DNA of 64,000 nt from a virus (Duplodnaviria; Caudoviricetes), in IMG/VR virus record IMGVR_UViG_3300049596_000679, positions 21,941 through 85,940 of that record; one strand, 5' to 3'. Below, one piece after another: positions 1 through 64,000 of this stretch (the stretch's first letter is position 1; each line of letters starts with the position of its first letter). The notes under the pieces are model-generated. The model worked only from the letters and a program-made list of their open reading frames with translations. It was not told the origin of the DNA and searched no databases. A program made the position numbers and the translations under genes.

Positions 1-2
1 AA

Positions 3-833
3 GAAAAAACATTCTTTGAATTTGCTCAAACTTTTTGGCATAATACAATTAATGTAAGAAATAGACAATTTATTACCGATGGTAAGACAGGTGGGTACCC
101 AACCCTTCAATCTATCTATTGGAAATATTTAGAATCGGGGCAAGCGATTAATGTCCCTAATGATAACTTTACATATCAAACAATGATTGATTATGTTAAT
201 GGGTTGGGGACTTATTGGATAAAATTAATTGAACAAATGGTTCCTGCAACCACAATATGGAATACCGGTACTAAATTAGAAAACTCAATTTTCCACAGAC
301 AAAAGTTTGTATGGAGAAGACAAATGGGTTGTCAACTTGTACCAGTACCGTGTGATCCTTGTTATGCAATTGGTCAATTAGTGCCTTATGATTGTCCAAT
401 ACAATCTGTTGAGTGTCCTATTTACCCTTGGGGGTCTAGTCCTAACGTTAATTCATTTGGTGTTGTTTTAGGTGATGTTTTGACTACATATTTAAATGAT
501 AATGGTTATAATTTAAATAATGATTGTTTGGTTAACACATTAACATCTGAATGGTATGTTGATGTTAGATTAAATGGAAATCAAATTATAGATTATAAAT
601 TCTTTGATGGGTATGGTTATTCTGTTAGTGGAACAAGTTTCCCAACTCAAGTGAATTGGTTAAATGCCCTTTATGACTCATTACCACAAATGATTAATGA
701 AGGTTTAACGTTTAATATTGATGAAACAACAAATATTGTGACAATTTTTAATAATAATTGTATTTCACTTAATAACCAAAACAATTTTGAATTAAATGTG
801 GGGATAAATTTTGATATAATTTGTAATCAATAA
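3..833 (+). CDS. Putative virion structural protein, 5'-truncated by the window edge
   Basis: The frame is open from nt 3 (EKTFFEFAQ...) through the ATG at 183, so the gene starts before the window. Its C-terminal domain (VDVRLNG...FFDGYG...P...W...L) resembles residues ~625-720 of the next ORF. Confidence 0.6.
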   Translation, partial: EKTFFEFAQTFWHNTINVRNRQFITDGKTGGYPTLQSIYWKYLESGQAINVPNDNFTYQTMIDYVNGLGTYWIKLIEQMVPATTIWNTGTKLENSIFHRQKFVWRRQMGCQLVPVPCDPCYAIGQLVPYDCPIQSVECPIYPWGSSPNVNSFGVVLGDVLTTYLNDNGYNLNNDCLVNTLTSEWYVDVRLNGNQIIDYKFFDGYGYSVSGTSFPTQVNWLNALYDSLPQMINEGLTFNIDETTNIVTIFNNNCISLNNQNNFELNVGINFDIICNQ

Positions 834-3514
834 TGGGATCAATAAGTACATATGGTTTTTCTGTAACAGGAGATTGTACAAATATGGGGTTAGGTGAGGT
901 AACTTTTTCTGTTACGGGAGATAGTCCAAATTGGTTGGTTATTGAAACACCTACCGCCAATCTTAATTTACCAACTTCCGCATTAACGGTAGTTGATTAT
1001 GTTTATTATTATTCAGGTTTAAGTGCGGGTAGTTACTTTTTACAAGTATATGACTCAACATATAGTAATTATGAGGTTGTAAATTTTTATATTTCTTCAG
1101 GTACCTGTGTTTCAATTAATACAACAGATACTACTTGTGGTTTTAATAATGGAGGTATAACTGCAACAACACAATCTTATTATGGTGGTGGTGCAGGTGC
1201 TACTTTTGTTTTATATGATATTAATAATAATTTTATTTCAAGCGGAACTTCGGTAAGTAATGAATATGTTTTTCCTCCTGTTTCTGGTGGAACTTATTAT
1301 GTTGTTGCTGATGATGGGGGTGGTTGTCAAGGTATAAGTGAATCCTGTATTGTTAAAGAATCAATACCATTTGATTATGGTTATTATGTTGTAAATGATG
1401 GAAGTTGTATAAGTAATGATGGTAGTGGTAAAATATTTTTAACAGGTTTATCTGATCCAAGTTTATACACGGTTAATTGGTTAACGAGTGTTAATGGGCA
1501 AACTGGAACAACGGTAACAGGTTTAACTGCTGGATTGTATAACGTACAAGTGACCAATGAAGATGGATGTGTTGCAAGTAAAATAATTACAATTACTGGT
1601 GTGGAACCATTAGGTATTGGTGGTTTTATGACATATCCACCAAGTTGTTTCACTAATGATGGTGAAATAAACATAATTGTAACAGGTGGAACCGCACCAT
1701 ATTATATTGGATGTTCAAATGGTGATAGTACAATAATATTTAATAACGATTATACGTTTACAGGTTTATTTTCGGGAACATACAATTTTAACATAATAGA
1801 TGCCGGAGTATGTACCGTATCAGGGACAACTTCTATCAACACATCTAATAGTTTTCAGGTATTAAGTGTTAATACCGTAAATTCAACTTGTAATGATAAT
1901 ACGGGATCGGTAACTATTACGTTAATTGGTTCGGGATATTATACATATAGTTTAACAAATTCATCAAATAATACAACAACTTTTGGTCCTACTACTAATA
2001 TAGTACAACAATTTAATACATTATCTTCAGGTAATTATGATTTGGTTGTAACTGATGGTATATGTACATATGAAACCACAATTACAATTGATAATACTGA
2101 AAAATTTACAATTTCCGCAATTACTCAAAATACTACTTGTGGGTTAAATGATGGATCAATACAATTATTAGCAAGTAGTGGTGGGACATTACCTTATAGT
2201 TATCAGATTACGGGATTTCCACCTTCATTAACCACTACTTTTAATGATTTAGCTCCTGGTAATTATGTTGGTACGGTAACCGATAATACGGGTTGTTCGC
2301 AAACTTTAAATCTTTATATTAATAATTCTAATGGGGTATTATTTGATTTAATTGTGACTCAACCAACAAGTGGTAATAATGGTCAAATTGATACTATTAT
2401 ATATAACGGAACACCAACATTTACATATGATTGGAGTCCAAACGTTAATGGTCAAACAGGATCAACCGTTACATCATTAAGTGGTGGTACATATAGTTTG
2501 GAGTTAACAGATTCAAGTGGATGTACATATACAAAAACGGTTACTTTATCAGGAACTAATAAAAAATTAAGTTATCAAACATATAACATATGTAATGATA
2601 ATTTCCAAAATACGGGAATACTTGGTAAACGAGGTATGCAACAAATGTTATCCGAAGGTTTTGCAGATTTAACATATGATGATACTGGATGTGTTATTGT
2701 TAACGCTAATTTTATTGCGGATGTTACGGTTGATGGAGTGAATACTCAAGAATCCTTTTATATTTCATCAGGATTAACGGATTATCCATCTGATTATACT
2801 TGGGGACAAACTCTTATTGGGGTTTTAGAAAGTTATGATGGTATCAGTAAAGTTGAGATAGACTATACAACTAATGAAATAAAAATTTATAATAAATGTG
2901 TTGAAATTAATGGATGTCAACCTGAAACTATTTATTATTTATCTGATGCGAATATTGTAATCAATCTAAAATTAGAATATAATATTTCTTGTTATCAATG
3001 TGTTGTAACCCCAACCCCAACCCCAACACAAACGGTAACACAAACGGTAACCTCAACACAAACGTTAACCCCAACACAAACGTTAACACAAACGGTAACC
3101 CCAACACAAACGGTAACACAAACGGTAACCCCAACACAAACGGTAACCCCAACACAAACCACAACACAAACGGTAACCCCAACACAAAGTGTTACAAGCA
3201 CTCCTACACCTACAGTGACACCTACAAATACGGAAACACAAACACCAACTCCTACACCTACGCCAACAGAAACAACAACGCCTACACCAACTCCTACACT
3301 AACTCCAACACCAACAATACCTTGTAATACTTATTGGTTATTTGAGGGTGGTTTTGCAGGAGCTACGTTTGATTATACAGATTGTGATGGAGCATTACAA
3401 ATGGTTTTGGTTGGTATAGGTAGTTCCGAATCTCGTTGTGGCTACCTTTTACCCGATCCAACACTAATATCAGGTAGTGGGACATTTTCAGATTCAGGAC
3501 CTTGCCCTCCTTAA
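833..3514 (+). CDS. SprB-repeat protein with a mucin-like Thr/Pro linker; putative fibre/virion protein
   Basis: Repeated GGTxPY...LxxGxYxxxVTDxxGC units (SprB-type beta repeats) and a ~110 aa TPTQTV/TPTPT tract near the C-terminus. Confidence 0.7.
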   Translation: MGSISTYGFSVTGDCTNMGLGEVTFSVTGDSPNWLVIETPTANLNLPTSALTVVDYVYYYSGLSAGSYFLQVYDSTYSNYEVVNFYISSGTCVSINTTDTTCGFNNGGITATTQSYYGGGAGATFVLYDINNNFISSGTSVSNEYVFPPVSGGTYYVVADDGGGCQGISESCIVKESIPFDYGYYVVNDGSCISNDGSGKIFLTGLSDPSLYTVNWLTSVNGQTGTTVTGLTAGLYNVQVTNEDGCVASKIITITGVEPLGIGGFMTYPPSCFTNDGEINIIVTGGTAPYYIGCSNGDSTIIFNNDYTFTGLFSGTYNFNIIDAGVCTVSGTTSINTSNSFQVLSVNTVNSTCNDNTGSVTITLIGSGYYTYSLTNSSNNTTTFGPTTNIVQQFNTLSSGNYDLVVTDGICTYETTITIDNTEKFTISAITQNTTCGLNDGSIQLLASSGGTLPYSYQITGFPPSLTTTFNDLAPGNYVGTVTDNTGCSQTLNLYINNSNGVLFDLIVTQPTSGNNGQIDTIIYNGTPTFTYDWSPNVNGQTGSTVTSLSGGTYSLELTDSSGCTYTKTVTLSGTNKKLSYQTYNICNDNFQNTGILGKRGMQQMLSEGFADLTYDDTGCVIVNANFIADVTVDGVNTQESFYISSGLTDYPSDYTWGQTLIGVLESYDGISKVEIDYTTNEIKIYNKCVEINGCQPETIYYLSDANIVINLKLEYNISCYQCVVTPTPTPTQTVTQTVTSTQTLTPTQTLTQTVTPTQTVTQTVTPTQTVTPTQTTTQTVTPTQSVTSTPTPTVTPTNTETQTPTPTPTPTETTTPTPTPTLTPTPTIPCNTYWLFEGGFAGATFDYTDCDGALQMVLVGIGSSESRCGYLLPDPTLISGSGTFSDSGPCPP
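3005..3320 (+). repeat. Tandem coding repeat (acacaaacggtaacccca-like units) encoding TPTQTV/TPTP
   Basis: Imperfect 12-18 bp tandem units are directly visible. Confidence 0.9.
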
Positions 3515-3555
3515 TTTAAATTCACTTTTATTTATTATGTGATATCTTTTAATAT

Positions 3556-4530
3556 ATGGAAGATATTCTTTTTGTTACCGCACAACCTGACGTACCTTAT
3601 TTTCATTGGCAAGTAAAGTTGTATACGCATAATTTCATTGAGAAAGGAATTAAACCTTGTCAGATCCATGTAATTTTTGGATTACAAAAAAAACAACAAC
3701 CATCACAAGGTGCTTTAGAATTATGTGATTATGGTTTTAATGTTCATTTTTATGATGACGATAGAGAAACCAAATCATATATACCAAGTATAAAACCATA
3801 TTTAATTTTTCAATGGTTAAACGAATATCCTGAAAATAGTAAATTATTTTTCTTACACGATTCAGATATCATATTCAGTAGATTACCAGATTTTGATAAG
3901 TTATTAAATGATAATATTTCATATCTATCCGACACAATAGGGTATATTGGTTACAACTACATTAAAGATTGTTGTGATAGATATGAGAAACAATATCCAT
4001 CATCAAACAAAGAGCAATTATTTCAAGAAATGGCTGACATTATTGGGATTGATGTTGATTTAATTAAACAAAACCAAGAAAATTCAGGTGGAGGACAATA
4101 CCTTATTAAAAATACGGATCCTTTATTATGGGGTAAGATTTATGATGATTGTACTCCACTTTATAATCAAATGTTGGATTACCAAAGAAGGTTCCCAATT
4201 AATCCAGGTCAAATACAATTTTGGACTGCAGAAATGTGGTCGTTATTATGGAATATGTGGAATTCAGGATATGAGACAAAAATTACAAATGAATTAGATT
4301 TTTCTTGGGCAACTGATGATATTGATATTTATAATAAAAAACCAATATTACATATGGCAGGTGTAACCGACCAATTAAAAACTACAAAATTTTATAAGGG
4401 AGATTTTATAAACAGGAATCCAATTGAGGATTTAAGGAATGATAGTAATTACTTCAATTATGTGGATAAAAATAGTTCCACAATTAAATATATTGAAGTA
4501 ATGGAGTCATTTTTAGAAAAAAATAAATAA
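3556..4530 (+). CDS. GT-A glycosyltransferase resembling plant peptidyl-serine galactosyltransferase / Hyp O-arabinosyltransferase (GT96/GT95)
   Basis: Ordered motifs PYFHWQ, YIPSIKPY..QWL, LHDSD (DxD) and WTAEMW parallel the YFDWQ, YPAINKP..HWL, LDAD and WISEMY motifs recalled for SERGT1/HPAT. Confidence 0.65.
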   Translation: MEDILFVTAQPDVPYFHWQVKLYTHNFIEKGIKPCQIHVIFGLQKKQQPSQGALELCDYGFNVHFYDDDRETKSYIPSIKPYLIFQWLNEYPENSKLFFLHDSDIIFSRLPDFDKLLNDNISYLSDTIGYIGYNYIKDCCDRYEKQYPSSNKEQLFQEMADIIGIDVDLIKQNQENSGGGQYLIKNTDPLLWGKIYDDCTPLYNQMLDYQRRFPINPGQIQFWTAEMWSLLWNMWNSGYETKITNELDFSWATDDIDIYNKKPILHMAGVTDQLKTTKFYKGDFINRNPIEDLRNDSNYFNYVDKNSSTIKYIEVMESFLEKNK

Positions 4531-4547
4531 CTGATTATTTATTAGTA

Positions 4548-5873
4548 ATGGGAACTCAACCGATAATAGTAAAACCTGTAAATGAATGTGCAATAATAAC
4601 GTTATTTCCAATGACGGCTATATGTAATAGTAATAATCCAAGTACACCACAATCTTACGATGGATCAGTTAGTGTTTTGGTTAGTGGTGGTACTCCACCA
4701 TATAATATTACTTGGGAAGAAGGTGGATCTGGACCAACAAAGTCTAATCTTGGTGTTGGTGATTATCATGCAACCATAGTTGATTTTTATGGTGATTTTA
4801 CGGCAAATACAATATGTAGTTTAACTGCGGAAACAACAACCACCACAACTTCCACTTCAACAACTACATTACCTGTTTATAGTGGTTTATGTATGTATTT
4901 TACAAATACGCATGGGTCTAACTCGGAAACACATGAATTTTTATTTAATGGGTATTTAAATGGGCAACCTACTTGGAAATCTGATGATAATTTATATGAT
5001 ATATATTGGAGTACAGGAACAACAAATCAATGGTTAGTTGATGGGTGGAGTAATGGTATTATATATAATTCAAACACATCTACACCTCCATTAACGGGAT
5101 GGCAATTCTTAGGTGGAAGTTATTCTGCGTCATATGTAATTACTGTATTGGAAGGGGCTTGTGTGAATAATCCTATGATTAATATGTCAATAAGTACACA
5201 AGCGCCAACGTGTCTTAATAATGGTAGTATTATTATAACTGCAAATGGTGGAACACCGGCATACCAATATTCAATTAATGGAGGAACTACGTATCAATCA
5301 AGTCCGGTATTTAGTAATTTAGGGGGAGGTATTTATAGTGTTATGGTTAAAGATTCGAATAATATAACCACAACACAAAGTGTTACGTTAACATCATTAC
5401 CTATTATTAACAATTATCAAATTCAATTACTTTTAACTGGACCTAATTCTTTTAATATTGTCGTAACACCTACATTACCTATTGGTGCGTACATTACGTT
5501 TAATTTATTACATAATAGTACATTTAAATTAGCTCCTTCACCAACTGTCGCAACATATAATAATTTAGTTACGGTTATTGTTAATGGGGCTCCAATAACA
5601 ACACCATCACCTATCTTAACTACAAGTACAACGTTTAATCCTTGTGATTCAGGGTCAATTTACACAAATATTAATGTAACTAATTGGAATTCAATAACAT
5701 TTAATTCGTCAACTACAATAAGTGGTACTTTTACAAATACTATAAACCCAATAACACCTTTAGTTACTTGTTATAATGTTACTGGTCAAAGTAAATTATT
5801 TATTAATAATGCTAAGTTGAATAAATGTGGATGTTGTAATCTTATAGTTAAAAATCCACCATATAATAAATAA
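4548..5873 (+). CDS. SprB-repeat, Thr-rich putative virion protein
   Basis: SGGTPPY and NGGTPAYQYSI SprB-like repeats, a poly-Thr linker, and TATTTAT at 4536. Confidence 0.65.
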   Translation: MGTQPIIVKPVNECAIITLFPMTAICNSNNPSTPQSYDGSVSVLVSGGTPPYNITWEEGGSGPTKSNLGVGDYHATIVDFYGDFTANTICSLTAETTTTTTSTSTTTLPVYSGLCMYFTNTHGSNSETHEFLFNGYLNGQPTWKSDDNLYDIYWSTGTTNQWLVDGWSNGIIYNSNTSTPPLTGWQFLGGSYSASYVITVLEGACVNNPMINMSISTQAPTCLNNGSIIITANGGTPAYQYSINGGTTYQSSPVFSNLGGGIYSVMVKDSNNITTTQSVTLTSLPIINNYQIQLLLTGPNSFNIVVTPTLPIGAYITFNLLHNSTFKLAPSPTVATYNNLVTVIVNGAPITTPSPILTTSTTFNPCDSGSIYTNINVTNWNSITFNSSTTISGTFTNTINPITPLVTCYNVTGQSKLFINNAKLNKCGCCNLIVKNPPYNK

Positions 5874-5903
5874 AAATTAAGTAATAAACTATTTATTGAT
5901 TAA

Positions 5904-8444
5904 ATGAGTTATATATTAAAAAATACATCAGGGTTAGTTAACACTAGAATTACTGACACCGGAAGGTTAAAATTATCACAAGGTAATTTTAATATATCCT
6001 ATTTCCAAATTGGGGATAGTGAAGTGTCATATAATGAATTACCAAACACTTATAATCAATCAAATAGTGTTGTTTTAGAACCAAGTTTTAATAGTCAAAA
6101 TAACGCTGGGTCTCCTGAATCAAACAAACAAAATATTAAATACCCATATTATGTTGATGACAATAATATTAATACATATGGTATACCATTTATGGATTCT
6201 GTTATTGAACCTGTTTATAATAGAGCTCCACTAAGAGGATTTTTCACAGGTAATACAACCGCATCAACAATTAACTATAGTGCATTTATAGGATCAAAAT
6301 ATGTTGTCACATCCAACTATATTGTTGATATGTCAACATTAGATGGGTCAAATCAAATAAAAATAATTCAAGATATATGTGATCCAACAAATACTAACAG
6401 ACCTGCAATTGGAGATTTTATTACAATATATTATGATGGTTTAGCAAAGTATGATTGTTCTTGTGATAATTTACCTACACCTACACCAACGGCAACAATA
6501 GGTACTACACCAACATTAACTAATACTCCCACTGCGTCAAATACTAATTCTGATCCGTGTGCGTCACCAACACCTACACCAACTCCATCGGCAACACCTT
6601 GTTTGACACCATCAAATAAACCTGTTTGTCCTATACCACCTGATCCATCATGTGTTAAACCTGTTCACTCATGTTTCCCTATCTTAACTTATAGAATTAT
6701 TGATATTTGTGAGAACAATGTGACTTTGGATAGGCCAACACCAAATTATATTGGTTTAAGTACGTATTGTTTTGGTAGAGTATTAGTATACCCACCGAAT
6801 ATGACAACAATATATGATAGTATCACACCTAGACCACATTGGGCTGATGATGTTATTAATTTTGAATCTATTTGTGATGTTGATCAATTTGATGTTAAAG
6901 TATGGAATATGAATATTCCATGGACTGAAAGTCCTGCAGGATTAAGATCTACTGAGTATGAAGATTATACGTATTTTGGTTCTATTGATTATATTGGTAG
7001 TAAAGAATATTTTGGATACAATTCTACATCAGGACAGACTGATACAAGTTATGTGTATTATTATAACTCATTTGATGAAATTGTTCAGGTTAAACCTGAG
7101 GAACAGAAAGCAATTGCAATTATACATTATACTAACCAAACTATCGATTTCTTCTATGGTGAGAAATTTGCGTTGGAACCATACAACAATTCAAATCCTG
7201 ATGATACTACAGGACAAGCAAGAAACTTTAAATTACATATGCCAACATTAATGTGGCATAAAAATCCTGAGTGTTGTTATGGTCAAACATTTTGGGTTGA
7301 TCCTCCGGGATTTGACGGAAAAGATTTATTCCAAGTTCAATATATTAAGTCAACTAAAAATGGTGATATGAACCAACCTGGTATTCGTTATTATCATTTG
7401 TGGGACACCAATGCAAATGCAAATGGATTACCAAGTAGAGTTGGTAAAGTATTCCCTGATAGTAAATTAATTATTATTGATGATGAGGAAATTATAGCTG
7501 CGTTATCATACAAGTCAAATAGAAATTGGACATTAACGGCACCACAGGTATCTTTAATAACTCCTAACACTTGTGGTTTAACTACCGCAACTACTGAAGG
7601 TATTTTAACAGGTAGTAGTGAAACTATGTTTGTTACTTATAGGTTAAGTAATCCTTATAATTTTACTAATTCATTACATTCTAACTATTATTCTAAAATA
7701 CTGGGTAATAATAATGATTGTAATCCTGACACATCTAAAAATGTGGCGGTTAGATTTGGTGCTGAATTTAAATGTTTAACACAACCTGGATATAATCCTG
7801 TTACAACTACAACAACGTATTCTCCATTAACAACTACTACTACTTATCCTTTATTAACAACGACTACAACTTATTTACCATTAACGACTACCACAACAAC
7901 ACATTGCCCAACTACTTGTGATACACCTAGTGGGTTCTTTGCGACTAACTTCCAAGTAATTGCACAAAAAGTGGTAACAGGACAAAGACCTGATCCATCT
8001 AAATGGAAAGTTATTGACTACACTAGTTCGTTATCGGCAACAACAATAAATGGGTATATAACTGAAGAAGGTTTAACTGGAACAACATTTGTTATTACCC
8101 CTGATCTTTATAATAATTCACCATATTATAATCTTAACAATTTCATCCCATTAACACCACTTGGTACTACCACACCTAATCTTAATTTTGGTGATGAGTA
8201 TTTTTTCTATGGATCTTTTGAAAGTGATATACAGGCAACAATTTATGAGATGAGGTATAAAGTAAATTTAAGTTTTGCAGAATTCCAAACCACAACAAAT
8301 CCTACATGGAAAAAAGGGTCTAATTCTTATGTTACTGAGATTGCGTTACTTGATAGTAATAAAGATGTTATGGTGGTTTCTAAAATGCAATCACCTGTGT
8401 TAAGACAAGGTATACAACAATTTGTAGTTAAGTTAGATTTGTAA
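5904..8444 (+). CDS. Putative baseplate/tail structural protein with Thr/Pro tracts
   Basis: C-terminal YVTEIALLD...VVSKMQSPV and N-terminal ITDTGRLKL...YFQIGDSE resemble phage tail-collar/baseplate proteins. Contains TPTP and TTTTTYP repeats. Confidence 0.55.
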   Translation: MSYILKNTSGLVNTRITDTGRLKLSQGNFNISYFQIGDSEVSYNELPNTYNQSNSVVLEPSFNSQNNAGSPESNKQNIKYPYYVDDNNINTYGIPFMDSVIEPVYNRAPLRGFFTGNTTASTINYSAFIGSKYVVTSNYIVDMSTLDGSNQIKIIQDICDPTNTNRPAIGDFITIYYDGLAKYDCSCDNLPTPTPTATIGTTPTLTNTPTASNTNSDPCASPTPTPTPSATPCLTPSNKPVCPIPPDPSCVKPVHSCFPILTYRIIDICENNVTLDRPTPNYIGLSTYCFGRVLVYPPNMTTIYDSITPRPHWADDVINFESICDVDQFDVKVWNMNIPWTESPAGLRSTEYEDYTYFGSIDYIGSKEYFGYNSTSGQTDTSYVYYYNSFDEIVQVKPEEQKAIAIIHYTNQTIDFFYGEKFALEPYNNSNPDDTTGQARNFKLHMPTLMWHKNPECCYGQTFWVDPPGFDGKDLFQVQYIKSTKNGDMNQPGIRYYHLWDTNANANGLPSRVGKVFPDSKLIIIDDEEIIAALSYKSNRNWTLTAPQVSLITPNTCGLTTATTEGILTGSSETMFVTYRLSNPYNFTNSLHSNYYSKILGNNNDCNPDTSKNVAVRFGAEFKCLTQPGYNPVTTTTTYSPLTTTTTYPLLTTTTTYLPLTTTTTTHCPTTCDTPSGFFATNFQVIAQKVVTGQRPDPSKWKVIDYTSSLSATTINGYITEEGLTGTTFVITPDLYNNSPYYNLNNFIPLTPLGTTTPNLNFGDEYFFYGSFESDIQATIYEMRYKVNLSFAEFQTTTNPTWKKGSNSYVTEIALLDSNKDVMVVSKMQSPVLRQGIQQFVVKLDL

Positions 8445-8495
8445 AAAACTTTAGTTTTAACATCTTACTATTATATTATAATAAAACAATCTTTT

Positions 8496-9104
8496 ATGAG
8501 GACACCAATGAAAAATTCACCTAAAGTATTGGGATTAGACATCTCAACTAAAACAATAGGGTGGGCACTATTTGATATTAAAACACAAGATTTATTAGAG
8601 TTAACTCACGTATCTCCAAGACCTAAAAATAAAGATACTGAGGAAAATAAGATGTTAGAATTAATATTAAAATCTGAAGTGTTCAAAACTAAATTAGATG
8701 ATTATAAAAAATTAGGGATTGTAAGTGTTATTATTGAAGAACCATTATTAAACTCTAATAATGTTTATACAATCCAAACTTTATTAAGATTTAATACGTT
8801 AATATGTAAAACAATTTATGATGTGTTAGGTATTGTTCCTGAATTTATTTCTACCTATAACTCAAGAAAATTTGCGTTTCCTGAATTAGTTAAAGAAAAT
8901 GATAAAAAGAAACACGTTTTATTTGGAGGACTTCCTAAGGACATTGATAAGAAAATGATCATATGGGAGTTGGTTGCAAAAAAAGAACCTCAGATCCAAT
9001 GGCAATATACAAGAAACAATACTTTAAAGAAAGAAAACTTTGACCAAACAGACGCTTATGCTTGTGTGTTAGGTTATATGAGAAGTAAGGAAATTTGGAG
9101 TTAA
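8496..9104 (+). CDS. RuvC-like Holliday junction resolvase (RNase H fold)
   Basis: Acidic motifs VLGLDISTKTIGWA, IIEEP and DQTDAY. Confidence 0.75.
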   Translation: MRTPMKNSPKVLGLDISTKTIGWALFDIKTQDLLELTHVSPRPKNKDTEENKMLELILKSEVFKTKLDDYKKLGIVSVIIEEPLLNSNNVYTIQTLLRFNTLICKTIYDVLGIVPEFISTYNSRKFAFPELVKENDKKKHVLFGGLPKDIDKKMIIWELVAKKEPQIQWQYTRNNTLKKENFDQTDAYACVLGYMRSKEIWS

Positions 9105-9131
9105 TATTGGTCTAAATACCAATAATTAGGA

Positions 9132-9160
9132 ATATCGGTTAATTAGCCGATATTTTTTTT
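9132..9160. terminator. Intrinsic terminator between convergent genes
   Basis: aatatcggt-taatta-gccgatatt hairpin followed by a T-run. Confidence 0.75.
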
Positions 9161-9171
9161 ATTTTATATTT

Positions 9172-10851
9172 TTAATTACAAAGACCAATATTGGTAATTG
9201 TAATAAATGTTGAGAATGTTGTTGGAACCGATGATGAACATACTGTTACTGATGAATTACCATTAATATTTTGTTGAGTTGGAGTACCAGTACTACATGG
9301 GTTATACGTAAATTTTTCAGGTTTAATATATGAGTTCTCAATCAAATAATTATAACAAGCTGATGTTGGTGTAGATGGTGTTTGGGTTGGTGTACTTGTT
9401 AATGTTGGTGTTGGTGTTGGGGTATTAATAATAACACACTGTGAACAAGATCCTTCAGATTCAGGACCTAAAATATTTGTTAAAACTATAGTATTAACGC
9501 CAGCAATATCACTTACAAATCCATCATATACAATACAAGTAGATATACCATTAACAAATGATTCGTATACATATCCTTTAGCTGGGGTACCACCTAAAGG
9601 GTCTAAAACAACATCTGTTGTGTAATATAAGAACCCTGTATTGCATTCTTTAAAACGTTTACTACCATTACATATAATATAATCGTCAAACGTGTTGAAT
9701 ACCACAGACCCATCAAAATTACAATTATATTGTGGAGATGGGGTTGGTGTTGCAATCATTTTACCACTTGTTGCGGTAGGTGTTGGTGTTAATACATTTG
9801 CAGTTACCGATATTCCTTTACCACCACAAATTTCAGTTGCGGTTGGAGTTGGTGTTGGGGTGGGTGTTGGAGTACCTGTTACCGTTGCCGTCGGAGTTAA
9901 AGGTAATTCACAATCAAACGCCGCTTCAAATGATATTGGCTGACAGTATTGGGTTGGGGTTGGTGTTGGAATAGGACAAGATCCACCTGTAAAGAAATTA
10001 TCGCATAAATCAGGACAATCTGTATTACAAGGTGATGGGCCAAATAAATAACAATCACCATCTAATGAGTTTGACAAACACCAACGATTATCAGTTGATG
10101 AAAAATAAATATAAAAACCATTTGTTGAACCAGTCCAGAATAATTCACCATTCCACGTACCACCACTTATATATGTGTCATCATAAATAATGTCACCTGT
10201 TGAAATACAATAAGATTCGTAAGGACAAGGACCGGGGGTTAATGTAGGTGTTGGAGTTAAAGTTTGTGTTGGAGTTGGGGTTGGGGTAGGTGTTGTACAA
10301 GCGGCATCATGAAGACTGATACATTCATCACAATCTACATTTTCTGGATCAATATAATCACCAATAGGGTTCCAAACATATGATGGATATCCTATCTGCG
10401 GACTAACAACAGTAAAACAATTACTTTGAGTGTCATTATCCCAAACAACATATACAATACTTCCAAGAATAAGTAACGATATTGAAGAATTTGAAGTTAT
10501 TTCAAGTGTTACTCCAGCACAACATCCTGAAAGATAATATGAGAAAGATTCACTTGTTGGGGTTGGTGTTAACGTTGGAGTTGGGGTTGGTGTTGGGGTT
10601 GCAGGACAAGGGCCTGACTCTAATATTTGTCCGTCCGATTCAAAATAATAATAAATGTAATTTTCATAATAAAAATAAAAATCGCCAATTGATGATATTG
10701 GTGTTGTACATCCTGGGTCCGAATTTACAGTGGTGCCATTAGGGAAAGGTAATGTCGCGGTATCAATGTATACTGATATTGGATCGCCACCACCAGTACA
10801 TAAACCTATTGATGTTGATCCGGTATAGATGGTTATAAGAGTACAAGCCAT
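9172..10851 (-). CDS. Cys-rich multi-domain protein with repeated TPTPTP linkers; putative virion decoration/fibre
   Basis: Six PT-rich tracts separate small Cys-containing domains. The GTWNGELFW...W domain resembles GYLNGQPTW...W in ORF 4548. Confidence 0.55.
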   Translation of the reverse strand: MACTLITIYTGSTSIGLCTGGGDPISVYIDTATLPFPNGTTVNSDPGCTTPISSIGDFYFYYENYIYYYFESDGQILESGPCPATPTPTPTPTLTPTPTSESFSYYLSGCCAGVTLEITSNSSISLLILGSIVYVVWDNDTQSNCFTVVSPQIGYPSYVWNPIGDYIDPENVDCDECISLHDAACTTPTPTPTPTQTLTPTPTLTPGPCPYESYCISTGDIIYDDTYISGGTWNGELFWTGSTNGFYIYFSSTDNRWCLSNSLDGDCYLFGPSPCNTDCPDLCDNFFTGGSCPIPTPTPTQYCQPISFEAAFDCELPLTPTATVTGTPTPTPTPTPTATEICGGKGISVTANVLTPTPTATSGKMIATPTPSPQYNCNFDGSVVFNTFDDYIICNGSKRFKECNTGFLYYTTDVVLDPLGGTPAKGYVYESFVNGISTCIVYDGFVSDIAGVNTIVLTNILGPESEGSCSQCVIINTPTPTPTLTSTPTQTPSTPTSACYNYLIENSYIKPEKFTYNPCSTGTPTQQNINGNSSVTVCSSSVPTTFSTFITITNIGLCN

Positions 10852-11072
10852 TATATATTAATATTTTCTGTTATCACACATTCATTATCATCGATCACTT
10901 TAACCACAAAACTTGTTAATGAGGAAAAAATTGATGGAATCATAAAAGAATAAGGTAAATCTCCACTATTGATAGTTGATACATAAATACAAGTTGTGTA
11001 TCCTGTATCACATACGTAAATATCATAAGGTGATATTCCGGTAATAGAAGAGATTGTGATATTTGTATCCAT
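10851..11072 (-). CDS. Small single SprB-like repeat protein
   Basis: TGISPY...VKVIDDNEC; reverse-strand TATTTAT at 11091-11097. Confidence 0.5.
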   Translation of the reverse strand: MDTNITISSITGISPYDIYVCDTGYTTCIYVSTINSGDLPYSFMIPSIFSSLTSFVVKVIDDNECVITENINI

Positions 11073-11158
11073 ATATTTTTATTCTATTGTATAAATATAG
11101 TGGGAATGAAAAACTTGTGAAGTTGATTAAATGAAATAATTCGCCTATATTACTAAAG

Positions 11159-12058
11159 ATGGAAGAAAATGATGCTATTGTTGAATTATTGGAGGACCTT
11201 TTGGGTGACCACGGACTGCACTACCCCAATAAGGGTCAGATATCCTTCAATTGCCCCGTTTGTGATGATGATAGAAATAAACATAATTTAGAAATAAATT
11301 ACGTAAATAATGTTTATAAATGTTGGTCTTGTGGTGATGTGGATGGAACTCACGGATCTTTGGGAAAACTTTTTGATAAGTACGGAAACAAGAAATTAAA
11401 GAAACTATATAATGTCTTAAAACCTGAGACGGTACAACCAAGACAAAAAAGAACAAAAAAATTAACACTTCCTGAAGGGTTCACGTTATTTACGGAGTCA
11501 AGTCCGGTATACCCAGTAAGAAGACAAGCATATAATTATTTAAAAAGTAGGGGGATAACAGATGAAATCATTAAGAAATATAATATTGGCTTTTGCGATC
11601 GTGGTAGTCATACAGGTCGCATTATCGTCCCATCATACGATGGTAACGGAGAGTTAAATTATTATGTTGCCCGTAGTTGGGACACAAAAAGTAAATTTAA
11701 ATATAAAAACCCTGAGGCTGAGAAAGACAAGATCATCTTCAATGAAAGATTGATTGATTGGGATAAAGACATCTATTTGGTTGAGGGTGTTTTTGACGGG
11801 TTCTTCTTGGATAATTCAATTCCGATGTTAGGTAAACATATGTCGGAAATCCTATTTGAAAAAATATATATGAAATCCAAGGGGGATGTGATAATTGCTC
11901 TCGACGGTGATGCTTGGGATAACGCAATTAAACTATATCGTGAACTTAATGGGGGTGAATTATATGAACGAATTAAAATTGTTCATTTACCTATGGACCA
12001 AGATGTTTGTGACTTAAGAGGAAATATAAACGAATACTTCGTAAAATTAAAAGATTAA
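11159..12058 (+). CDS. dnaG: DNA primase (Zn finger plus TOPRIM)
   Basis: CPVC...CWSC zinc finger, YLKSRGI, RIIVP, KYKNP, LVEGVFD and ALDGDA. Confidence 0.88.
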   Translation: MEENDAIVELLEDLLGDHGLHYPNKGQISFNCPVCDDDRNKHNLEINYVNNVYKCWSCGDVDGTHGSLGKLFDKYGNKKLKKLYNVLKPETVQPRQKRTKKLTLPEGFTLFTESSPVYPVRRQAYNYLKSRGITDEIIKKYNIGFCDRGSHTGRIIVPSYDGNGELNYYVARSWDTKSKFKYKNPEAEKDKIIFNERLIDWDKDIYLVEGVFDGFFLDNSIPMLGKHMSEILFEKIYMKSKGDVIIALDGDAWDNAIKLYRELNGGELYERIKIVHLPMDQDVCDLRGNINEYFVKLKD

Positions 12059-12912
12059 TGGATTTAAAAAAAATATCTGAAGAGATCAGAGAAATCATAT
12101 CAGAAAAACAAAAAGAGTTTCAATTAACATTTGAGGAGGACGCTCATAAATATACCATGTTAGACATAAATGGTAAATTGAGGGATGACTTCCCTTCTGT
12201 TTCTAAATTGATGAAATATTTCTATACGGAATTTGATTCTGAAGGAATTTCATTTAGGAAGGCGAATGGCGATCCTTATGAACAACAACGATTGTTGGAG
12301 GAATGGGCTGCCGCTGGAACATATTCCACAAACATGGGTTCTCGTGTTCACTTCTTATTAGAAAAACATACATTAGAAGAATTTGGTATTGGTAAAGAAG
12401 TAAGACAACCAATTTATGAATGTGACGCAGAACAGATAGTAAAAGGTGATACGATGGTGATTGCGGGTAAACGATACATTGACTTAATTAAAGAACGTAA
12501 TTGTATTTTACTTGATACGGAGATGGTTTTAGGTCACCCTGAATTGGGATATACGGGCCAACCAGATAAGGTATGGTTAATTATTGGTACAAATGGTGAT
12601 CTTGGTATTTTGATTACAGATTGGAAGACAAACAAACCTAAAAACTTTGAAAAGAATAAGTTTACAAAACCAATGAAACGACCATTCGAGGATTTACCTG
12701 ATAATGCTCTTGGTCACTACAACACACAACTACCTTTTTATGGTAAGTTATTATTAAAGATGTTGGAAGGTACTAAATATGAGAATATCAAACTGATGGG
12801 TTGTATTGTTGTGTTATTAACGGAAGAAAGAGAATTTGTTGAACATAGAGTAGCAAAAAAAACTATTAACACAATTCTTGAAATGGATATGAAAAAGTAT
12901 TTGACAAAATAA
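12058..12912 (+). CDS. PD-(D/E)xK exonuclease
   Basis: GSRVH, TE, GQPD, ITDWKT and HYNTQLPFY motifs. Confidence 0.8.
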   Translation: MDLKKISEEIREIISEKQKEFQLTFEEDAHKYTMLDINGKLRDDFPSVSKLMKYFYTEFDSEGISFRKANGDPYEQQRLLEEWAAAGTYSTNMGSRVHFLLEKHTLEEFGIGKEVRQPIYECDAEQIVKGDTMVIAGKRYIDLIKERNCILLDTEMVLGHPELGYTGQPDKVWLIIGTNGDLGILITDWKTNKPKNFEKNKFTKPMKRPFEDLPDNALGHYNTQLPFYGKLLLKMLEGTKYENIKLMGCIVVLLTEEREFVEHRVAKKTINTILEMDMKKYLTK

Positions 12913-12934
12913 ATAAAATAAACTATATTATCGT

Positions 12935-13024
12935 ATGGAATCAACAATAACACCAATTTGGTACACCAACACTAGTTGGGACGACGGAACAATTAAAATA
13001 AACGTTAAATATATAATAAAATGA
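12935..13024 (+). CDS. Small hypothetical protein (29 aa; not in the ORF track)
   Basis: ATG just after TTGACA-N17-TATATT (12901-12929); its stop overlaps the next ATG. Confidence 0.4.
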   Translation: MESTITPIWYTNTSWDDGTIKINVKYIIK

Positions 13025-13239
13025 GTGATGACAATATCATAAGACCTAAGATTAATCTTAGACAACAACCAACTATCATTTGTGGAGAATGTAGTTCAAA
13101 GTTTTTTAAAGAAGTAACTATGTTGAAGAAAGTGCCTAAATTATTAACAGGAAGTTCGGAAGATACAATTGTACCTTTCCCAACTTATATGTGTAATAGT
13201 TGTGGGTTCGTAAATGAAGAATTCTTAGTTTTTGAATAA
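13021..13239 (+). CDS. Zn-ribbon protein
   Basis: CGEC and CNSC pairs. Confidence 0.65.
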   Translation: MSDDNIIRPKINLRQQPTIICGECSSKFFKEVTMLKKVPKLLTGSSEDTIVPFPTYMCNSCGFVNEEFLVFE

Positions 13240-13385
13240 TGGAAATCGGTAAAATGACATTAAGTGAGGCATACCCACACCTTAGAAGTGTGGCTTTGTC
13301 TTATGGGTTAAAATTAAACAGAGTTAAGGATCTTAAATTTGCAAGGCTTATTTTGGCAAACCTTTATAGTAGAGAATTATGTTAA
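13239..13385 (+). CDS. Hypothetical protein (48 aa; not in the ORF track)
   Basis: MEIGKMTLSEAYPH... fills the gap and overlaps both neighbours. Confidence 0.55.
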   Translation: MEIGKMTLSEAYPHLRSVALSYGLKLNRVKDLKFARLILANLYSRELC

Positions 13386-13627
13386 CATACAAAGAATTTT
13401 ATATTTGGTTAGAGGGTTTTATGACCAATAGAGATTGGACGACGATCAAACAGGTTGATATTGAAACTATCCAAGGCAAGATGAAAGAAGTGAAAGAAGA
13501 AAATAAATTTGGAATTGCCGAACCTTATATGGTACCAATACCTGTTAACCCACTTATAAAAATTGGGGATGTCCCGCCACCACCTTGGGATATAACTTTT
13601 AAAATAAAAGAACAATTAAATGATTAA
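13379..13627 (+). CDS. Hypothetical phage protein
   Basis: EFYIWLEGF N-terminal motif; operonic spacing. Confidence 0.55.
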   Translation: MLTYKEFYIWLEGFMTNRDWTTIKQVDIETIQGKMKEVKEENKFGIAEPYMVPIPVNPLIKIGDVPPPPWDITFKIKEQLND

Positions 13628-13630
13628 ATT

Positions 13631-13870
13631 ATGAAAAACTTATTATCTATTATATGTTTATTATTTATTATGACTTCATGTAAGACAAAATCTAATTGCG
13701 ACGCTTACTCACAATTTTTAAAAAGACAAACGGACTCTCTTGAAACCCAAATTAAAAGTAAAAAAGATTCTATTAATCTATTAAACAATTATATAGTTTT
13801 CTTAGAAAATGAAACACAATTTTTAGGTAGTGTTCTTGCGGAGAAAGAATTTGAAGATGGTATTGAATAA
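13631..13870 (+). CDS. Putative lipoprotein with coiled coil
   Basis: MKN, hydrophobic stretch, then MTSC lipobox. Confidence 0.55.
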   Translation: MKNLLSIICLLFIMTSCKTKSNCDAYSQFLKRQTDSLETQIKSKKDSINLLNNYIVFLENETQFLGSVLAEKEFEDGIE

Positions 13871-13900
13871 CAAATAAATTAAACAAACAAATAATTAAAA

Positions 13901-14158
13901 ATGAAAAAAAGAACACTCAACGAACTAAGACAAGAAAAAGAATATGGGTATAGGGCACCATTAACAAATACGGAAATTAATGAGATGTCAATAACTCAAC
14001 AAATTAAAATCGCATTAGAAAACTCCAACTTAAATGTTGTTGTTACACCGATTATGTTTGACCCTAAAGAATTTATACCAGTACTGGGTGTGTTAGTAAA
14101 AAACGAAGATTCAAGTTATACTAGAAAATATACAATAACGGTTAAACCAAACAATTAA
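13901..14158 (+). CDS. Hypothetical protein
   Basis: ORF with an A-rich leader in an operon. Confidence 0.55.
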   Translation: MKKRTLNELRQEKEYGYRAPLTNTEINEMSITQQIKIALENSNLNVVVTPIMFDPKEFIPVLGVLVKNEDSSYTRKYTITVKPNN

Positions 14159-14161
14159 ATA

Positions 14162-14536
14162 ATGAAATCAAGTATAATATTAGTCATCTTTTTGTTTTTC
14201 ATTAAATTCACATCTGTATCACAGATAATAGGAACAACATATAAGCTTGATAGTATAGAAATTGCACAATTTGATCTACCGACAGAGTTGACATGGTATA
14301 ACGCTAAAAGGGAGTGTAAAGAATTAGGTAAAGGTTGGAGACTACCGACTAAAGACGAATTAGACAAAATGTATGAGAATAAGGACCTTATAGGTAATTT
14401 TGTTAACACTAATTATTGGAGTTCTACCGATCATAATTCTGATTACGCTTGGATGCAAGTGTTTACACACAAACTTATAGCAATAACCTTAAAAGAAGGA
14501 CATATTAACGCTAGGGCAGTCAAAACAATAAAATAA
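14162..14536 (+). CDS. DUF1566 (Lcl C-terminal)-like secreted protein
   Basis: Signal peptide, TWYNAKREC, GWRLPTKDEL and YWSST. Confidence 0.75.
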   Translation: MKSSIILVIFLFFIKFTSVSQIIGTTYKLDSIEIAQFDLPTELTWYNAKRECKELGKGWRLPTKDELDKMYENKDLIGNFVNTNYWSSTDHNSDYAWMQVFTHKLIAITLKEGHINARAVKTIK

Positions 14537-14549
14537 TAAAATAATAAAA

Positions 14550-15170
14550 ATGACTAATTTAAAAAAAGTATTTACTGAAATATACGAAAGTAATTCTTGG
14601 ACTAGTTCCGAAAGTAGGTCAGGACTTGGTTCTGAATTGATTAGCACTGAAACAATACGAAAAGAACTACCAGAAGTATTTAAAAAATTCAACATTAAAA
14701 GTGTTTTGGATATACCATGTGGGGATTTTAATTGGATGAATAATGTTGACTTAAAAGAGGTCCATTATATTGGTGCTGATATTGTGGAAAATATGATTGA
14801 GGACAACAAAAATAATTTTAAAGATTATGAATTTAAAGTTTTAGATATAACTGAAGACGATCTACCCGAAGTAGATTTAATTTTTGCTAGAGACATTTTA
14901 GGTCATTTTGATTATGAAAATATTGAAAAAACAATAAAAAACATAATTCGTAGTGGCAGTAAATATTTGTTAACAACTTCTTTTACAAAATGGGAATATA
15001 ATGTAGACATAAAAAATGGTGATTGGAGACCAATAAATTTAATGTTAAAACCATTTTTATTTAAACCAATTTATCTAATTAATGAAAATTGTTTTGAAGG
15101 AGATTTTCAATATAATGACAAATGTCTTATATTATTTGACTTAAATAAACTTTATTGTGGATTAAAATAA
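14550..15170 (+). CDS. Class I SAM-dependent methyltransferase
   Basis: SGLGS, VLDIPCGDFNW, YIGADIV and DLIFARD. Confidence 0.8.
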   Translation: MTNLKKVFTEIYESNSWTSSESRSGLGSELISTETIRKELPEVFKKFNIKSVLDIPCGDFNWMNNVDLKEVHYIGADIVENMIEDNKNNFKDYEFKVLDITEDDLPEVDLIFARDILGHFDYENIEKTIKNIIRSGSKYLLTTSFTKWEYNVDIKNGDWRPINLMLKPFLFKPIYLINENCFEGDFQYNDKCLILFDLNKLYCGLK

Positions 15171-15177
15171 TTAAAAT

Positions 15178-15363
15178 ATGAAAAGATACCCCGCATTATT
15201 CATTAAATGGTTAGCGAACCGTTTTGGATACAAAATTACATTAGTGAAATCAGGAAAAGGAACAACTAGGGTTGAAGGAGACATGGAGTTACTTCGTTAT
15301 TTAGATATCTCAGGATACTTTTTTAAAAAAGAACCATTTGATAGATTAAAAAATGGTAAATAA
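15178..15363 (+). CDS. Hypothetical protein
   Basis: Operonic ORF. Confidence 0.5.
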   Translation: MKRYPALFIKWLANRFGYKITLVKSGKGTTRVEGDMELLRYLDISGYFFKKEPFDRLKNGK

Positions 15364-16132
15364 CTTAGTTCACTTTTCTGATTTACATATCAGATTATAT
15401 AAGGATCACGATTTATACCGTTCAATATTAGAAACGGCAATTGAACAATGGAAAGAATTGTCTCCTGACCGTATTATATTTACGGGTGATTTAGTTCATT
15501 CTAAAAACCAAATGACACCTGAACTTATTGAGTTTGTTGCTTGGATTTTAACTGAATGTTCATCAATTGCTAAAACAATTATTATACCAGGTAATCACGA
15601 TTTTTTGGTAAACAATACTGAAAGATTGGACGCACTTACACCAATTATTAATTCTTTGAATAATGATAATATTGTCTACTATCGAGATAGAGGTGTTTAT
15701 GAGGATGATAACATTAGTTGGTGTGTTTATTCACAATACCAAGGAAATATTCCTCCTGATATTATTGAAGGTAAGGGTAGAAAAATTGGGTTATTTCACG
15801 GACCTATTTCAGGTTTAAAAACAGATCTTGGATTTGAGTTTGGTGAAGAGGCGTATGATATTGAAAAGTTTGATGGGTTAGAAACCGTTTTATGTGGTGA
15901 CATTCATAAACGAGCTGAGTTCCAAATTAAAGGAGGTAAAGGTTATATGATTGGATCAACCATTCAAAACAACATTGGAGAAAGTATAGGTAGACATGGA
16001 TATGGTATATATGATGTTGAAACAAAGGAGTATAATTATACTGATTTACCTAATCCAAAACCATTTTTGAAGTTCTCCATTAAATCATTTGAAGATATTG
16101 AGAATGGAACAGAAAGACTCCAAAATATTTAA
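15353..16132 (+). CDS. sbcD: SbcD/Mre11 (gp47-like) nuclease subunit
   Basis: SDLH, TGDLVH, GNHD, FHG and GDIH metallophosphoesterase motifs; SbcC lies nearby. Confidence 0.85.
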   Translation: MVNNLVHFSDLHIRLYKDHDLYRSILETAIEQWKELSPDRIIFTGDLVHSKNQMTPELIEFVAWILTECSSIAKTIIIPGNHDFLVNNTERLDALTPIINSLNNDNIVYYRDRGVYEDDNISWCVYSQYQGNIPPDIIEGKGRKIGLFHGPISGLKTDLGFEFGEEAYDIEKFDGLETVLCGDIHKRAEFQIKGGKGYMIGSTIQNNIGESIGRHGYGIYDVETKEYNYTDLPNPKPFLKFSIKSFEDIENGTERLQNI

Positions 16133-16760
16133 TAAAGAAACTCTCGGCAGCGTTGAGAGTTTTTGTGAACTCAATAATATTGAGGATAAGGAAGATTTCA
16201 TCTACCTTTGTTTCAAACAAGGTTTTGACATTAAGAAGTTTGGTCTTTTGGGAGAAACACTTAATGAAGGTGAAAAACACTTAAAAACGGGTGGGATTGA
16301 AGAAAAACGGGTGGAAATTGAGGTAATACGAGAAATACGGGTGGAAGTTCCTGTTGAAATAGTGGTTGAGAAAATAATCTATACCACTGACGATATTCAA
16401 ATAAACGAACTTGGCGAAAAAATTGCCGAGTTGGAACAAGAAATTTCCACTAAAACTACCGAAATCGGTACAATTAGAGAAGAATTTTCCACTAAAACGA
16501 CAGAAATGGAAAATATTTTCCAAAATATAATGTCTAAAAAGGATTTAGAGTTAAACGAACTTAGACAAAAATTAGACGAACCTGTAACAAATAATAAGTT
16601 AAATATGTTACAAGATACTTTACAGAATTTAAGAAATGACTTATCATTGAAGAACGATAAAATAAATGAATTAGAAAAAATAAACCAGGAACTACAAAAA
16701 ACGGCAAATTTACAAAACGCCATTTATATGAAAGGTTCCAATTTAAATAGTAGAATATGA
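16089..16760 (+). CDS. Coiled-coil protein with EVPVE-type repeat
   Basis: EIRVEVPVEIVVEKI followed by a long heptad region. Confidence 0.6.
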   Translation: MKILRMEQKDSKIFNKETLGSVESFCELNNIEDKEDFIYLCFKQGFDIKKFGLLGETLNEGEKHLKTGGIEEKRVEIEVIREIRVEVPVEIVVEKIIYTTDDIQINELGEKIAELEQEISTKTTEIGTIREEFSTKTTEMENIFQNIMSKKDLELNELRQKLDEPVTNNKLNMLQDTLQNLRNDLSLKNDKINELEKINQELQKTANLQNAIYMKGSNLNSRI

Positions 16761-17110
16761 TACAATTAGTAATGTTTATGATCGCGGCATATGGAATGAC
16801 GACGATCTTAGTGTATGGGTCCATTTTCAATGGGGTAAGAAATAAAATTATAAAAGCGGGCGGAGATGAAGGTTATTTTTTAACTAGACCCACATTTAAA
16901 TTCATATCAGATTTGATATCTTGTATTTTATGTACGGGTACTTGGGTTGGATTTTTCTTATCCTTATTTTATTTTTCACCGACCTATGAATTCATTGGAC
17001 TTAATAAGTTTTTATCCGTATTTTTTGATGGAATGTTGTCCGCAGGATCGGTATGGGCAATCAATAGTATAATTGAATGGTTTGAAGAAAATAGACCAAG
17101 TAATAAATAA
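16757..17110 (+). CDS. DUF1360-like membrane protein
   Basis: LISCILCTGTWVG motif and hydrophobic helices. Confidence 0.6.
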   Translation: MIQLVMFMIAAYGMTTILVYGSIFNGVRNKIIKAGGDEGYFLTRPTFKFISDLISCILCTGTWVGFFLSLFYFSPTYEFIGLNKFLSVFFDGMLSAGSVWAINSIIEWFEENRPSNK

Positions 17111-17125
17111 AAACAAATATAAAAA

Positions 17126-17464
17126 ATGGGAAAAAAGGACAAAGAACACAGAGCAAAAGTTGCAAAAAGAAACAAACGTATAAACCAAGAAAAATCAGGA
17201 ATGCAAAAAGCTTTTGATAAATTAATGGAAGAACAAATTCAAAAATTGAAAACCAATGAAGGTTTAAATGTTGATTTGTCTGGTAGTACAATACCATTTG
17301 AAGTTTTTGATAAAGATCAATTAGATTCAATTGTGGACTTTAAAGAAAAACACCCCGAATTAATCATGGGTAATGACGAGGAATTAAGAGAAGAATCCCC
17401 ACTTAACATTGAAGGAGATGATATGCCTTTAGATGTTGACACAACAGAAGAAGAACAAAAATAA
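17126..17464 (+). CDS. Hypothetical protein (basic N-terminus, acidic C-terminus)
   Basis: ORF; MGKKDKEHRAKVAKRN. Confidence 0.6.
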   Translation: MGKKDKEHRAKVAKRNKRINQEKSGMQKAFDKLMEEQIQKLKTNEGLNVDLSGSTIPFEVFDKDQLDSIVDFKEKHPELIMGNDEELREESPLNIEGDDMPLDVDTTEEEQK

Positions 17465-17467
17465 TGA

Positions 17468-19840
17468 ATGGACTTGTTCAACCCACCAAGATTATTTAAT
17501 TACAATATAATGATAAAAGATTTAGACTTTTCAAAGTACGAAAATCCTACAATACAAGTTGTATGGGAAGACCTACAAGAAAATTTCACACAAGATAAGA
17601 TTAAGAGTGTTAAACATTATTTCCAAAAGAAATATAACACTACCAATGTTAATGTATTAACAAAGGTTAAAAACGTTGAGACAGATACAATGCAAAGTAT
17701 TGATGTGTCTGTTAATGTAACTGATGTTAATTATCAACTTGATCTACTAAAGAAATTTTTAGAGTCTAAAGGGTACACTAACTATACTGAAGATATTTTA
17801 GGTATCAACAGAATGGTTGAGAACCGAATGAAAGAGGATGAGACTGAAACAACACAATTCAAAAAGTGGTATATCAGAAACATTGAGTTTTCAAACTTCT
17901 TATCATATGGTGAGAATCAAAGAATAGATTTTGATAAATGCAACGGGGTTGTCGTTGTTGAATCAGATCCACCTAACTTTGGTGGGAAGACCGTTCTTTC
18001 TGTGGATTTGTTGTTGTTCTTATTCTTTAATGAGACAACAAAGACTACAAAGGCTGAAGAAATCTTTAACCGATTTACCGATAAAGACTCGGTAGTTGTT
18101 AAAGGTGAAGTTACAATTGATGGGGAAGATTATATTATCCTTAGAAAGATTGAAAGAAAACTTTCTAAAAAAGGAGAATGGAATGTGAAAACAGAATTGG
18201 ACTTCTTTAAAAAAATGGCCGATGGTAGTTTACTGAATTTCACGGGGGAACAAAGAAGGGAAACTGAGTCGTTCATTAAAAATTCCATTGGAACCAAAGA
18301 AGATTTCTTAATGACCATACTTACAACCGCAACCAATCTTGAGGAGTTATTGGAGTCAAAACCAACCGCAAGAGGACAGGTGTTGTCAAGATTTATGGGG
18401 CTTGAGTTTTTAAAACGGAAAGAGGAAGTTGGTAAAGAGATTTATTCTGAATTTAATAAATCAAAGATGTCGAACATTTATAATTCGGAAGAATTAAAAG
18501 GTGATAACGAATCTTTAACAACAAAAATCGGTGAATTAAATGATCAAATTGATTTGATCAAATTGGAACTTAACGATATTGATGATAAAATCGTTAAGGG
18601 AAAAGAGTATCGTGATGATATGTTGAAGAAGAAACACGGAGACATTGATAAGGAAATCAGTTTGATGAACCCGGTTAAAACTCAAGAAGAAATCGATGGT
18701 TTTGAAAGAGAAAAGACAACGTTCAAACAAAAGTTAGACGAACTTAAAGTTGTTGAACCAAAAGAGTTTTATCATGAGGATGATCACGATAAAATTAAAG
18801 AGGAATACAATGGTGTGTTCAAATCTAAAATTGAACTTGAAACACAGATCAGAGAAATTGAGAAATTAAAGAGTTCTGTGAGTGATGGTATTAAATGTGA
18901 ACATTGTGGAATTGAGTTAATGAACGCATCAATAACCCAACAAAAAATTGCCGAACTTGATGGTTATATCATGCATAAAGACCAAAAAGAGGGGTTAATG
19001 CAGGTTTTATCAGGCAAAGAACAAGCTTTCGTTCAGTTAAAGAAAGACTTTGATGAGTATGAGAAAAACAAACTTATTAAAGAGAAATATGAGTTGAGTA
19101 TTGAAAGTTGTGATTTAAAGATTGGAGTTTTAAAAGGTAAGTTGGATCGTTGGGGTGATGTTCAGGATAAGATCAAAGAGAATACTCAGATCGATTCAAT
19201 GTTGATTAAGGCTGACTTAAGGTTGGATGAACTTGATCATCTTAAAAGACAAAAAAACACAAACATTACAAACAATGAATACCAAATCAAAACTTGTAAT
19301 GAAAAGATTGATAACAATAAAAAGTTAATTGTTAAGATTAAAGAGGAAGAGGAGAGGGAAAGAATTTACAAAATCTATATGGAAGCCTTTGGTAAAAATG
19401 GATTGTCAAAAATCATTATGAAAACAATGATGCCTTTGATTAACTCTGAGTTACAAAGATTGATGGAAGATAGTTGTTACTTCAAATTGGAAATTAGAAT
19501 TAACGATAAGAATGAAGTTGAATTCTTGATGATTGATAATAGTACTGGTATTGAAAAATTAATGGTTTCAGGGTCAGGATATGAAAGAACAATCGCATCA
19601 TTAGCATTACGATCGGTACTTAGTAAGGTATGTACTTTGCCAAAACCAAATATTGTAGTTTTTGATGAGGTATTTGGGAAAATCAGTAATGATAACCTTG
19701 AAATGATATCTGAGTTCTTCCAAAAAATTAAAGAATATTTTGATAAAGTGTTCCTTATAAGTCACAACCCTCTAATTTCAAATTGGTCGGATACTATTGT
19801 TAAAATCAAAAAAGAAAATAATATATCAAAAGTTTTGTAG
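17468..19840 (+). CDS. sbcC: SbcC/Rad50 (gp46-like) ABC ATPase
   Basis: NFLSYG, Walker A NFGGKT, CEHC zinc hook within the coiled coil, Walker B VVFDEVFG and ISH. Confidence 0.88.
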   Translation: MDLFNPPRLFNYNIMIKDLDFSKYENPTIQVVWEDLQENFTQDKIKSVKHYFQKKYNTTNVNVLTKVKNVETDTMQSIDVSVNVTDVNYQLDLLKKFLESKGYTNYTEDILGINRMVENRMKEDETETTQFKKWYIRNIEFSNFLSYGENQRIDFDKCNGVVVVESDPPNFGGKTVLSVDLLLFLFFNETTKTTKAEEIFNRFTDKDSVVVKGEVTIDGEDYIILRKIERKLSKKGEWNVKTELDFFKKMADGSLLNFTGEQRRETESFIKNSIGTKEDFLMTILTTATNLEELLESKPTARGQVLSRFMGLEFLKRKEEVGKEIYSEFNKSKMSNIYNSEELKGDNESLTTKIGELNDQIDLIKLELNDIDDKIVKGKEYRDDMLKKKHGDIDKEISLMNPVKTQEEIDGFEREKTTFKQKLDELKVVEPKEFYHEDDHDKIKEEYNGVFKSKIELETQIREIEKLKSSVSDGIKCEHCGIELMNASITQQKIAELDGYIMHKDQKEGLMQVLSGKEQAFVQLKKDFDEYEKNKLIKEKYELSIESCDLKIGVLKGKLDRWGDVQDKIKENTQIDSMLIKADLRLDELDHLKRQKNTNITNNEYQIKTCNEKIDNNKKLIVKIKEEEERERIYKIYMEAFGKNGLSKIIMKTMMPLINSELQRLMEDSCYFKLEIRINDKNEVEFLMIDNSTGIEKLMVSGSGYERTIASLALRSVLSKVCTLPKPNIVVFDEVFGKISNDNLEMISEFFQKIKEYFDKVFLISHNPLISNWSDTIVKIKKENNISKVL

Positions 19841-19866
19841 TTAATTAGATTTTATTCGTATATTTG
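19834..19866 (+). promoter_or_regulatory. Bacteroidota-type promoter (TTTG-N21-TATATTTG)
   Basis: Matches the -33 TTTG / -7 TAnnTTTG consensus; lies upstream of ORF 19889 and the sigma factor. Confidence 0.65.
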
Positions 19867-19888
19867 TAAAACAATTAAAAACACACAT

Positions 19889-20413
19889 ATGAATTACTTA
19901 CTTTTTGTATACCACAATGAAGATATAACAAACCCTGACGAAACAACTGCAAACATTGGGGCTGAGTTATCAAAAATTATGTCATCAAATCAAATTAAAT
20001 ATATGTTTGGTGATAAACACTCAATTTATCATTTCGCAAGTGATTTCTCTGTTGATGAGATTGATGATTTTTTATGTTTAGTTTCTAATGAATTTGAAAA
20101 CTTTAATTATTTCTTAACTCAAAAAACTAAAAATGTCAAATCTAATTTTGATCAAGACAACTTATTACATTTACTTACGTTAAGGAATACCAATAGTAGA
20201 AAACAAACTCCACCTAAAAAGTTTGAATTTAAAATGGATCTTGGTAGTAATGAGGAGTTTGCTCGTATGGCAGAAACTATTATGGGTTTGGTACCTAAAA
20301 AAAGATGTGATTTAACACTGGATGAACTTTTAGATAAGATCAGCGATCAAGGTCTCAATTCACTGACTGAAGAAGAAAAAAATAAATTAGACGAATATTC
20401 AAAAAACTATTAA
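19889..20413 (+). CDS. Hypothetical protein with C-terminal DUF6576-like helix pair
   Basis: LDELLDKISDQGLNSLTEEEKNKL. Confidence 0.6.
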   Translation: MNYLLFVYHNEDITNPDETTANIGAELSKIMSSNQIKYMFGDKHSIYHFASDFSVDEIDDFLCLVSNEFENFNYFLTQKTKNVKSNFDQDNLLHLLTLRNTNSRKQTPPKKFEFKMDLGSNEEFARMAETIMGLVPKKRCDLTLDELLDKISDQGLNSLTEEEKNKLDEYSKNY

Positions 20414-20421
20414 TTAAATAT

Positions 20422-21222
20422 ATGAAAGACAAAAACCTAGGGATTCCGATTAACCAAGAAGAGATTCAACACTATCTAAAAGATATTCGTAGAATTAAAG
20501 TAATGACACCTGAGAGAGAAAAAGAACTGGCGGTTAAGATGAAGTCTGATGACACACCTAAACGTGAGAGAGAAAAAATTGAATCTGAGTTATTAGTTGG
20601 TAATTTACGTTTTGTAATTACGGTGGCTAAACAATATCAAAATCAAGGTTTGGATCTATCTGATTTGATTGCTGAAGGTAACTTGGGTTTGATGAAAGCG
20701 ATTAAAAACTTTGATTGGCATAAAGATCTACGTTTTATATCATACGCAGTTTGGTGGGTTAAACAATCTATAATCCAATCGTTGAATGATAACGCAAGAA
20801 CAATCAGACTTCCAGTTAATGTCGTTCAGGACCTACATAAGGCTAAAAAAGAAATTGCAATTACAGGTAAAGAATTAGAATTAAAGTTTTCATCATTACC
20901 ATCTATGATTGATTTGGATATGACAATAAATGATGAAGGCGATACATTGGTTGATATGATTGCTAATCCTAACGCACTTGCTCCTGATGCAGGGTTCAAC
21001 ACTAAAGATATGTTAAAGAACAAATTAATATCTTTATTGAATGTATTAGATGACAGAGAGAAAGTGATCATTGAGGATTACTTCGGATTAAGTGGGACAC
21101 CAAGAACACTTGAAGACATTGGTGGGGACTTTGGTTTAACTAAAGAACGAGTTAGACAGATTAAGGAAAGAGCCCTTAGAAGGTTAAGAAATGAAAGTTC
21201 AGAATTATTTGATTACTTATAA
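20422..21222 (+). CDS. Phage-encoded sigma70-family (RpoD/SigA-like) factor
   Basis: YLKDI (region 1.2), NLRFVITVAKQY, DLIAEGNLGLMKA, RFISYAVWW, and region 4 HTH TLEDIG...TKERVRQI. Confidence 0.92.
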   Translation: MKDKNLGIPINQEEIQHYLKDIRRIKVMTPEREKELAVKMKSDDTPKREREKIESELLVGNLRFVITVAKQYQNQGLDLSDLIAEGNLGLMKAIKNFDWHKDLRFISYAVWWVKQSIIQSLNDNARTIRLPVNVVQDLHKAKKEIAITGKELELKFSSLPSMIDLDMTINDEGDTLVDMIANPNALAPDAGFNTKDMLKNKLISLLNVLDDREKVIIEDYFGLSGTPRTLEDIGGDFGLTKERVRQIKERALRRLRNESSELFDYL

Positions 21223-21234
21223 AAAATAAAAAAC

Positions 21235-21681
21235 ATGGGAAGTGTAATTGATTATATTGAATGTCCAAATTGTAAACAAGAAGCGTTTAGTGACTTCTAT
21301 TACAAAACAGGTGAAGATTATATAAATTGTAGTAATTGTGGGTACCATTATGCTCAAACATTAAAAAGAGATGAGGATGGGAAATTTGTAACCAAAGATG
21401 GTACTGATAATTATAACTTTGATAATCTTATCATGGAAGTTTCGGAACTTAAAAACCCGTTTGGTTCGTATCGTTTAAAAGTTTATCAATCACCAGCAAC
21501 TCAAGTTGGGTCATTTGAAACTGAGGAACAATATAATGAGTTTAAGTTACAAATTGAAGGGGATATTGAAATTGAATTCTGTTCTGTGTCAAGATTTGTT
21601 GATGGTGAAATCAAAGTTGAAATGATAATTGATAATGGACCTAAGGTTGATTCTGCTGGATTTACAATTGAGGATCGTTAA
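21235..21681 (+). CDS. Zn-ribbon hypothetical protein
   Basis: CPNC and CSNCG. Confidence 0.65.
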   Translation: MGSVIDYIECPNCKQEAFSDFYYKTGEDYINCSNCGYHYAQTLKRDEDGKFVTKDGTDNYNFDNLIMEVSELKNPFGSYRLKVYQSPATQVGSFETEEQYNEFKLQIEGDIEIEFCSVSRFVDGEIKVEMIIDNGPKVDSAGFTIEDR

Positions 21682-21692
21682 TTTAAAAAAGA

Positions 21693-21724
21693 TTTGGCAG
21701 ATTGAAATAAAATACTTATATTTG
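21693..21724 (+). promoter_or_regulatory. Bacteroidota-type promoter (TTTG-N20-TATATTTG)
   Basis: Exact consensus match; no substantial ORF follows before the terminator. Confidence 0.7.
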
Positions 21725-21729
21725 TAAGA

Positions 21730-21870
21730 CAAACGAAAAGGGTTGAACCGAGATTACCCTTACAACTCGGCGGAATGAGACACGATGTTCTCTGGGTGAA
21801 AATCCTCAATCTTACTCGTGATGTAAGATGAAACTACACTCCCCCATTGGTACCAGTGGGGGTTTATTTT
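21730..21870 (+). ncRNA. Putative structured small RNA (pseudoknot plus hairpins)
   Basis: Has its own promoter and terminator. Crossed stems AAGGGT/ACCCTT and CCGAG/CTCGG, plus hairpin ATCTTAC/GTAAGAT. Confidence 0.5.
21841..21870. terminator. Intrinsic terminator
   Basis: cccccattggtaccagtggggg hairpin followed by tttatttt. Confidence 0.75.
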
Positions 21871-22283
21871 GCGGTAATAACTAGTTGACCTCTACCGACA
21901 TAAAAATCAGACTTCCGCATAACGGTTTTAATAATAAGATTAAATTCGTAAGGATTAATTTCTTCTATTAGAATTGGAATATTAAGTAGGGTTGATTCAT
22001 CTTTAATTACAAACTCAACACCATCATATAACTCACCAATGACAATATATTGTACTATATCGTCCTTTACCTTAGATACTGATTTTAATATATCATAATC
22101 TCTAATAGCATCACCACCTTCTGAAAAATGTCTAGATTTTTGTGATTCTGCGTGGGACTTCATTCCAGGTACCTTTCCACGTTGGTACCTTAAATTCATG
22201 GTGACAGTAAGGTTTGCTTTGATCTCAGCAATCTTCTTTTCTAAGATTAAAATTTTACGTATTGATTCTCTAAGTAATGACAT
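21864..22283 (-). CDS. Hypothetical late protein with LxE leader
   Basis: MSLLRESIRKILILE leader; reverse TATTTAT at 22290; SHA...RH and KTVMRK motifs. Confidence 0.6.
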   Translation of the reverse strand: MSLLRESIRKILILEKKIAEIKANLTVTMNLRYQRGKVPGMKSHAESQKSRHFSEGGDAIRDYDILKSVSKVKDDIVQYIVIGELYDGVEFVIKDESTLLNIPILIEEINPYEFNLIIKTVMRKSDFYVGRGQLVITAK

Positions 22284-22330
22284 AATTATATAAATACCTT
22301 ATATTGATATTTATAAATACAAACATTACT

Positions 22331-23485
22331 ATGAAAGAAAAATTTTTACCTTGGTTTTTATTATTTTGTGCTCTTGGTCTATCAGGAACTGCCGCTTATT
22401 ATAGTGTGGTAGGGTTATCAGTGGTATTTGTTGGGGTTGCGTTACCTGTAATCATTATGGGATCTTTTCTTGAGATATCTAAGATTGCAATTGCAACATA
22501 CTTACACGACAAGTGGAAAGAAACATACGGAGTCTTAAAGATATACCTTACAATTGCTCTTGTGACATTGTCTTTGATTACTTCACTTGGGATCTATGGT
22601 TTATTAAGTACTGGATTTCAAGGGAATATTGCAAAACTTGAGATTAATCAAAAAAAGATTGCAAATGTTGAAGTAAAGAAAACAAGATTTATTGAAATAA
22701 AAAACGAACAACAGAAAGAGAAAGATGTGTTAGATAAGGACATTTCAAAGTTACGTGATGGTTTATCTAATAATACAACAACACAATCTGTAGATAGAAA
22801 AACAGGTCAACTTATTACAAAGGCAAATAATGCTAACCGTAAATCATTTGAGGACCAATTAAAACTTACAACAGAAAATAGGGATAAAGTATCAACTCGG
22901 ATTGATGCTATGAATGATAGTATCACCAAATTGGATATTGAGATACTAAATATGGAATCTGCAGAACTTGAAGGAAGTGAATTAGGTTCTATTAAATATA
23001 TTAGTGAACTTTCAGGTTGGGATGTTAAAAAAGTGGCGAACCTTTTCATTTTACTTTTAATTTTTGTATTTGATCCGTTAGCAATTACATTAGTTATTGC
23101 GACTAACCAAGCATTTAAAAAAAATAAAAAAGAAAGTAGTACCATACATGATACCATACATGATACCATACATGATGAGGTTGAAGTTCCTGAAAATTTA
23201 TTATATGATTTAACCCCCCAAGCCGAACCAATTGTGGTTGAAAAAATTGTTGAGGTTATTAAGGAAGTGGAGAAGATTGTTGAGGTACCTGTTGAGGTTA
23301 TTAAGGAAGTAGAAAAAATTGTTGAAGTACCTGTAATAGTATATAGAGAACCATTAAATATTATTGAGGTAAATACTTGGGAACCTGAGATAATTGAAAC
23401 TAATGGTACGGGTGGTGAGTCAACAACTACCACAACAACTGATGATGGTATTAAAAGATTAGTTTATAAAAAGAACGATGAATGA
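22331..23485 (+). CDS. Multi-TM membrane protein with coiled coil and EKIVEVP repeats
   Basis: Three N-terminal hydrophobic helices, a coiled coil, and a further TM IFVFDPLAI. The ATG at 22331 follows TATTTAT at 22308. Confidence 0.7.
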   Translation: MKEKFLPWFLLFCALGLSGTAAYYSVVGLSVVFVGVALPVIIMGSFLEISKIAIATYLHDKWKETYGVLKIYLTIALVTLSLITSLGIYGLLSTGFQGNIAKLEINQKKIANVEVKKTRFIEIKNEQQKEKDVLDKDISKLRDGLSNNTTTQSVDRKTGQLITKANNANRKSFEDQLKLTTENRDKVSTRIDAMNDSITKLDIEILNMESAELEGSELGSIKYISELSGWDVKKVANLFILLLIFVFDPLAITLVIATNQAFKKNKKESSTIHDTIHDTIHDEVEVPENLLYDLTPQAEPIVVEKIVEVIKEVEKIVEVPVEVIKEVEKIVEVPVIVYREPLNIIEVNTWEPEIIETNGTGGESTTTTTTDDGIKRLVYKKNDE

Positions 23486-24080
23486 TGAAAACGTTATAAA
23501 ATTTGGAGACTTCAATTACGAAGGTGAGGAAAAAAATAAAAGTCAAATTATTTTATCACACACTTCAAGGGTTGCAACAGATTATATAAATGCGTTAAAA
23601 TATAGGTACGGTAAGAAATACAATAAAGTTCCTAATTATATAATCACTCGTGATGGTAAGATAATAGAACTATTGGAACCAAAAAAATACTCCAAATATA
23701 TAAATGATGAGAACATATCCAAGAAATCAATAACGGTTTCTTTGGAAAATTTAGGTTGGTTAGAAAAAGAACCATTAAAAAATAGATACATTAACTGGAT
23801 TGGTAATATTTATAATGGAAAGGCTTTTGAACGTAAGTGGAGAGATTACTTTTTATGGCAACCTTATACGGAAGTTCAAATTGATAGTACTATACTAATA
23901 TGTAAAAAACTAATGGAAGATTTTAACATTAGTAAAAAATGTGTGGGACATAACACTAAAGTAAATGGTGTGAATCAATTTGATGGTATTGTTACCAGAA
24001 GCAATTACACCACAGATGTTACGGATCTAAGTCCGGCATTTGATTTTGATTATTTTAAAAAAAATATAGAAGATGAATAG
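23478..24080 (+). CDS. N-acetylmuramoyl-L-alanine amidase-like (Amidase_2 fold), possibly inactive
   Basis: IILSHT, YIITRDGKI, SITVSLEN, YTEVQIDS and TDLSPAF. Confidence 0.7.
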   Translation: MNDENVIKFGDFNYEGEEKNKSQIILSHTSRVATDYINALKYRYGKKYNKVPNYIITRDGKIIELLEPKKYSKYINDENISKKSITVSLENLGWLEKEPLKNRYINWIGNIYNGKAFERKWRDYFLWQPYTEVQIDSTILICKKLMEDFNISKKCVGHNTKVNGVNQFDGIVTRSNYTTDVTDLSPAFDFDYFKKNIEDE

Positions 24081-24672
24081 ACACGATGAAATAAAAAATT
24101 TAATAGAGGCATCTAAAAAATTATTAAATAAAAATTTAATTACTGAGGATATTAACCATATCAGAAAAAATTACGGATTAATATTGGAACAAGGTGAGCA
24201 AGGACCAACCGAAGATCAACCTAAAAACTATGAGACCGCAGAAGATGGGATGGGAGATAAAGAAGAAAATACGGATGTTGTAAAAACTGACAAGTCAAAG
24301 GGTTATAGAATATCTGGTGGTATAATTGTTATTCATGGTAAAGATAAATCTGACTTACAATTAACTACTGACGATAAGAAGGCGTTCCAAGAAACTATGG
24401 ATGATTTTGTTACTGAGGTATCTGAAATTGTAGACTTTAATAAACTAAACCTATATTCAAACAATGTTGAGTGGTCAGGTAAGATTACTGAATTGGATGT
24501 TGAGTTTTTCTATTCAATTGGAGAAACAAATGGTATATACATAAACGGCACAATGACTAAGATTGATGACGATTATTTAGAATTCTTAAATAAGTTGAAA
24601 CAATACTATGAGAAATTCAAATCTAAATGGTCTAGAGTTATTGCATCAAGAAAGAAAACTCCTGAATCATGA
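24073..24672 (+). CDS. Hypothetical protein with LxE-rich N-terminus
   Basis: IKNLIE...NLITE...LILEQ. Confidence 0.6.
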   Translation: MNRHDEIKNLIEASKKLLNKNLITEDINHIRKNYGLILEQGEQGPTEDQPKNYETAEDGMGDKEENTDVVKTDKSKGYRISGGIIVIHGKDKSDLQLTTDDKKAFQETMDDFVTEVSEIVDFNKLNLYSNNVEWSGKITELDVEFFYSIGETNGIYINGTMTKIDDDYLEFLNKLKQYYEKFKSKWSRVIASRKKTPES

Positions 24673-25022
24673 GAAAGTTTTTAGATGATAATTTCAAGTA
24701 TATTTTAATTGGTATTGGAACGGTGGTATTATACATATTACTAATGGATCTAATGACACCATCAAACGGTATGACTAAAGAAGATCTAAAGAAAATAGAA
24801 CAAATAGATAAAGACATTAATTTGTTGATTGAAAGTCAAAAAAAATTAGACGAATCAATTAATGAGTATAAAAAAGAAATTGAGAAAATTGATTCAACAA
24901 TATCTAACATCAAAGTTAAAAAGGAAGTAGTAAATAATTACTACGAACAAAAAGGGAAAGAGATTAAAGATGCTAATGTTAAACAAGTTGATAGTTTATT
25001 AAGATCAAGATATAAATTTTAA
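24669..25022 (+). CDS. Spanin-like protein (N-terminal TM plus coiled coil)
   Basis: One TM helix then heptads; close to the amidase-like gene. Confidence 0.45.
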   Translation: MRKFLDDNFKYILIGIGTVVLYILLMDLMTPSNGMTKEDLKKIEQIDKDINLLIESQKKLDESINEYKKEIEKIDSTISNIKVKKEVVNNYYEQKGKEIKDANVKQVDSLLRSRYKF

Positions 25023-25024
25023 GT

Positions 25025-25435
25025 ATGAAAAATATAATATCAGTATTATTTCTTTTGGTGTCGTTGACATCATTTGGTCAAATCAAAAAAGTTGACACAA
25101 CTGAAATATGTTTACCTTATAGTGTTGGTAAACAAATTATGTTGGATCTAAATAGATTAGATTCCACAACTGCAATCCTTAAATTAACTGAAACTGAAGT
25201 TATTGAATTAAATAAAAAAATAGACGCTCAACAAGGAATTATTGGGAATTTAGAAGATAAAGTTAAGATAGTTGATACAATAGTTCAAAAAACTAATGAG
25301 AAATTTGATATCGTTGACAAAATAAATAAAGATTTAGTTACCGATAACAAAAAATTAAGAAGAAAGAATGTAATTATAGAAATAGTCTCAGGCATTTTAA
25401 TTGGAGCATTAACCTATCAAGTAGTAACACAATAA
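25025..25435 (+). CDS. Spanin-like protein (signal peptide, coiled coil, C-terminal TM)
   Basis: Hydrophobic segments at both termini. Confidence 0.45.
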   Translation: MKNIISVLFLLVSLTSFGQIKKVDTTEICLPYSVGKQIMLDLNRLDSTTAILKLTETEVIELNKKIDAQQGIIGNLEDKVKIVDTIVQKTNEKFDIVDKINKDLVTDNKKLRRKNVIIEIVSGILIGALTYQVVTQ

Positions 25436-25680
25436 TGGCATTATCACAAACAGATAAAAAAGAAATTGAAACTTTAATTCGAAAAGAAATGAAAGATTTT
25501 TTGGGATCTACTACTGCCAAACAATTTGAAGATAAATTAATTGAGAAAGTCTCTAAAGACATGAAAAGAGGTAAACTAGAAGGTGATATTAAAGATATCG
25601 TTGTGAAATCGTTCAGAGAATTTTTCACAATGATGTTCCACCAAAGAAGTTTCTGGGAATCTAAATTTAGAAGTTCATAA
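25435..25680 (+). CDS. Hypothetical protein
   Basis: Stop/start overlaps on both sides. Confidence 0.6.
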   Translation: MALSQTDKKEIETLIRKEMKDFLGSTTAKQFEDKLIEKVSKDMKRGKLEGDIKDIVVKSFREFFTMMFHQRSFWESKFRSS

Positions 25681-26456
25681 TGGAAGATATAACCGCAAAA
25701 ATTAGAGATATTATATCTAGTGAAACTTCGGGTAATGCTGAGGCTAGAACAAATGCGTTAAAGGGGTTAAAAAATGTTAAAGAAAATGATGAGGGGGAAA
25801 AAAGAAATGCTCCACAAGATTATTTAAAAGACCCAAATGGGTTAAAGTTGGTTTTTGAATTAGCAAAACAAAAAAAAACTAATAAGACGACAATAAGAAG
25901 AGAGATAAAGAAATTATTAAAAAATCCTGAAGAGATTAATTATTTTTTAAATTCAATACTTTCATTCGTTAAATCTAAAAAAGGTAACGATAAGGAAGAA
26001 ACTAAAGAAATGACAGGGTCAGGTAGTGCGGGTGGTTATTCTGCTCCGTTATTTGGTCGTGAAATGAAAGAAAGTGTTTGTAAGATTTGTGGTATGAAAA
26101 ACTGCAAATGTCAGGACAAAAAACATGGTAATACACCAAGAAGAGAAACAAAAGAAGCCACAGGATCGGCATCATCAGGTCAATACTCAGGACCCTCGAT
26201 ATGGGCAAAGTCAACCAACAAAAAAGATTGGGGACCAAAACGTAAAACACAAATACCTGGAGGTAAGTTTGTTCAAGTTAAGAAAAAATGTAAAAAGTTT
26301 CCTTACTGTAATCAGGGGGATATTAACGCACTTAGAATCTTTGAAAACGAGACTCTTTCGAAAGTAATAAACGATTTATCAGATAGATACCAAATTCATG
26401 AAGATTTCATAAAAGAAATAATCTTCAACGAAATGTCAAAAAGGAATTTAATGTGA
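25680..26456 (+). CDS. Hypothetical (putative head-associated) protein
   Basis: Duplicated ETKE[MA]TGS.S.G.YS.P motif, CKICG..CKC and KCKKFPYC. Confidence 0.6.
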   Translation: MEDITAKIRDIISSETSGNAEARTNALKGLKNVKENDEGEKRNAPQDYLKDPNGLKLVFELAKQKKTNKTTIRREIKKLLKNPEEINYFLNSILSFVKSKKGNDKEETKEMTGSGSAGGYSAPLFGREMKESVCKICGMKNCKCQDKKHGNTPRRETKEATGSASSGQYSGPSIWAKSTNKKDWGPKRKTQIPGGKFVQVKKKCKKFPYCNQGDINALRIFENETLSKVINDLSDRYQIHEDFIKEIIFNEMSKRNLM

Positions 26457-26478
26457 TATTTATTAAATAAAAATAACT

Positions 26479-28320
26479 ATGAACTATTATTTGAAAAATA
26501 AAATCCAAAAACTTATTAATGAAACTTTGGAGGACAAAGCGAATGAAGTGATGGAAAAATTAAAATTTAACAAACCTGGCAGTTCTTTTGATTATGTTGA
26601 AGAGGGAGAAATGTGTGAATCATGCGGCGGAGAAATGACAGAAGGTGAATGTATGGAATGTGGTAATATGTATGAAGGAGAAATGTGTGAATCATGTGGT
26701 GGAGAAATGACAGAAGGAGAAACGTGTGAATCATGTGGTGGAGAAATGAGAGAACAGAATCCAAAAAGGGATTGGGGTAGTGTAGGTACGGGAGCCGCTG
26801 CAGGAGGATTGTATGGTGCCTCGACAGGAGCGGCTATAGGATCTGTTGTACCTGTAGTTGGTACCGCAGTAGGTGCTGCATTAGGTGCTGCATTAGGTGC
26901 CGCAACAGGCGCCGCGGCAGGATTATTATACAGTTCTAAAGGTTCTTATGACGGTGTTAAAAAAATATTTGACGCTTGTAATAAAAGTGGTATGGGTAAA
27001 TCAACCATGAATGGAAGTACGTTAGATTCAATATCAAAAAGTCTTTACGATGCGGTTAGAGTATGGACCGGAACTGATGAAGACGCTATCAAAGACGCTC
27101 TAAGTCAACTTAAAACAATTCCTGACTTTTGTAGTGTTATTAAAAGATATGAGGAAAATTATCCTGGAGAAAATTTACTTGATGACTTAGACGGTGATAT
27201 TGATACTGATAGTGAGTGGAATGAATATGTTTATTTACCATTATTGGCAGCAAAAAGAAAATCTGAAGAACTTGGTAAAAAGTCAGGTGGATCAATAAGA
27301 GAAAATGACGAAATGGATTTTGAAACTCCTATAAGAGATGCTATTAGATCTCATAAAGGTAAATTTAGAACTCCTATGAGAGATGCTATAAGATCTAATA
27401 AAGGTAAATTTAAAACTCCTATGAGAGATGCTATGGCTATGAGATCTCGTAAAAACAGACATAATGATTTTGAAGATGACATGAACGAAGTTGAGTTGGA
27501 TGAAAAATTATACGGAAACCAAAAAAGAATTGATAAGAACCATAATGGAAGATTAGATTCGCAGGACTTCAAAATGTTAAGAAAAAAAGAAGATGTAAAT
27601 GAAAATGTGTTCTATGAATTAACAACTGCAGTAAATGGCAAAAGAGAAAAACTTTTATTTAATGAAAGTCAGTTTGAAGAAATGATTGAGAATATTGTTT
27701 TAAAAGAAGAAAGTAAATTCAATAAAGGTAAGACACCGGCTGGATATGCTGAATATGAAAGATCTATTAAAACGTCAAAAAAAAATGAAGAAGGTTATAT
27801 GAAAGATTTGTCCAAAAAAATGAAAGATTATTTGAAAGACGGATCTAAAGGTAAATATGAAATGTCACCAAAACATTTTCCAAAAGGAAATGGTGAATTA
27901 GAAGAAATGTCTAAAAAGGCTTATGTTGCTTCAGGAGCAATTGAGGATTATATTGATAACTTTACTGCCGCTGGTTTAGAAAACTTAGATTATGATGAAA
28001 TCCATCCTGATGAAGATTGGGTAACTGACAACGTTGTTGGGTCTTCAAGAACGGGTAATAATCCTGAATGGGCAAACGCAGTTGAGACACCAAATAACGA
28101 GAAGAGAAATAAGATTAGAAAAGATAATTTATTGGCTAAAATTAAACGTAAGGCTTACAATAAAGCGCCTCAACCTGTTGTTACTGACAAATCAGGTGAA
28201 AATGCGGGGGATAAAATTATGGCTAAGTTAGAATCTATTGACGAAAAGAAAAAACAAAAAATCAATGAGGACTATACACGTATTATGAGTTTAATGTCTT
28301 ATAAGAAAAACACTCAATAA
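26479..28320 (+). CDS. Multidomain late protein: LxE leader, CxxCG repeats, glycine zipper, annexin-like repeat, EF-hand-like loop
   Basis: EGEMCESCGG repeats; GAAAGGLYGASTGAAIG; LYDAVRVWTGTDEDAIKDAL...Y...Y..ENLLDDLDGD; DKNHNGRLDSQDF. Confidence 0.7.
   Translation: MNYYLKNKIQKLINETLEDKANEVMEKLKFNKPGSSFDYVEEGEMCESCGGEMTEGECMECGNMYEGEMCESCGGEMTEGETCESCGGEMREQNPKRDWGSVGTGAAAGGLYGASTGAAIGSVVPVVGTAVGAALGAALGAATGAAAGLLYSSKGSYDGVKKIFDACNKSGMGKSTMNGSTLDSISKSLYDAVRVWTGTDEDAIKDALSQLKTIPDFCSVIKRYEENYPGENLLDDLDGDIDTDSEWNEYVYLPLLAAKRKSEELGKKSGGSIRENDEMDFETPIRDAIRSHKGKFRTPMRDAIRSNKGKFKTPMRDAMAMRSRKNRHNDFEDDMNEVELDEKLYGNQKRIDKNHNGRLDSQDFKMLRKKEDVNENVFYELTTAVNGKREKLLFNESQFEEMIENIVLKEESKFNKGKTPAGYAEYERSIKTSKKNEEGYMKDLSKKMKDYLKDGSKGKYEMSPKHFPKGNGELEEMSKKAYVASGAIEDYIDNFTAAGLENLDYDEIHPDEDWVTDNVVGSSRTGNNPEWANAVETPNNEKRNKIRKDNLLAKIKRKAYNKAPQPVVTDKSGENAGDKIMAKLESIDEKKKQKINEDYTRIMSLMSYKKNTQ
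27324..27449 (+). repeat. 45-bp tandem coding repeat, about 2.7 copies (TPxRDAIRSxKGKFx)
   Basis: actcctat(a/g)agagatgctat... units are visible. Confidence 0.85.
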
Positions 28321-28368
28321 TTTACAATTACATAATTAGGTATTATCATTGTCCATAGGTATTAATCT

Positions 28369-28836
28369 ATGGACAATTTTTTTAACTACATATCAAAACA
28401 ATTAAAACAGGAGGATATTGAGATTTGGTTTAACATCAACAATATCATTCCTGAGAAGATGGAATTATATTACGATTTCTCTATATCCATACATAAATTA
28501 ATTCTAGATACTTATCTTGGTGATGACGATGGTTTTAATGAAACCAAAGTATCAATGACCGAAGAAGATAAGAATAAACACTTTGATTGGTGTTGGGATA
28601 AAACAATAGATAGTTTTAATTTGGAAAACATAACCTTCAACAAAAGGGGAGATCATTATGATCACTTCCAATCATTTTTTTCTGAAATATATTATAATCA
28701 GGTTGATAAAAAAATTAAAGATTCTATTAATGTTTTCTTTAGAGATGTGTTTGACTTAGAAAAACCATTTACCCAATCTGATTTAGATATGATACTTAAT
28801 ATTTACAGGAGTTTGGATAAAAATTTGGTGTTATAG
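28369..28836 (+). CDS. Hypothetical protein
   Basis: ORF after a TTTACA...TATCAT promoter-like site. Confidence 0.65.
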   Translation: MDNFFNYISKQLKQEDIEIWFNINNIIPEKMELYYDFSISIHKLILDTYLGDDDGFNETKVSMTEEDKNKHFDWCWDKTIDSFNLENITFNKRGDHYDHFQSFFSEIYYNQVDKKIKDSINVFFRDVFDLEKPFTQSDLDMILNIYRSLDKNLVL

Positions 28837-28838
28837 TA

Positions 28839-28867
28839 TTTACTAAGGTAAGTTAGTGGGGTATAAT
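28839..28867 (+). promoter_or_regulatory. sigma70-like promoter TTTACT-N17-TATAAT
   Basis: Canonical spacing, upstream of the Hc1-like gene. Confidence 0.55.
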
Positions 28868-28900
28868 TAAATTACATAAACAATAAAATACATTTAAAAA

Positions 28901-29074
28901 ATGGAAACGTTAGAACAAATTAAAACACTAGTTGAACTATTAAGTGCTGACACGACTAAGTTTTTTGCAGGAAATAAAAGTGCAGGAACAAGAGCAAGAA
29001 AAACATCTCAAGAATTAAAAGCATTATTGCAAACATTAAGAGGTGAAATCTTAGATTCTAAGAAAAATGACTAA
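28901..29074 (+). CDS. Histone H1-like Hc1-family protein (57 aa; not in the ORF track)
   Basis: METLEQIKTL...KFFAGNKSAGTRARKTSQELK; GNKxAGTRARK is the motif of Bacteroidota/Chlamydia Hc1. Confidence 0.8.
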   Translation: METLEQIKTLVELLSADTTKFFAGNKSAGTRARKTSQELKALLQTLRGEILDSKKND

Positions 29075-29261
29075 TATTGATACTTTATATCTTTTTATGT
29101 TCATTTTTTCAGCTCTCTCAGTTTTTAGAGTTGTTGTAAAATTTATATTTTCCCTATTACAAACTTTACCTGAAAGATTGGTGATGAGTAATAGGGAAAT
29201 ATTATTCCAAGGTGTTTCATTGTCTTATGTTATAACTTACACAATACAAAATTTTTTATGA
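29067..29261 (+). CDS. Small two-TM membrane protein
   Basis: Two hydrophobic segments. Confidence 0.55.
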   Translation: MTNIDTLYLFMFIFSALSVFRVVVKFIFSLLQTLPERLVMSNREILFQGVSLSYVITYTIQNFL

Positions 29262-29686
29262 GTTTTTTTACCGAATTTAATACTTTATCACCATACTTAC
29301 AATCCGTAAGAAAGTTGAAAACATACCTGTCATTTGACATACATTTTCCTAACACATGGAAAATACCAAAAAAGTTTGTTGATGAAGAAACGTTATTAGA
29401 AAATGAATCTACTGAAACAGGTAAAAGATTCTTTTCATTTGTTAGTACCTTTAATGAAAAAGAGGTTGAGAAGATTATTAACAATCTCAGAAACATTATT
29501 AAATATAATAAAGAAAGAGAGGAAAAGGATAAACTGTTCCAAACCAAAGTTAATGAGTTAAAATCTATTTTTGAAAAACAAAATTTAGATAATCTACAAG
29601 CATTAAAATTTGAAATTTCCGATGATCAAAAAATTGAATTAGAAGATGGAGAAGAAAATACAAACCCAGTTAGAAACTCAAATTGA
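29258..29686 (+). CDS. Hypothetical protein
   Basis: Operonic ORF. Confidence 0.65.
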   Translation: MSFFTEFNTLSPYLQSVRKLKTYLSFDIHFPNTWKIPKKFVDEETLLENESTETGKRFFSFVSTFNEKEVEKIINNLRNIIKYNKEREEKDKLFQTKVNELKSIFEKQNLDNLQALKFEISDDQKIELEDGEENTNPVRNSN

Positions 29687-29846
29687 GTGGTTAAATAATG
29701 AATTGGAAAAAGATAAGATTGAAGTTGAAAGAAATAAAAGTAAATTTATCAATCAAATCAAAAAATTAAAGAAAGAAGACATTGTAAAAGTCAATGTTGA
29801 GAAAATGACATTATGGAAGAGAATAAAGAAAGTATTGTTGGGATAA
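29646..29846 (+). CDS. Hypothetical protein
   Basis: Operonic ORF ending TLWKRIKKVLLG. Confidence 0.55.
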   Translation: MEKKIQTQLETQIEWLNNELEKDKIEVERNKSKFINQIKKLKKEDIVKVNVEKMTLWKRIKKVLLG

Positions 29847-30124
29847 TGGAAAAATTGGCAATGATTACAGATGCTACCCAATCTTTATTTCCCGATGGTA
29901 AAACGGCAATAGTATTTGAATTACCGGAAGTTGATTTTAAAGAAGTCCAAAAAAACTTTAGAGAAATTGATAGTAACTATACTAAATTTAAAATTGATCT
30001 TTCAGGTGTTGAGGTAATATTCATATTAGAGAATTCATATGAAGAAGAAAAACCAATTGAAGAACCTATTGTTGTTAAAAAAGAAGGGTTTATTAAAAGA
30101 TTAATAAAAAATTATTTAAAATAA
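29813..30124 (+). CDS. Hypothetical protein
   Basis: Operonic ORF. Confidence 0.6.
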   Translation: MEENKESIVGIMEKLAMITDATQSLFPDGKTAIVFELPEVDFKEVQKNFREIDSNYTKFKIDLSGVEVIFILENSYEEEKPIEEPIVVKKEGFIKRLIKNYLK

Positions 30125-30760
30125 CTATCTTTTATATGTTGTGTAAGTCCTATACAACTTTGATTTAGGGATTCCCCCTTTTTCTAAAATATCATAAATG
30201 TATTTCTTTTGTGATTTACTTGAGTCAGGAACCAATATACAATCCATTCTATTTTTATCCTGTAGAAATTTACTTAGTACGTCAAGGAATCTACCAGATT
30301 CATTAACGGACTTCAAAGAGAAACAATTAAACTTATCTTCATTTTGAACCACAATCTTATTGTTAATTTTAGACACAAGTTTTAACCCATCTTTAGGTAG
30401 ATAGTTTTTAACAAACTTATCAAATGAAATTTTAGATGAGGTTTGTATATCGTAAATTAACTCCTCAACTAATAATTCAGAAACAGAAAGTATTGTATAA
30501 TCCCTATTATCCAACTCCACTTTTATTTGACGACCTAGTTCATCCTTAATAAAGTATAAGTTAAAATTTTTAGAATCCTTTTCAAGTAAACCAATTTCAA
30601 ATGAACAAGATTTGCCGTTTTCAAATAAGGTGTTGAATCTAATGTCCTTATTACCTATTATTTTACCATCGTAGAACTTTTTGGCGTTCTCGTAAGTCTT
30701 AAACGACTTTATTATTTTTTTTCTTTCTTTATTTTTGAATAGTACGATTAAATAGCTCAT
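30125..30760 (-). CDS. Hypothetical protein
   Basis: 211 aa ORF. Confidence 0.65.
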   Translation of the reverse strand: MSYLIVLFKNKERKKIIKSFKTYENAKKFYDGKIIGNKDIRFNTLFENGKSCSFEIGLLEKDSKNFNLYFIKDELGRQIKVELDNRDYTILSVSELLVEELIYDIQTSSKISFDKFVKNYLPKDGLKLVSKINNKIVVQNEDKFNCFSLKSVNESGRFLDVLSKFLQDKNRMDCILVPDSSKSQKKYIYDILEKGGIPKSKLYRTYTTYKR

Positions 30761-30805
30761 AATATTGATTACTCTTTAATTAAGTATATTAATTTTTTTT
30801 TATAA

Positions 30806-31714
30806 ATGAATAATGACAACTATTATAAGGTTTTAGGTGTTGACGAAAAGGCAACACAAGAAGACATTAAGAAAGCATATAGAAACCTAGCAAAAGAAAA
30901 TCATCCCGATAAAGGTGGGGATGAGGAGACGTTTAAAAATATCTCAGCGGCTTATGATACTATTGGGGACGAAAATAAACGAAAACAATACGACAATCAA
31001 CGGAGTAACCCATTCGGTAGTAATTTTGCCGATATGTTTCATTCATTTAATCAACAACGACAAAGACAAGATACACATACTAGTGTTATTACGGTGAACA
31101 TAGGAGTGTTGGATTCATATTTAAGTAGGAATAAACAAATTACATATAAAAGAAAGACTAGTTGTAATGTTTGTAGTGGATCGGGAGGGGAGAAGAAGGT
31201 ATGTACTACCTGTAATGGTGTTGGTAGTGTTATGAAACAAATGGGTACGGGTATGTTCGTACAAGTTGTTAATATGAGTTGTGAAACTTGCTCAGGTACT
31301 GGTAAAATTACTATAAACGCTTGTTATTCGTGTAATGGATCGGAGACTAAAGATGAGATGAAAACATTGGATGTTAAAATACCTCATGGGTTAGAGGATG
31401 GTCAGTTCATAAGAATGTCAAATGTTGGTGATTTTAGAAATGGTAGATTTGGGGATTTGGTAATAAGGGTTAATTTGATGGAAGAAAATGGTTTCTTTAA
31501 GAACGGACCACATTTAATATATAACTCTTATTTAAACTATGAAGATCTTATAAAAGAGCATATAAACATACCTCATCCTAGTGGTGAGTTAAATATAAAA
31601 TTACCTAAATTATTTGATTCCTCAAAACCTTTAAGGGTTAAAGGTAAAGGATTTAGGGTGGATCAAATTGGGGATCTATTAATTAATCGGATTGTTAGGT
31701 TTGAAAGACCTTAA
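30806..31714 (+). CDS. dnaJ: DnaJ chaperone
   Basis: J domain with HPD, four CxxCxGxG-type repeats, and C-terminal GDL motifs. Confidence 0.92.
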   Translation: MNNDNYYKVLGVDEKATQEDIKKAYRNLAKENHPDKGGDEETFKNISAAYDTIGDENKRKQYDNQRSNPFGSNFADMFHSFNQQRQRQDTHTSVITVNIGVLDSYLSRNKQITYKRKTSCNVCSGSGGEKKVCTTCNGVGSVMKQMGTGMFVQVVNMSCETCSGTGKITINACYSCNGSETKDEMKTLDVKIPHGLEDGQFIRMSNVGDFRNGRFGDLVIRVNLMEENGFFKNGPHLIYNSYLNYEDLIKEHINIPHPSGELNIKLPKLFDSSKPLRVKGKGFRVDQIGDLLINRIVRFERP

Positions 31715-31887
31715 AATAAGGACATGATATCTTTATATAAAGCGATTGCACCATAGATTGATAGGGCAAACATAATACCACCAGTGATAAAAACAAATTT
31801 TTGTGTTTTACCTGTTGTTTGATTACACTTTTTACATCCTGTTACTTGTGTTGCTTCTGTTTTGTTGTTGTATATTTCTTCTTCCAT
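31711..31887 (-). CDS. Small protein with CxxC and a C-terminal TM (58 aa; not in the ORF track)
   Basis: MEEEIYNNK...GCKKC...FVFITGGIMFALSIYGAIAL. Confidence 0.55.
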   Translation of the reverse strand: MEEEIYNNKTEATQVTGCKKCNQTTGKTQKFVFITGGIMFALSIYGAIALYKDIMSLF

Positions 31888-31947
31888 AATTTTTTGTTAT
31901 AATAATAATTATACATTAAAACAATTTATAAGTGAATAATTTTTGAA

Positions 31948-31976
31948 TTGACATATCATCATATAATTCCTATATT
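31948..31976 (+). promoter_or_regulatory. sigma70-like promoter TTGACA-N17-TATATT
   Basis: Near-canonical; upstream of dam. Confidence 0.6.
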
Positions 31977-31991
31977 TCTAATAAAAAAACT

Positions 31992-32831
31992 ATGTTATCA
32001 TATATTGGAGGAAAAAGTAAGATAGGAAAGTGGATAGTCCCTTTCTATGATAAAGATATGGAAACATATGTTGAAACATTTGGTGGGATGTTTTGGTGTT
32101 TCTTTAATATGGATCTAAGTCAGTTCCCAAATCTAAAGAAAGTTGTGTATAATGACTTCAACCCACTTAACCATAATTTATTTGAATGTATTAAGAATCC
32201 TGAAAGATTATTGGAATCAATCAACGCAATCCCATGTCAACAATTTGGTGTGGAAATTACACCATCAATATATAAAGAACAATTTATCAGCTTTCAGGCT
32301 GAAATATTTGATGAAAATTTCAGGGTAGAACCTGGTAATTATGATGTTGCAGCTAAATATGCGTATATTTTAACACAAGTGTTCTCAGGATCTAAACCTG
32401 AAAAAAGTTCTTTCATTGACTTAAAGGGTAAGTACAAATCTAAATACTTAACATTCCGAGATAAATTAATGAAACCTGATTGGGTTGAACATTTTTTAAG
32501 AATAAGTGATGTTGAGAATATGGATTTTGCTGAGGTGATTGAAAAGTATGATTCACCAACAACTTACTTCTATGTGGATCCACCATATTGGAAGACTGAA
32601 AACTATTATTCTAATCACGATTTTGATAGGGAAGACCACGAGAGACTTTCAAAGTCATTAATAAATATGGAAGGTAAATTTAGTTTATCGTACTATGATT
32701 TTGAATTATTACACGAATGGTTTCCTGAAGATCAGTACAAATGGGAGAAAAAAGAGTTCGCTAAAGCGGCAGCAGCAAAAAAGGGAACAAAACAAAACAT
32801 GGGTGAGGAATTATTAATAATGAATTACTAA
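31992..32831 (+). CDS. dam: D12-class N6-adenine DNA methyltransferase (Dam-like)
   Basis: YIGGKS, YVETFGG, VYND and YVDPPY. Confidence 0.88.
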   Translation: MLSYIGGKSKIGKWIVPFYDKDMETYVETFGGMFWCFFNMDLSQFPNLKKVVYNDFNPLNHNLFECIKNPERLLESINAIPCQQFGVEITPSIYKEQFISFQAEIFDENFRVEPGNYDVAAKYAYILTQVFSGSKPEKSSFIDLKGKYKSKYLTFRDKLMKPDWVEHFLRISDVENMDFAEVIEKYDSPTTYFYVDPPYWKTENYYSNHDFDREDHERLSKSLINMEGKFSLSYYDFELLHEWFPEDQYKWEKKEFAKAAAAKKGTKQNMGEELLIMNY

Positions 32832-32874
32832 TCATTTTTTTATACTATTCGAATATTTATATTAAAAACTTATT

Positions 32875-34764
32875 ATGGAATTACTTAAGGTATTATCAAA
32901 TGTCATTAAAGAAAACACAAACGGTAAACGTCTTGTAAGTGAAGCAATGGCCGAAAAGGTTGTTAAATTTTTAATTGACAAATACAAACCTACAACTAAG
33001 GATACAGAAGAACAAATAACTGCGGTTATTAACGCATTTGATAAATATAAAAGTGGGTTACCTCAAGATCAAAGAGATATTACCAAATTAACTTATAGTA
33101 TTGTTAAGAACATTGTTTTATCAAAGGAGATTAAAAAACAAGAAAAAAGTATATTCAAAAAATATATGGAAGCCAATAAAGGTGCCGACAAAAATGCGGT
33201 TAAATTGGCATTACGTAAGTTTTACGAATTGTTTCCAATCCTACCTATAAATCAAAGAGACGTTCTTAAAATGCCTTATTTGAAATTGGTTGAGTTTTTA
33301 CAGGGTAAGTTTAATTCTATGTTAACATCAGCGGCACTTAAGAAATTTAAAGATGATAAGGTTAATGTAACACCTGAACAATTAATTTATTATGTATCAA
33401 CCTACTTAGATCTATACCATAGATTACCTGCAAATTTACCACCATTGTTGTTTATGAGTTTTGATGAACTTGAACATACATTAGATGGTATGGGAGATTT
33501 AACTGATGACATTAAAGATACAAAAGATGATTATTCTGACATTGAAACAATATACGATGATAATAACTTATTAATCTTCAAACCAAGTGGTAAGGAACAA
33601 TGTATTAAATTGGCTAACGGAAGAAGTTGGTGTATATCTAAATCAGGTGGTGGTAATATGTATTACAATTATCGTTTGGGACATAACTTAACAATTTATT
33701 ATGTTATTGATAAAGATAAGGCATTTGGTGACCTTAACTATTCAGTTGTCATCTTAGTTGAGCCTTATGGTGGAAAACGAATTGCGGATGGTCAAAATAT
33801 GGCTGGAGGATATTCAGGTCATAAAAGAGAAGATTGGAGTACAATTGTAAGTAAAGTTCCAAAATTGAAAGGCAAAGAACATTTGTTTGTTGCTGATCCA
33901 TTGAGTAGTGCTGAACAAAAAGTACTGAATGACTACAAAAATACTTCCATCAATAAAGATGCGATTAAAGAACTTGGTAGTGAACAAGCGGCTGAAATGT
34001 GGCTTGAGCTTTCAAGTCCTGATTTAACATATAGAAGTAATGGTGATGAAATTTATCGTAACTTTACCGAAAATCTTAAAAACAAATACTTAGGGTTGGG
34101 AATGGACTTGACCGCTGGAATGATCAATAATTCCGAACCTAGTGTGTTGAAATATTATGCGGCAAGAAAACTTCAAGGGTTGATGTCAAAAAGTTTAGGT
34201 CAATTGAGTGATTCGGATATTGCATTCATCAATAGTCCTATAATGAGAGATAATAAGAAAAAATTAAGAGAAAAATTCTCAGGTCAATTAGCCGGAGTTA
34301 GTAGTAGTGGTTATGTTGGTCTTGAATATCCAAAAGATGATAACTCTAAGTATGTTGCATTATTTGGGTTTGATGATTTCTTTCAACATATTCCAACTAA
34401 TACAACTATGATCCAAATGGAAAATACAAGTAAAACTCCAATTGCTTTGGATTTACCGGAAAGTATTGGTAAATTAACCGAATTAAAAACATTGATTATT
34501 GATAATATGGTTAAGTCAATCCCTGAAAGTATTGGAAATTGTACCAAATTGAAATTTATAAACTTACCTAATAACCCACAATTGGAAAGTATTCCTGAGG
34601 CGTTTGGTGAATTGTATTGTTTGAACTTCTTCTCAACGGAGAATTCAAATCCTAGTATGAGAATACCTAAAAAATTAGAAGAATATATGACAGAGGATGA
34701 AGGATTTTGGTTTATCAATTTCCCTCCTGAATTGAAGAAACATTGTGGACCTATAAGATCTTAA
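32875..34764 (+). CDS. Late protein with a WC[IT] domain and C-terminal leucine-rich repeats
   Basis: IYDDNNLLIFKP...SWCISK...YYVIDK; LPESIGKLTELKTL and IPESIGNCTKLKFI LRRs. Confidence 0.7.
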   Translation: MELLKVLSNVIKENTNGKRLVSEAMAEKVVKFLIDKYKPTTKDTEEQITAVINAFDKYKSGLPQDQRDITKLTYSIVKNIVLSKEIKKQEKSIFKKYMEANKGADKNAVKLALRKFYELFPILPINQRDVLKMPYLKLVEFLQGKFNSMLTSAALKKFKDDKVNVTPEQLIYYVSTYLDLYHRLPANLPPLLFMSFDELEHTLDGMGDLTDDIKDTKDDYSDIETIYDDNNLLIFKPSGKEQCIKLANGRSWCISKSGGGNMYYNYRLGHNLTIYYVIDKDKAFGDLNYSVVILVEPYGGKRIADGQNMAGGYSGHKREDWSTIVSKVPKLKGKEHLFVADPLSSAEQKVLNDYKNTSINKDAIKELGSEQAAEMWLELSSPDLTYRSNGDEIYRNFTENLKNKYLGLGMDLTAGMINNSEPSVLKYYAARKLQGLMSKSLGQLSDSDIAFINSPIMRDNKKKLREKFSGQLAGVSSSGYVGLEYPKDDNSKYVALFGFDDFFQHIPTNTTMIQMENTSKTPIALDLPESIGKLTELKTLIIDNMVKSIPESIGNCTKLKFINLPNNPQLESIPEAFGELYCLNFFSTENSNPSMRIPKKLEEYMTEDEGFWFINFPPELKKHCGPIRS

Positions 34765-35060
34765 TGATGAACGTAGACATAGAAATTTATATTAGTCAAC
34801 TAATAACCTTCTTTGAAAAAAATCCAGGTGATTTTATGGATCTTGTTGGTGAAGTACAAAAAGAAGAGTTCTTTCAGAAATTAAAAGAAAAATCTATTAA
34901 TAACCATAGTAAGGGTGAGGACTTTATTTTAACCAAACAACAAATTATTGATGTTGTGGTTGATCTTAAATCGCCTGAATTAAACCAAAAGTTAAGTTAC
35001 GCAAAAAAAGTTAAAGGATTTATCCAAAAGACTAAGTTTGGGGATATCATACTTAATTAA
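34764..35060 (+). CDS. Hypothetical protein
   Basis: ORF; the likely start overlaps the upstream stop. Confidence 0.6.
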   Translation: MMNVDIEIYISQLITFFEKNPGDFMDLVGEVQKEEFFQKLKEKSINNHSKGEDFILTKQQIIDVVVDLKSPELNQKLSYAKKVKGFIQKTKFGDIILN

Positions 35061-35077
35061 TTTTTTTTATGTAAAGG

Positions 35078-35108
35078 CTTGTGGAATCCAAAAAATTGAC
35101 TATCTTTG
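35078..35108 (+). promoter_or_regulatory. Bacteroidota-type promoter (TATCTTTG -7 box)
   Basis: CTTG-N19-TATCTTTG. Confidence 0.6.
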
Positions 35109-35133
35109 TAAGGTAATCTAAAAAACTAATTAT

Positions 35134-35889
35134 ATGATCTATACTCCAGAATTAATCAAGTCAACCGCACCATCAATCTTCGCAACATCTCCATCGTCAA
35201 AAATGACAAACAAGTATGAGTTTGTCCCTACAGACAAGATCATGGAGTTCTTTGATAGAGAAGGGTGGGAAATTTCATCTGTTAAACAAAATGGTACTGG
35301 TATCCATGCCTTACACGAAGTTAAGTTCCGTAATGGACAACTTCCATCGGTTGGCGATACTTTGGTTGAAGCAATCATCAAAAACTCTCACAATGGTATG
35401 TCGGCATTCTCAATGAGTGCGGGTCTTCACAGATTGGTGTGTAGTAATGGTTTAACCGTTCCTACGTCAGTAGCAGACCAATTCCGAATCCGACACAAAG
35501 ATTTCCAACTTGACGATGTTAAAATGTTAACGGAAAGTTTCGCAAAGAAATTACCAATGATTCAACACTCTGTTGGAAGAATGATGGAACGTCAACTTAC
35601 TATGGATGAAAAAGTTGAGTTCGTTCAAAGAGCATCTAGACTTAGATGGGCAACAGGGTCAGTTCCGTCAACACTTGATTTAGTGGACTTGTTAACACCT
35701 AACCGTAACGAAGATGAAGGAGATGACCTTTGGAAAGTCTTTAACGTAGTACAAGAGAAATTTGTACGAGGTGGTGTTGAGTACAGATCACAAAGTGGTC
35801 GTAAGACAGGGTTAAGAGGTTTGAAAAATATTATGGCGGTAAACGCAATAAATACAAAACTTTGGGAGACCGCCGAGTCAATGATCTAA
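35134..35889 (+). CDS. DUF932/DUF945-family protein
   Basis: APSIFA, NSHNG, AGLHRLVCSNGL and LWKVFNVVQE. Confidence 0.85.
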   Translation: MIYTPELIKSTAPSIFATSPSSKMTNKYEFVPTDKIMEFFDREGWEISSVKQNGTGIHALHEVKFRNGQLPSVGDTLVEAIIKNSHNGMSAFSMSAGLHRLVCSNGLTVPTSVADQFRIRHKDFQLDDVKMLTESFAKKLPMIQHSVGRMMERQLTMDEKVEFVQRASRLRWATGSVPSTLDLVDLLTPNRNEDEGDDLWKVFNVVQEKFVRGGVEYRSQSGRKTGLRGLKNIMAVNAINTKLWETAESMI

Positions 35890-35894
35890 AAGAA

Positions 35895-35921
35895 ATGTGG
35901 GGTGAACAACCCCACTTTTTT
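35895..35921 (+). terminator. Intrinsic terminator
   Basis: gtgggg-tgaacaa-ccccac followed by a T-run. Confidence 0.75.
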
Positions 35922-35935
35922 AATTTATAGTCAAT

Positions 35936-36259
35936 ATGTTTAAACGTGAGAATGATTTTTTGGATATCTTAAAAGAAAGACATGATAAATTATATGGTAT
36001 TATTAAAGTTAATAGTACTATAGGACTAACACCTAAGACATTAATAGAAAAGAAATTTGAAATTGAATACTTAGATAGTGTTGAGTTTGAATTTGAACTT
36101 AATCATTTAGAATCAATTCTTAAACATAAATCTGGGTTTTACATATATTTATCTAAAATGGAGGTCGCGGATATGTCGTATCAGATGAAAATTTATTACG
36201 ATATGGACCAATTAAACGAAGTATCATTCTTCATTAAAAACTTATCAAAAATTAAATAA
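35936..36259 (+). CDS. Hypothetical protein
   Basis: ORF. Confidence 0.55.
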   Translation: MFKRENDFLDILKERHDKLYGIIKVNSTIGLTPKTLIEKKFEIEYLDSVEFEFELNHLESILKHKSGFYIYLSKMEVADMSYQMKIYYDMDQLNEVSFFIKNLSKIK

Positions 36260-36261
36260 AA

Positions 36262-36576
36262 ATGGAAATTACAAGTGTTGAGTTACAAGAAAAAATTAAC
36301 TCAGGTAAAAAAGTTATTGTAGAATTCTGGGCCGAATGGTGTGGTCCGTGCAAAATGATGAAACCTTTATTTGAAAGAGTATCAAAAAATAATACATCTA
36401 ATGTTGAAATGTATACCATGAATGTGGATCTAAATCGTGAAATAGCTATGTCACTCGGAATCCGTAGTATTCCAACGGTCAAAGTTTTTAACTCAGGTGA
36501 GAACATAGATACCAAAGTTGGTGTTCTACAAGAAGAACAAATAAAAGGAATGGTAAATGAATTGATCAATGGATAA
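36262..36576 (+). CDS. trxA: Thioredoxin
   Basis: FWAEWCGPCK and IRSIPT. Confidence 0.92.
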   Translation: MEITSVELQEKINSGKKVIVEFWAEWCGPCKMMKPLFERVSKNNTSNVEMYTMNVDLNREIAMSLGIRSIPTVKVFNSGENIDTKVGVLQEEQIKGMVNELING

Positions 36577-36856
36577 GTTAGCAATCATATTTTCAATGAA
36601 ATCATGTGGTCATTGTAAAACACTTAAGGAAATGTTGGATAAAGAAGATATACCTTATATTGATAGAGATATTGACGAACATAGTGATGAATACGATATG
36701 TTTGTATCAATTACCAAGAATGAATATGTGCCTGCATTTATGTTAATTGAGTCACCGGGAAAAGAAAATTCTAAAACTGAACTTTATGCTCCTGAAAGAG
36801 ATTATGATGAACTTGACGAAGGTGTAAAAATCATAAAAGAGTTTTACGAAAGATAA
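36569..36856 (+). CDS. Glutaredoxin-like protein
   Basis: CGHC and YVPAF. Confidence 0.8.
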   Translation: MDKLAIIFSMKSCGHCKTLKEMLDKEDIPYIDRDIDEHSDEYDMFVSITKNEYVPAFMLIESPGKENSKTELYAPERDYDELDEGVKIIKEFYER

Positions 36857-36860
36857 TAAA

Positions 36861-36896
36861 AAACCCCATTCCTAATAAGAGTGGGGGTTTTTTTTT
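36861..36896. terminator. Terminator, repeat copy 1
   Basis: aaaccccattcctaataagagtgggggttt. Confidence 0.8.
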
Positions 36897-36931
36897 GAAC
36901 ATAGAAGTATTTATTAATAAATTAAAATATT

Positions 36932-37492
36932 ATGGGAAGAATTGTAAGATTAACAGAATCCGATTTAACAAGAATTGTTAGACGAGTACTTAAAGAAAAT
37001 AAATCCTCTCACCCACAATATATTAAAGTTGAGTTAACGACAAAGTGGGAAAAGTTTATGGGAAAAGAATCTGAGGATAGTCGTTTAGGTGATACTAGAG
37101 GATATAGTAATTACCGGGGAGAAACAATTAAGATGGTACCTAATATGTTGTATAACATTGGTGGTGGTAAACACGTAGATGAAGATCAATATACAATGAA
37201 TTATTTTGCTGAATATAAACCAGAAGATTCTAAAATTGAAATCCACGTAATTGATTGTTTTGGAAAATCAAGGAATGATTTAGACAATGTTAAAAAGGTC
37301 TCTATTAACGATACCCTTTGGAGTAAAGAACCTTGGGATTGGGATAAAGGAATGTTTACAACAAAACCAAATGTACAAAATAAATGTGCTGCAAGAGGCG
37401 AAAATATGAAATCAATGTTTCATAAAAGATTTGAAGTTGGGGAAACAGATCATAGAGGTTATTTTGAAATTGTTGGATCTGGTGAATTATAA
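36932..37492 (+). CDS. Late protein with LTESDL leader
   Basis: MGRIVRLTESDLTRIVRRVLKE; TATTTAT at 36908. Confidence 0.7.
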   Translation: MGRIVRLTESDLTRIVRRVLKENKSSHPQYIKVELTTKWEKFMGKESEDSRLGDTRGYSNYRGETIKMVPNMLYNIGGGKHVDEDQYTMNYFAEYKPEDSKIEIHVIDCFGKSRNDLDNVKKVSINDTLWSKEPWDWDKGMFTTKPNVQNKCAARGENMKSMFHKRFEVGETDHRGYFEIVGSGEL

Positions 37493-37544
37493 ATTAAAGA
37501 TGAAATCATTCCTTAATTTTTTAACCAAACGTAAATAAATACTT

Positions 37545-37573
37545 AAACCCCATTCCTAATAAGAGTGGGGTTT
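37545..37573. terminator. Terminator, repeat copy 2
   Basis: aaaccccattcctaataagagtggggttt. Confidence 0.8.
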
Positions 37574-37577
37574 CTTT

Positions 37578-38267
37578 TTAGAATATAATTACATCCTCTA
37601 ATCTGTCCTGAACCAAGTATGGTTTTTCTCCCTCAGGATCCAATATATCTTGGGTAAGGTCATAAGACTCCATTCTATTGGAGAAGTCCTCTAAATCAAA
37701 GTCAAATACATCTAAAATTAATGATTTGATAGTTTTAGTATTGTACATTGAGTCAACAACAACATTAATATCAACTTCATCATCAACTTTAGGTAAGAAA
37801 TGAATAAACATACTTTCTGACCCGATTGTTGATGAAATTTGGTTAAGTATATAATGTGAGTAGTAAAACATAGATCTACCTGTACGTAAACTATAACCAT
37901 AAGGAAACTCAGAACTAATTGAAATTTCATCAAATGATTTATTCTCCTCAACAAATACATTTTTATTTGTGTCAACCCAACCTGTCTCAATTGGAGATAT
38001 CTCAACTCCGTATTTAATTATATTAATGATATTAAAATGTTCTAAACCTAATGATTTAAGTATAACCTTATAGGTCTCATTGAATTCGTTTTTTAACTCA
38101 TCAATGTTAAGTTCTGTTTCGCTTGTGGTCTGACCATTTACAACCATGAATACATCACAATCTGTGATTTGTATAATTGATTTTTCTTTTGGGTCAATTT
38201 TGGAAACGATGAAATCGGCAAATAAATTTACTATGCCTCGTCTTGAATTTTTATTGATTAATCTCAT
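37578..38267 (-). CDS. Degenerate S-adenosylmethionine synthetase (MetK)-like protein
   Basis: NLFADFIVSKI...MVVNGQTTS and FPYGY resemble the MetK N-terminal domain; the GHPDK motif is absent. Confidence 0.4.
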   Translation of the reverse strand: MRLINKNSRRGIVNLFADFIVSKIDPKEKSIIQITDCDVFMVVNGQTTSETELNIDELKNEFNETYKVILKSLGLEHFNIINIIKYGVEISPIETGWVDTNKNVFVEENKSFDEISISSEFPYGYSLRTGRSMFYYSHYILNQISSTIGSESMFIHFLPKVDDEVDINVVVDSMYNTKTIKSLILDVFDFDLEDFSNRMESYDLTQDILDPEGEKPYLVQDRLEDVIIF

Positions 38268-38318
38268 ATCTTTTTTTGTAATGAATATGAGTTTTAAATG
38301 AATATATAAATAGTTTAG

Positions 38319-39413
38319 TTAAATATAGTCTCCAAATATATCATTTATACCTTTGGTGACTAAACTATAATCTGGATAATCAGGTATTCTAAAGTCTAAC
38401 CAATCGTATTCACCATCATCCATTAGTCGTTTCATCATAGTTGTGTAACTACCCTCGTAATCTAATTTATCTTCACTATATTCACTACCCAAACGATTGG
38501 AAAGAAATTTTTCCACATTACCTTGGAAGTCACGTATTTTAACATATTGTAACCATTTAGTTGTTTCACCTATTTTGGTTTGTTCGTCAATTACTCTACC
38601 AACAAAGTGTATATCCAACTCTGACCAAATTAAACCATATATTTCACTTTGGTATGCCCCATTGTATGCGTTATTGTGAATGTTGTGTAGTTCACTTTTT
38701 AATTCATTTAAATCATCATTTAAAAGTTGTTTCATTGATTCTTCATCCTTTAGTAATTCATCTAAATCGGTTTCTTTGATTATGAAATAACCTTCAGTTC
38801 CTTGTTCTTCAGATAAATTTTCAAAAAACTCTGAGTCGTAGTTTTCTAATGAAAACTCAACATTACCAATTTCTCTGAATATATGACTTCTTAATTTATT
38901 TATGTTGACTTCATCTAAGTCTTCAATTACATCCTCATAAACATTATGGGTTGAAATGGAAAAATCTTCCCAGTAATCCTCACCTAATACGTGCTCTGCT
39001 GCGTCTTTTGCCGTAGTATTACGACCACTATCATCAAATAGTTCGGCAAGTTCTGTAGCGTCTTTTAATCGTAGGTAATACCCATCTGATCTTTTTTGAA
39101 CATCCCTTAGCATTTTTTCAGTTATCCATTCCAACCAAACTTCAGGATCCTCCTGTATTTTATACAAAAGAAAATCATTCTCAAGAACTTCTGGTATGGA
39201 CTTGTAATCAAAGTTATCTAAAATTTTTGTTTTAACTAAAAAGTCAAATGAGGGTGCCCCATTATAAGGTATGTTGGACAAGTCTAACTCATCGATTAAA
39301 CCCTTTCTAAGTACAAAACTTAAAAACACCTCAATCCTATTATTGAATATTTTGGAAATTGATTTCCAATTACCATCGTTAAATTCTTCTATTATTTCTT
39401 CAATATCATTCAT
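38319..39413 (-). CDS. Highly acidic late protein
   Basis: D/E-rich; reverse TATTTAT at 39419. Confidence 0.65.
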   Translation of the reverse strand: MNDIEEIIEEFNDGNWKSISKIFNNRIEVFLSFVLRKGLIDELDLSNIPYNGAPSFDFLVKTKILDNFDYKSIPEVLENDFLLYKIQEDPEVWLEWITEKMLRDVQKRSDGYYLRLKDATELAELFDDSGRNTTAKDAAEHVLGEDYWEDFSISTHNVYEDVIEDLDEVNINKLRSHIFREIGNVEFSLENYDSEFFENLSEEQGTEGYFIIKETDLDELLKDEESMKQLLNDDLNELKSELHNIHNNAYNGAYQSEIYGLIWSELDIHFVGRVIDEQTKIGETTKWLQYVKIRDFQGNVEKFLSNRLGSEYSEDKLDYEGSYTTMMKRLMDDGEYDWLDFRIPDYPDYSLVTKGINDIFGDYI

Positions 39414-39476
39414 ACCTTATAAATATAAAAAAAGGTGGAAAATATTTCCCACCTCAACTTTTTAACCAATCACCGA

Positions 39477-39617
39477 TTACTTTTTGTTGTAATACTTCTC
39501 AACAATTTTCTTTACCGACTCTTGAACCGTAGATTGATTCGCCGCTGGTTGTTTAGGAGCTTGTTGAGGTGCCTGAGCAGGTTGTTGATTTGCTTTATTT
39601 TTACATCCGCATCCCAT
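39477..39617 (-). CDS. Small MGCGCK protein (46 aa; not in the ORF track)
   Basis: MGCGCKNKANQQPAQAPQQAP...VKKIVEKYYNKK; reverse TATTTAT at 39647. Confidence 0.6.
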   Translation of the reverse strand: MGCGCKNKANQQPAQAPQQAPKQPAANQSTVQESVKKIVEKYYNKK

Positions 39618-39699
39618 AATATTTGTTTTAATAGGTTTATTTAATTATAAATATCTGACATTACACATATTTTGTAAACCATTAAATATTTATTGTAAT

Positions 39700-41235
39700 A
39701 TGAAAAAAGTTTTAAGAATTAATGAGGGTGATTTAATTAGTTTAATTAAGAATATTATTATTGAACAAGATGATAATGTTGAGTATGAAGATTTTACACC
39801 CCAAGAATATATTGATTTACTAAAGTCTGTTAATTACAAAGCACAAGCGATTCCTAAGTTTCCTGATTTTAAGGGTAAAAAAATAAGAGTTAATGGTAGC
39901 TTATCTTTAATTGGTTTAAAACAAATAACTAATTTGGGTGAGTTAATTGTGACTGGTGATTTAAATGTTCGTTCCACAGGTATTGTAAGTCTTGAAGGTG
40001 TTACAGTTGGTGGTAGTTTAAGTCATTGGGACACACCATATAGTCGAGAACTTGATAGAAGAAAAGAAATGGCTTTAAGGGCTGAAGCCAAACAAAGAAG
40101 AGAAGATGGTGAATGGGATCTAAATAGTCCTAATATTGATGACGAAGGTTTAATGGCAAACGCAGTTTTTGACTATATGGTTCAAGAAAGTGATATTGAA
40201 TATTTAGATGGACCAGAACGTGAAGAATTAGAAGATTTGGAAAGAAGAATGGAAGAACTTGAGGAAAGAATAGATAACGAGGAAGATTCTGAAATTGTTG
40301 ATGAATTGGAGATTGAACAAAATGATTTGCAATCCGAGATTGATGAACTTAAGGACAAAGATAATGATGTGTATGATTTAATACCTGTAGGTTCCCATTA
40401 TGACTTACATACATTTAGGTCAATACATAACGATACTAGTGGTAATGTTTATGCGGTTGGAACTGAAAATGAAGCGGATAGTTCCCTTGAAGACTATTAT
40501 GATGGCATGGTAGACGATTTAAGTAATTTTAGTAAAGAAACTTTATCGTCCCATATTGATGGTGACGAAGTTGCGGAATATTATGAAGACATGATTCGTG
40601 AATGGGTTATGGACGATCCTGAAAATTACGATGTTAGTAGGGAAACTAGTCGTAGTCAAGATAAAGAAATTGAAAAATTACAAAACCAAAAAAGGTCACT
40701 TGAAATAGAAACATATTTAATTTCAAGTGGAGCTAGATCTCCTCTTATTGAGGAAGATATTGAATCTTTAAAATACTTCAAATTTAATGATTACATGGAT
40801 AACATTTTAGTTGTTGAATGGTCTGAAAATAAATGGCAAATTTACCAAAACGGTAAAAAAGTTGAGTCAGTAACTTATGAAGATGAAGATGAGGATGGTG
40901 AACATGAGTCGGATAATGAATCAAGGGTTGAAGAAATTGAAAATGAAATAGAAGGTATAGACGAAGACATACAAGATATAAAAGATGAGCCAGATGGTGA
41001 TTTAAATAATGATGAGGTAGAAGAAGCCGTTGAGGGTAGGTTAGAAGAAATTAGAGATTCACCATTGAGTTGGTTAGATGAAATGGGTGACGAATATAAT
41101 CATTTTGTAGATAAAAAAAGTTTATTGGGTGATTTAGTTGATGAGGGTGGTTATGGAGATCTAAACGGATATAATAATGAATATGATACCGTTTCAGTTA
41201 ATGATTCAACTTTTGTTGTAATGAGAATTGACTAA
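39700..41235 (+). CDS. Highly acidic late protein with INEGDL leader and a short beta-solenoid repeat
   Basis: MKKVLRINEGDLISLIKNIIIE; VNGSLSL/VTGDLNV/VGGSL repeats; D/E-rich coiled coils. Confidence 0.7.
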   Translation: MKKVLRINEGDLISLIKNIIIEQDDNVEYEDFTPQEYIDLLKSVNYKAQAIPKFPDFKGKKIRVNGSLSLIGLKQITNLGELIVTGDLNVRSTGIVSLEGVTVGGSLSHWDTPYSRELDRRKEMALRAEAKQRREDGEWDLNSPNIDDEGLMANAVFDYMVQESDIEYLDGPEREELEDLERRMEELEERIDNEEDSEIVDELEIEQNDLQSEIDELKDKDNDVYDLIPVGSHYDLHTFRSIHNDTSGNVYAVGTENEADSSLEDYYDGMVDDLSNFSKETLSSHIDGDEVAEYYEDMIREWVMDDPENYDVSRETSRSQDKEIEKLQNQKRSLEIETYLISSGARSPLIEEDIESLKYFKFNDYMDNILVVEWSENKWQIYQNGKKVESVTYEDEDEDGEHESDNESRVEEIENEIEGIDEDIQDIKDEPDGDLNNDEVEEAVEGRLEEIRDSPLSWLDEMGDEYNHFVDKKSLLGDLVDEGGYGDLNGYNNEYDTVSVNDSTFVVMRID

Positions 41236-41276
41236 TACCTTTACAGAATACAATTATATTATTATGTTTATGGGTA

Positions 41277-42065
41277 ATGGCAAGAAATAAAAAAATAGAA
41301 TTTGTAATGGACACCGATTGGATGTTTGAAAAGCCAATTGATAGTGAACATAAGGAATATAAATTACTATCATATTTCCAACGTATGGGTGAAAAGTTAG
41401 ATAACATGGAACTTTACCCTGGGTTTATAGAATTATCATTACATTTAGCAAACATACAAACACTTATCAGGGATAAGAAAATCATATATACAAACAAGAA
41501 ATTTAATTCAGTTGATGATGAACTTTTAGTAAAAGATCTTAAAATTAAAAGTGTTCCTGAGATGTCAACTGAAGAGTATGAAGAATTCACAAAAATTTTA
41601 CAATACACCGCACCAAGGATGACGGAATATTTCAATATTGCAAAATCTGTATGGACATTAGTTTATGATAGTATTGAGGCAAAATACAGGAAGAATAAAA
41701 AAGAAATGTTATCTAACAGAGGTTTCTTCTTCCATTTGGATAAGAGAGACAACAAGTATTATGTTTGGGAGTATGAAGTATCTCCGGCAGCAAAAAAATC
41801 ACCAGAAAATAAGACAAATGTTAAATTAATTTATTGTGATGATAAAAACAAATTGACAATACCAAAGATAATAACTACATTTTCTGAGACTGAAAATAAA
41901 ACAAAGTTACCGGTGTTAGAAATGATTAGTAAAGGTGATTTCCCAATCGAAGAAACATTATTACCATTATTTAAAAGAAAAACAATAATGTTAATTAATC
42001 AGACGAGAAATTACAATATCGAACAAGAGGAAAGAAAAAAAGAAAAAGAATTTTTAGAGGATTAA
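41277..42065 (+). CDS. Hypothetical phage protein
   Basis: 262 aa ORF; W..EKPIDSEHKEYKLLSY. Confidence 0.65.
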   Translation: MARNKKIEFVMDTDWMFEKPIDSEHKEYKLLSYFQRMGEKLDNMELYPGFIELSLHLANIQTLIRDKKIIYTNKKFNSVDDELLVKDLKIKSVPEMSTEEYEEFTKILQYTAPRMTEYFNIAKSVWTLVYDSIEAKYRKNKKEMLSNRGFFFHLDKRDNKYYVWEYEVSPAAKKSPENKTNVKLIYCDDKNKLTIPKIITTFSETENKTKLPVLEMISKGDFPIEETLLPLFKRKTIMLINQTRNYNIEQEERKKEKEFLED

Positions 42066-42067
42066 AA

Positions 42068-42250
42068 ATGGGTTTTAACAAAAGATTTTTAAAGAAAGAG
42101 AACATCCTTAATAACCTTACAGATATTATGAATTATTTAGATGCCGACGCAGTGTTGTGTACGGATGAATTTTCACGCAATGTCTACAGGATGTTTAATG
42201 AGGGAAAAAATGAGGAAGAAATAATAAAATACATAAATAAAAATAAATGA
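42068..42250 (+). CDS. Hypothetical protein
   Basis: MGFNKRF; operonic. Confidence 0.55.
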   Translation: MGFNKRFLKKENILNNLTDIMNYLDADAVLCTDEFSRNVYRMFNEGKNEEEIIKYINKNK

Positions 42251-43365
42251 AAGTTAAGTTAGAATATGTGTGGATTGACGGATATATACCGGAGCCAAAC
42301 CTTAGAAGTAAGATTAAAATTGTGGACTATGAGCAAATTAAAAATTGTTTAGTTCTAAATAATTTCCCTGAATGGAACTTTGATGGGTCATCAACATTAC
42401 AAGCGGAAGGTAATAGTTCTGATTGTATTTTAATACCTGTTAGACATTATTTTTGTGATAATACAAACACAATTTACGTGTTGTGTGAAGTAATGAATTC
42501 TGATGGTACACCACACGAAACTAATACAAGATCAAAACTAATTGGAGATCAAGAAGATTTATGGTTTGGGTTTGAACAAGAATATTTTATCTATGATAGA
42601 AAAAACAAATGTATTTTAGGTCACGATGAAAACAACTTGGAACCACAAGGTAAATATTATTGTGGTGTAGGTGAATATGTTGTAGGAAGAGATTTTGTTG
42701 AGGAACATATGGATATGTGTTTAAAATACGGAATTGATATTACAGGGATCAACGCTGAGGTTGCATTAGGTCAATGGGAATACCAAGTATTTTCAAAAGG
42801 TAAATTAAAGGCGGGTGATGATTTGTGGATGACCAGGTACTTTTTATATAAAATCTCTGAAAAATATAATTATAGGATTGATCTACATCCAAAACCAATT
42901 CGAAAAGGGGAATGGAACGGGTCAGGACTTCATACAAATTTCTCAACAGATAAAATGAGAAATGATGGTAACGAAAAATATTTTATATCATTGTTTAATG
43001 CGTTTGAGGTAAGACATGAAGCTCATATTAAAGCTTATGGGTCAGATAACAATCTTCGTTTAACTGGTAAATTTGAAACACAATCAATTGATAAATTTAG
43101 TTGGGGGGTTTCAGATCGTGGAGCATCAATTAGAATTCCAAGAGATACTGCAAAAAATTGGAAAGGTTATGTTGAGGATAGAAGACCTGGATCAAATGCT
43201 GACCCATACAAAATTATTAAAGAAATTGACATATCTTTAAATACTACCGATCAAATCTACGATGTTAAAATAATGATGAGTAAGGATGTTGATATGGAAG
43301 GTCTTAATGAAAAATACGGAACAATTTCAAATGATGAATTATTAAAAGAATATAGAGAAGATTAA
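42247..43365 (+). CDS. glnA: Glutamine synthetase, type II
   Basis: EYVWIDG, WNFDGSST, GFEQEY, GINAEV..GQWEYQV, WNGSGLHTNFST, DRGASIRIP and EDRRPGSNADPY. Confidence 0.93.
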   Translation: MKVKLEYVWIDGYIPEPNLRSKIKIVDYEQIKNCLVLNNFPEWNFDGSSTLQAEGNSSDCILIPVRHYFCDNTNTIYVLCEVMNSDGTPHETNTRSKLIGDQEDLWFGFEQEYFIYDRKNKCILGHDENNLEPQGKYYCGVGEYVVGRDFVEEHMDMCLKYGIDITGINAEVALGQWEYQVFSKGKLKAGDDLWMTRYFLYKISEKYNYRIDLHPKPIRKGEWNGSGLHTNFSTDKMRNDGNEKYFISLFNAFEVRHEAHIKAYGSDNNLRLTGKFETQSIDKFSWGVSDRGASIRIPRDTAKNWKGYVEDRRPGSNADPYKIIKEIDISLNTTDQIYDVKIMMSKDVDMEGLNEKYGTISNDELLKEYRED

Positions 43366-43370
43366 TTAAT

Positions 43371-44021
43371 ATGGCAAACGGAGTACATAAAATTACTGAA
43401 GATTTTGAAAAATCACTATGTGATTACACTGGATCACCATACGCAATTGCGTTGGATAATATGAGTAACGCAATCTTTTTAGCGTTATATTATGAAAAAA
43501 ACATAAAAAAAAGTTTAAAATCTGACAAGGTAGACTGTCCATCCAAGACATATCCTTCGGTTCCTTGTGAAATTATTCACGCTGGTCTTAAAGTTAATTT
43601 TACTCCTGTTGTTGGAGATATGATTAAAGGAGCTTACCAACTATCACCAAGTAATGTTTGGGATTCGGCTTTGAGATTTACTGCCGATATGTATATTCCA
43701 AAAACACATATGTGTCTTTCATTTACAGGACCATATAAAACATTAAAACTTAGTAAAGGAGGTGCAATTTTAACTGATGACCATAAGGCGATGTTATGGT
43801 TTAAACGAGCAAGATTTAGTGGAAGAAGAGAATGTTCTTATCATGATGATAATTTTGATATGTTGGGTTGGAATTTTTATATGATGCCTGAGTTATCAGC
43901 AAGAGGTTTACTTATGATGAGTCAGTTTTATGATTTAGATGGGAATAAAAAAAATAATCAAGATTTAGAATTACCTTATCCTGATTTATCAAAATTTAAA
44001 ATTTATACAAATAACTTATGA
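43371..44021 (+). CDS. DegT/DnrJ/EryC1/StrS-family PLP aminotransferase (short form)
   Basis: FEKSLCDYTG..YAIA, WDSA, LSFTGPYK, GGAILTDD and GWNFYM. Confidence 0.8.
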   Translation: MANGVHKITEDFEKSLCDYTGSPYAIALDNMSNAIFLALYYEKNIKKSLKSDKVDCPSKTYPSVPCEIIHAGLKVNFTPVVGDMIKGAYQLSPSNVWDSALRFTADMYIPKTHMCLSFTGPYKTLKLSKGGAILTDDHKAMLWFKRARFSGRRECSYHDDNFDMLGWNFYMMPELSARGLLMMSQFYDLDGNKKNNQDLELPYPDLSKFKIYTNNL

Positions 44022-44638
44022 GAAACTTACATGATTTAATTATTAAAGACCAGTACGATAGTGGTGGTCGATGTGACGAAACTAAAGGAAATGTCATTAA
44101 AGACCTTATTATCGAAACTAATGCTCAATTATGTGTTGAGATTGGAGTCTTCAAAGGCGCATCACTAATGTATTTTGCCGAGGCTTTAGAAGTAACTAAA
44201 GGTAAAGTTATTGGTATTGATCCATATTCTATGGGGACATTGAGGAATGAAATTCCAGATAAGTCTTTAAATACATACATTTATGATGTCTTATTTAAAG
44301 ACCAAGTTGTTTTAGATAAACTTTATGATGGAGTATTAAAAGTTATAAATAAAAATGACTTAAAAAATACCGTGTCTTTAGTTAGAAGTAAGTCTGAGGA
44401 TTTTTATAAAAACTTAGAAAATGAATCTATTGATATTATTCATATTGACGGAAACCATGATGAAGAATACGTCACTAAAGATATACAATTATATTTACCT
44501 TTAATTAAAAAAGGAGGATATATAATAATGGATGATATAACATGGCCTGGTGTTATTACTTCTATAAACAACCATTTAAATAAAGAAACTATATTAATTA
44601 AATCATACGGAGATTTTTCTGTTCATAAGAAAATTTAA
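44018..44638 (+). CDS. Class I SAM methyltransferase (Methyltransf_24-like)
   Basis: VEIGVFKGAS, GIDPY, IHIDGNH and GGYIIMDD. Confidence 0.85.
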   Translation: MRNLHDLIIKDQYDSGGRCDETKGNVIKDLIIETNAQLCVEIGVFKGASLMYFAEALEVTKGKVIGIDPYSMGTLRNEIPDKSLNTYIYDVLFKDQVVLDKLYDGVLKVINKNDLKNTVSLVRSKSEDFYKNLENESIDIIHIDGNHDEEYVTKDIQLYLPLIKKGGYIIMDDITWPGVITSINNHLNKETILIKSYGDFSVHKKI

Positions 44639-44643
44639 TATAA

Positions 44644-45375
44644 ATGAAGTTTGAGCAAGTATCGGTAGCAAAAAATGTTATCTATTTTAAAGAAGGGATT
44701 AAACAAAAATGGGGTTTAAGTGATTATATTGACCCATATGCTCCTTGTTTATTTTTTGGGGTATCATTACAAGCGGATTTAATTAATAAACATAAAGGTT
44801 ATAAATTACTTTATTTTGTGGATAACTCAGATACTTTTTTGTCATCAATAGATAAAAAAAATGTTATTTCGTTTTATAATCCATTTGCTAAAATACCATC
44901 TGACATACCAGTTAAACATGGATGGATTGAGACTAGAAATAATGACATTATAGCCCCCACTATTTTAAATGATAAAGTATTTGTATATCTTAGAAGACCT
45001 CAAGATAGTATATCAATGGGAAGTAAATTTATTGTAGAGTTACAAAAAAAAATTAATTACGAAATTATCACACTATCCCAAGACCCCCCAATACCATTTC
45101 AAAATGTTGTGGAAGAATATTATAAAAAAAGTTTTGTTTCTGTAAATTTTACAACAAATGGTGGTTTAACAACTGTTTGTGATTTAGGTCTTATGGGAAT
45201 TAAAACCATTATGAATACTCAAATTGATTTGCGTAGTTTATTAAAATGTAATACTCTTGATGAAGTACCGCATCTCATTGAAAATGAATCTAAAAAAATA
45301 GGGACAATACAGGACCCAATAAATAATTACACTTTAAACGAAGTTTGGCAAAATGTTGAATTTTGGTTAACTTAA
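44644..45375 (+). CDS. Hypothetical protein, possibly glycosyltransferase-related
   Basis: Lies in the sugar cluster; YYKKSFVSVNFT..GGLTTVCDLGLMG loosely resembles a GT-B C-terminal motif. Confidence 0.4.
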   Translation: MKFEQVSVAKNVIYFKEGIKQKWGLSDYIDPYAPCLFFGVSLQADLINKHKGYKLLYFVDNSDTFLSSIDKKNVISFYNPFAKIPSDIPVKHGWIETRNNDIIAPTILNDKVFVYLRRPQDSISMGSKFIVELQKKINYEIITLSQDPPIPFQNVVEEYYKKSFVSVNFTTNGGLTTVCDLGLMGIKTIMNTQIDLRSLLKCNTLDEVPHLIENESKKIGTIQDPINNYTLNEVWQNVEFWLT

Positions 45376-45385
45376 AATCTATAAT

Positions 45386-45976
45386 ATGAAAAGAGCGTTA
45401 ATAGGCGGTGGTGGTTTCGCAAGAGAAATAAAATCACATATTGGAGATCCAAAAATAAAATGTTTTGTTGATGATGAATATTGGAAAGAAAATGACGATT
45501 ATATATTTCCGTTATCAAAATTTGATCCAAAAAAATATAAAGTTATAGTTGCAATTGGGGACCCAAGAGATAGGTTTGATATGGTCCAAAGACTTCCTAA
45601 AGATACTAAATATTTTAAATTTATTCACCCAAGTGCCCAAATATTAGGAAAAGATACTTTTATTGGGGAAGGTAGTATCATATGTGCCGGATGTATTTTG
45701 ACTACAAATATCACAATAGGTAAACACGCACATCTAAACTTACAAACAACAATTGGCCATGATTGTAGAATTGGCGATTACTTCACAACGGCTCCAGGTG
45801 TTAAAGTCTCAGGTAATTGTAAGATTTACGATTGTGTTTATATTGGGACAAATGCGTCAATTAAAGAAAAGTTATCAATCCATTCTCTAACTACAATAGG
45901 TATGAATGGTGCGGTGGTTAAACATATAGAGGAGCCTGGAATATATGTGGGTGTACCTGTAAAAAAAATAAAATAA
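45386..45976 (+). CDS. NeuD/PglD-family sugar acetyltransferase (hexapeptide repeat)
   Basis: IGGGGFARE, VAIGDP, IHPSA, TIGHD and YVGVP. Confidence 0.88.
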   Translation: MKRALIGGGGFAREIKSHIGDPKIKCFVDDEYWKENDDYIFPLSKFDPKKYKVIVAIGDPRDRFDMVQRLPKDTKYFKFIHPSAQILGKDTFIGEGSIICAGCILTTNITIGKHAHLNLQTTIGHDCRIGDYFTTAPGVKVSGNCKIYDCVYIGTNASIKEKLSIHSLTTIGMNGAVVKHIEEPGIYVGVPVKKIK

Positions 45977-46243
45977 ATGGAAAAAGAATGTGTATGTGGT
46001 GGTTCAGGACTTTGTCAGTGTCCACCAATAAAAGTAGAACAAGTTAATCATCCTAACCATTACGGAGGAGAGGATAATCCTTATGAGGCAATAAAAGTTA
46101 TTGATGCTTGGGATTTAGGATTTAGTTTAGGAAATACGGTAAAGTATATTTCAAGAGCAGGAAAAAAAGATAAAGAGTTACAGGACCTTAAGAAGGCATT
46201 ATGGTACTTGCAACATCATATAGAAATATTAGAGAAAAAATGA
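45977..46243 (+). CDS. DUF3310 phage protein
   Basis: VNHPNHY, GNTVKYISRAGKK and DLKKALWY. Confidence 0.85.
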   Translation: MEKECVCGGSGLCQCPPIKVEQVNHPNHYGGEDNPYEAIKVIDAWDLGFSLGNTVKYISRAGKKDKELQDLKKALWYLQHHIEILEKK

Positions 46244-47169
46244 AAATAGTAGTAACAGGAGGAGCGGGGTTTATAGGATCCGCATTTATAAATCACCTAT
46301 TAGATAACTTTGAATGTGATGTTCTTTGTGTTGATAAACTAACATACGCTGGTCGTAGAATGAATATTAAACACAATGTATCATTTTTAGAAAAAGACAT
46401 TTGTGATGTAACGGCAGATGATCTTGGTGATTTTGATTACATGGTTCACTTTGCTGCTGAGTCTCACGTTGACAACTCAATTAAGAATGGGTTACCATTT
46501 GTGAGAACTAATGTTGAAGGAACATTTAATTTATTGGAGATATCAAGAAAAAATAAGAACCTTAAAAAATTCATACACATTTCAACTGATGAGGTATATG
46601 GTGATATGGATGAACACATTGCAATTAATCATACGGCAACTGAAGATGATAGTTTAAAGTCTAGTTCATATTATTCCGCAACTAAGGCGGCATCTGATAT
46701 GTTAGTTTTATCTGCAAACAGAACTTATGGGTTACCATATATTATTACAAGAACTTGTAATAACTTTGGGGAACACCAATTTGAGGAAAAGTTTTTACCA
46801 ACAATTGCAAGATCTATCGGTGAAGGTAAACCAATTCCAGTTTATGGTGACGGATTACAAGTTAGAGAATGGATGTATGTTTATGATAATGTAAAAGTCA
46901 TTTGTGATTTAATGTTCGACGATGAGATTGTAAATACCACTTATAATATTGGAACAACTTTCAGAGTGACAAATTTGGACATTATTAAAAATATTTCTTA
47001 TATTTTAAACAAAGAGGTTGATATTAAACACGTTGAAGACAGATTAGGTCATGATAGGAAATATGGTCTTAATTGTGAAAAACTAAGAGAATATTATATA
47101 ACTAAACATGGTGAGATGCCTAAATTTTTAAATTTGTTTGATTACTTAGATAGACAATATGGAAATTAA
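46240..47169 (+). CDS. rfbB: dTDP-glucose 4,6-dehydratase
   Basis: VTGGAGFIG, DKLTYAG, HFAAESHVD, ISTDEVYG, YSATK and GHDRKY. Likely start is MKIVVTG. Confidence 0.92.
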   Translation: MKIVVTGGAGFIGSAFINHLLDNFECDVLCVDKLTYAGRRMNIKHNVSFLEKDICDVTADDLGDFDYMVHFAAESHVDNSIKNGLPFVRTNVEGTFNLLEISRKNKNLKKFIHISTDEVYGDMDEHIAINHTATEDDSLKSSSYYSATKAASDMLVLSANRTYGLPYIITRTCNNFGEHQFEEKFLPTIARSIGEGKPIPVYGDGLQVREWMYVYDNVKVICDLMFDDEIVNTTYNIGTTFRVTNLDIIKNISYILNKEVDIKHVEDRLGHDRKYGLNCEKLREYYITKHGEMPKFLNLFDYLDRQYGN

Positions 47170-47479
47170 AAATAAAAAAGGATTAAAAAAAGAGATTAAC
47201 ATATTAGGTGCGATCACAACTCCAGGTGAGTTAATCCGTGAAACACTTATTAATTTTATGTGGGGATTTCTTGGAAATTCAATTGTAGTTTTTGTTGCAA
47301 AAGAACTGGACTTTTTGGTTTTAATCAACTACATTGCTTATTACATATTAATTTCTTATATTGTTAATAGGAAGAAATATGAAACTATGTTGGGTAAGTT
47401 TATTGTTTTACCTGGTTCAGCCGCGATAGGTGCCTTCACAGGATATAAACTAGCTCAAGCAATAACAAGTATAATTTAA
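47159..47479 (+). CDS. Membrane protein
   Basis: Three hydrophobic segments. Confidence 0.6.
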   Translation: MEIKNKKGLKKEINILGAITTPGELIRETLINFMWGFLGNSIVVFVAKELDFLVLINYIAYYILISYIVNRKKYETMLGKFIVLPGSAAIGAFTGYKLAQAITSII

Positions 47480-47485
47480 ATAAAA

Positions 47486-47692
47486 ATGAAACTAACAGAA
47501 GAACAAAAAAATCATATTCACGAGCAATATGATGCCTTAAAACAAACAGATAAAGAGTTTGAGGAAATACATGGGATGATAGTTGAACATTGTGTGGATG
47601 AATACATTGTTGACTTATCGTATGACGAGGATGGAGACCTTTACGAAAAGTTTTCAAATAAAGTATGGGATTTTTTAGAGAGCATTAAATAA
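47486..47692 (+). CDS. Hypothetical acidic protein
   Basis: Operonic ORF. Confidence 0.55.
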   Translation: MKLTEEQKNHIHEQYDALKQTDKEFEEIHGMIVEHCVDEYIVDLSYDEDGDLYEKFSNKVWDFLESIK

Positions 47693-47697
47693 TAGAA

Positions 47698-48549
47698 ATG
47701 ATAGAAACAGGAAAAATAATAAATGGGGATTGTATTGAAGTAATGAAAACATTACCTGAAGGATCCGTAGATTTAATCGTAACATCACCACCTTATGGTG
47801 TTGGGATTGCTTACGATGTTCACGAGGATGATGTTGAATTTGATGAGTATTTAGTATTTGCTAAGAACTGGTTAACTGAAGCTTATAACGTGTTAAAAGA
47901 TGATGGTCGTATTGCACTTAACATTCCTTATGAGATTAACAGACAAAAGAAAGGTGGGAGAATTTTCTTTGTTTCTGAGATGTATCAGTTAATGAAACAA
48001 ATTGGATTTGGGTTCTTTGGTATTGTTGATCTTGAAGAACAATCACCACACAGAAGTAAAACAACTGCTTGGGGTTCTTGGATGAGTTGTAGCTCGCCTT
48101 ATATTTATAACCCGAAAGAGTGTGTAATATTGGCATACAAAAAACACCACATTAAGAAAGTTAAAGGTGAACCTCAGTGGAAAGGGGTTCCTACTGAAAT
48201 TGAACAGGAAGATGGGACCATAAAAAAGAAAGTGGTTTATGAGGAACAAGACAAGAAAGAATTTATGGAGTTAGTCTTTGGTCAGTGGAATTATTTTGCT
48301 GACACAAAATCATTAACTAAAGCCACCTTCTCAATGGACATACCAACCAAGGCGATTAAAATATTGTCCTACAAGAACGATGTAATATTAGATCCATTTG
48401 CTGGTTCAGGAACAACATTAGTTGCGGCTCAGATATTAGAACGTAGATGGTTAGGTATTGAGTTAAGTGAAAATTACAAACAAATTGCCGAAACAAGAAT
48501 TAATTACTTTAAATCTTTAGAACAAATAAAAGAAATCCCATTTAATTAA
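47698..48549 (+). CDS. N4-cytosine/N6-adenine DNA methyltransferase (beta class)
   Basis: GDC, VTSPPY and ILDPFAGSGTT. Confidence 0.9.
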   Translation: MIETGKIINGDCIEVMKTLPEGSVDLIVTSPPYGVGIAYDVHEDDVEFDEYLVFAKNWLTEAYNVLKDDGRIALNIPYEINRQKKGGRIFFVSEMYQLMKQIGFGFFGIVDLEEQSPHRSKTTAWGSWMSCSSPYIYNPKECVILAYKKHHIKKVKGEPQWKGVPTEIEQEDGTIKKKVVYEEQDKKEFMELVFGQWNYFADTKSLTKATFSMDIPTKAIKILSYKNDVILDPFAGSGTTLVAAQILERRWLGIELSENYKQIAETRINYFKSLEQIKEIPFN

Positions 48550-48561
48550 GTGGGATTTTTT
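48533..48561 (+). terminator. Intrinsic terminator
   Basis: aatccca...tgggatt followed by a T-run. Confidence 0.7.
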
Positions 48562-48687
48562 ATTTTTACGTAGTATTTATGATAAATTGTGTATTATGGA
48601 AGATGAATATGAATGGGGTGATCACGACATCTCTCAGTTTTAAATTATTATTTACAAACTTTTTTTTGTTAAAAACTATTTATAACT

Positions 48688-50244
48688 ATGAGGAAAAAGT
48701 TAATAACGGAATCGGGAATAAGAAACATCAGGGAATTATCTAAAAGATACCCTGAGGCGAAAATATACTTTCACCAAGATTTAGATGGTGTAACCACTGC
48801 TTTAGGTATGAAAAGCTACTTAGAACAAAATGGAATCAAAGTTGTTGACTCTGAAATTATCCAATATGGTGATAAGGAATTCGCAATTAAAAAGTTGGAT
48901 GCTGAGGGTGATGTTATGCCGGTGTTAGTTGACTTTGCTCACGGTAAACCAATGTTTGTTATACATACTGACCACCACGACACACAAGCGGGGGTTGAAC
49001 AAGGTACTTCAACTAATTTTAAATCCTCAAGATCTAACGTTGAGACAATATCTCAAACCGTATCTCCAAGAGATATTTTCCCATCTGACGATATCACTTT
49101 GATATCTACGGTTGACTCAGCAAATTATGCTCAATATGATATTAGTCCTGAACAAGTAATGAACTATTTGTTTAAGGTAGATAAAGATCAATCACTACAA
49201 AAAAACAAAATGATAATGGGTATGGTTGCTAATAAATTATTATTGGCATTCAAAAACAAACCAGGGTTCTTGGAAAATATTGTAATGAATGCAAATCCAT
49301 CGTTATTAAGTATATTGTTAAACATCAGATCTCAGATCAAAGAAAAAAGTTATGCTGATGTTGGGTCTTTGGAAAAAAACAAAGAGAGTTATGTTCAAAC
49401 AATGAAAACTCACAAGAATGTTAAAGTTGATGATAAAATTATAGTTCAGTATGGTGGAGGTAGTATGATGAAACCAGGATCATATGATAGATACACACCA
49501 TTCAGAAATAATCCTGACGCTGACTTCTTGGTGATTGCTTGGCCGTTAGGGTTGGTACAAGCGTCTTGTAATCCATTTAAGAAAGAAAGAGCACTTAAAG
49601 GTGTAAACTTAGGTGAGATCAAAGATGATGTCTTAAACAAGTGGAAATCACAATTACAAGATAAGGATATTCCTTTATCAACAATAAAATGGATATCAGA
49701 ATCAGGAAAAGGTTTTGGTGAACAATCAGTTGGTTTTACATTCAGAGATTTTAACGCCTTATATGGTAAAGAATTTAAACAAATGGCCGATGGGGAAGAC
49801 ATCCTTGGTGATGTTGAAGAGGCAATGAAAAAACCATTCAGTAATTTAACAGATAAAGAAATGAGAATGTTAGATTCTATTAGTGTAAATTCTTGGGATC
49901 TAATTCAATCCAATAGTGGGGGACACAAATGTATTACAAATATTTCTGGGTTATCATATTTAGGTAGATCTAAAAGACCACCTGAAGGTAAATACAAATA
50001 TAATGAAGAGTCAGATGATTCTCCTTATATTAAATTTACTAAGATGGTACAGAATGAATTTGTTAGAGTTTTGAAAGAAAAAATTAATGAAGATGGTGGT
50101 AATAGATATGAGCCAAATTTTGAGGTTGAAATGACGGAACACGCAAGGTCATTAGGAAACGCTAGAAAACAAGGACAAGGATTAAGATTCTCAAAGTCTG
50201 CAGTAAAATCAAATCAAATAAGATTTAGACCAAATAATAGATAA
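48688..50244 (+). CDS. DHH/DHHA1-family phosphoesterase with LITE leader
   Basis: HQDLDG, LVDF, TDHH and C-terminal GGH; TATTTAT at 48677. Confidence 0.75.
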   Translation: MRKKLITESGIRNIRELSKRYPEAKIYFHQDLDGVTTALGMKSYLEQNGIKVVDSEIIQYGDKEFAIKKLDAEGDVMPVLVDFAHGKPMFVIHTDHHDTQAGVEQGTSTNFKSSRSNVETISQTVSPRDIFPSDDITLISTVDSANYAQYDISPEQVMNYLFKVDKDQSLQKNKMIMGMVANKLLLAFKNKPGFLENIVMNANPSLLSILLNIRSQIKEKSYADVGSLEKNKESYVQTMKTHKNVKVDDKIIVQYGGGSMMKPGSYDRYTPFRNNPDADFLVIAWPLGLVQASCNPFKKERALKGVNLGEIKDDVLNKWKSQLQDKDIPLSTIKWISESGKGFGEQSVGFTFRDFNALYGKEFKQMADGEDILGDVEEAMKKPFSNLTDKEMRMLDSISVNSWDLIQSNSGGHKCITNISGLSYLGRSKRPPEGKYKYNEESDDSPYIKFTKMVQNEFVRVLKEKINEDGGNRYEPNFEVEMTEHARSLGNARKQGQGLRFSKSAVKSNQIRFRPNNR

Positions 50245-50248
50245 TAGT

Positions 50249-50929
50249 ATGAACTTATTAAACGAAGAAATAACAAGAATTAAATCAATGATGGGTATTA
50301 TTACCGAAAGTAATATATCTTTACCTATTAAAATTGGTAAGACTTGGAATCCTGGAAAAAAAGATGCGGATTTACTTCATTCATTTGAAACAAGAAAAAT
50401 TGATAAAAAAGGAGCCCTAATTGGAACCCAAATTGAGGAGAAACTAAAGGAACTTTATGATGCGGGAATTAACCCGAATGTGAGTAATTTAGAATTAATT
50501 GTGGATTCTAAAAATTACACAGTAACTTGGAGAGCTACCATTGATGAGAGTAAAGATGGTAAAGCTTATATGGGAATTGCAACAAGAGGATCTGCTGGTG
50601 GAAGTTCCGACACAAGAGCCGCAGAACAAGTTGAACCACTTAAACAAGATTTAAGGAAAAAAGGAGCTGAAGACATTACGTTATTTTTAGATTTTAAAAA
50701 TACAAATGGGATTCCTATCAGACAATATTTCTTTAAGTATACATTACCCGATAAATACCCACCACATGAGTCTGGATCATCAAATTATGTAAGAACAGAA
50801 GATCCTGTAGTAAGTGATAATTCAGATGATGATGTTGTTGATGTTGAAGACGGTGTAACAACTACCACTACAACTAAAAAGAGTCCTTTTGAATTTTTTA
50901 AAAACCTTGGTGGTATGTTAAAAAAATGA
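50249..50929 (+). CDS. Late protein with LNEEITRIKSMM leader
   Basis: Leader motif; unknown core domain; poly-Thr tail. Confidence 0.65.
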   Translation: MNLLNEEITRIKSMMGIITESNISLPIKIGKTWNPGKKDADLLHSFETRKIDKKGALIGTQIEEKLKELYDAGINPNVSNLELIVDSKNYTVTWRATIDESKDGKAYMGIATRGSAGGSSDTRAAEQVEPLKQDLRKKGAEDITLFLDFKNTNGIPIRQYFFKYTLPDKYPPHESGSSNYVRTEDPVVSDNSDDDVVDVEDGVTTTTTTKKSPFEFFKNLGGMLKK

Positions 50930-50933
50930 AAGA

Positions 50934-51281
50934 CTAATCTTGTAATAATATGGTATCACCTTCGGCAATATCATATTTTATACAAGTACCACCTTTGAGT
51001 TCTAATATCATATCACCATTACCGGTGTAACGATCACACTCAGGTGTATTACATGGTTTACAATTATTATGTATTTTGTTGATTTTATTCCCATTAATGA
51101 AAATTATATCCAAAGATATAATACAATTCTTCATCCAAAAAGAATGGTCACCTTCCTTCATTATGAATAACATACCATCAAACGTTTTGTCAAATTTTTT
51201 ACCCATCATACCTTTTTGTATGTCTTTAGTGGTCATCACACATTTGACATTGAATAAATTATTATTTACTATTAACTCCAT
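50934..51281 (-). CDS. DUF192-family protein
   Basis: KGMM, GMLF, FWMKN, LDIIFI and ILELKGG. Confidence 0.85.
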   Translation of the reverse strand: MELIVNNNLFNVKCVMTTKDIQKGMMGKKFDKTFDGMLFIMKEGDHSFWMKNCIISLDIIFINGNKINKIHNNCKPCNTPECDRYTGNGDMILELKGGTCIKYDIAEGDTILLQD

Positions 51282-51304
51282 ATACTTATAAATATATTCT
51301 TATA

Positions 51305-51715
51305 ATGAAATCAAATAGAAGTTCGGGCATAATATTAAAATTTGAGAATAAAGTTTTGTTATGTAAACGAGCTGACCACGAAACTTATTCTGGAAAATGG
51401 TTTATCCCTTCAGGACATTTGGAATCAAATGAAACACCAAAAGATTGTGCTTATCGTGAATTTTACGAGGAAACAAACATTAAGATTGAGGAGGATATAA
51501 GTTTGGTTGGATTCATTACAAAGAAAGATGAAGAAGGAAAACCAAAGGGGTTAATTTATGTGTATTTATATGAATCTGACGAAAAAAAGATGCCAAACTT
51601 GGATAAAGCTGAAGATGGTCATGAACACTCAGATTGTGGGTTTTTTACGTTAAAAGACATTCCAATTGATGAAAATGAAGAAATATACAAAATTTTAACA
51701 AAAATTTTATCTTAA
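51305..51715 (+). CDS. NUDIX hydrolase
   Basis: Nudix box GHLESNETPKDCAYREFYEETN. Confidence 0.88.
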   Translation: MKSNRSSGIILKFENKVLLCKRADHETYSGKWFIPSGHLESNETPKDCAYREFYEETNIKIEEDISLVGFITKKDEEGKPKGLIYVYLYESDEKKMPNLDKAEDGHEHSDCGFFTLKDIPIDENEEIYKILTKILS

Positions 51716-51761
51716 ACGTAAAATTTATTTACTTTTAATAAATTAAACTATATTTATATTA

Positions 51762-51853
51762 CACAAAAACAACCAATACCCTTCCTTTCTACGAATTAAT
51801 TGGTTTATAAATATTAATCCCATAGTTTTTGAGAAAAAAGTATGGGATTTTTT
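51762..51853 (+). ncRNA. Putative small RNA with a pyrimidine-rich, anti-SD-like loop
   Basis: TATTTATA at 51751; stem AACCAAT/ATTGGTT around ACCCTTCCTTTCTACG; terminator at 51816-51853. Confidence 0.35.
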
Positions 51854-51898
51854 ATGCCGTGTCAATTTTATTTGTATATTTGTAGAAACAAAAAACAT

Positions 51899-52231
51899 AT
51901 GGGAACTTACATACACACATTCAAGAAAAAATTCAACAAGAAAGCAACATTTGATGGAAATCCTGTTGTTGTTGGACAAGCAACATTTTTATGTCGTCAA
52001 GATTGGTTAGGTAATTACTCACCATCTGAAAATAGAGAAATGACAAGAGCTTACGCTTTGACTGAAAATGATCAAGCTGATTATATTACATTTGATGGTG
52101 AGATGGTTTATAAAAATAATAAAAAAGGTGTATGGTCAGACGGATCTGGTTTTTGGGGTGGTATTGACCACAAAAATGATTTTGTTGGCACACTAAAAAA
52201 AGTGGGTAGAAAATTTGTTATTGTCAAATAA
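51899..52231 (+). CDS. Hypothetical early protein
   Basis: ATG after TATATTTG (51875). The track's start at 51842 lies inside a terminator. Confidence 0.6.
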   Translation: MGTYIHTFKKKFNKKATFDGNPVVVGQATFLCRQDWLGNYSPSENREMTRAYALTENDQADYITFDGEMVYKNNKKGVWSDGSGFWGGIDHKNDFVGTLKKVGRKFVIVK

Positions 52232-52248
52232 TTTAGTATCTTTGTTAT

Positions 52249-52524
52249 ATGAATAAGATGGGTTTCAACATAAAAGTAGTTAGTGATAAGTTCGGTGATT
52301 TAATCAACGAGACATTCATGGATCAGACACAATTCAAAATATTTTTGAAGATGGTGCACGGAGCATTGGTATTAGAAGAAGACCTAAGTTTCTTCAATGG
52401 AGATACATTCTTGGTTCACATCCCAAGTAAGGTCTTTAAAGACTCTGTTATTTTTACAAACGTTAGACAAGTTTCTTTAACTGAACAAGTTAAAAGTAAA
52501 ATTGAGGCGTTAGTAACAAAATAA
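52249..52524 (+). CDS. Hypothetical early protein
   Basis: TTTG-N19-TATCTTTG immediately upstream. Confidence 0.6.
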   Translation: MNKMGFNIKVVSDKFGDLINETFMDQTQFKIFLKMVHGALVLEEDLSFFNGDTFLVHIPSKVFKDSVIFTNVRQVSLTEQVKSKIEALVTK

Positions 52525-52589
52525 TTGTTTCCTTATTTAGAAAAATAAGGTGGTGGAGTCAGACATATATCCAATGTCGGGCCTAAAAT

Positions 52590-52612
52590 GGGAACTTCGG
52601 TTCCCTTTTTTT
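52590..52612 (+). terminator. Terminator with a UUCG tetraloop
   Basis: gggaac-ttcg-gttccc followed by a T-run. Confidence 0.85.
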
Positions 52613-52671
52613 ATTTATTTTTTATTATATGGTTATATTTATATAATAAATAAATTTAATAAGCAATATTT

Positions 52672-52884
52672 ATGTTACCTAAAATAAAATTAACGGAAAG
52701 TGAGATCAGAGATATTTTGAGTCAACATGGTGTAAAGACCAATGTTTTGGTTGAACAAACTCAAAATTACACCACTGTGGACATTCAAAATTGGTTAAAT
52801 TCTAATAAAAACGCAGGATTAGATGTTGACGGCAAAATGGGAATTTTAACGGTTAAGGCCATAAAAAATGCGTTAATAGGATAA
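52672..52884 (+). CDS. LTESE leader plus a single peptidoglycan-binding domain
   Basis: KLTESEIRDIL; IQNWLN....LDVDGKMGILTVKAI. Confidence 0.7.
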   Translation: MLPKIKLTESEIRDILSQHGVKTNVLVEQTQNYTTVDIQNWLNSNKNAGLDVDGKMGILTVKAIKNALIG

Positions 52885-52887
52885 GAT

Positions 52888-55041
52888 ATGAAAAAAATTA
52901 CAGATAGTTTATTAAAAAGAATTGTTAGACAAAGTCTAAATGAAAGTTATGGTTTGTTAAATGAGGCCACTTTCGCAACAGGTAAAATAACTTCTGCTGG
53001 TGTTGAGTATGAAAATCTTGATATAACTGAAAATCCATGTCCTCGTGGTGGTTTTTGTTTAACACCGGCTACAAAAAGTGGTTATAAAATGGCGAGTGAA
53101 TTTGCTAAAGAAACATCTGTTCCGGGTGATTATACCGAACAAATAACTTGGATGGAGTCGGTTATGGCGTTATGTGATAATGAAGAATATAGTAAAGGGG
53201 AACCAATGGATGAAGGAACCATTGGTAACATTGTAAGTGAGATTCAGGATGAAATGGACGATGGTGTTATTGACCATTCTTTTATTAAGAAAAAAGTTCA
53301 ATCATTAAGTGATTTTCCTAGTTTTTGTATTGCTAGAGAAAGATCAAATTCTTATGGTTATGACATTTTTGGTTCAAATGCTGAGTATAGATTGAATATG
53401 GGTGCTAATGATAATGATGACTATAAAAATTATGTTGTATTACCGGTTTTTCAATTACTTCAAAATTCTGTTAGTAAAACTAAAAAATTTGAACCTAAAT
53501 TTTGGGAATCTGTTGCAGCTGCTGCTAAAACACAAAAACCAAAACCAAATACTACTACAGGTGGAGGAGGTACTGAGAACACTACTTTAGACATTGGGTC
53601 ATTACCTTGTGTTGTTGAACATCCTGCCTTAATCAATAAAAAAGAACCATTAGATAATGGTTTTGGGTTTAGATTAAAAACAGGAAATCCAGTAATTGAT
53701 GATTTTACATTTGGTGTTACAAAAGATCCAAATGTACCTGATAGCATGTTACAAGGTAAAAAGTTCTCAAATAAAAGTCAGATTCTACTTGATTTTAATT
53801 GTGATGATAAATACATACAATGGTCACTTTCAAGTGATGTTTGGAATTATGATGATGTTGCATTTGGCGGAGCTTGGGATGCATCTACGGGTGGTAGTGT
53901 TGCTTTAACCACAGACCCTGATCTTGAAGATGATGGTAAAGTTAATCAAAGTATTCAAACAGAAAGAGTAAAAGGTTTCAGACACAATTTGTTAACTGAG
54001 GCGGAATTTAAACTTGGAGATAAAGGCCCTGAGGTTGGTAAAATACAAAGTAAATTAGGTTTAAAACCAGATAAAGGTACACCAATTTATGGTCCAGCAA
54101 CTAAAGCCGCAGTTGAAAAATTTCAAACAGATAATGGAATTACACCTGTGACAGGAAATATTGATGCCGTTACTTATGACAAAATTATTGAAAAATATCC
54201 CGATCCAATACAACAAACGGGTGCAGGGTGGACTCAAGATTTAAAAGTAGGTATGTCTGGACCTGATGTTGAATTTATACAAACAAAATTAGGTATAAGT
54301 AAAGGTAAGTATGGACCTGAAACCGAAAAGACGGTTAAAGAATTCCAAAAAAAATACAAATTCGCTGAAACGGGTATTGTTGATAAAACAACGTATGATA
54401 AATTAATACAAGTTAAAGATGCGGGTACTCCATTAACGTTTTCGGCTAAAAAACATAATTATGTAGTTGGTCAATGGATTAAAGTAACTCCTGAGAATGG
54501 TAATGAGGCAAATCAATTAACCGAAAATAATGGTTATTTTAGAATAATAAAAGTACCAAATGATTATACAATTATATTAGATTTACCTTGGGGAAATTCA
54601 AAAGGTTTTAAAACTATCGGAGGATCAACACAAAGAGTTTTATTTGGTGAAGATGCAAAAGAAGGTACCAAACAAGTTATTAAAAGAGATAGAAATACTA
54701 ATACTAATAATAATTCAGGTACAAGAAGTAATAATAATAATTCAGGTAAAAGAAGCAATAACAATAATTCAAATACAAATACTGTAGATACTGAAAAACA
54801 AAAACAAAGAAAGGTACGTACCAAAGAATTTTGTGATACCTTAAGAGAAGTAAAGAAATATATAAATAATAATAAAGGTGGTGATTTAACTATTAGTTGT
54901 GACAGAACTCAAAAAACAATAAATCAAATTATGGTGGCACTTACAGGTGGTACCATAGGTGCTCCAGTTGCTCCCGTTGCTCCCGTTGCTCCCGTTGCTC
55001 CAGTTTCCTCACCGGGTGGTGGAAATGTAACGGTATATTAA
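52888..55041 (+). CDS. Multidomain late protein: leader, degenerate annexin-like domain, two PG-binding domains
   Basis: MKKITDSLLKRIVRQSLNE; LGDKGPEVGKIQSKL..YGPATKAAVEKFQ; LKVGMSGPDVEFIQ..YGPETEKTVKEFQ. Confidence 0.7.
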   Translation: MKKITDSLLKRIVRQSLNESYGLLNEATFATGKITSAGVEYENLDITENPCPRGGFCLTPATKSGYKMASEFAKETSVPGDYTEQITWMESVMALCDNEEYSKGEPMDEGTIGNIVSEIQDEMDDGVIDHSFIKKKVQSLSDFPSFCIARERSNSYGYDIFGSNAEYRLNMGANDNDDYKNYVVLPVFQLLQNSVSKTKKFEPKFWESVAAAAKTQKPKPNTTTGGGGTENTTLDIGSLPCVVEHPALINKKEPLDNGFGFRLKTGNPVIDDFTFGVTKDPNVPDSMLQGKKFSNKSQILLDFNCDDKYIQWSLSSDVWNYDDVAFGGAWDASTGGSVALTTDPDLEDDGKVNQSIQTERVKGFRHNLLTEAEFKLGDKGPEVGKIQSKLGLKPDKGTPIYGPATKAAVEKFQTDNGITPVTGNIDAVTYDKIIEKYPDPIQQTGAGWTQDLKVGMSGPDVEFIQTKLGISKGKYGPETEKTVKEFQKKYKFAETGIVDKTTYDKLIQVKDAGTPLTFSAKKHNYVVGQWIKVTPENGNEANQLTENNGYFRIIKVPNDYTIILDLPWGNSKGFKTIGGSTQRVLFGEDAKEGTKQVIKRDRNTNTNNNSGTRSNNNNSGKRSNNNNSNTNTVDTEKQKQRKVRTKEFCDTLREVKKYINNNKGGDLTISCDRTQKTINQIMVALTGGTIGAPVAPVAPVAPVAPVSSPGGGNVTVY

Positions 55042-55061
55042 TAAAAAACAATAAATTTATT

Positions 55062-55086
55062 AAGGGAGGTCAATCTCCCTTTTTTT
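55062..55086 (+). terminator. Intrinsic terminator
   Basis: aagggag...ctccctt followed by a T-run. Confidence 0.75.
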
Positions 55087-55114
55087 ATGCCGTTTTTTTT
55101 CTTATATTTGTACT

Positions 55115-55516
55115 ATGGAAAAAATGTTATACATCGTTAGAGGAATACCGGGAAGTGGTAAGTCTACTTTTGCTAAATCATTGGGTGGAACTCATTTTGA
55201 AACGGATATGTTTTTTATGGTTGATGGTGAATATAAATTTGATTTCACAAAATTGAAAGAGGCACATAAATGGTGTCAGGATAGAGTTGGTAATGCGATG
55301 ATATTAAATATTACTGCAAATTTAAACAATGTAATTGTGGTTTCAAATACATTTACACAAGAGTGGGAAATGCAACCATATTTTGATATGGCAGAAAATT
55401 TTGATTATAAAGTATTTTCTGTTATTGTTGAAAACAGACATGGTGGAATTAATCAACACGGTGTTCCTGAAGATAAAATAGAATTAATGCGTAATCGTTT
55501 TGAAATAAAATTATGA
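55115..55516 (+). CDS. P-loop polynucleotide kinase-like (AAA_33) protein
   Basis: RGIPGSGKST, VSNTF and HGVP; TATATTTG at 55103. Confidence 0.8.
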   Translation: MEKMLYIVRGIPGSGKSTFAKSLGGTHFETDMFFMVDGEYKFDFTKLKEAHKWCQDRVGNAMILNITANLNNVIVVSNTFTQEWEMQPYFDMAENFDYKVFSVIVENRHGGINQHGVPEDKIELMRNRFEIKL

Positions 55517-56169
55517 TGAAATTTGATAAAATATTAACAACAGGTAAAGTGTGGGTCACGTCTGATCCGCACTACAACCATAAAAACATTTGCCGGGGTG
55601 TTACCGATTGGAGAACACTTGATGGGAAAGTACCGGAATATAACACAAGAGATTTCCCAACTTTAGAACTAATGAATAACACATTGGTTAACAATATCAA
55701 CTCAAAAGTTGGTCAGGACGATACTTTAATTATGTTGGGTGATATTGCGTTTGGTGGGTTTGAATTTATTAAAATTTTCTTGGACCGATTGGTATGTAAA
55801 AACATACACTTGGTTCTTGGTAACCACGATCACCATATCAGAAACAATAGGGATGACATTAAAGATATGTTCTTATCTGTTAGTGATTACTTACAGGTTA
55901 ATATTGATGGACAGAATTTTGTGATGACTCACTATCCATTTGAAAGTTGGAATGGTCTTGGTAAAGGTGTTGTTCACCTTCACGGACACGTTCATTTACC
56001 GGTAGGTAGAAAGTGGGGTAAAGGTAAAAGATTGGACGTTGGTGTTGATGGAAATGGTTTGTTTCCATATCGTATAACTGAGGTTGTACATATGATGGAT
56101 AAACGAGACATTGTTTCTGAAATGGATAATGATCACCACTTAGATGATATAGTTAATGTTGTGGGTTAA
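55513..56169 (+). CDS. Calcineurin-like metallophosphoesterase
   Basis: SDPH, LGD, GNHD, THYP and HGHVH. Confidence 0.88.
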   Translation: MMKFDKILTTGKVWVTSDPHYNHKNICRGVTDWRTLDGKVPEYNTRDFPTLELMNNTLVNNINSKVGQDDTLIMLGDIAFGGFEFIKIFLDRLVCKNIHLVLGNHDHHIRNNRDDIKDMFLSVSDYLQVNIDGQNFVMTHYPFESWNGLGKGVVHLHGHVHLPVGRKWGKGKRLDVGVDGNGLFPYRITEVVHMMDKRDIVSEMDNDHHLDDIVNVVG

Positions 56170-56195
56170 ATCGCAACTCCAATATATTTATTACT

Positions 56196-56714
56196 ATGGA
56201 TGATATGTTTGCGTATAACTCACAATTTTTACCTGGAACACAAATTACCGTTGTATTTAAGGAAAATCCAAATTATGGTCAATTAAATGAATTTTTTAAT
56301 GATTATGGTTATGGATTTTATGCTCCTGAATTTAAAACAATTTTTATAGATGGTGAGGTTTTTTTAGGTGAAGATGGTTTAACTATGGATGATTTACGTT
56401 TTATAGAGGCACATGAAATATCACATTTAATATTAAAACATGATGGTCCGAGATCTGAAAATGATGAGTTGGAAGCGGATCTAGGCGCATACATTCTTTT
56501 AAAGAATAAAAATTTACCAACTGATCGTCTTATTGATCAGTTTGAATATAGGCACGGAATAGAATTCTCTGAAGATCTTATAAATAAGATTGGGGATAAA
56601 TTCCCACATACATTGAGAGAGAATAGTATAATCAATTGGGAACTACATCAACAACTGATGGAAAAAAAATACGGTAAAAGAAAAATAGAAACCGGATTTA
56701 AATTCAAAAAATAG
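56196..56714 (+). CDS. HExxH zinc metallopeptidase-like protein
   Basis: AHEISH...ELEAD; TATTTAT at 56185. Confidence 0.65.
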   Translation: MDDMFAYNSQFLPGTQITVVFKENPNYGQLNEFFNDYGYGFYAPEFKTIFIDGEVFLGEDGLTMDDLRFIEAHEISHLILKHDGPRSENDELEADLGAYILLKNKNLPTDRLIDQFEYRHGIEFSEDLINKIGDKFPHTLRENSIINWELHQQLMEKKYGKRKIETGFKFKK

Positions 56715-56753
56715 TTTGTAAAATCTAAAATAATTTACTATCTTTGTTCTTAT

Positions 56754-56945
56754 ATGAAAACCCCATGTAAGGAATGTCCTCACGTTATTAAAAATCGTCA
56801 TAATGATATGATTGTGGAGTTCGGTAAAAGAACAGGTAAGAAACATAATTGTCATATGACCGAAGGGGTGAAAGATTTGTGGAATATTAAAAACGAAAAA
56901 TTAGAATGTTATGGATCAAAGAGAGATGATTTACGGAGTATGTGA
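56754..56945 (+). CDS. Small Cys/His protein
   Basis: PCKECP...CH...C; TTTG-N20-TATCTTTG upstream. Confidence 0.6.
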   Translation: MKTPCKECPHVIKNRHNDMIVEFGKRTGKKHNCHMTEGVKDLWNIKNEKLECYGSKRDDLRSM

Positions 56946-57132
56946 TAAGACAGGGAAATGTGATTCCTATTTTGGGTTCTTCAAAAATGAGAAAGATGCG
57001 GAACACGAAGTCGAAGTTCAAGCTAATAGACTCAAGGAAGACTTGGGTATGATGGATATTGATATTCAAACAGACCGAGCATTATTTGGTGGTAAGCTGG
57101 TAATAGTAATTCATAGATACGTATTAAGATGA
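56911..57132 (+). CDS. Hypothetical protein
   Basis: Operonic ORF. Confidence 0.55.
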   Translation: MDQREMIYGVCDKTGKCDSYFGFFKNEKDAEHEVEVQANRLKEDLGMMDIDIQTDRALFGGKLVIVIHRYVLR

Positions 57133-57437
57133 AAACAATAGAAACTAAATTTGGAACATATATAGATATGGAAACAGAAACAAGCACAAAATTAACTGGT
57201 GATAAAATCACGGTGTTCGTAGAAAGATTAAAAAAAATTGGAATTGAGGTTAAACTATCAGGGAACTTTCCTTGGGTATATATTACTGAAATCTGTGGTA
57301 AAAGAGTAACTGAAAAGTTTGAAGGGAATCACGGGTTTACAATAATCTTTCTTCCTGGAAGAAATGATAGTCCACCATCTGAATTTACAGATATTACAGA
57401 GATATTCAAACTATTAAGAAAATATACAAATGAATAA
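57129..57437 (+). CDS. Hypothetical protein
   Basis: GNFPWVY motif; operonic. Confidence 0.6.
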   Translation: MKTIETKFGTYIDMETETSTKLTGDKITVFVERLKKIGIEVKLSGNFPWVYITEICGKRVTEKFEGNHGFTIIFLPGRNDSPPSEFTDITEIFKLLRKYTNE

Positions 57438-57837
57438 AAAAATATATCTAGATGACGTTCGTACGCCGGTAGATCCAAGTTGGGTGGTTGTTCGTTCTTA
57501 TGATGAATTTGTTAGTAAGATAAATGAAATTGGTTTAGAGAACATTGAGTTAATATCTTTGGATCACGATTTGGGTGATACCGCAATGAGAGAATGGCAT
57601 TACGGAGTCGTAAAAAACTACACCATCAATTACGATAACATCACTGAAAAAACTGGTATGGATTGCACCAAGTGGTTGGTAAATCAATGGTTAGATGGTA
57701 AACCTGTGGTTGAGGTTGTGGTTCATTCAGCAAACGCTATTGGTAGTGGTAATATGATGGGTTACATCAACAATTACCGACACTTAAATAGAATGGAACA
57801 AAATTGTGTAAGAGTTAAAATTGAACATACAGTATAA
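57430..57837 (+). CDS. Cyclic-phosphate-processing receiver-like domain protein
   Basis: IYLDDVR, ISLDHDLG, TGMD and VHSAN..G. Confidence 0.75.
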   Translation: MNKKIYLDDVRTPVDPSWVVVRSYDEFVSKINEIGLENIELISLDHDLGDTAMREWHYGVVKNYTINYDNITEKTGMDCTKWLVNQWLDGKPVVEVVVHSANAIGSGNMMGYINNYRHLNRMEQNCVRVKIEHTV

Positions 57838-57847
57838 AAATAAAATT

Positions 57848-58108
57848 ATGGAATTAGAAAAATTTGAACAAGCAAAAAAAGTTAAAGAAAACCTTGAAAG
57901 GTTAAAAACACGGAAACATAAATTGGAATCCGCACTCAAATCTTGTAGTTTGGGGGTTACGATTAAGTATACGTATGGAGGTAAATTCCAAACGCCAGGT
58001 GAAGTGGGATTATATAATAAAGAGATTATAAAAGAAATGATGATCAAAGAACTTGAAAAGTTGGATGAAGAAATAAATTTAGTTAAAGAAGAATTTGAAA
58101 AAGTATAA
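57848..58108 (+). CDS. Hypothetical coiled-coil protein
   Basis: ORF; likely ATG start at MELEKFEQ. Confidence 0.55.
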   Translation: MELEKFEQAKKVKENLERLKTRKHKLESALKSCSLGVTIKYTYGGKFQTPGEVGLYNKEIIKEMMIKELEKLDEEINLVKEEFEKV

Positions 58109-58111
58109 GAA

Positions 58112-59230
58112 ATGGAAAATTTAAATAGCGTATGTTATGTTGGTACAATCGGAGAGGTTAAGCCAATAGAAGGCGCTGACAACATAGAACTTGTTATGGT
58201 TAATGGTTGGAATGCCATAACTAAAAAAGGAGAATATAAAGTTGATGATTTGGTTGTTGTTGCAACCACCGATGCGGTTATACCACAAAAACTTTCTGAT
58301 GGGTTAAATGTCACAAGTTATCTTCGTAAAGGTCAGAGAGTGAGAACTATAAAACTTCGTAAGGTTTACTCTGAATGTTTAATAATACCAATAGGATTTG
58401 TTCCAAAAATATATAGATACGATGGTTCTGACTGCATGGAGTTACTTGAAGTGTTCAAATACGAACCACCCGTTAAGATGGTTCAGTTAAGTGGAGGTAG
58501 AAAATTCAAATACCACCAAAACCCTAACTTTCATGTTTACTACAAATTTCCTAACTTGAAGAACGTTCCTGAAATGTTCAACGAAGAAGACATAGTTACT
58601 ATCACTCGTAAACTTCACGGAACAAATGCTCGTTATGGTATTGTTAAAAAGAAAAGATTATCCTTATGGGATTATGTTAAAAAGTTCTTTGGAGATAAAT
58701 GGGCTGGATATGAATATGTTTATGGATCTCACAACGTAGAGAAAGGTTCTGACTCTCAAGGGTTTTACAAATCGGACGTATGGAAAACAATCGCAGATAA
58801 TTACAAAATAAAAGATAAACTATGGGATTATGTTAAGACATATGGTAGTCCTGACTATTTGGGTGATGGGTTAATTATCTATGGTGAGATATATGGTCAT
58901 GGTATACAAAAAAATTATGATTATGGTTTAACTGATGTTAAATTTGCTGGTTTTGATGTTGAGTTAAATGGTAATTACCGACCTTATTACGATGAAAAGA
59001 ACGTATTCAAATCTTTGGGATTACAAAGAGTTGATGTTCTTTATATGGGTCCTTGGTCTAAAGAAGAACAAGATAAACACGTATTCAATAACAACATAAT
59101 GGGAACCAAAGTTCCTCACGAAGGTGTGGTTGTTAAATCCGTTACCGGTGATAGACACAAAGTAGGTAAAGTGATAAACCCTGATTATAGTATATTCTGT
59201 GAAAAAAATAATGTAGGTGACTCCCATTGA
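58112..59230 (+). CDS. ATP-dependent RNA ligase (DRB0094-like, N-terminal OB fold)
   Basis: IEGADNIE, motif I KLHGTN, IYGEIYG, FAGFDV, EGVVVK and KVIN. Confidence 0.88.
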   Translation: MENLNSVCYVGTIGEVKPIEGADNIELVMVNGWNAITKKGEYKVDDLVVVATTDAVIPQKLSDGLNVTSYLRKGQRVRTIKLRKVYSECLIIPIGFVPKIYRYDGSDCMELLEVFKYEPPVKMVQLSGGRKFKYHQNPNFHVYYKFPNLKNVPEMFNEEDIVTITRKLHGTNARYGIVKKKRLSLWDYVKKFFGDKWAGYEYVYGSHNVEKGSDSQGFYKSDVWKTIADNYKIKDKLWDYVKTYGSPDYLGDGLIIYGEIYGHGIQKNYDYGLTDVKFAGFDVELNGNYRPYYDEKNVFKSLGLQRVDVLYMGPWSKEEQDKHVFNNNIMGTKVPHEGVVVKSVTGDRHKVGKVINPDYSIFCEKNNVGDSH

Positions 59231-59287
59231 TGGAGTCACTTTTATTAGTTACTATTAAATTAAAAAAAATTAACACATATTAAGATA

Positions 59288-59479
59288 ATGGAAAATAAAA
59301 AAAAAATACCTAAATTAATTTTAAACTCTGAAGAACATGAACTTATTGGGTTTTATATATCCGAACTTGGATTTTTAATGATGTCAATATGTTCACAATC
59401 AGGTAAACTAACTAATTATAATTTGGGTGAACACGATACAGAACAAAATGTTTTTATAGATCTAATTAAAAAAAATTAA
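59288..59479 (+). CDS. Hypothetical protein
   Basis: ORF; YISELGFLM. Confidence 0.55.
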   Translation: MENKKKIPKLILNSEEHELIGFYISELGFLMMSICSQSGKLTNYNLGEHDTEQNVFIDLIKKN

Positions 59480-59530
59480 TCTAAATAAATTGAATTGATT
59501 AATTCACTTTTTTTATTATTATTAAATAAC

Positions 59531-59740
59531 ATGGAACAAAAATTAAATGTATTTTCATTCCTATCAAAGAACCTTTTATTATACTCAATTATTTTATTGA
59601 TAGAGAATAATTACAATCCACTTAATTGGTGGATATTGAGTGGGTTCTTTCAGATTGTAATGACAATAATTTTTGAATTATATATACTTGGAACATCATT
59701 AGAAGAAAAAAATATAGAAAATGGGAATAAAGAAAATTAA
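59531..59740 (+). CDS. Small membrane protein
   Basis: Two hydrophobic segments, NPLNWW; likely ATG at 59531. Confidence 0.5.
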   Translation: MEQKLNVFSFLSKNLLLYSIILLIENNYNPLNWWILSGFFQIVMTIIFELYILGTSLEEKNIENGNKEN

Positions 59741-60713
59741 AAAAGAAAACAATTCAATTAACATTAGTTTAGTTGATTTAATAGGTAAATTAGATAATAG
59801 TGAGACTAAAAAGTATACACAATTTTTAGTTAAAATACTTAAAAAAAATTTTGATAATGAACAGGATTTTTTGTTAAGAGATTTGTCACATAGGGAAAGA
59901 AAGATTGATCAAGTTTTAACTAACAGTACCTTTGATGGTTGGATTACAAGAAAAATACTTACTAATTTATATGGTTGGGATGAAGTTGATTCATTTATTG
60001 ATTTTTGTAACTTTATGGAAAGAGGATTAACTAATGAAAAAGACATTAGTAAATACGATAGTTGGGAAATGGTTACAAGTGAGGTATTTCAAGCTAAAAA
60101 TCGTAATTTATTTAAAATGGCTAAAAAAGAAGTTAAAGTTGTTTACGAAGATGATCAATATATGTGTATTAAACCATTAACTTATGTGGCATCTGTTTCA
60201 TATGGTTATCAAACTAGATGGTGTACTGCTTCAGTTCAGGAACCTAGTTATTTCTACAATCACTCAAAAGACGGTGTACTCGTATATTTAATTGATAAAA
60301 TAAATAATGTGAAATTTGGGTTTTACCATAATAGTCATCAAATTCAAATATACAATCAAAAAGACGATAGGGTAGATTCAATGGAGACAGGTATTCCGGT
60401 AGAATTATTACATAAGTTGATTGGTGAAATGAAATCTGAAGCTAAAGATAAAAATTTTAATTATAAGTTATTTGGTGAAAGTGAATTGGAAAACATGAAA
60501 AAATATAGAGGTAATGATACTATGGTGGAACCAGTTCGAATGGATGAAATGTTAACGGAAGGACCAATGGATGAAATGATGGTGGAGATACCCACAAATG
60601 AAGAGGTAAGTGAGTATACGGGTCTTCGTATTGATACGTTAGAAGATATGAGAGAAAGAGTACGAAGACTAAGACATAGAAATCCACTTGAGATTGGTGA
60701 TGATTTACCATAA
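59721..60713 (+). CDS. WC[IT]-domain protein (paralogue of ORF 32875)
   Basis: KDISKY; VVYEDDQYMCIKP...RWCTAS...YLIDK. Confidence 0.65.
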   Translation: MGIKKIKKENNSINISLVDLIGKLDNSETKKYTQFLVKILKKNFDNEQDFLLRDLSHRERKIDQVLTNSTFDGWITRKILTNLYGWDEVDSFIDFCNFMERGLTNEKDISKYDSWEMVTSEVFQAKNRNLFKMAKKEVKVVYEDDQYMCIKPLTYVASVSYGYQTRWCTASVQEPSYFYNHSKDGVLVYLIDKINNVKFGFYHNSHQIQIYNQKDDRVDSMETGIPVELLHKLIGEMKSEAKDKNFNYKLFGESELENMKKYRGNDTMVEPVRMDEMLTEGPMDEMMVEIPTNEEVSEYTGLRIDTLEDMRERVRRLRHRNPLEIGDDLP

Positions 60714-60730
60714 TTTTAAAAAATTATAAT

Positions 60731-61015
60731 ATGGATGATTTAAGTAAAAACATAAAAAAAATGTATTTGAGAATAAATGGTGAAATAGCTGATCATGAAT
60801 TGCCACCTCCTCCACCAAAAAAAGGTAAAACTTTTACTCTTGATGAGGATCAGGTTAAAAAATTGGAGGAGTGGAAAGAACACATCAAGATAATATACGG
60901 TAAGTACGGTGATTATGAATATAGGTTTACCTCAAATGGAATTGGTCAAAGTGTTAAGGTCTATAGTGAGTTAGCGAACACAACTTTAGATCTTACAGAT
61001 GTGGATAAATGGTAA
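60731..61015 (+). CDS. Hypothetical phage protein
   Basis: YEYRFTSNGIG...LDLTDVDKW. Confidence 0.6.
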   Translation: MDDLSKNIKKMYLRINGEIADHELPPPPPKKGKTFTLDEDQVKKLEEWKEHIKIIYGKYGDYEYRFTSNGIGQSVKVYSELANTTLDLTDVDKW

Positions 61016-61037
61016 ACCAAACTTGAAAAATTATACG

Positions 61038-61066
61038 AAACCCTTACAGAAATGTGAGGGTTTTTT
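61038..61066 (+). terminator. Intrinsic terminator
   Basis: aaaccctta...tgagggttt followed by a T-run. Confidence 0.7.
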
Positions 61067-61098
61067 ACTTTATGAAGTATTTATATTAAAAACCATTA

Positions 61099-62220
61099 AT
61101 GCAAGATAAAAAAATTATTATTGAAGAATTAAGTAGGATTAAAAATCTTATGGTTTATGATAGATCTAAAACATTAAATGAAAATATTAATGAAGGTTTG
61201 TTTGACACTTCGGATGGTAAGATAGCGAGATGGTTATTACCTTCAGGTGATATCATTACCGGAGATAAAATAAAAGGGATGATACCTACAGGGGCGGAAC
61301 AGTTAAATGCTAAAAATGCGGAAAAAGCGATTGAGGTTGCTAGTGGGTTAAAAACCGTTTCCTCTATTTTTGGTGGAGGAGGAGCAACTGCTGCAACCGC
61401 GGCGGCAACAACAGGAGCTGGTGCCCTTGAGGTTGGTGCTGGTGCGGTTGGTGCTGGTGCGGTTGGTGCTGGTGCGGTTGGTGCTGAGGGAGCGGCAGCG
61501 GCTACTTTTTTAGGTTTAGGGCCTGTTGGTTGGATAGTAATCGGTGTTGCAGGTCTTGCGGCTTTAGGTTATTGGGCGGCAACAAAGGATGATAAAATGG
61601 GTATGATTGAAAATTTATTTGGAATTTGTAAATCAAGTAAAGAAAAGGATAAGTGGAAAAGATATATGAGTGATGAGGAGGTTAGAAAAAATTCAGGTAT
61701 ATTATACCATGCTATGGAAGGTTGGGGTACAGATGAGGATGCAATTTATAAAGTATTTAAATTGTTTAAAAGTCCTGGTGATTTTTGTGCGGTAAGTGAA
61801 AAATATGAAAGTTCATTTGGTGAATCGTTATTAGATGCTTTAGATGGAGACTTTGATTATGGTTGGGAACCAATTGCAAAATCTTTAGTTGATATGACTA
61901 AAAACTATGCTCAAACTGAAGCTGAAGATTATTGTAAAACTAACGTTAAGGAATGTGCGGACAAATTAAAATTGTATTGTGAAAAAACACCTGACGATCC
62001 TAAATGTAAAGTTTTGAAAACTAATGTTGTTGACTTTAAAAATTGTAATGGTGAATATTATAAAGGATGTAAGGGACCAAAAATAGTACAAGTACAAAAA
62101 TGTTTAGGTGTTGATGTTGATGGTAAGTTTGGTGATGAAACTGAAAAAAAATTAGAAGAAAAAATAAAAAGTAAAACCTTCAAAGACGAAGATGTTAAAA
62201 CAATATGTGATAAAAAATAA
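61099..62220 (+). CDS. Late protein: leader, Gly/Ala zipper plus TM, annexin-like repeat, C-terminal PG-binding domain
   Basis: IIEELSRIKNLM; GAVGA repeats; GLGPVGWIVIGVAGLAALG; LYHAMEGWGTDEDAIY...Y...FGESLLDAL; GCKGPKIVQVQKCLGVDVDGKFG. Confidence 0.75.
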   Translation: MQDKKIIIEELSRIKNLMVYDRSKTLNENINEGLFDTSDGKIARWLLPSGDIITGDKIKGMIPTGAEQLNAKNAEKAIEVASGLKTVSSIFGGGGATAATAAATTGAGALEVGAGAVGAGAVGAGAVGAEGAAAATFLGLGPVGWIVIGVAGLAALGYWAATKDDKMGMIENLFGICKSSKEKDKWKRYMSDEEVRKNSGILYHAMEGWGTDEDAIYKVFKLFKSPGDFCAVSEKYESSFGESLLDALDGDFDYGWEPIAKSLVDMTKNYAQTEAEDYCKTNVKECADKLKLYCEKTPDDPKCKVLKTNVVDFKNCNGEYYKGCKGPKIVQVQKCLGVDVDGKFGDETEKKLEEKIKSKTFKDEDVKTICDKK

Positions 62221-62237
62221 AATATTAACACATTTTT

Positions 62238-62267
62238 AAACCCCATTTCTAAAGAGTGGGGTTTTTT
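62238..62267 (+). terminator. Terminator, repeat copy 3 (diverged)
   Basis: aaaccccatttctaaagagtggggttt. Confidence 0.75.
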
Positions 62268-62296
62268 ATTTAAAATAAATTCACTATCTTTGTATT

Positions 62297-62404
62297 ATGG
62301 TGGGTGTTATACTTTTTTTACTGATAATAATGGTATCTTTTTTTAGTGGGAAAGTTAATAAAGATAAGGATCATCCATTCAATAAATTTTTTAATGATAG
62401 GTAA
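62297..62404 (+). CDS. Small membrane peptide (35 aa; not in the ORF track)
   Basis: ATG 4 nt after TATCTTTG (62285); MVGVILFLLIIMVSFF. Confidence 0.45.
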   Translation: MVGVILFLLIIMVSFFSGKVNKDKDHPFNKFFNDR

Positions 62405-62669
62405 GAATAAAATATTAGTTATTTTAAATTTTTTGGACACACATTATGGTGACTTAGTGTGTAGCCCAAAAAATCTTTGTTATCATAAAGAGGGTAAGAT
62501 TTATTTTAGATTTAACTTAAAAGATAAAACTATTTTTTTAGAATATAAGAATTTTGTTCAACCAATATCTAAAGCGTTAAACATAAAAGAAGATATGTTA
62601 AATGATCTTTATGAGGTAATTAAAGAATGGATTGAATATGTTTTTAAAATTGAAGGAGAAATAATTTAA
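62394..62669 (+). CDS. Hypothetical protein
   Basis: ORF; likely ATG at 62394. Confidence 0.5.
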   Translation: MIGKNKILVILNFLDTHYGDLVCSPKNLCYHKEGKIYFRFNLKDKTIFLEYKNFVQPISKALNIKEDMLNDLYEVIKEWIEYVFKIEGEII

Positions 62670-62671
62670 TT

Positions 62672-63256
62672 ATGAAAGTATTGATGTTAGATCACGATGG
62701 TGTAATTTGTCTATCCAATAATTGGGGTGGGCGAACAAAGAAATGGGCAAAATACCGAAGCGCAAATCCTGACAGTAGTGATGAGAAAAAAAATGCTCCT
62801 GTTGAATATCGTTTTGATGATTTTGATAAGAAGGCGATTAAGGACCTAAATGATATCATTGAAGAAACAGGATGTGAAATTGTTGTAAGTTCTGATTGGA
62901 AATTACACGCAACTCTTGAAGAACTTGGTGACTATTATGAAAGTCAGGGAATTATTAAACGACCAATTGCGTTAACACCTGATATACAAAATTGTACGGT
63001 TCATGGTAATTTATTTATATGGTCATCACGATGGGATTTGGAACAAACCAGAACTATTGAGATTAGACAATACTTACACGACCATCCTGAGGTTACGCAT
63101 TGGGTTTCTGTTGATGATTTGAATATGGGTAAAATTGGTGAACCTTGGAAAGATGTTTGGGCAATTGATAATTTTGTTCTAACACCAAAATCAAGTGAGG
63201 GAATCAAACAAAGTGGTATTAAAGAAAAGATATTAAATTTTTTAAAAGATGACTGA
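62672..63256 (+). CDS. HAD phosphatase of the 'Swiss Army Knife' RNA-repair type
   Basis: LMLDHDGVI, IVVSSDWK, R..EI..YL and VSVDD. Confidence 0.78.
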   Translation: MKVLMLDHDGVICLSNNWGGRTKKWAKYRSANPDSSDEKKNAPVEYRFDDFDKKAIKDLNDIIEETGCEIVVSSDWKLHATLEELGDYYESQGIIKRPIALTPDIQNCTVHGNLFIWSSRWDLEQTRTIEIRQYLHDHPEVTHWVSVDDLNMGKIGEPWKDVWAIDNFVLTPKSSEGIKQSGIKEKILNFLKDD

Positions 63257-63632
63257 AGAAGAAATGAATGAATATCTTGAGTCCATAGGTGGACTTGAGA
63301 ATGGATTCTATCCTGATGGAGACCCAATTAAAGACTCTGAGTTCTTTGAGTGTGGGAATGGTTGGTTTCCACTAATTAAGGATCTAATAACCGATTTAAT
63401 AGAGTTAGGTTGGGACAAACAAACTTGCCAGGTTAAAGAAAAGTTTGGTGCGTTAAGATTTTACATCAATACTGGATCTGATGAAATTTTTAAAAAAATA
63501 CACTCATATGAAAATCAAAGTTATGAGATTTGTGAGACCTGTGGAGAAAAAGGAGAGTTAAAACTTGTAGGTTGGTATAAAACATTATGTAATAAACATC
63601 ATGAAGAACGTAAACCAAATATTCAAGAATAA
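63249..63632 (+). CDS. Hypothetical phage protein with a Zn site
   Basis: GWFPLI, QVKEKFGALRFY and CETCG...TLC..H. Confidence 0.7.
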   Translation: MTEEEMNEYLESIGGLENGFYPDGDPIKDSEFFECGNGWFPLIKDLITDLIELGWDKQTCQVKEKFGALRFYINTGSDEIFKKIHSYENQSYEICETCGEKGELKLVGWYKTLCNKHHEERKPNIQE

Positions 63633-63915
63633 TAAACATTTAATGGATGAACCTGAAGTTATTGAACTTGTTGAATATACAAGAGAACTTGAGGAAATTG
63701 TACTCCAAAGAAAGATTGAGGATTCATATGATAAGGAACATATGTTAAGATCTATGTTATTGGATATATTAACAAGTTGTCGTGATATGGAAGAAACAAA
63801 TCAATTGTCCGAAAGATATCCTAGTATGTATGAAAAAAGTGATGCGGAATCTTTAGTTAAAAATTTAAAAACCTATATTTTAGATATGAATTATAAAAAT
63901 AATTTAGGGATATGA
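63601..63915 (+). CDS. Hypothetical protein
   Basis: ORF. Confidence 0.6.
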   Translation: MKNVNQIFKNNKHLMDEPEVIELVEYTRELEEIVLQRKIEDSYDKEHMLRSMLLDILTSCRDMEETNQLSERYPSMYEKSDAESLVKNLKTYILDMNYKNNLGI

Positions 63916-64000
63916 ATAAGATTAGTTTAAGTGAGAATTGTTTTGGTGTTGACGTTGAAATAGATGACGAATCACTATTTATTCATGAGTATGATAATAG
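63912..64000 (+). CDS. Hypothetical protein, 3'-truncated by the window edge
   Basis: ATG overlaps the previous stop; the frame is open to the end. Confidence 0.5.
   Translation, partial: MNKISLSENCFGVDVEIDDESLFIHEYDN

Follow-up and report, generated by a model that had tools for sequence, protein, structure and literature searches.

What does an annexin repeat do in a phage protein that also carries a hydrophobic helix and a domain resembling wall-binding modules? Annexins are treated as eukaryotic proteins with a few bacterial outliers, and searches of the published literature gave no phage annexin. The excerpted text of the one systematic survey, by Kodavali et al. 2014 (PMC3894181), reports that no annexins were found in viruses. 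The gene studied here lies in a stretch of 64 kb (the window), which is part of the 85.9-kb record of an uncultured large phage, 29% complete. The original prediction had proposed a virion-delivered protein that bridges membrane and cell wall. The gene product, P0001, is a modular protein acting on the cell envelope, and from its domain anatomy we conclude that it probably clamps the bacterial membrane to the cell wall.

Domain architecture

The following features of the gene and of a paralogue in the same window were defined:

61099..62220, + strand, gene of the annexin-repeat membrane protein P0001 (exact ORF, 373 aa)
61099..61194, + strand, conserved N-terminal leader, residues 1-32, an amphipathic helix and then T-L-N-E-N-I-N-E (from conservation)
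61363..61503, + strand, Gly/Ala/Thr-rich low-complexity spacer, residues 89-135, holding a tandem repeat
61504..61581, + strand, single hydrophobic transmembrane-type helix, residues 136-161 (hydropathy peak 1.98)
61582..61680, + strand, juxtamembrane helices, residues 162-194 (model helices 166-179 and 181-185), with invariant C177 (34/34 members)
61681..61893, + strand, single annexin repeat, residues 195-265, with GWGTDE loop (208-213), C230 and acidic cap D251 (from Pfam, family profile and model)
61894..62031, + strand, helical linker, residues 266-311, with paired C279/C286/C294/C303 (helices 256-281, 283-296 and 301-308)
62032..62217, + strand, PG_binding_1-like three-helix domain, residues 312-373, with four conserved Cys (from a fold match)
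26479..28320, + strand, paralogue P0002, 613 aa, which has a Gly/Ala-rich hydrophobic segment and an annexin-like repeat in common with P0001

P0001 thus runs from a 32-residue leader through a variable soluble stretch, the Gly/Ala spacer, the hydrophobic helix, the annexin repeat and a helical stalk to the PG_binding_1-like domain, with both the stalk and the last domain stapled by Cys. The annexin-like string first noticed in the sequence corresponds to residues 202-252, and the GPVGW motif to residues 141-145.

A single annexin repeat with a putative calcium site

The annexin assignment of the original prediction is borne out by both profile and structure. PF00191 matches residues 201-252 with an E-value of 1.9e-7 and 31.5 bits, above the curated Pfam cut-off of 25, and 28 of the 34 family members match it individually (E<=0.01). 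The family profile finds the annexins of the PDB with E-values down to 2.6e-32 when summed over repeats, and with an i-E of 1.7e-6 for the best single repeat. In the AF2 model this region forms the five-helix fold of about 70 residues typical of an annexin repeat (helices 192-206, 213-222, 226-240, 244-251 and 256 onward; pLDDT 81-96). All top Foldseek matches of the region are annexins, covering 70-82 columns with an rmsd of 2.5-3.7 A, 25-27% identity and a probability of 1.00, at E-values that are weak (0.02-0.1, none <=1e-3). The four-repeat core of classical annexins was not found: Pfam marks a single stretch, and the model contains a single repeat. P0001 is therefore an annexin-repeat protein akin to the single-domain bacterial annexins and not a classical annexin.

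Four residues, G210, T211, E213 and D251, are invariant across the 34 sequences, and D251 falls at the position of the acidic cap in annexin repeats. Judged from sequence, the repeat keeps an intact type II calcium site, with the GxGTD/E loop between helices A and B and an acidic residue in the D/E turn. The residue at the tip of the loop is Trp or another hydrophobic residue, and the repeat directly adjoins the membrane helix. GxGTD is described as a type II Ca2+ motif in the excerpted text of PMC3894181, where the Trp of the motif is linked to membrane binding.

Spacer and hydrophobic helix

Upstream of the annexin repeat, the GAVGA repeats seen in the original reading proved to be real, as a 15-nt unit repeated 3.7 times with 100% identity at 61431-61486. 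The spacer that contains them varies widely in length among relatives, and residues 71-138 have a pLDDT below 50. The predicted glycine-zipper transmembrane segment held up in part. The hydrophobic helix is firm, with a Kyte-Doolittle mean of 1.98 across 19 residues from residue 138; W159 is invariant, G144, W145 and L156 are nearly so, and T162, K163 and D164 come next. The zipper label, on the other hand, is loose: the small-xxx-small-xxx-small pattern is absent from the core helix and occurs only upstream, in the low-complexity stretch (starts at residues 88-131). A complex prediction with two copies of residues 132-312 scored 0.00 against a mark of 0.42, a value that is uninformative on self-pairing either way.

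Cysteine-rich C-terminal part and putative wall-binding domain

For the PG_binding_1-like domain that had been read from the sequence, the Pfam check gave nothing (no match of PF01471 in P0001 even at E<=10), whereas fold and position speak for it. When folded on its own, the domain was modelled with a pLDDT of 91.7. The best 9 of 48,161 chains compared by VIA-align all contain domains of the PG_binding_1 type, aligning 56-58 of the 62 residues at an rmsd of 2.0-2.8 A and Z of 8.0-6.5, where Z below 8 can reflect a merely common arrangement. Foldseek placed 4xxt at the top (E 0.031, TM 0.70) and also returned SleB and phiKZ gp144, with TM values of 0.60-0.70 and no E <=1e-3. An hhalign comparison with four true PF01471 relatives gave an E-value of 0.0081 at a probability of 4.9% over 38 columns, which span helix 1 and the D-G-x-F-G-x-x-T core. 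Searching the sequences of the PDB with the profile of the domain yielded nothing significant; the best protein with a wall-binding domain was 7rum (E 0.14). At the aligned C-terminal position, 4 of the 34 relatives carry a true PF01471 domain (best E 1.7e-11) and one of the 34 carries LysM. The assignment as a wall-binding domain is thus supported by the modelled fold and by position, not by Pfam.

The distribution of cysteines divides the protein at the membrane helix. No member of the family has a cysteine before the helix (34/34), and 6-12 follow it, in an even number in 29/34. C279 and C286 occur together in 28/34 members, C294 and C303 in 31/34, and cysteines are gained and lost as sets along with their module. 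Such a pattern would fit folding or action in an oxidising compartment.

An N-terminal leader shared with unrelated proteins

The leader (invariant E9, L11, Y20, T25, E28 and N29) is as conserved as the calcium site. Its end carries two [LI]-x-E motifs, and the conserved block stops right after both of them. A leader HMM run against 2094 unique ORFs gave 38 matches at the N-terminus and 1, 0 and 0 in interior and C-terminal windows. With jackhmmer, 59 tagged N-termini were found across 12 unrelated families (families being judged from residue 41 onward), and soluble unrelated proteins start with the same leader. One of the leader class is the ORF at 50249-50929 in the window (E 1.5e-5). A model of 31 columns also gave 59 matches, all of them N-terminal and none outside the annexin family. 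A pattern made by hand proved too strict (12 of 1634 N-termini matched, with 5, 0 and 2 matches in the control windows) and was replaced by jackhmmer.

An [LIV]-x-E ending at residues 12-40 is present in 12/12 tagged families and in 402/840 untagged ORFs, a count that is not independent of the leader model. As a tripeptide, plain [LI]-x-E is common, and in the genome it shows no N-terminal enrichment (24 of 69 ORFs have it there, compared with 21, 26 and 19 for interior windows). A protease that could cut at such motifs, Peptidase_S77 of the T4 gp21 family (PF03420), is encoded in 3 of 5 related records with 80-87 bits, among them the one complete genome, of 322 kb. The records that bear it are distant relatives, with 30-32% identity to P0001. 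In the source record itself, which is 29% complete, no prohead protease was found.

We take the leader to be without sequence likeness to the capsid-targeting sequence (CTS) of phage T4, and the comparison is one of arrangement. According to the excerpted text of PMC9026906, L/I-X-E is the motif after which T4 gp21 cuts, and an N-terminal CTS of 10 residues is enough for loading into the head. Like the CTS, the leader is a short N-terminal helix on unrelated proteins, with a candidate L/I-X-E end, and a gp21-family protease is present in related phages. Unlike the CTS, it comprises about 30 residues instead of 10 and is attached to a cargo with a membrane helix, and its loading and cutting are putative, by analogy.

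Flanking signals and gene context

Three signals flank the coding region:

61037..61064, + strand, terminator-like hairpin closing the upstream gene (60731-61015), a 12-pair stem and then a T run
61078..61084, + strand, TATTTAT promoter-like element 21 nt before the ATG, an upstream element shared with other genes
62238..62264, + strand, terminator-like hairpin 18 nt past the stop codon, an 11-pair stem and then a T run

Between positions 58000 and 64000, six terminator-like sites were counted, compared to 1.8 +/- 1.6 in shuffled sequences. Since two of these hairpins bracket the annexin gene, it would form its own transcription unit. On the + strand of the 85.9-kb record, 18 of 37 TATTTAT elements lie within 60 nt upstream of the start of a + ORF, a location that applies to 6.8% of positions. 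The element precedes 15 ORFs, including those for a gp25-like baseplate protein, a fibre-like protein and both annexin proteins. It is also found upstream of the gene for a DnaB-like helicase, so late timing is not secure. The motif TATAAATA, which we take to be the T4 late promoter, was considered and rejected as a signal: 23 sites were present where 16 +/- 4.7 were expected, and 8 of 100 shuffles reached 23. None of these sites is located on the + strand before the annexin gene.

Around the annexin gene lie RNA-repair-type genes and unknown genes, and no endolysin catalytic domain was recognised near it. Two genes neighbouring P0001 contain SprB repeats, and because of these the host is probably Gram-negative and belongs to the Bacteroidota (Bacteroidetes). 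This is the phylum in which bacterial annexins are commonest according to the excerpted text of PMC3894181.

The paralogue and the distribution of the family

P0002 matches P0001 with an E-value of 1.6e-14 and 39% identity over residues 115-255; a further match spans 43 aa at 44% identity. Four CxxC pairs lie ahead of the hydrophobic segment of P0002 and two Cys follow the segment, and there is an EF-hand-like loop at 352-363. The C-terminal end of P0002 resembles the helix of the leader and comes immediately after I-N-E.

At E<=1e-30 the family comprises 79 homologues, 79 viral loci and 93 clusters at 50% identity. One relative, P0004, is 91% identical and is encoded on a contig of 291,788 bases. 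Relatives were seen only in contigs of uncultured phages, up to 322 kb in size; tblastn found no match among 50,697 records of cultured phages, and a pattern scan of cellular genomes, limited in sensitivity, matched 62 stretches with 0 relatives among them. In six related loci a Pro-rich lipoprotein-like protein of about 144 aa is encoded immediately before the annexin gene, and in 12 of 29 annexin groups a gene for a lipoprotein-like protein of 187 aa is located two genes upstream. Among the conserved neighbours in relatives, the one at +3 is a ClpP-type protease, and the clusters at -1, +1, -2 and -3 received no Pfam or PHROG name.

A clamp between membrane and wall and its possible delivery

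We propose that the last 210 residues of P0001 work in the periplasm of a Gram-negative host. The hydrophobic helix would sit in the membrane with the annexin repeat on the membrane surface, gripping the head groups of acidic phospholipids via bound Ca2+, while the stalk would span the gap and the last domain would hold the peptidoglycan, so that membrane and wall would be clamped together at one spot. The weakest part of the proposal is the route of delivery. Here the leader would bring about packaging of the protein in the head, as the capsid-targeting sequence does in T4, and a gp21-type prohead protease would cut the leader off behind E28 or E32. At infection the mature protein would be ejected, would refold and become oxidised in the periplasm, and might anchor or seal the entry site. 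To this full explanation, a periplasmic clamp of Ca2+-bound lipid and wall that is delivered by the virion, we assign a probability of roughly 0.4. Among the specific roles suggested in the original prediction (DNA-entry channel, resealing, superinfection exclusion), the data favour none over the others.

Delivery by the virion is our tentative choice over synthesis late in infection because of the leader common to unrelated proteins, its [LIV]-x-E end, the gp21-type protease in related genomes and the single annexin domains on cargo of contractile injection systems. The TATTTAT element common to annexin, baseplate and fibre-like genes also argues for it, as does the look-alike of the leader helix at the C-terminus of P0002. 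The latter can be compared with the C-terminal propeptide of T4 Alt, described in the excerpted text of PMC9026906.

Several points weigh against virion delivery. A helix as hydrophobic as this one is normally caught during synthesis by the membrane-insertion machinery of the cell, and the head-internal proteins of T4 go to the cytoplasm, not to the periplasm. An ordinary inner-membrane protein made late in infection matches most of the data equally well. It would be inserted during synthesis by a signal anchor, with the N-terminus in the cytoplasm and the C-terminus in the periplasm, and would tie the inner membrane to the wall, possibly for bracing the envelope in the long infection by a jumbo phage, for lysis control (holin- or spanin-like) or for superinfection exclusion; the leader would then serve as a helix on which some phage partner docks in the cytoplasm. 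We regard this tether as a serious possibility, although one with less than even odds. The single hydrophobic helix with its aromatic belt is a textbook one, and judging by the cysteine pattern, 34/34 members have a C-terminal part that is oxidised and an N-terminal part free of Cys. In P0002, too, the four CxxC pairs, which are zinc-ribbon-like, are confined to the N-terminal side. The lipoprotein-like genes near the annexin gene in relatives recall pairs of lysis genes for the inner and outer membrane, and the separate transcription unit between two terminator-like hairpins would suit a tether as well. The positive-inside rule, however, opposes the orientation: in 34/34 members the 15 residues before the helix contain 0-1 Lys/Arg, compared to 1-4 after it. 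Neither the conservation of the leader nor its presence on soluble unrelated proteins is explained by a tether, the C-terminal helix copy of P0002, if real, would place the two copies on opposite sides of the membrane, and no lipoprotein gene adjoins the annexin gene in the 64-kb window.

It is also conceivable, but improbable, that P0001 is a wall-anchored membrane protein in which the annexin repeat is a mere helical scaffold for protein contacts or stability, without binding calcium or lipid. With its one repeat, P0001 has no four-repeat disc like that of classical annexins, and the repeat of P0002 has diverged too far for Pfam to report it at E<=0.01, both of which would agree with a scaffold. 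The residues kept invariant in 34 diverse members, though, are exactly those of the calcium site; the tip of the loop is hydrophobic, as in lipid-binding annexins, and the position of the repeat next to the membrane helix likewise speaks against a scaffold.

Hardly credible is a component of the tail lumen, carried like a tape measure or tube plug and entering the membrane when the tail fires, since the weak PHROG matches of residues 94-163 to hydrophobic stretches of tape-measure families (phrog_28, E 1.3e-5; phrog_1272, E 6.4e-4) that favour it cover only low-complexity Gly/Ala sequence, 373 aa are far too short for measuring a tail, the gene is not located among tail genes, and no tape-measure form was found either in the search for longer fused forms of residues 130-265 (4 matches, none with a tape-measure Pfam domain) or in a PHROG scan of 7 long annexin-bearing proteins from 150 listed (0 families).

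Comparison with known systems and implications

Bacterial annexins, as described in the excerpted text of PMC3894181, resemble P0001 in having one or a few repeats with a GxGTD loop, often GWGTD, and some of them also carry predicted transmembrane regions and additional domains. The combination of leader, spacer, helix, annexin repeat and wall domain is not mentioned in this excerpted text, and the word "peptidoglycan" is absent from the paper. The eukaryotic annexins A4, A5 and A6 (2zoc, 1avr and 1avc) share the repeat fold and the motif, with 25-27% identity over one repeat, but they are soluble proteins with four or eight repeats and have no membrane anchor or wall domain, whereas P0001 has one repeat beside a membrane helix. 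The PG_binding_1 domains of phiKZ gp144 (3bkh), the AP3 endolysin (5nm7), SleB (6tci) and 4xxt have the same three-helix fold, with a possible match in helix 1 and the D-G-x-F-G-x-x-T core; the domain of P0001 is shorter than these, stapled by four Cys and not joined to a recognisable wall-cutting enzyme, and it has no Pfam match.

A further parallel comes from phage-tail-like contractile injection systems. Lone annexin domains are present on cargo of the PVC type, and in the excerpted text of Zhang et al. 2012 (PMC3482391) the authors propose that they serve in breaching of, or docking on, the target membrane. In the PVC cargo an enzymatic toxin domain follows the annexin domain, and eukaryotic cells are targeted; in P0001 a wall-binding domain comes next, and a bacterium is targeted.

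This phage family has kept the exact residues of the calcium site in one annexin repeat placed between a membrane helix and a wall-binding domain, which points to Ca2+-dependent recognition of lipids at the bacterial envelope, at entry or late in infection. P0001 is small enough for a simple experiment on the binding of a lone repeat to bacterial lipids. The finding connects to two broader features, a shared leader by which varied cargo may be packaged in the head and an upstream DNA element that baseplate genes have as well, and the module of leader, membrane helix, lipid-binding repeat and wall domain could serve to anchor proteins in the periplasm.

A more far-reaching idea, which we consider less likely than not, is that T4-like jumbo phages of aquatic bacteria load annexin "landing" proteins into the head via a cleavable leader. 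Fired into the periplasm, such a protein would enter the cytoplasmic membrane with its Gly/Ala-rich segment, grip lipids via Ca2+ with the annexin repeat and grip the wall with the last domain, thereby building or sealing the site at which the DNA crosses the inner membrane. If true, annexins would for the first time have a function in a virus, and there would be a concrete explanation of how phages with contractile tails secure their entry at the inner membrane.

A single annexin repeat with conserved calcium-site residues

The gene lies exactly where it was originally predicted (61099-62220, + strand); its product has 373 aa. Its annexin repeat proved to be real: PF00191 (Pfam) matches residues 201-252 with 31.5 bits against a curated cut-off of 25 (E 1.9e-7), and 28 of the 34 aligned relatives match this model individually (E<=0.01). 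A profile of the 34 sequences retrieved 83 PDB sequences at E<=1, and the 60 listed among them consist entirely of annexins and annexin fusions. Annexin VI matched best, with an E-value of 2.6e-32 summed over its repeats, the best single repeat in this search reaching an i-E of 1.7e-6. The AlphaFold model of the annexin region is confident (pLDDT 81-96); Foldseek gave no match at E<=1e-3 for it, and the top matches were all annexins, aligned over one repeat (70-82 columns, rmsd 2.5-3.7 Å, 25-27% identity).

The invariant columns of the alignment comprise the calcium-site residues G210, T211, E213 and D251, the cysteines C177 and C230 and a few others, and in the comparison with PDB annexins D251 falls on the acidic cap residue of their repeats. 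The predicted calcium loop is GWGTDE; GxGTD is described as the type II Ca2+ motif, with a Trp tied to membrane binding (Kodavali et al., PMC3894181). By its repeat the protein belongs to the annexin family, yet with one repeat only it is not a classical four-repeat annexin. Its closest likeness, among the types described in PMC3894181, is to single-domain, sometimes membrane-anchored bacterial annexins. No description of a phage annexin was found in the literature corpus searched, and Kodavali et al. reported none in viruses.

A word-indexed search identified 79 homologues, all of them metagenomic proteins without a name, the longest contig measuring 291,788 bases; the viral-contig scan yielded 79 loci, the longest contig there having 322,372 bases. 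The exhaustive profile search returned 3053 representatives at E<=1e-3 (the weaker of which will include cellular annexins); 817 of them reach E<=1e-10 and 93 reach E<=1e-30. No relative turned up in 50,697 deposited phage genomes, nor did the pattern scan of species-representative cellular genomes reveal one.

The C-terminal domain

A peptidoglycan-binding domain had been predicted at the C-terminus. Fold and position agree with this, whereas PF01471 itself gives no match with the threshold relaxed to E<=10; a profile built from 24 of the C-terminal domains found nothing significant among PDB sequences. Modelled alone, residues 312-373 form three helices (pLDDT 91.7), and the top nine matches in a structural search of 48,161 chains are all of the PG_binding_1 type (4xxt, SleB, AP3 endolysin, SleC, phiKZ gp144, 5tv7, L,D-transpeptidase, CtpB and 1lbu; Z 8.0-6.5, rmsd 2.0-2.8 Å), with alignments spanning 56-58 of the 62 residues. 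Foldseek returned the same proteins, the best E being only 0.031. At the same aligned position four of the 34 members carry a true PF01471 domain and one a LysM domain, and hhalign of the C-terminal against the true PF01471 domains aligned helix 1 and the DGxFGxxT core (E 0.0081, low probability). On the strength of fold search and position in relatives, and despite the missing Pfam match, the modelled domain is called a diverged PG_binding_1-like domain.

Hydrophobic segment and cysteines

The spacer ahead of the hydrophobic segment (residues 89-135) is rich in Gly, Ala and Thr and modelled with low confidence. The GAVGA repeats noticed earlier correspond to a perfect 15-nt tandem repeat of 3.7 copies within the coding sequence (61431-61486), which suggests ongoing slippage, since spacer length differs greatly between relatives. 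The hydrophobic helix was likewise found as expected: it is single and strongly hydrophobic (residues 136-161, hydropathy peak 1.98), with conserved Gly and Trp positions. The proposed glycine zipper has its canonical spacing in the low-complexity stretch only and is absent from the helix. Matches of the hydrophobic region to tape-measure families in PHROG are weak and composition-driven.

Cysteines are lacking before the helix in 34 of 34 members, while 6-12 follow it in all members, in even number in 29 of them. C177 and C230 are universal, and the cysteine pairs of the stalk (the helical linker, residues 266-311) and the four cysteines in the last domain are gained and lost as sets. Since the cysteines lie only after the helix, mostly in even number and in sets, this sequence pattern would be the signature of disulfide-stabilised domains acting outside the cytoplasm.

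A leader common to unrelated proteins

The N-terminal residues 1-32 are conserved as well as the calcium site. Among 2094 unique ORFs, a model of this leader helix matched 38 N-termini, compared with 1, 0 and 0 matches in windows from the interior or the C-terminus; outside the family it matched, among others, the ORF at 50249-50929 and, in other loci, proteins 198-410 aa long. In jackhmmer searches two leader classes stayed apart (45 and 14 N-termini, 59 in all), which together span 12 unrelated families. The motif [LIV]-x-E, ending at residues 12-40, is present in 12 of the 12 tagged families versus 402 of 840 untagged ORFs; the bare tripeptide [LI]-x-E showed no general enrichment at N-termini. 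The following ORFs of the window have such starts:

36932-37492, leader-type amphipathic helix ending in [LIV]-x-E
39700-41235, the same
50249-50929, the same
52672-52884, the same
52888-55041, the same
32875-34764, leader-type start judged by eye only
48688-50244, leader-type start judged by eye only

From its sequence the leader resembles a transferable address tag, which may serve loading into the head. In T4, L/I-X-E marks the site behind which gp21 cleaves, and an N-terminal sequence of 10 residues is enough for a protein to be loaded into the head (PMC9026906). A protease of the T4 gp21 family is encoded by three of five related records, a complete 322-kb genome among them; it was not found in the source record of the window, an 85,940-base viral contig rated as ~29% complete.

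A second gene of the window (26479-28320, + strand, 613 aa) has the hydrophobic segment and an annexin-like repeat in common with the annexin protein. This paralogue carries four CxxC pairs (residues 46-86), located only N-terminal to the hydrophobic segment, an EF-hand-like loop (residues 352-363) and a long Lys/Glu-rich tail, and at its extreme C-terminus a look-alike of the leader helix immediately follows I-N-E.

Genomic context

The annexin gene is its own transcription unit, since terminator-like hairpins lie on both sides of it. Its surroundings are:

55513-56169, metallophosphatase
58112-59230, RNA ligase with PHA02142 OB domain
61037-61064, terminator-like hairpin
62238-62264, terminator-like hairpin
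62672-63256, HAD_SAK_2 phosphatase-like protein

The three enzyme genes look like an RNA-repair-type set; the remaining neighbours are unknowns.

TATTTAT is located 21 nt ahead of the start codon. The record holds 37 copies on the + strand, and 18 of these fall within 60 nt upstream of + ORF starts, a zone holding only 6.8% of record positions. These 18 precede 15 + ORFs at 5-60 nt (mostly 11-38), including gp25-like baseplate, fibre-like, leader-tagged and both annexin genes (example sites in the window: 61078, 26457, 32854, 36908, 39687, 48677, 5890 and 4536). The heptamer is a candidate phage promoter element; what it says about expression timing is only suggestive, because it also precedes a DnaB-like helicase gene.

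The annexin gene of six related loci sits directly behind a lipoprotein-like gene, the two together filling one slot. In the window this slot is 52888-55041, whose 717-aa product has two PG_binding_1 domains (E 1e-19) and a leader-type N-terminus; neither a signal peptide nor a recognised catalytic domain was found in it. One related viral locus, L021, encodes a ClpP-type protease (PF00574, E 1.3e-56) at 8700-9539 (- strand), and in 9 of the 29 annexin groups such a gene is the third one downstream of the annexin gene. Steadier neighbours are an unnamed ~106-aa gene at -1 (17 groups) and an unnamed ~596-aa gene at +1 or +2 (16 groups).

Upstream in the record lie a Baseplate_J gene and a gene for a gp25-type baseplate wedge; the GC content is ~30%, and the window contains no tRNA genes. 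Adjoining the baseplate genes are two large proteins, probably fibres:

833-3514, large protein with SprB repeats (PF13573)
4548-5873, large protein with SprB repeats (PF13573)

These repeats hint at a host among the Bacteroidota.

Possible route of delivery

We favour, with a probability of about 40%, the originally proposed delivery of the annexin protein by the virion, since it accounts for the leader and its motif as well as for the protease and the C-terminal helix look-alike of the paralogue. A tentative and slightly less probable alternative is a signal-anchor protein of the inner membrane, made in the infected cell. This would be the default behaviour of so hydrophobic a helix and fits the lipoprotein-like neighbour genes of relatives, but the N-in orientation is disfavoured by the distribution of Lys and Arg, fewer of which precede the helix (0-1) than follow it (1-4). 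Delivery by the virion has a precedent, since cargo of the PVC contractile injection systems bears single annexin domains (PMC3482391). The C-terminal part of the annexin protein would act in the periplasm, where the annexin repeat may rest on a membrane surface, with the last domain on the cell wall.
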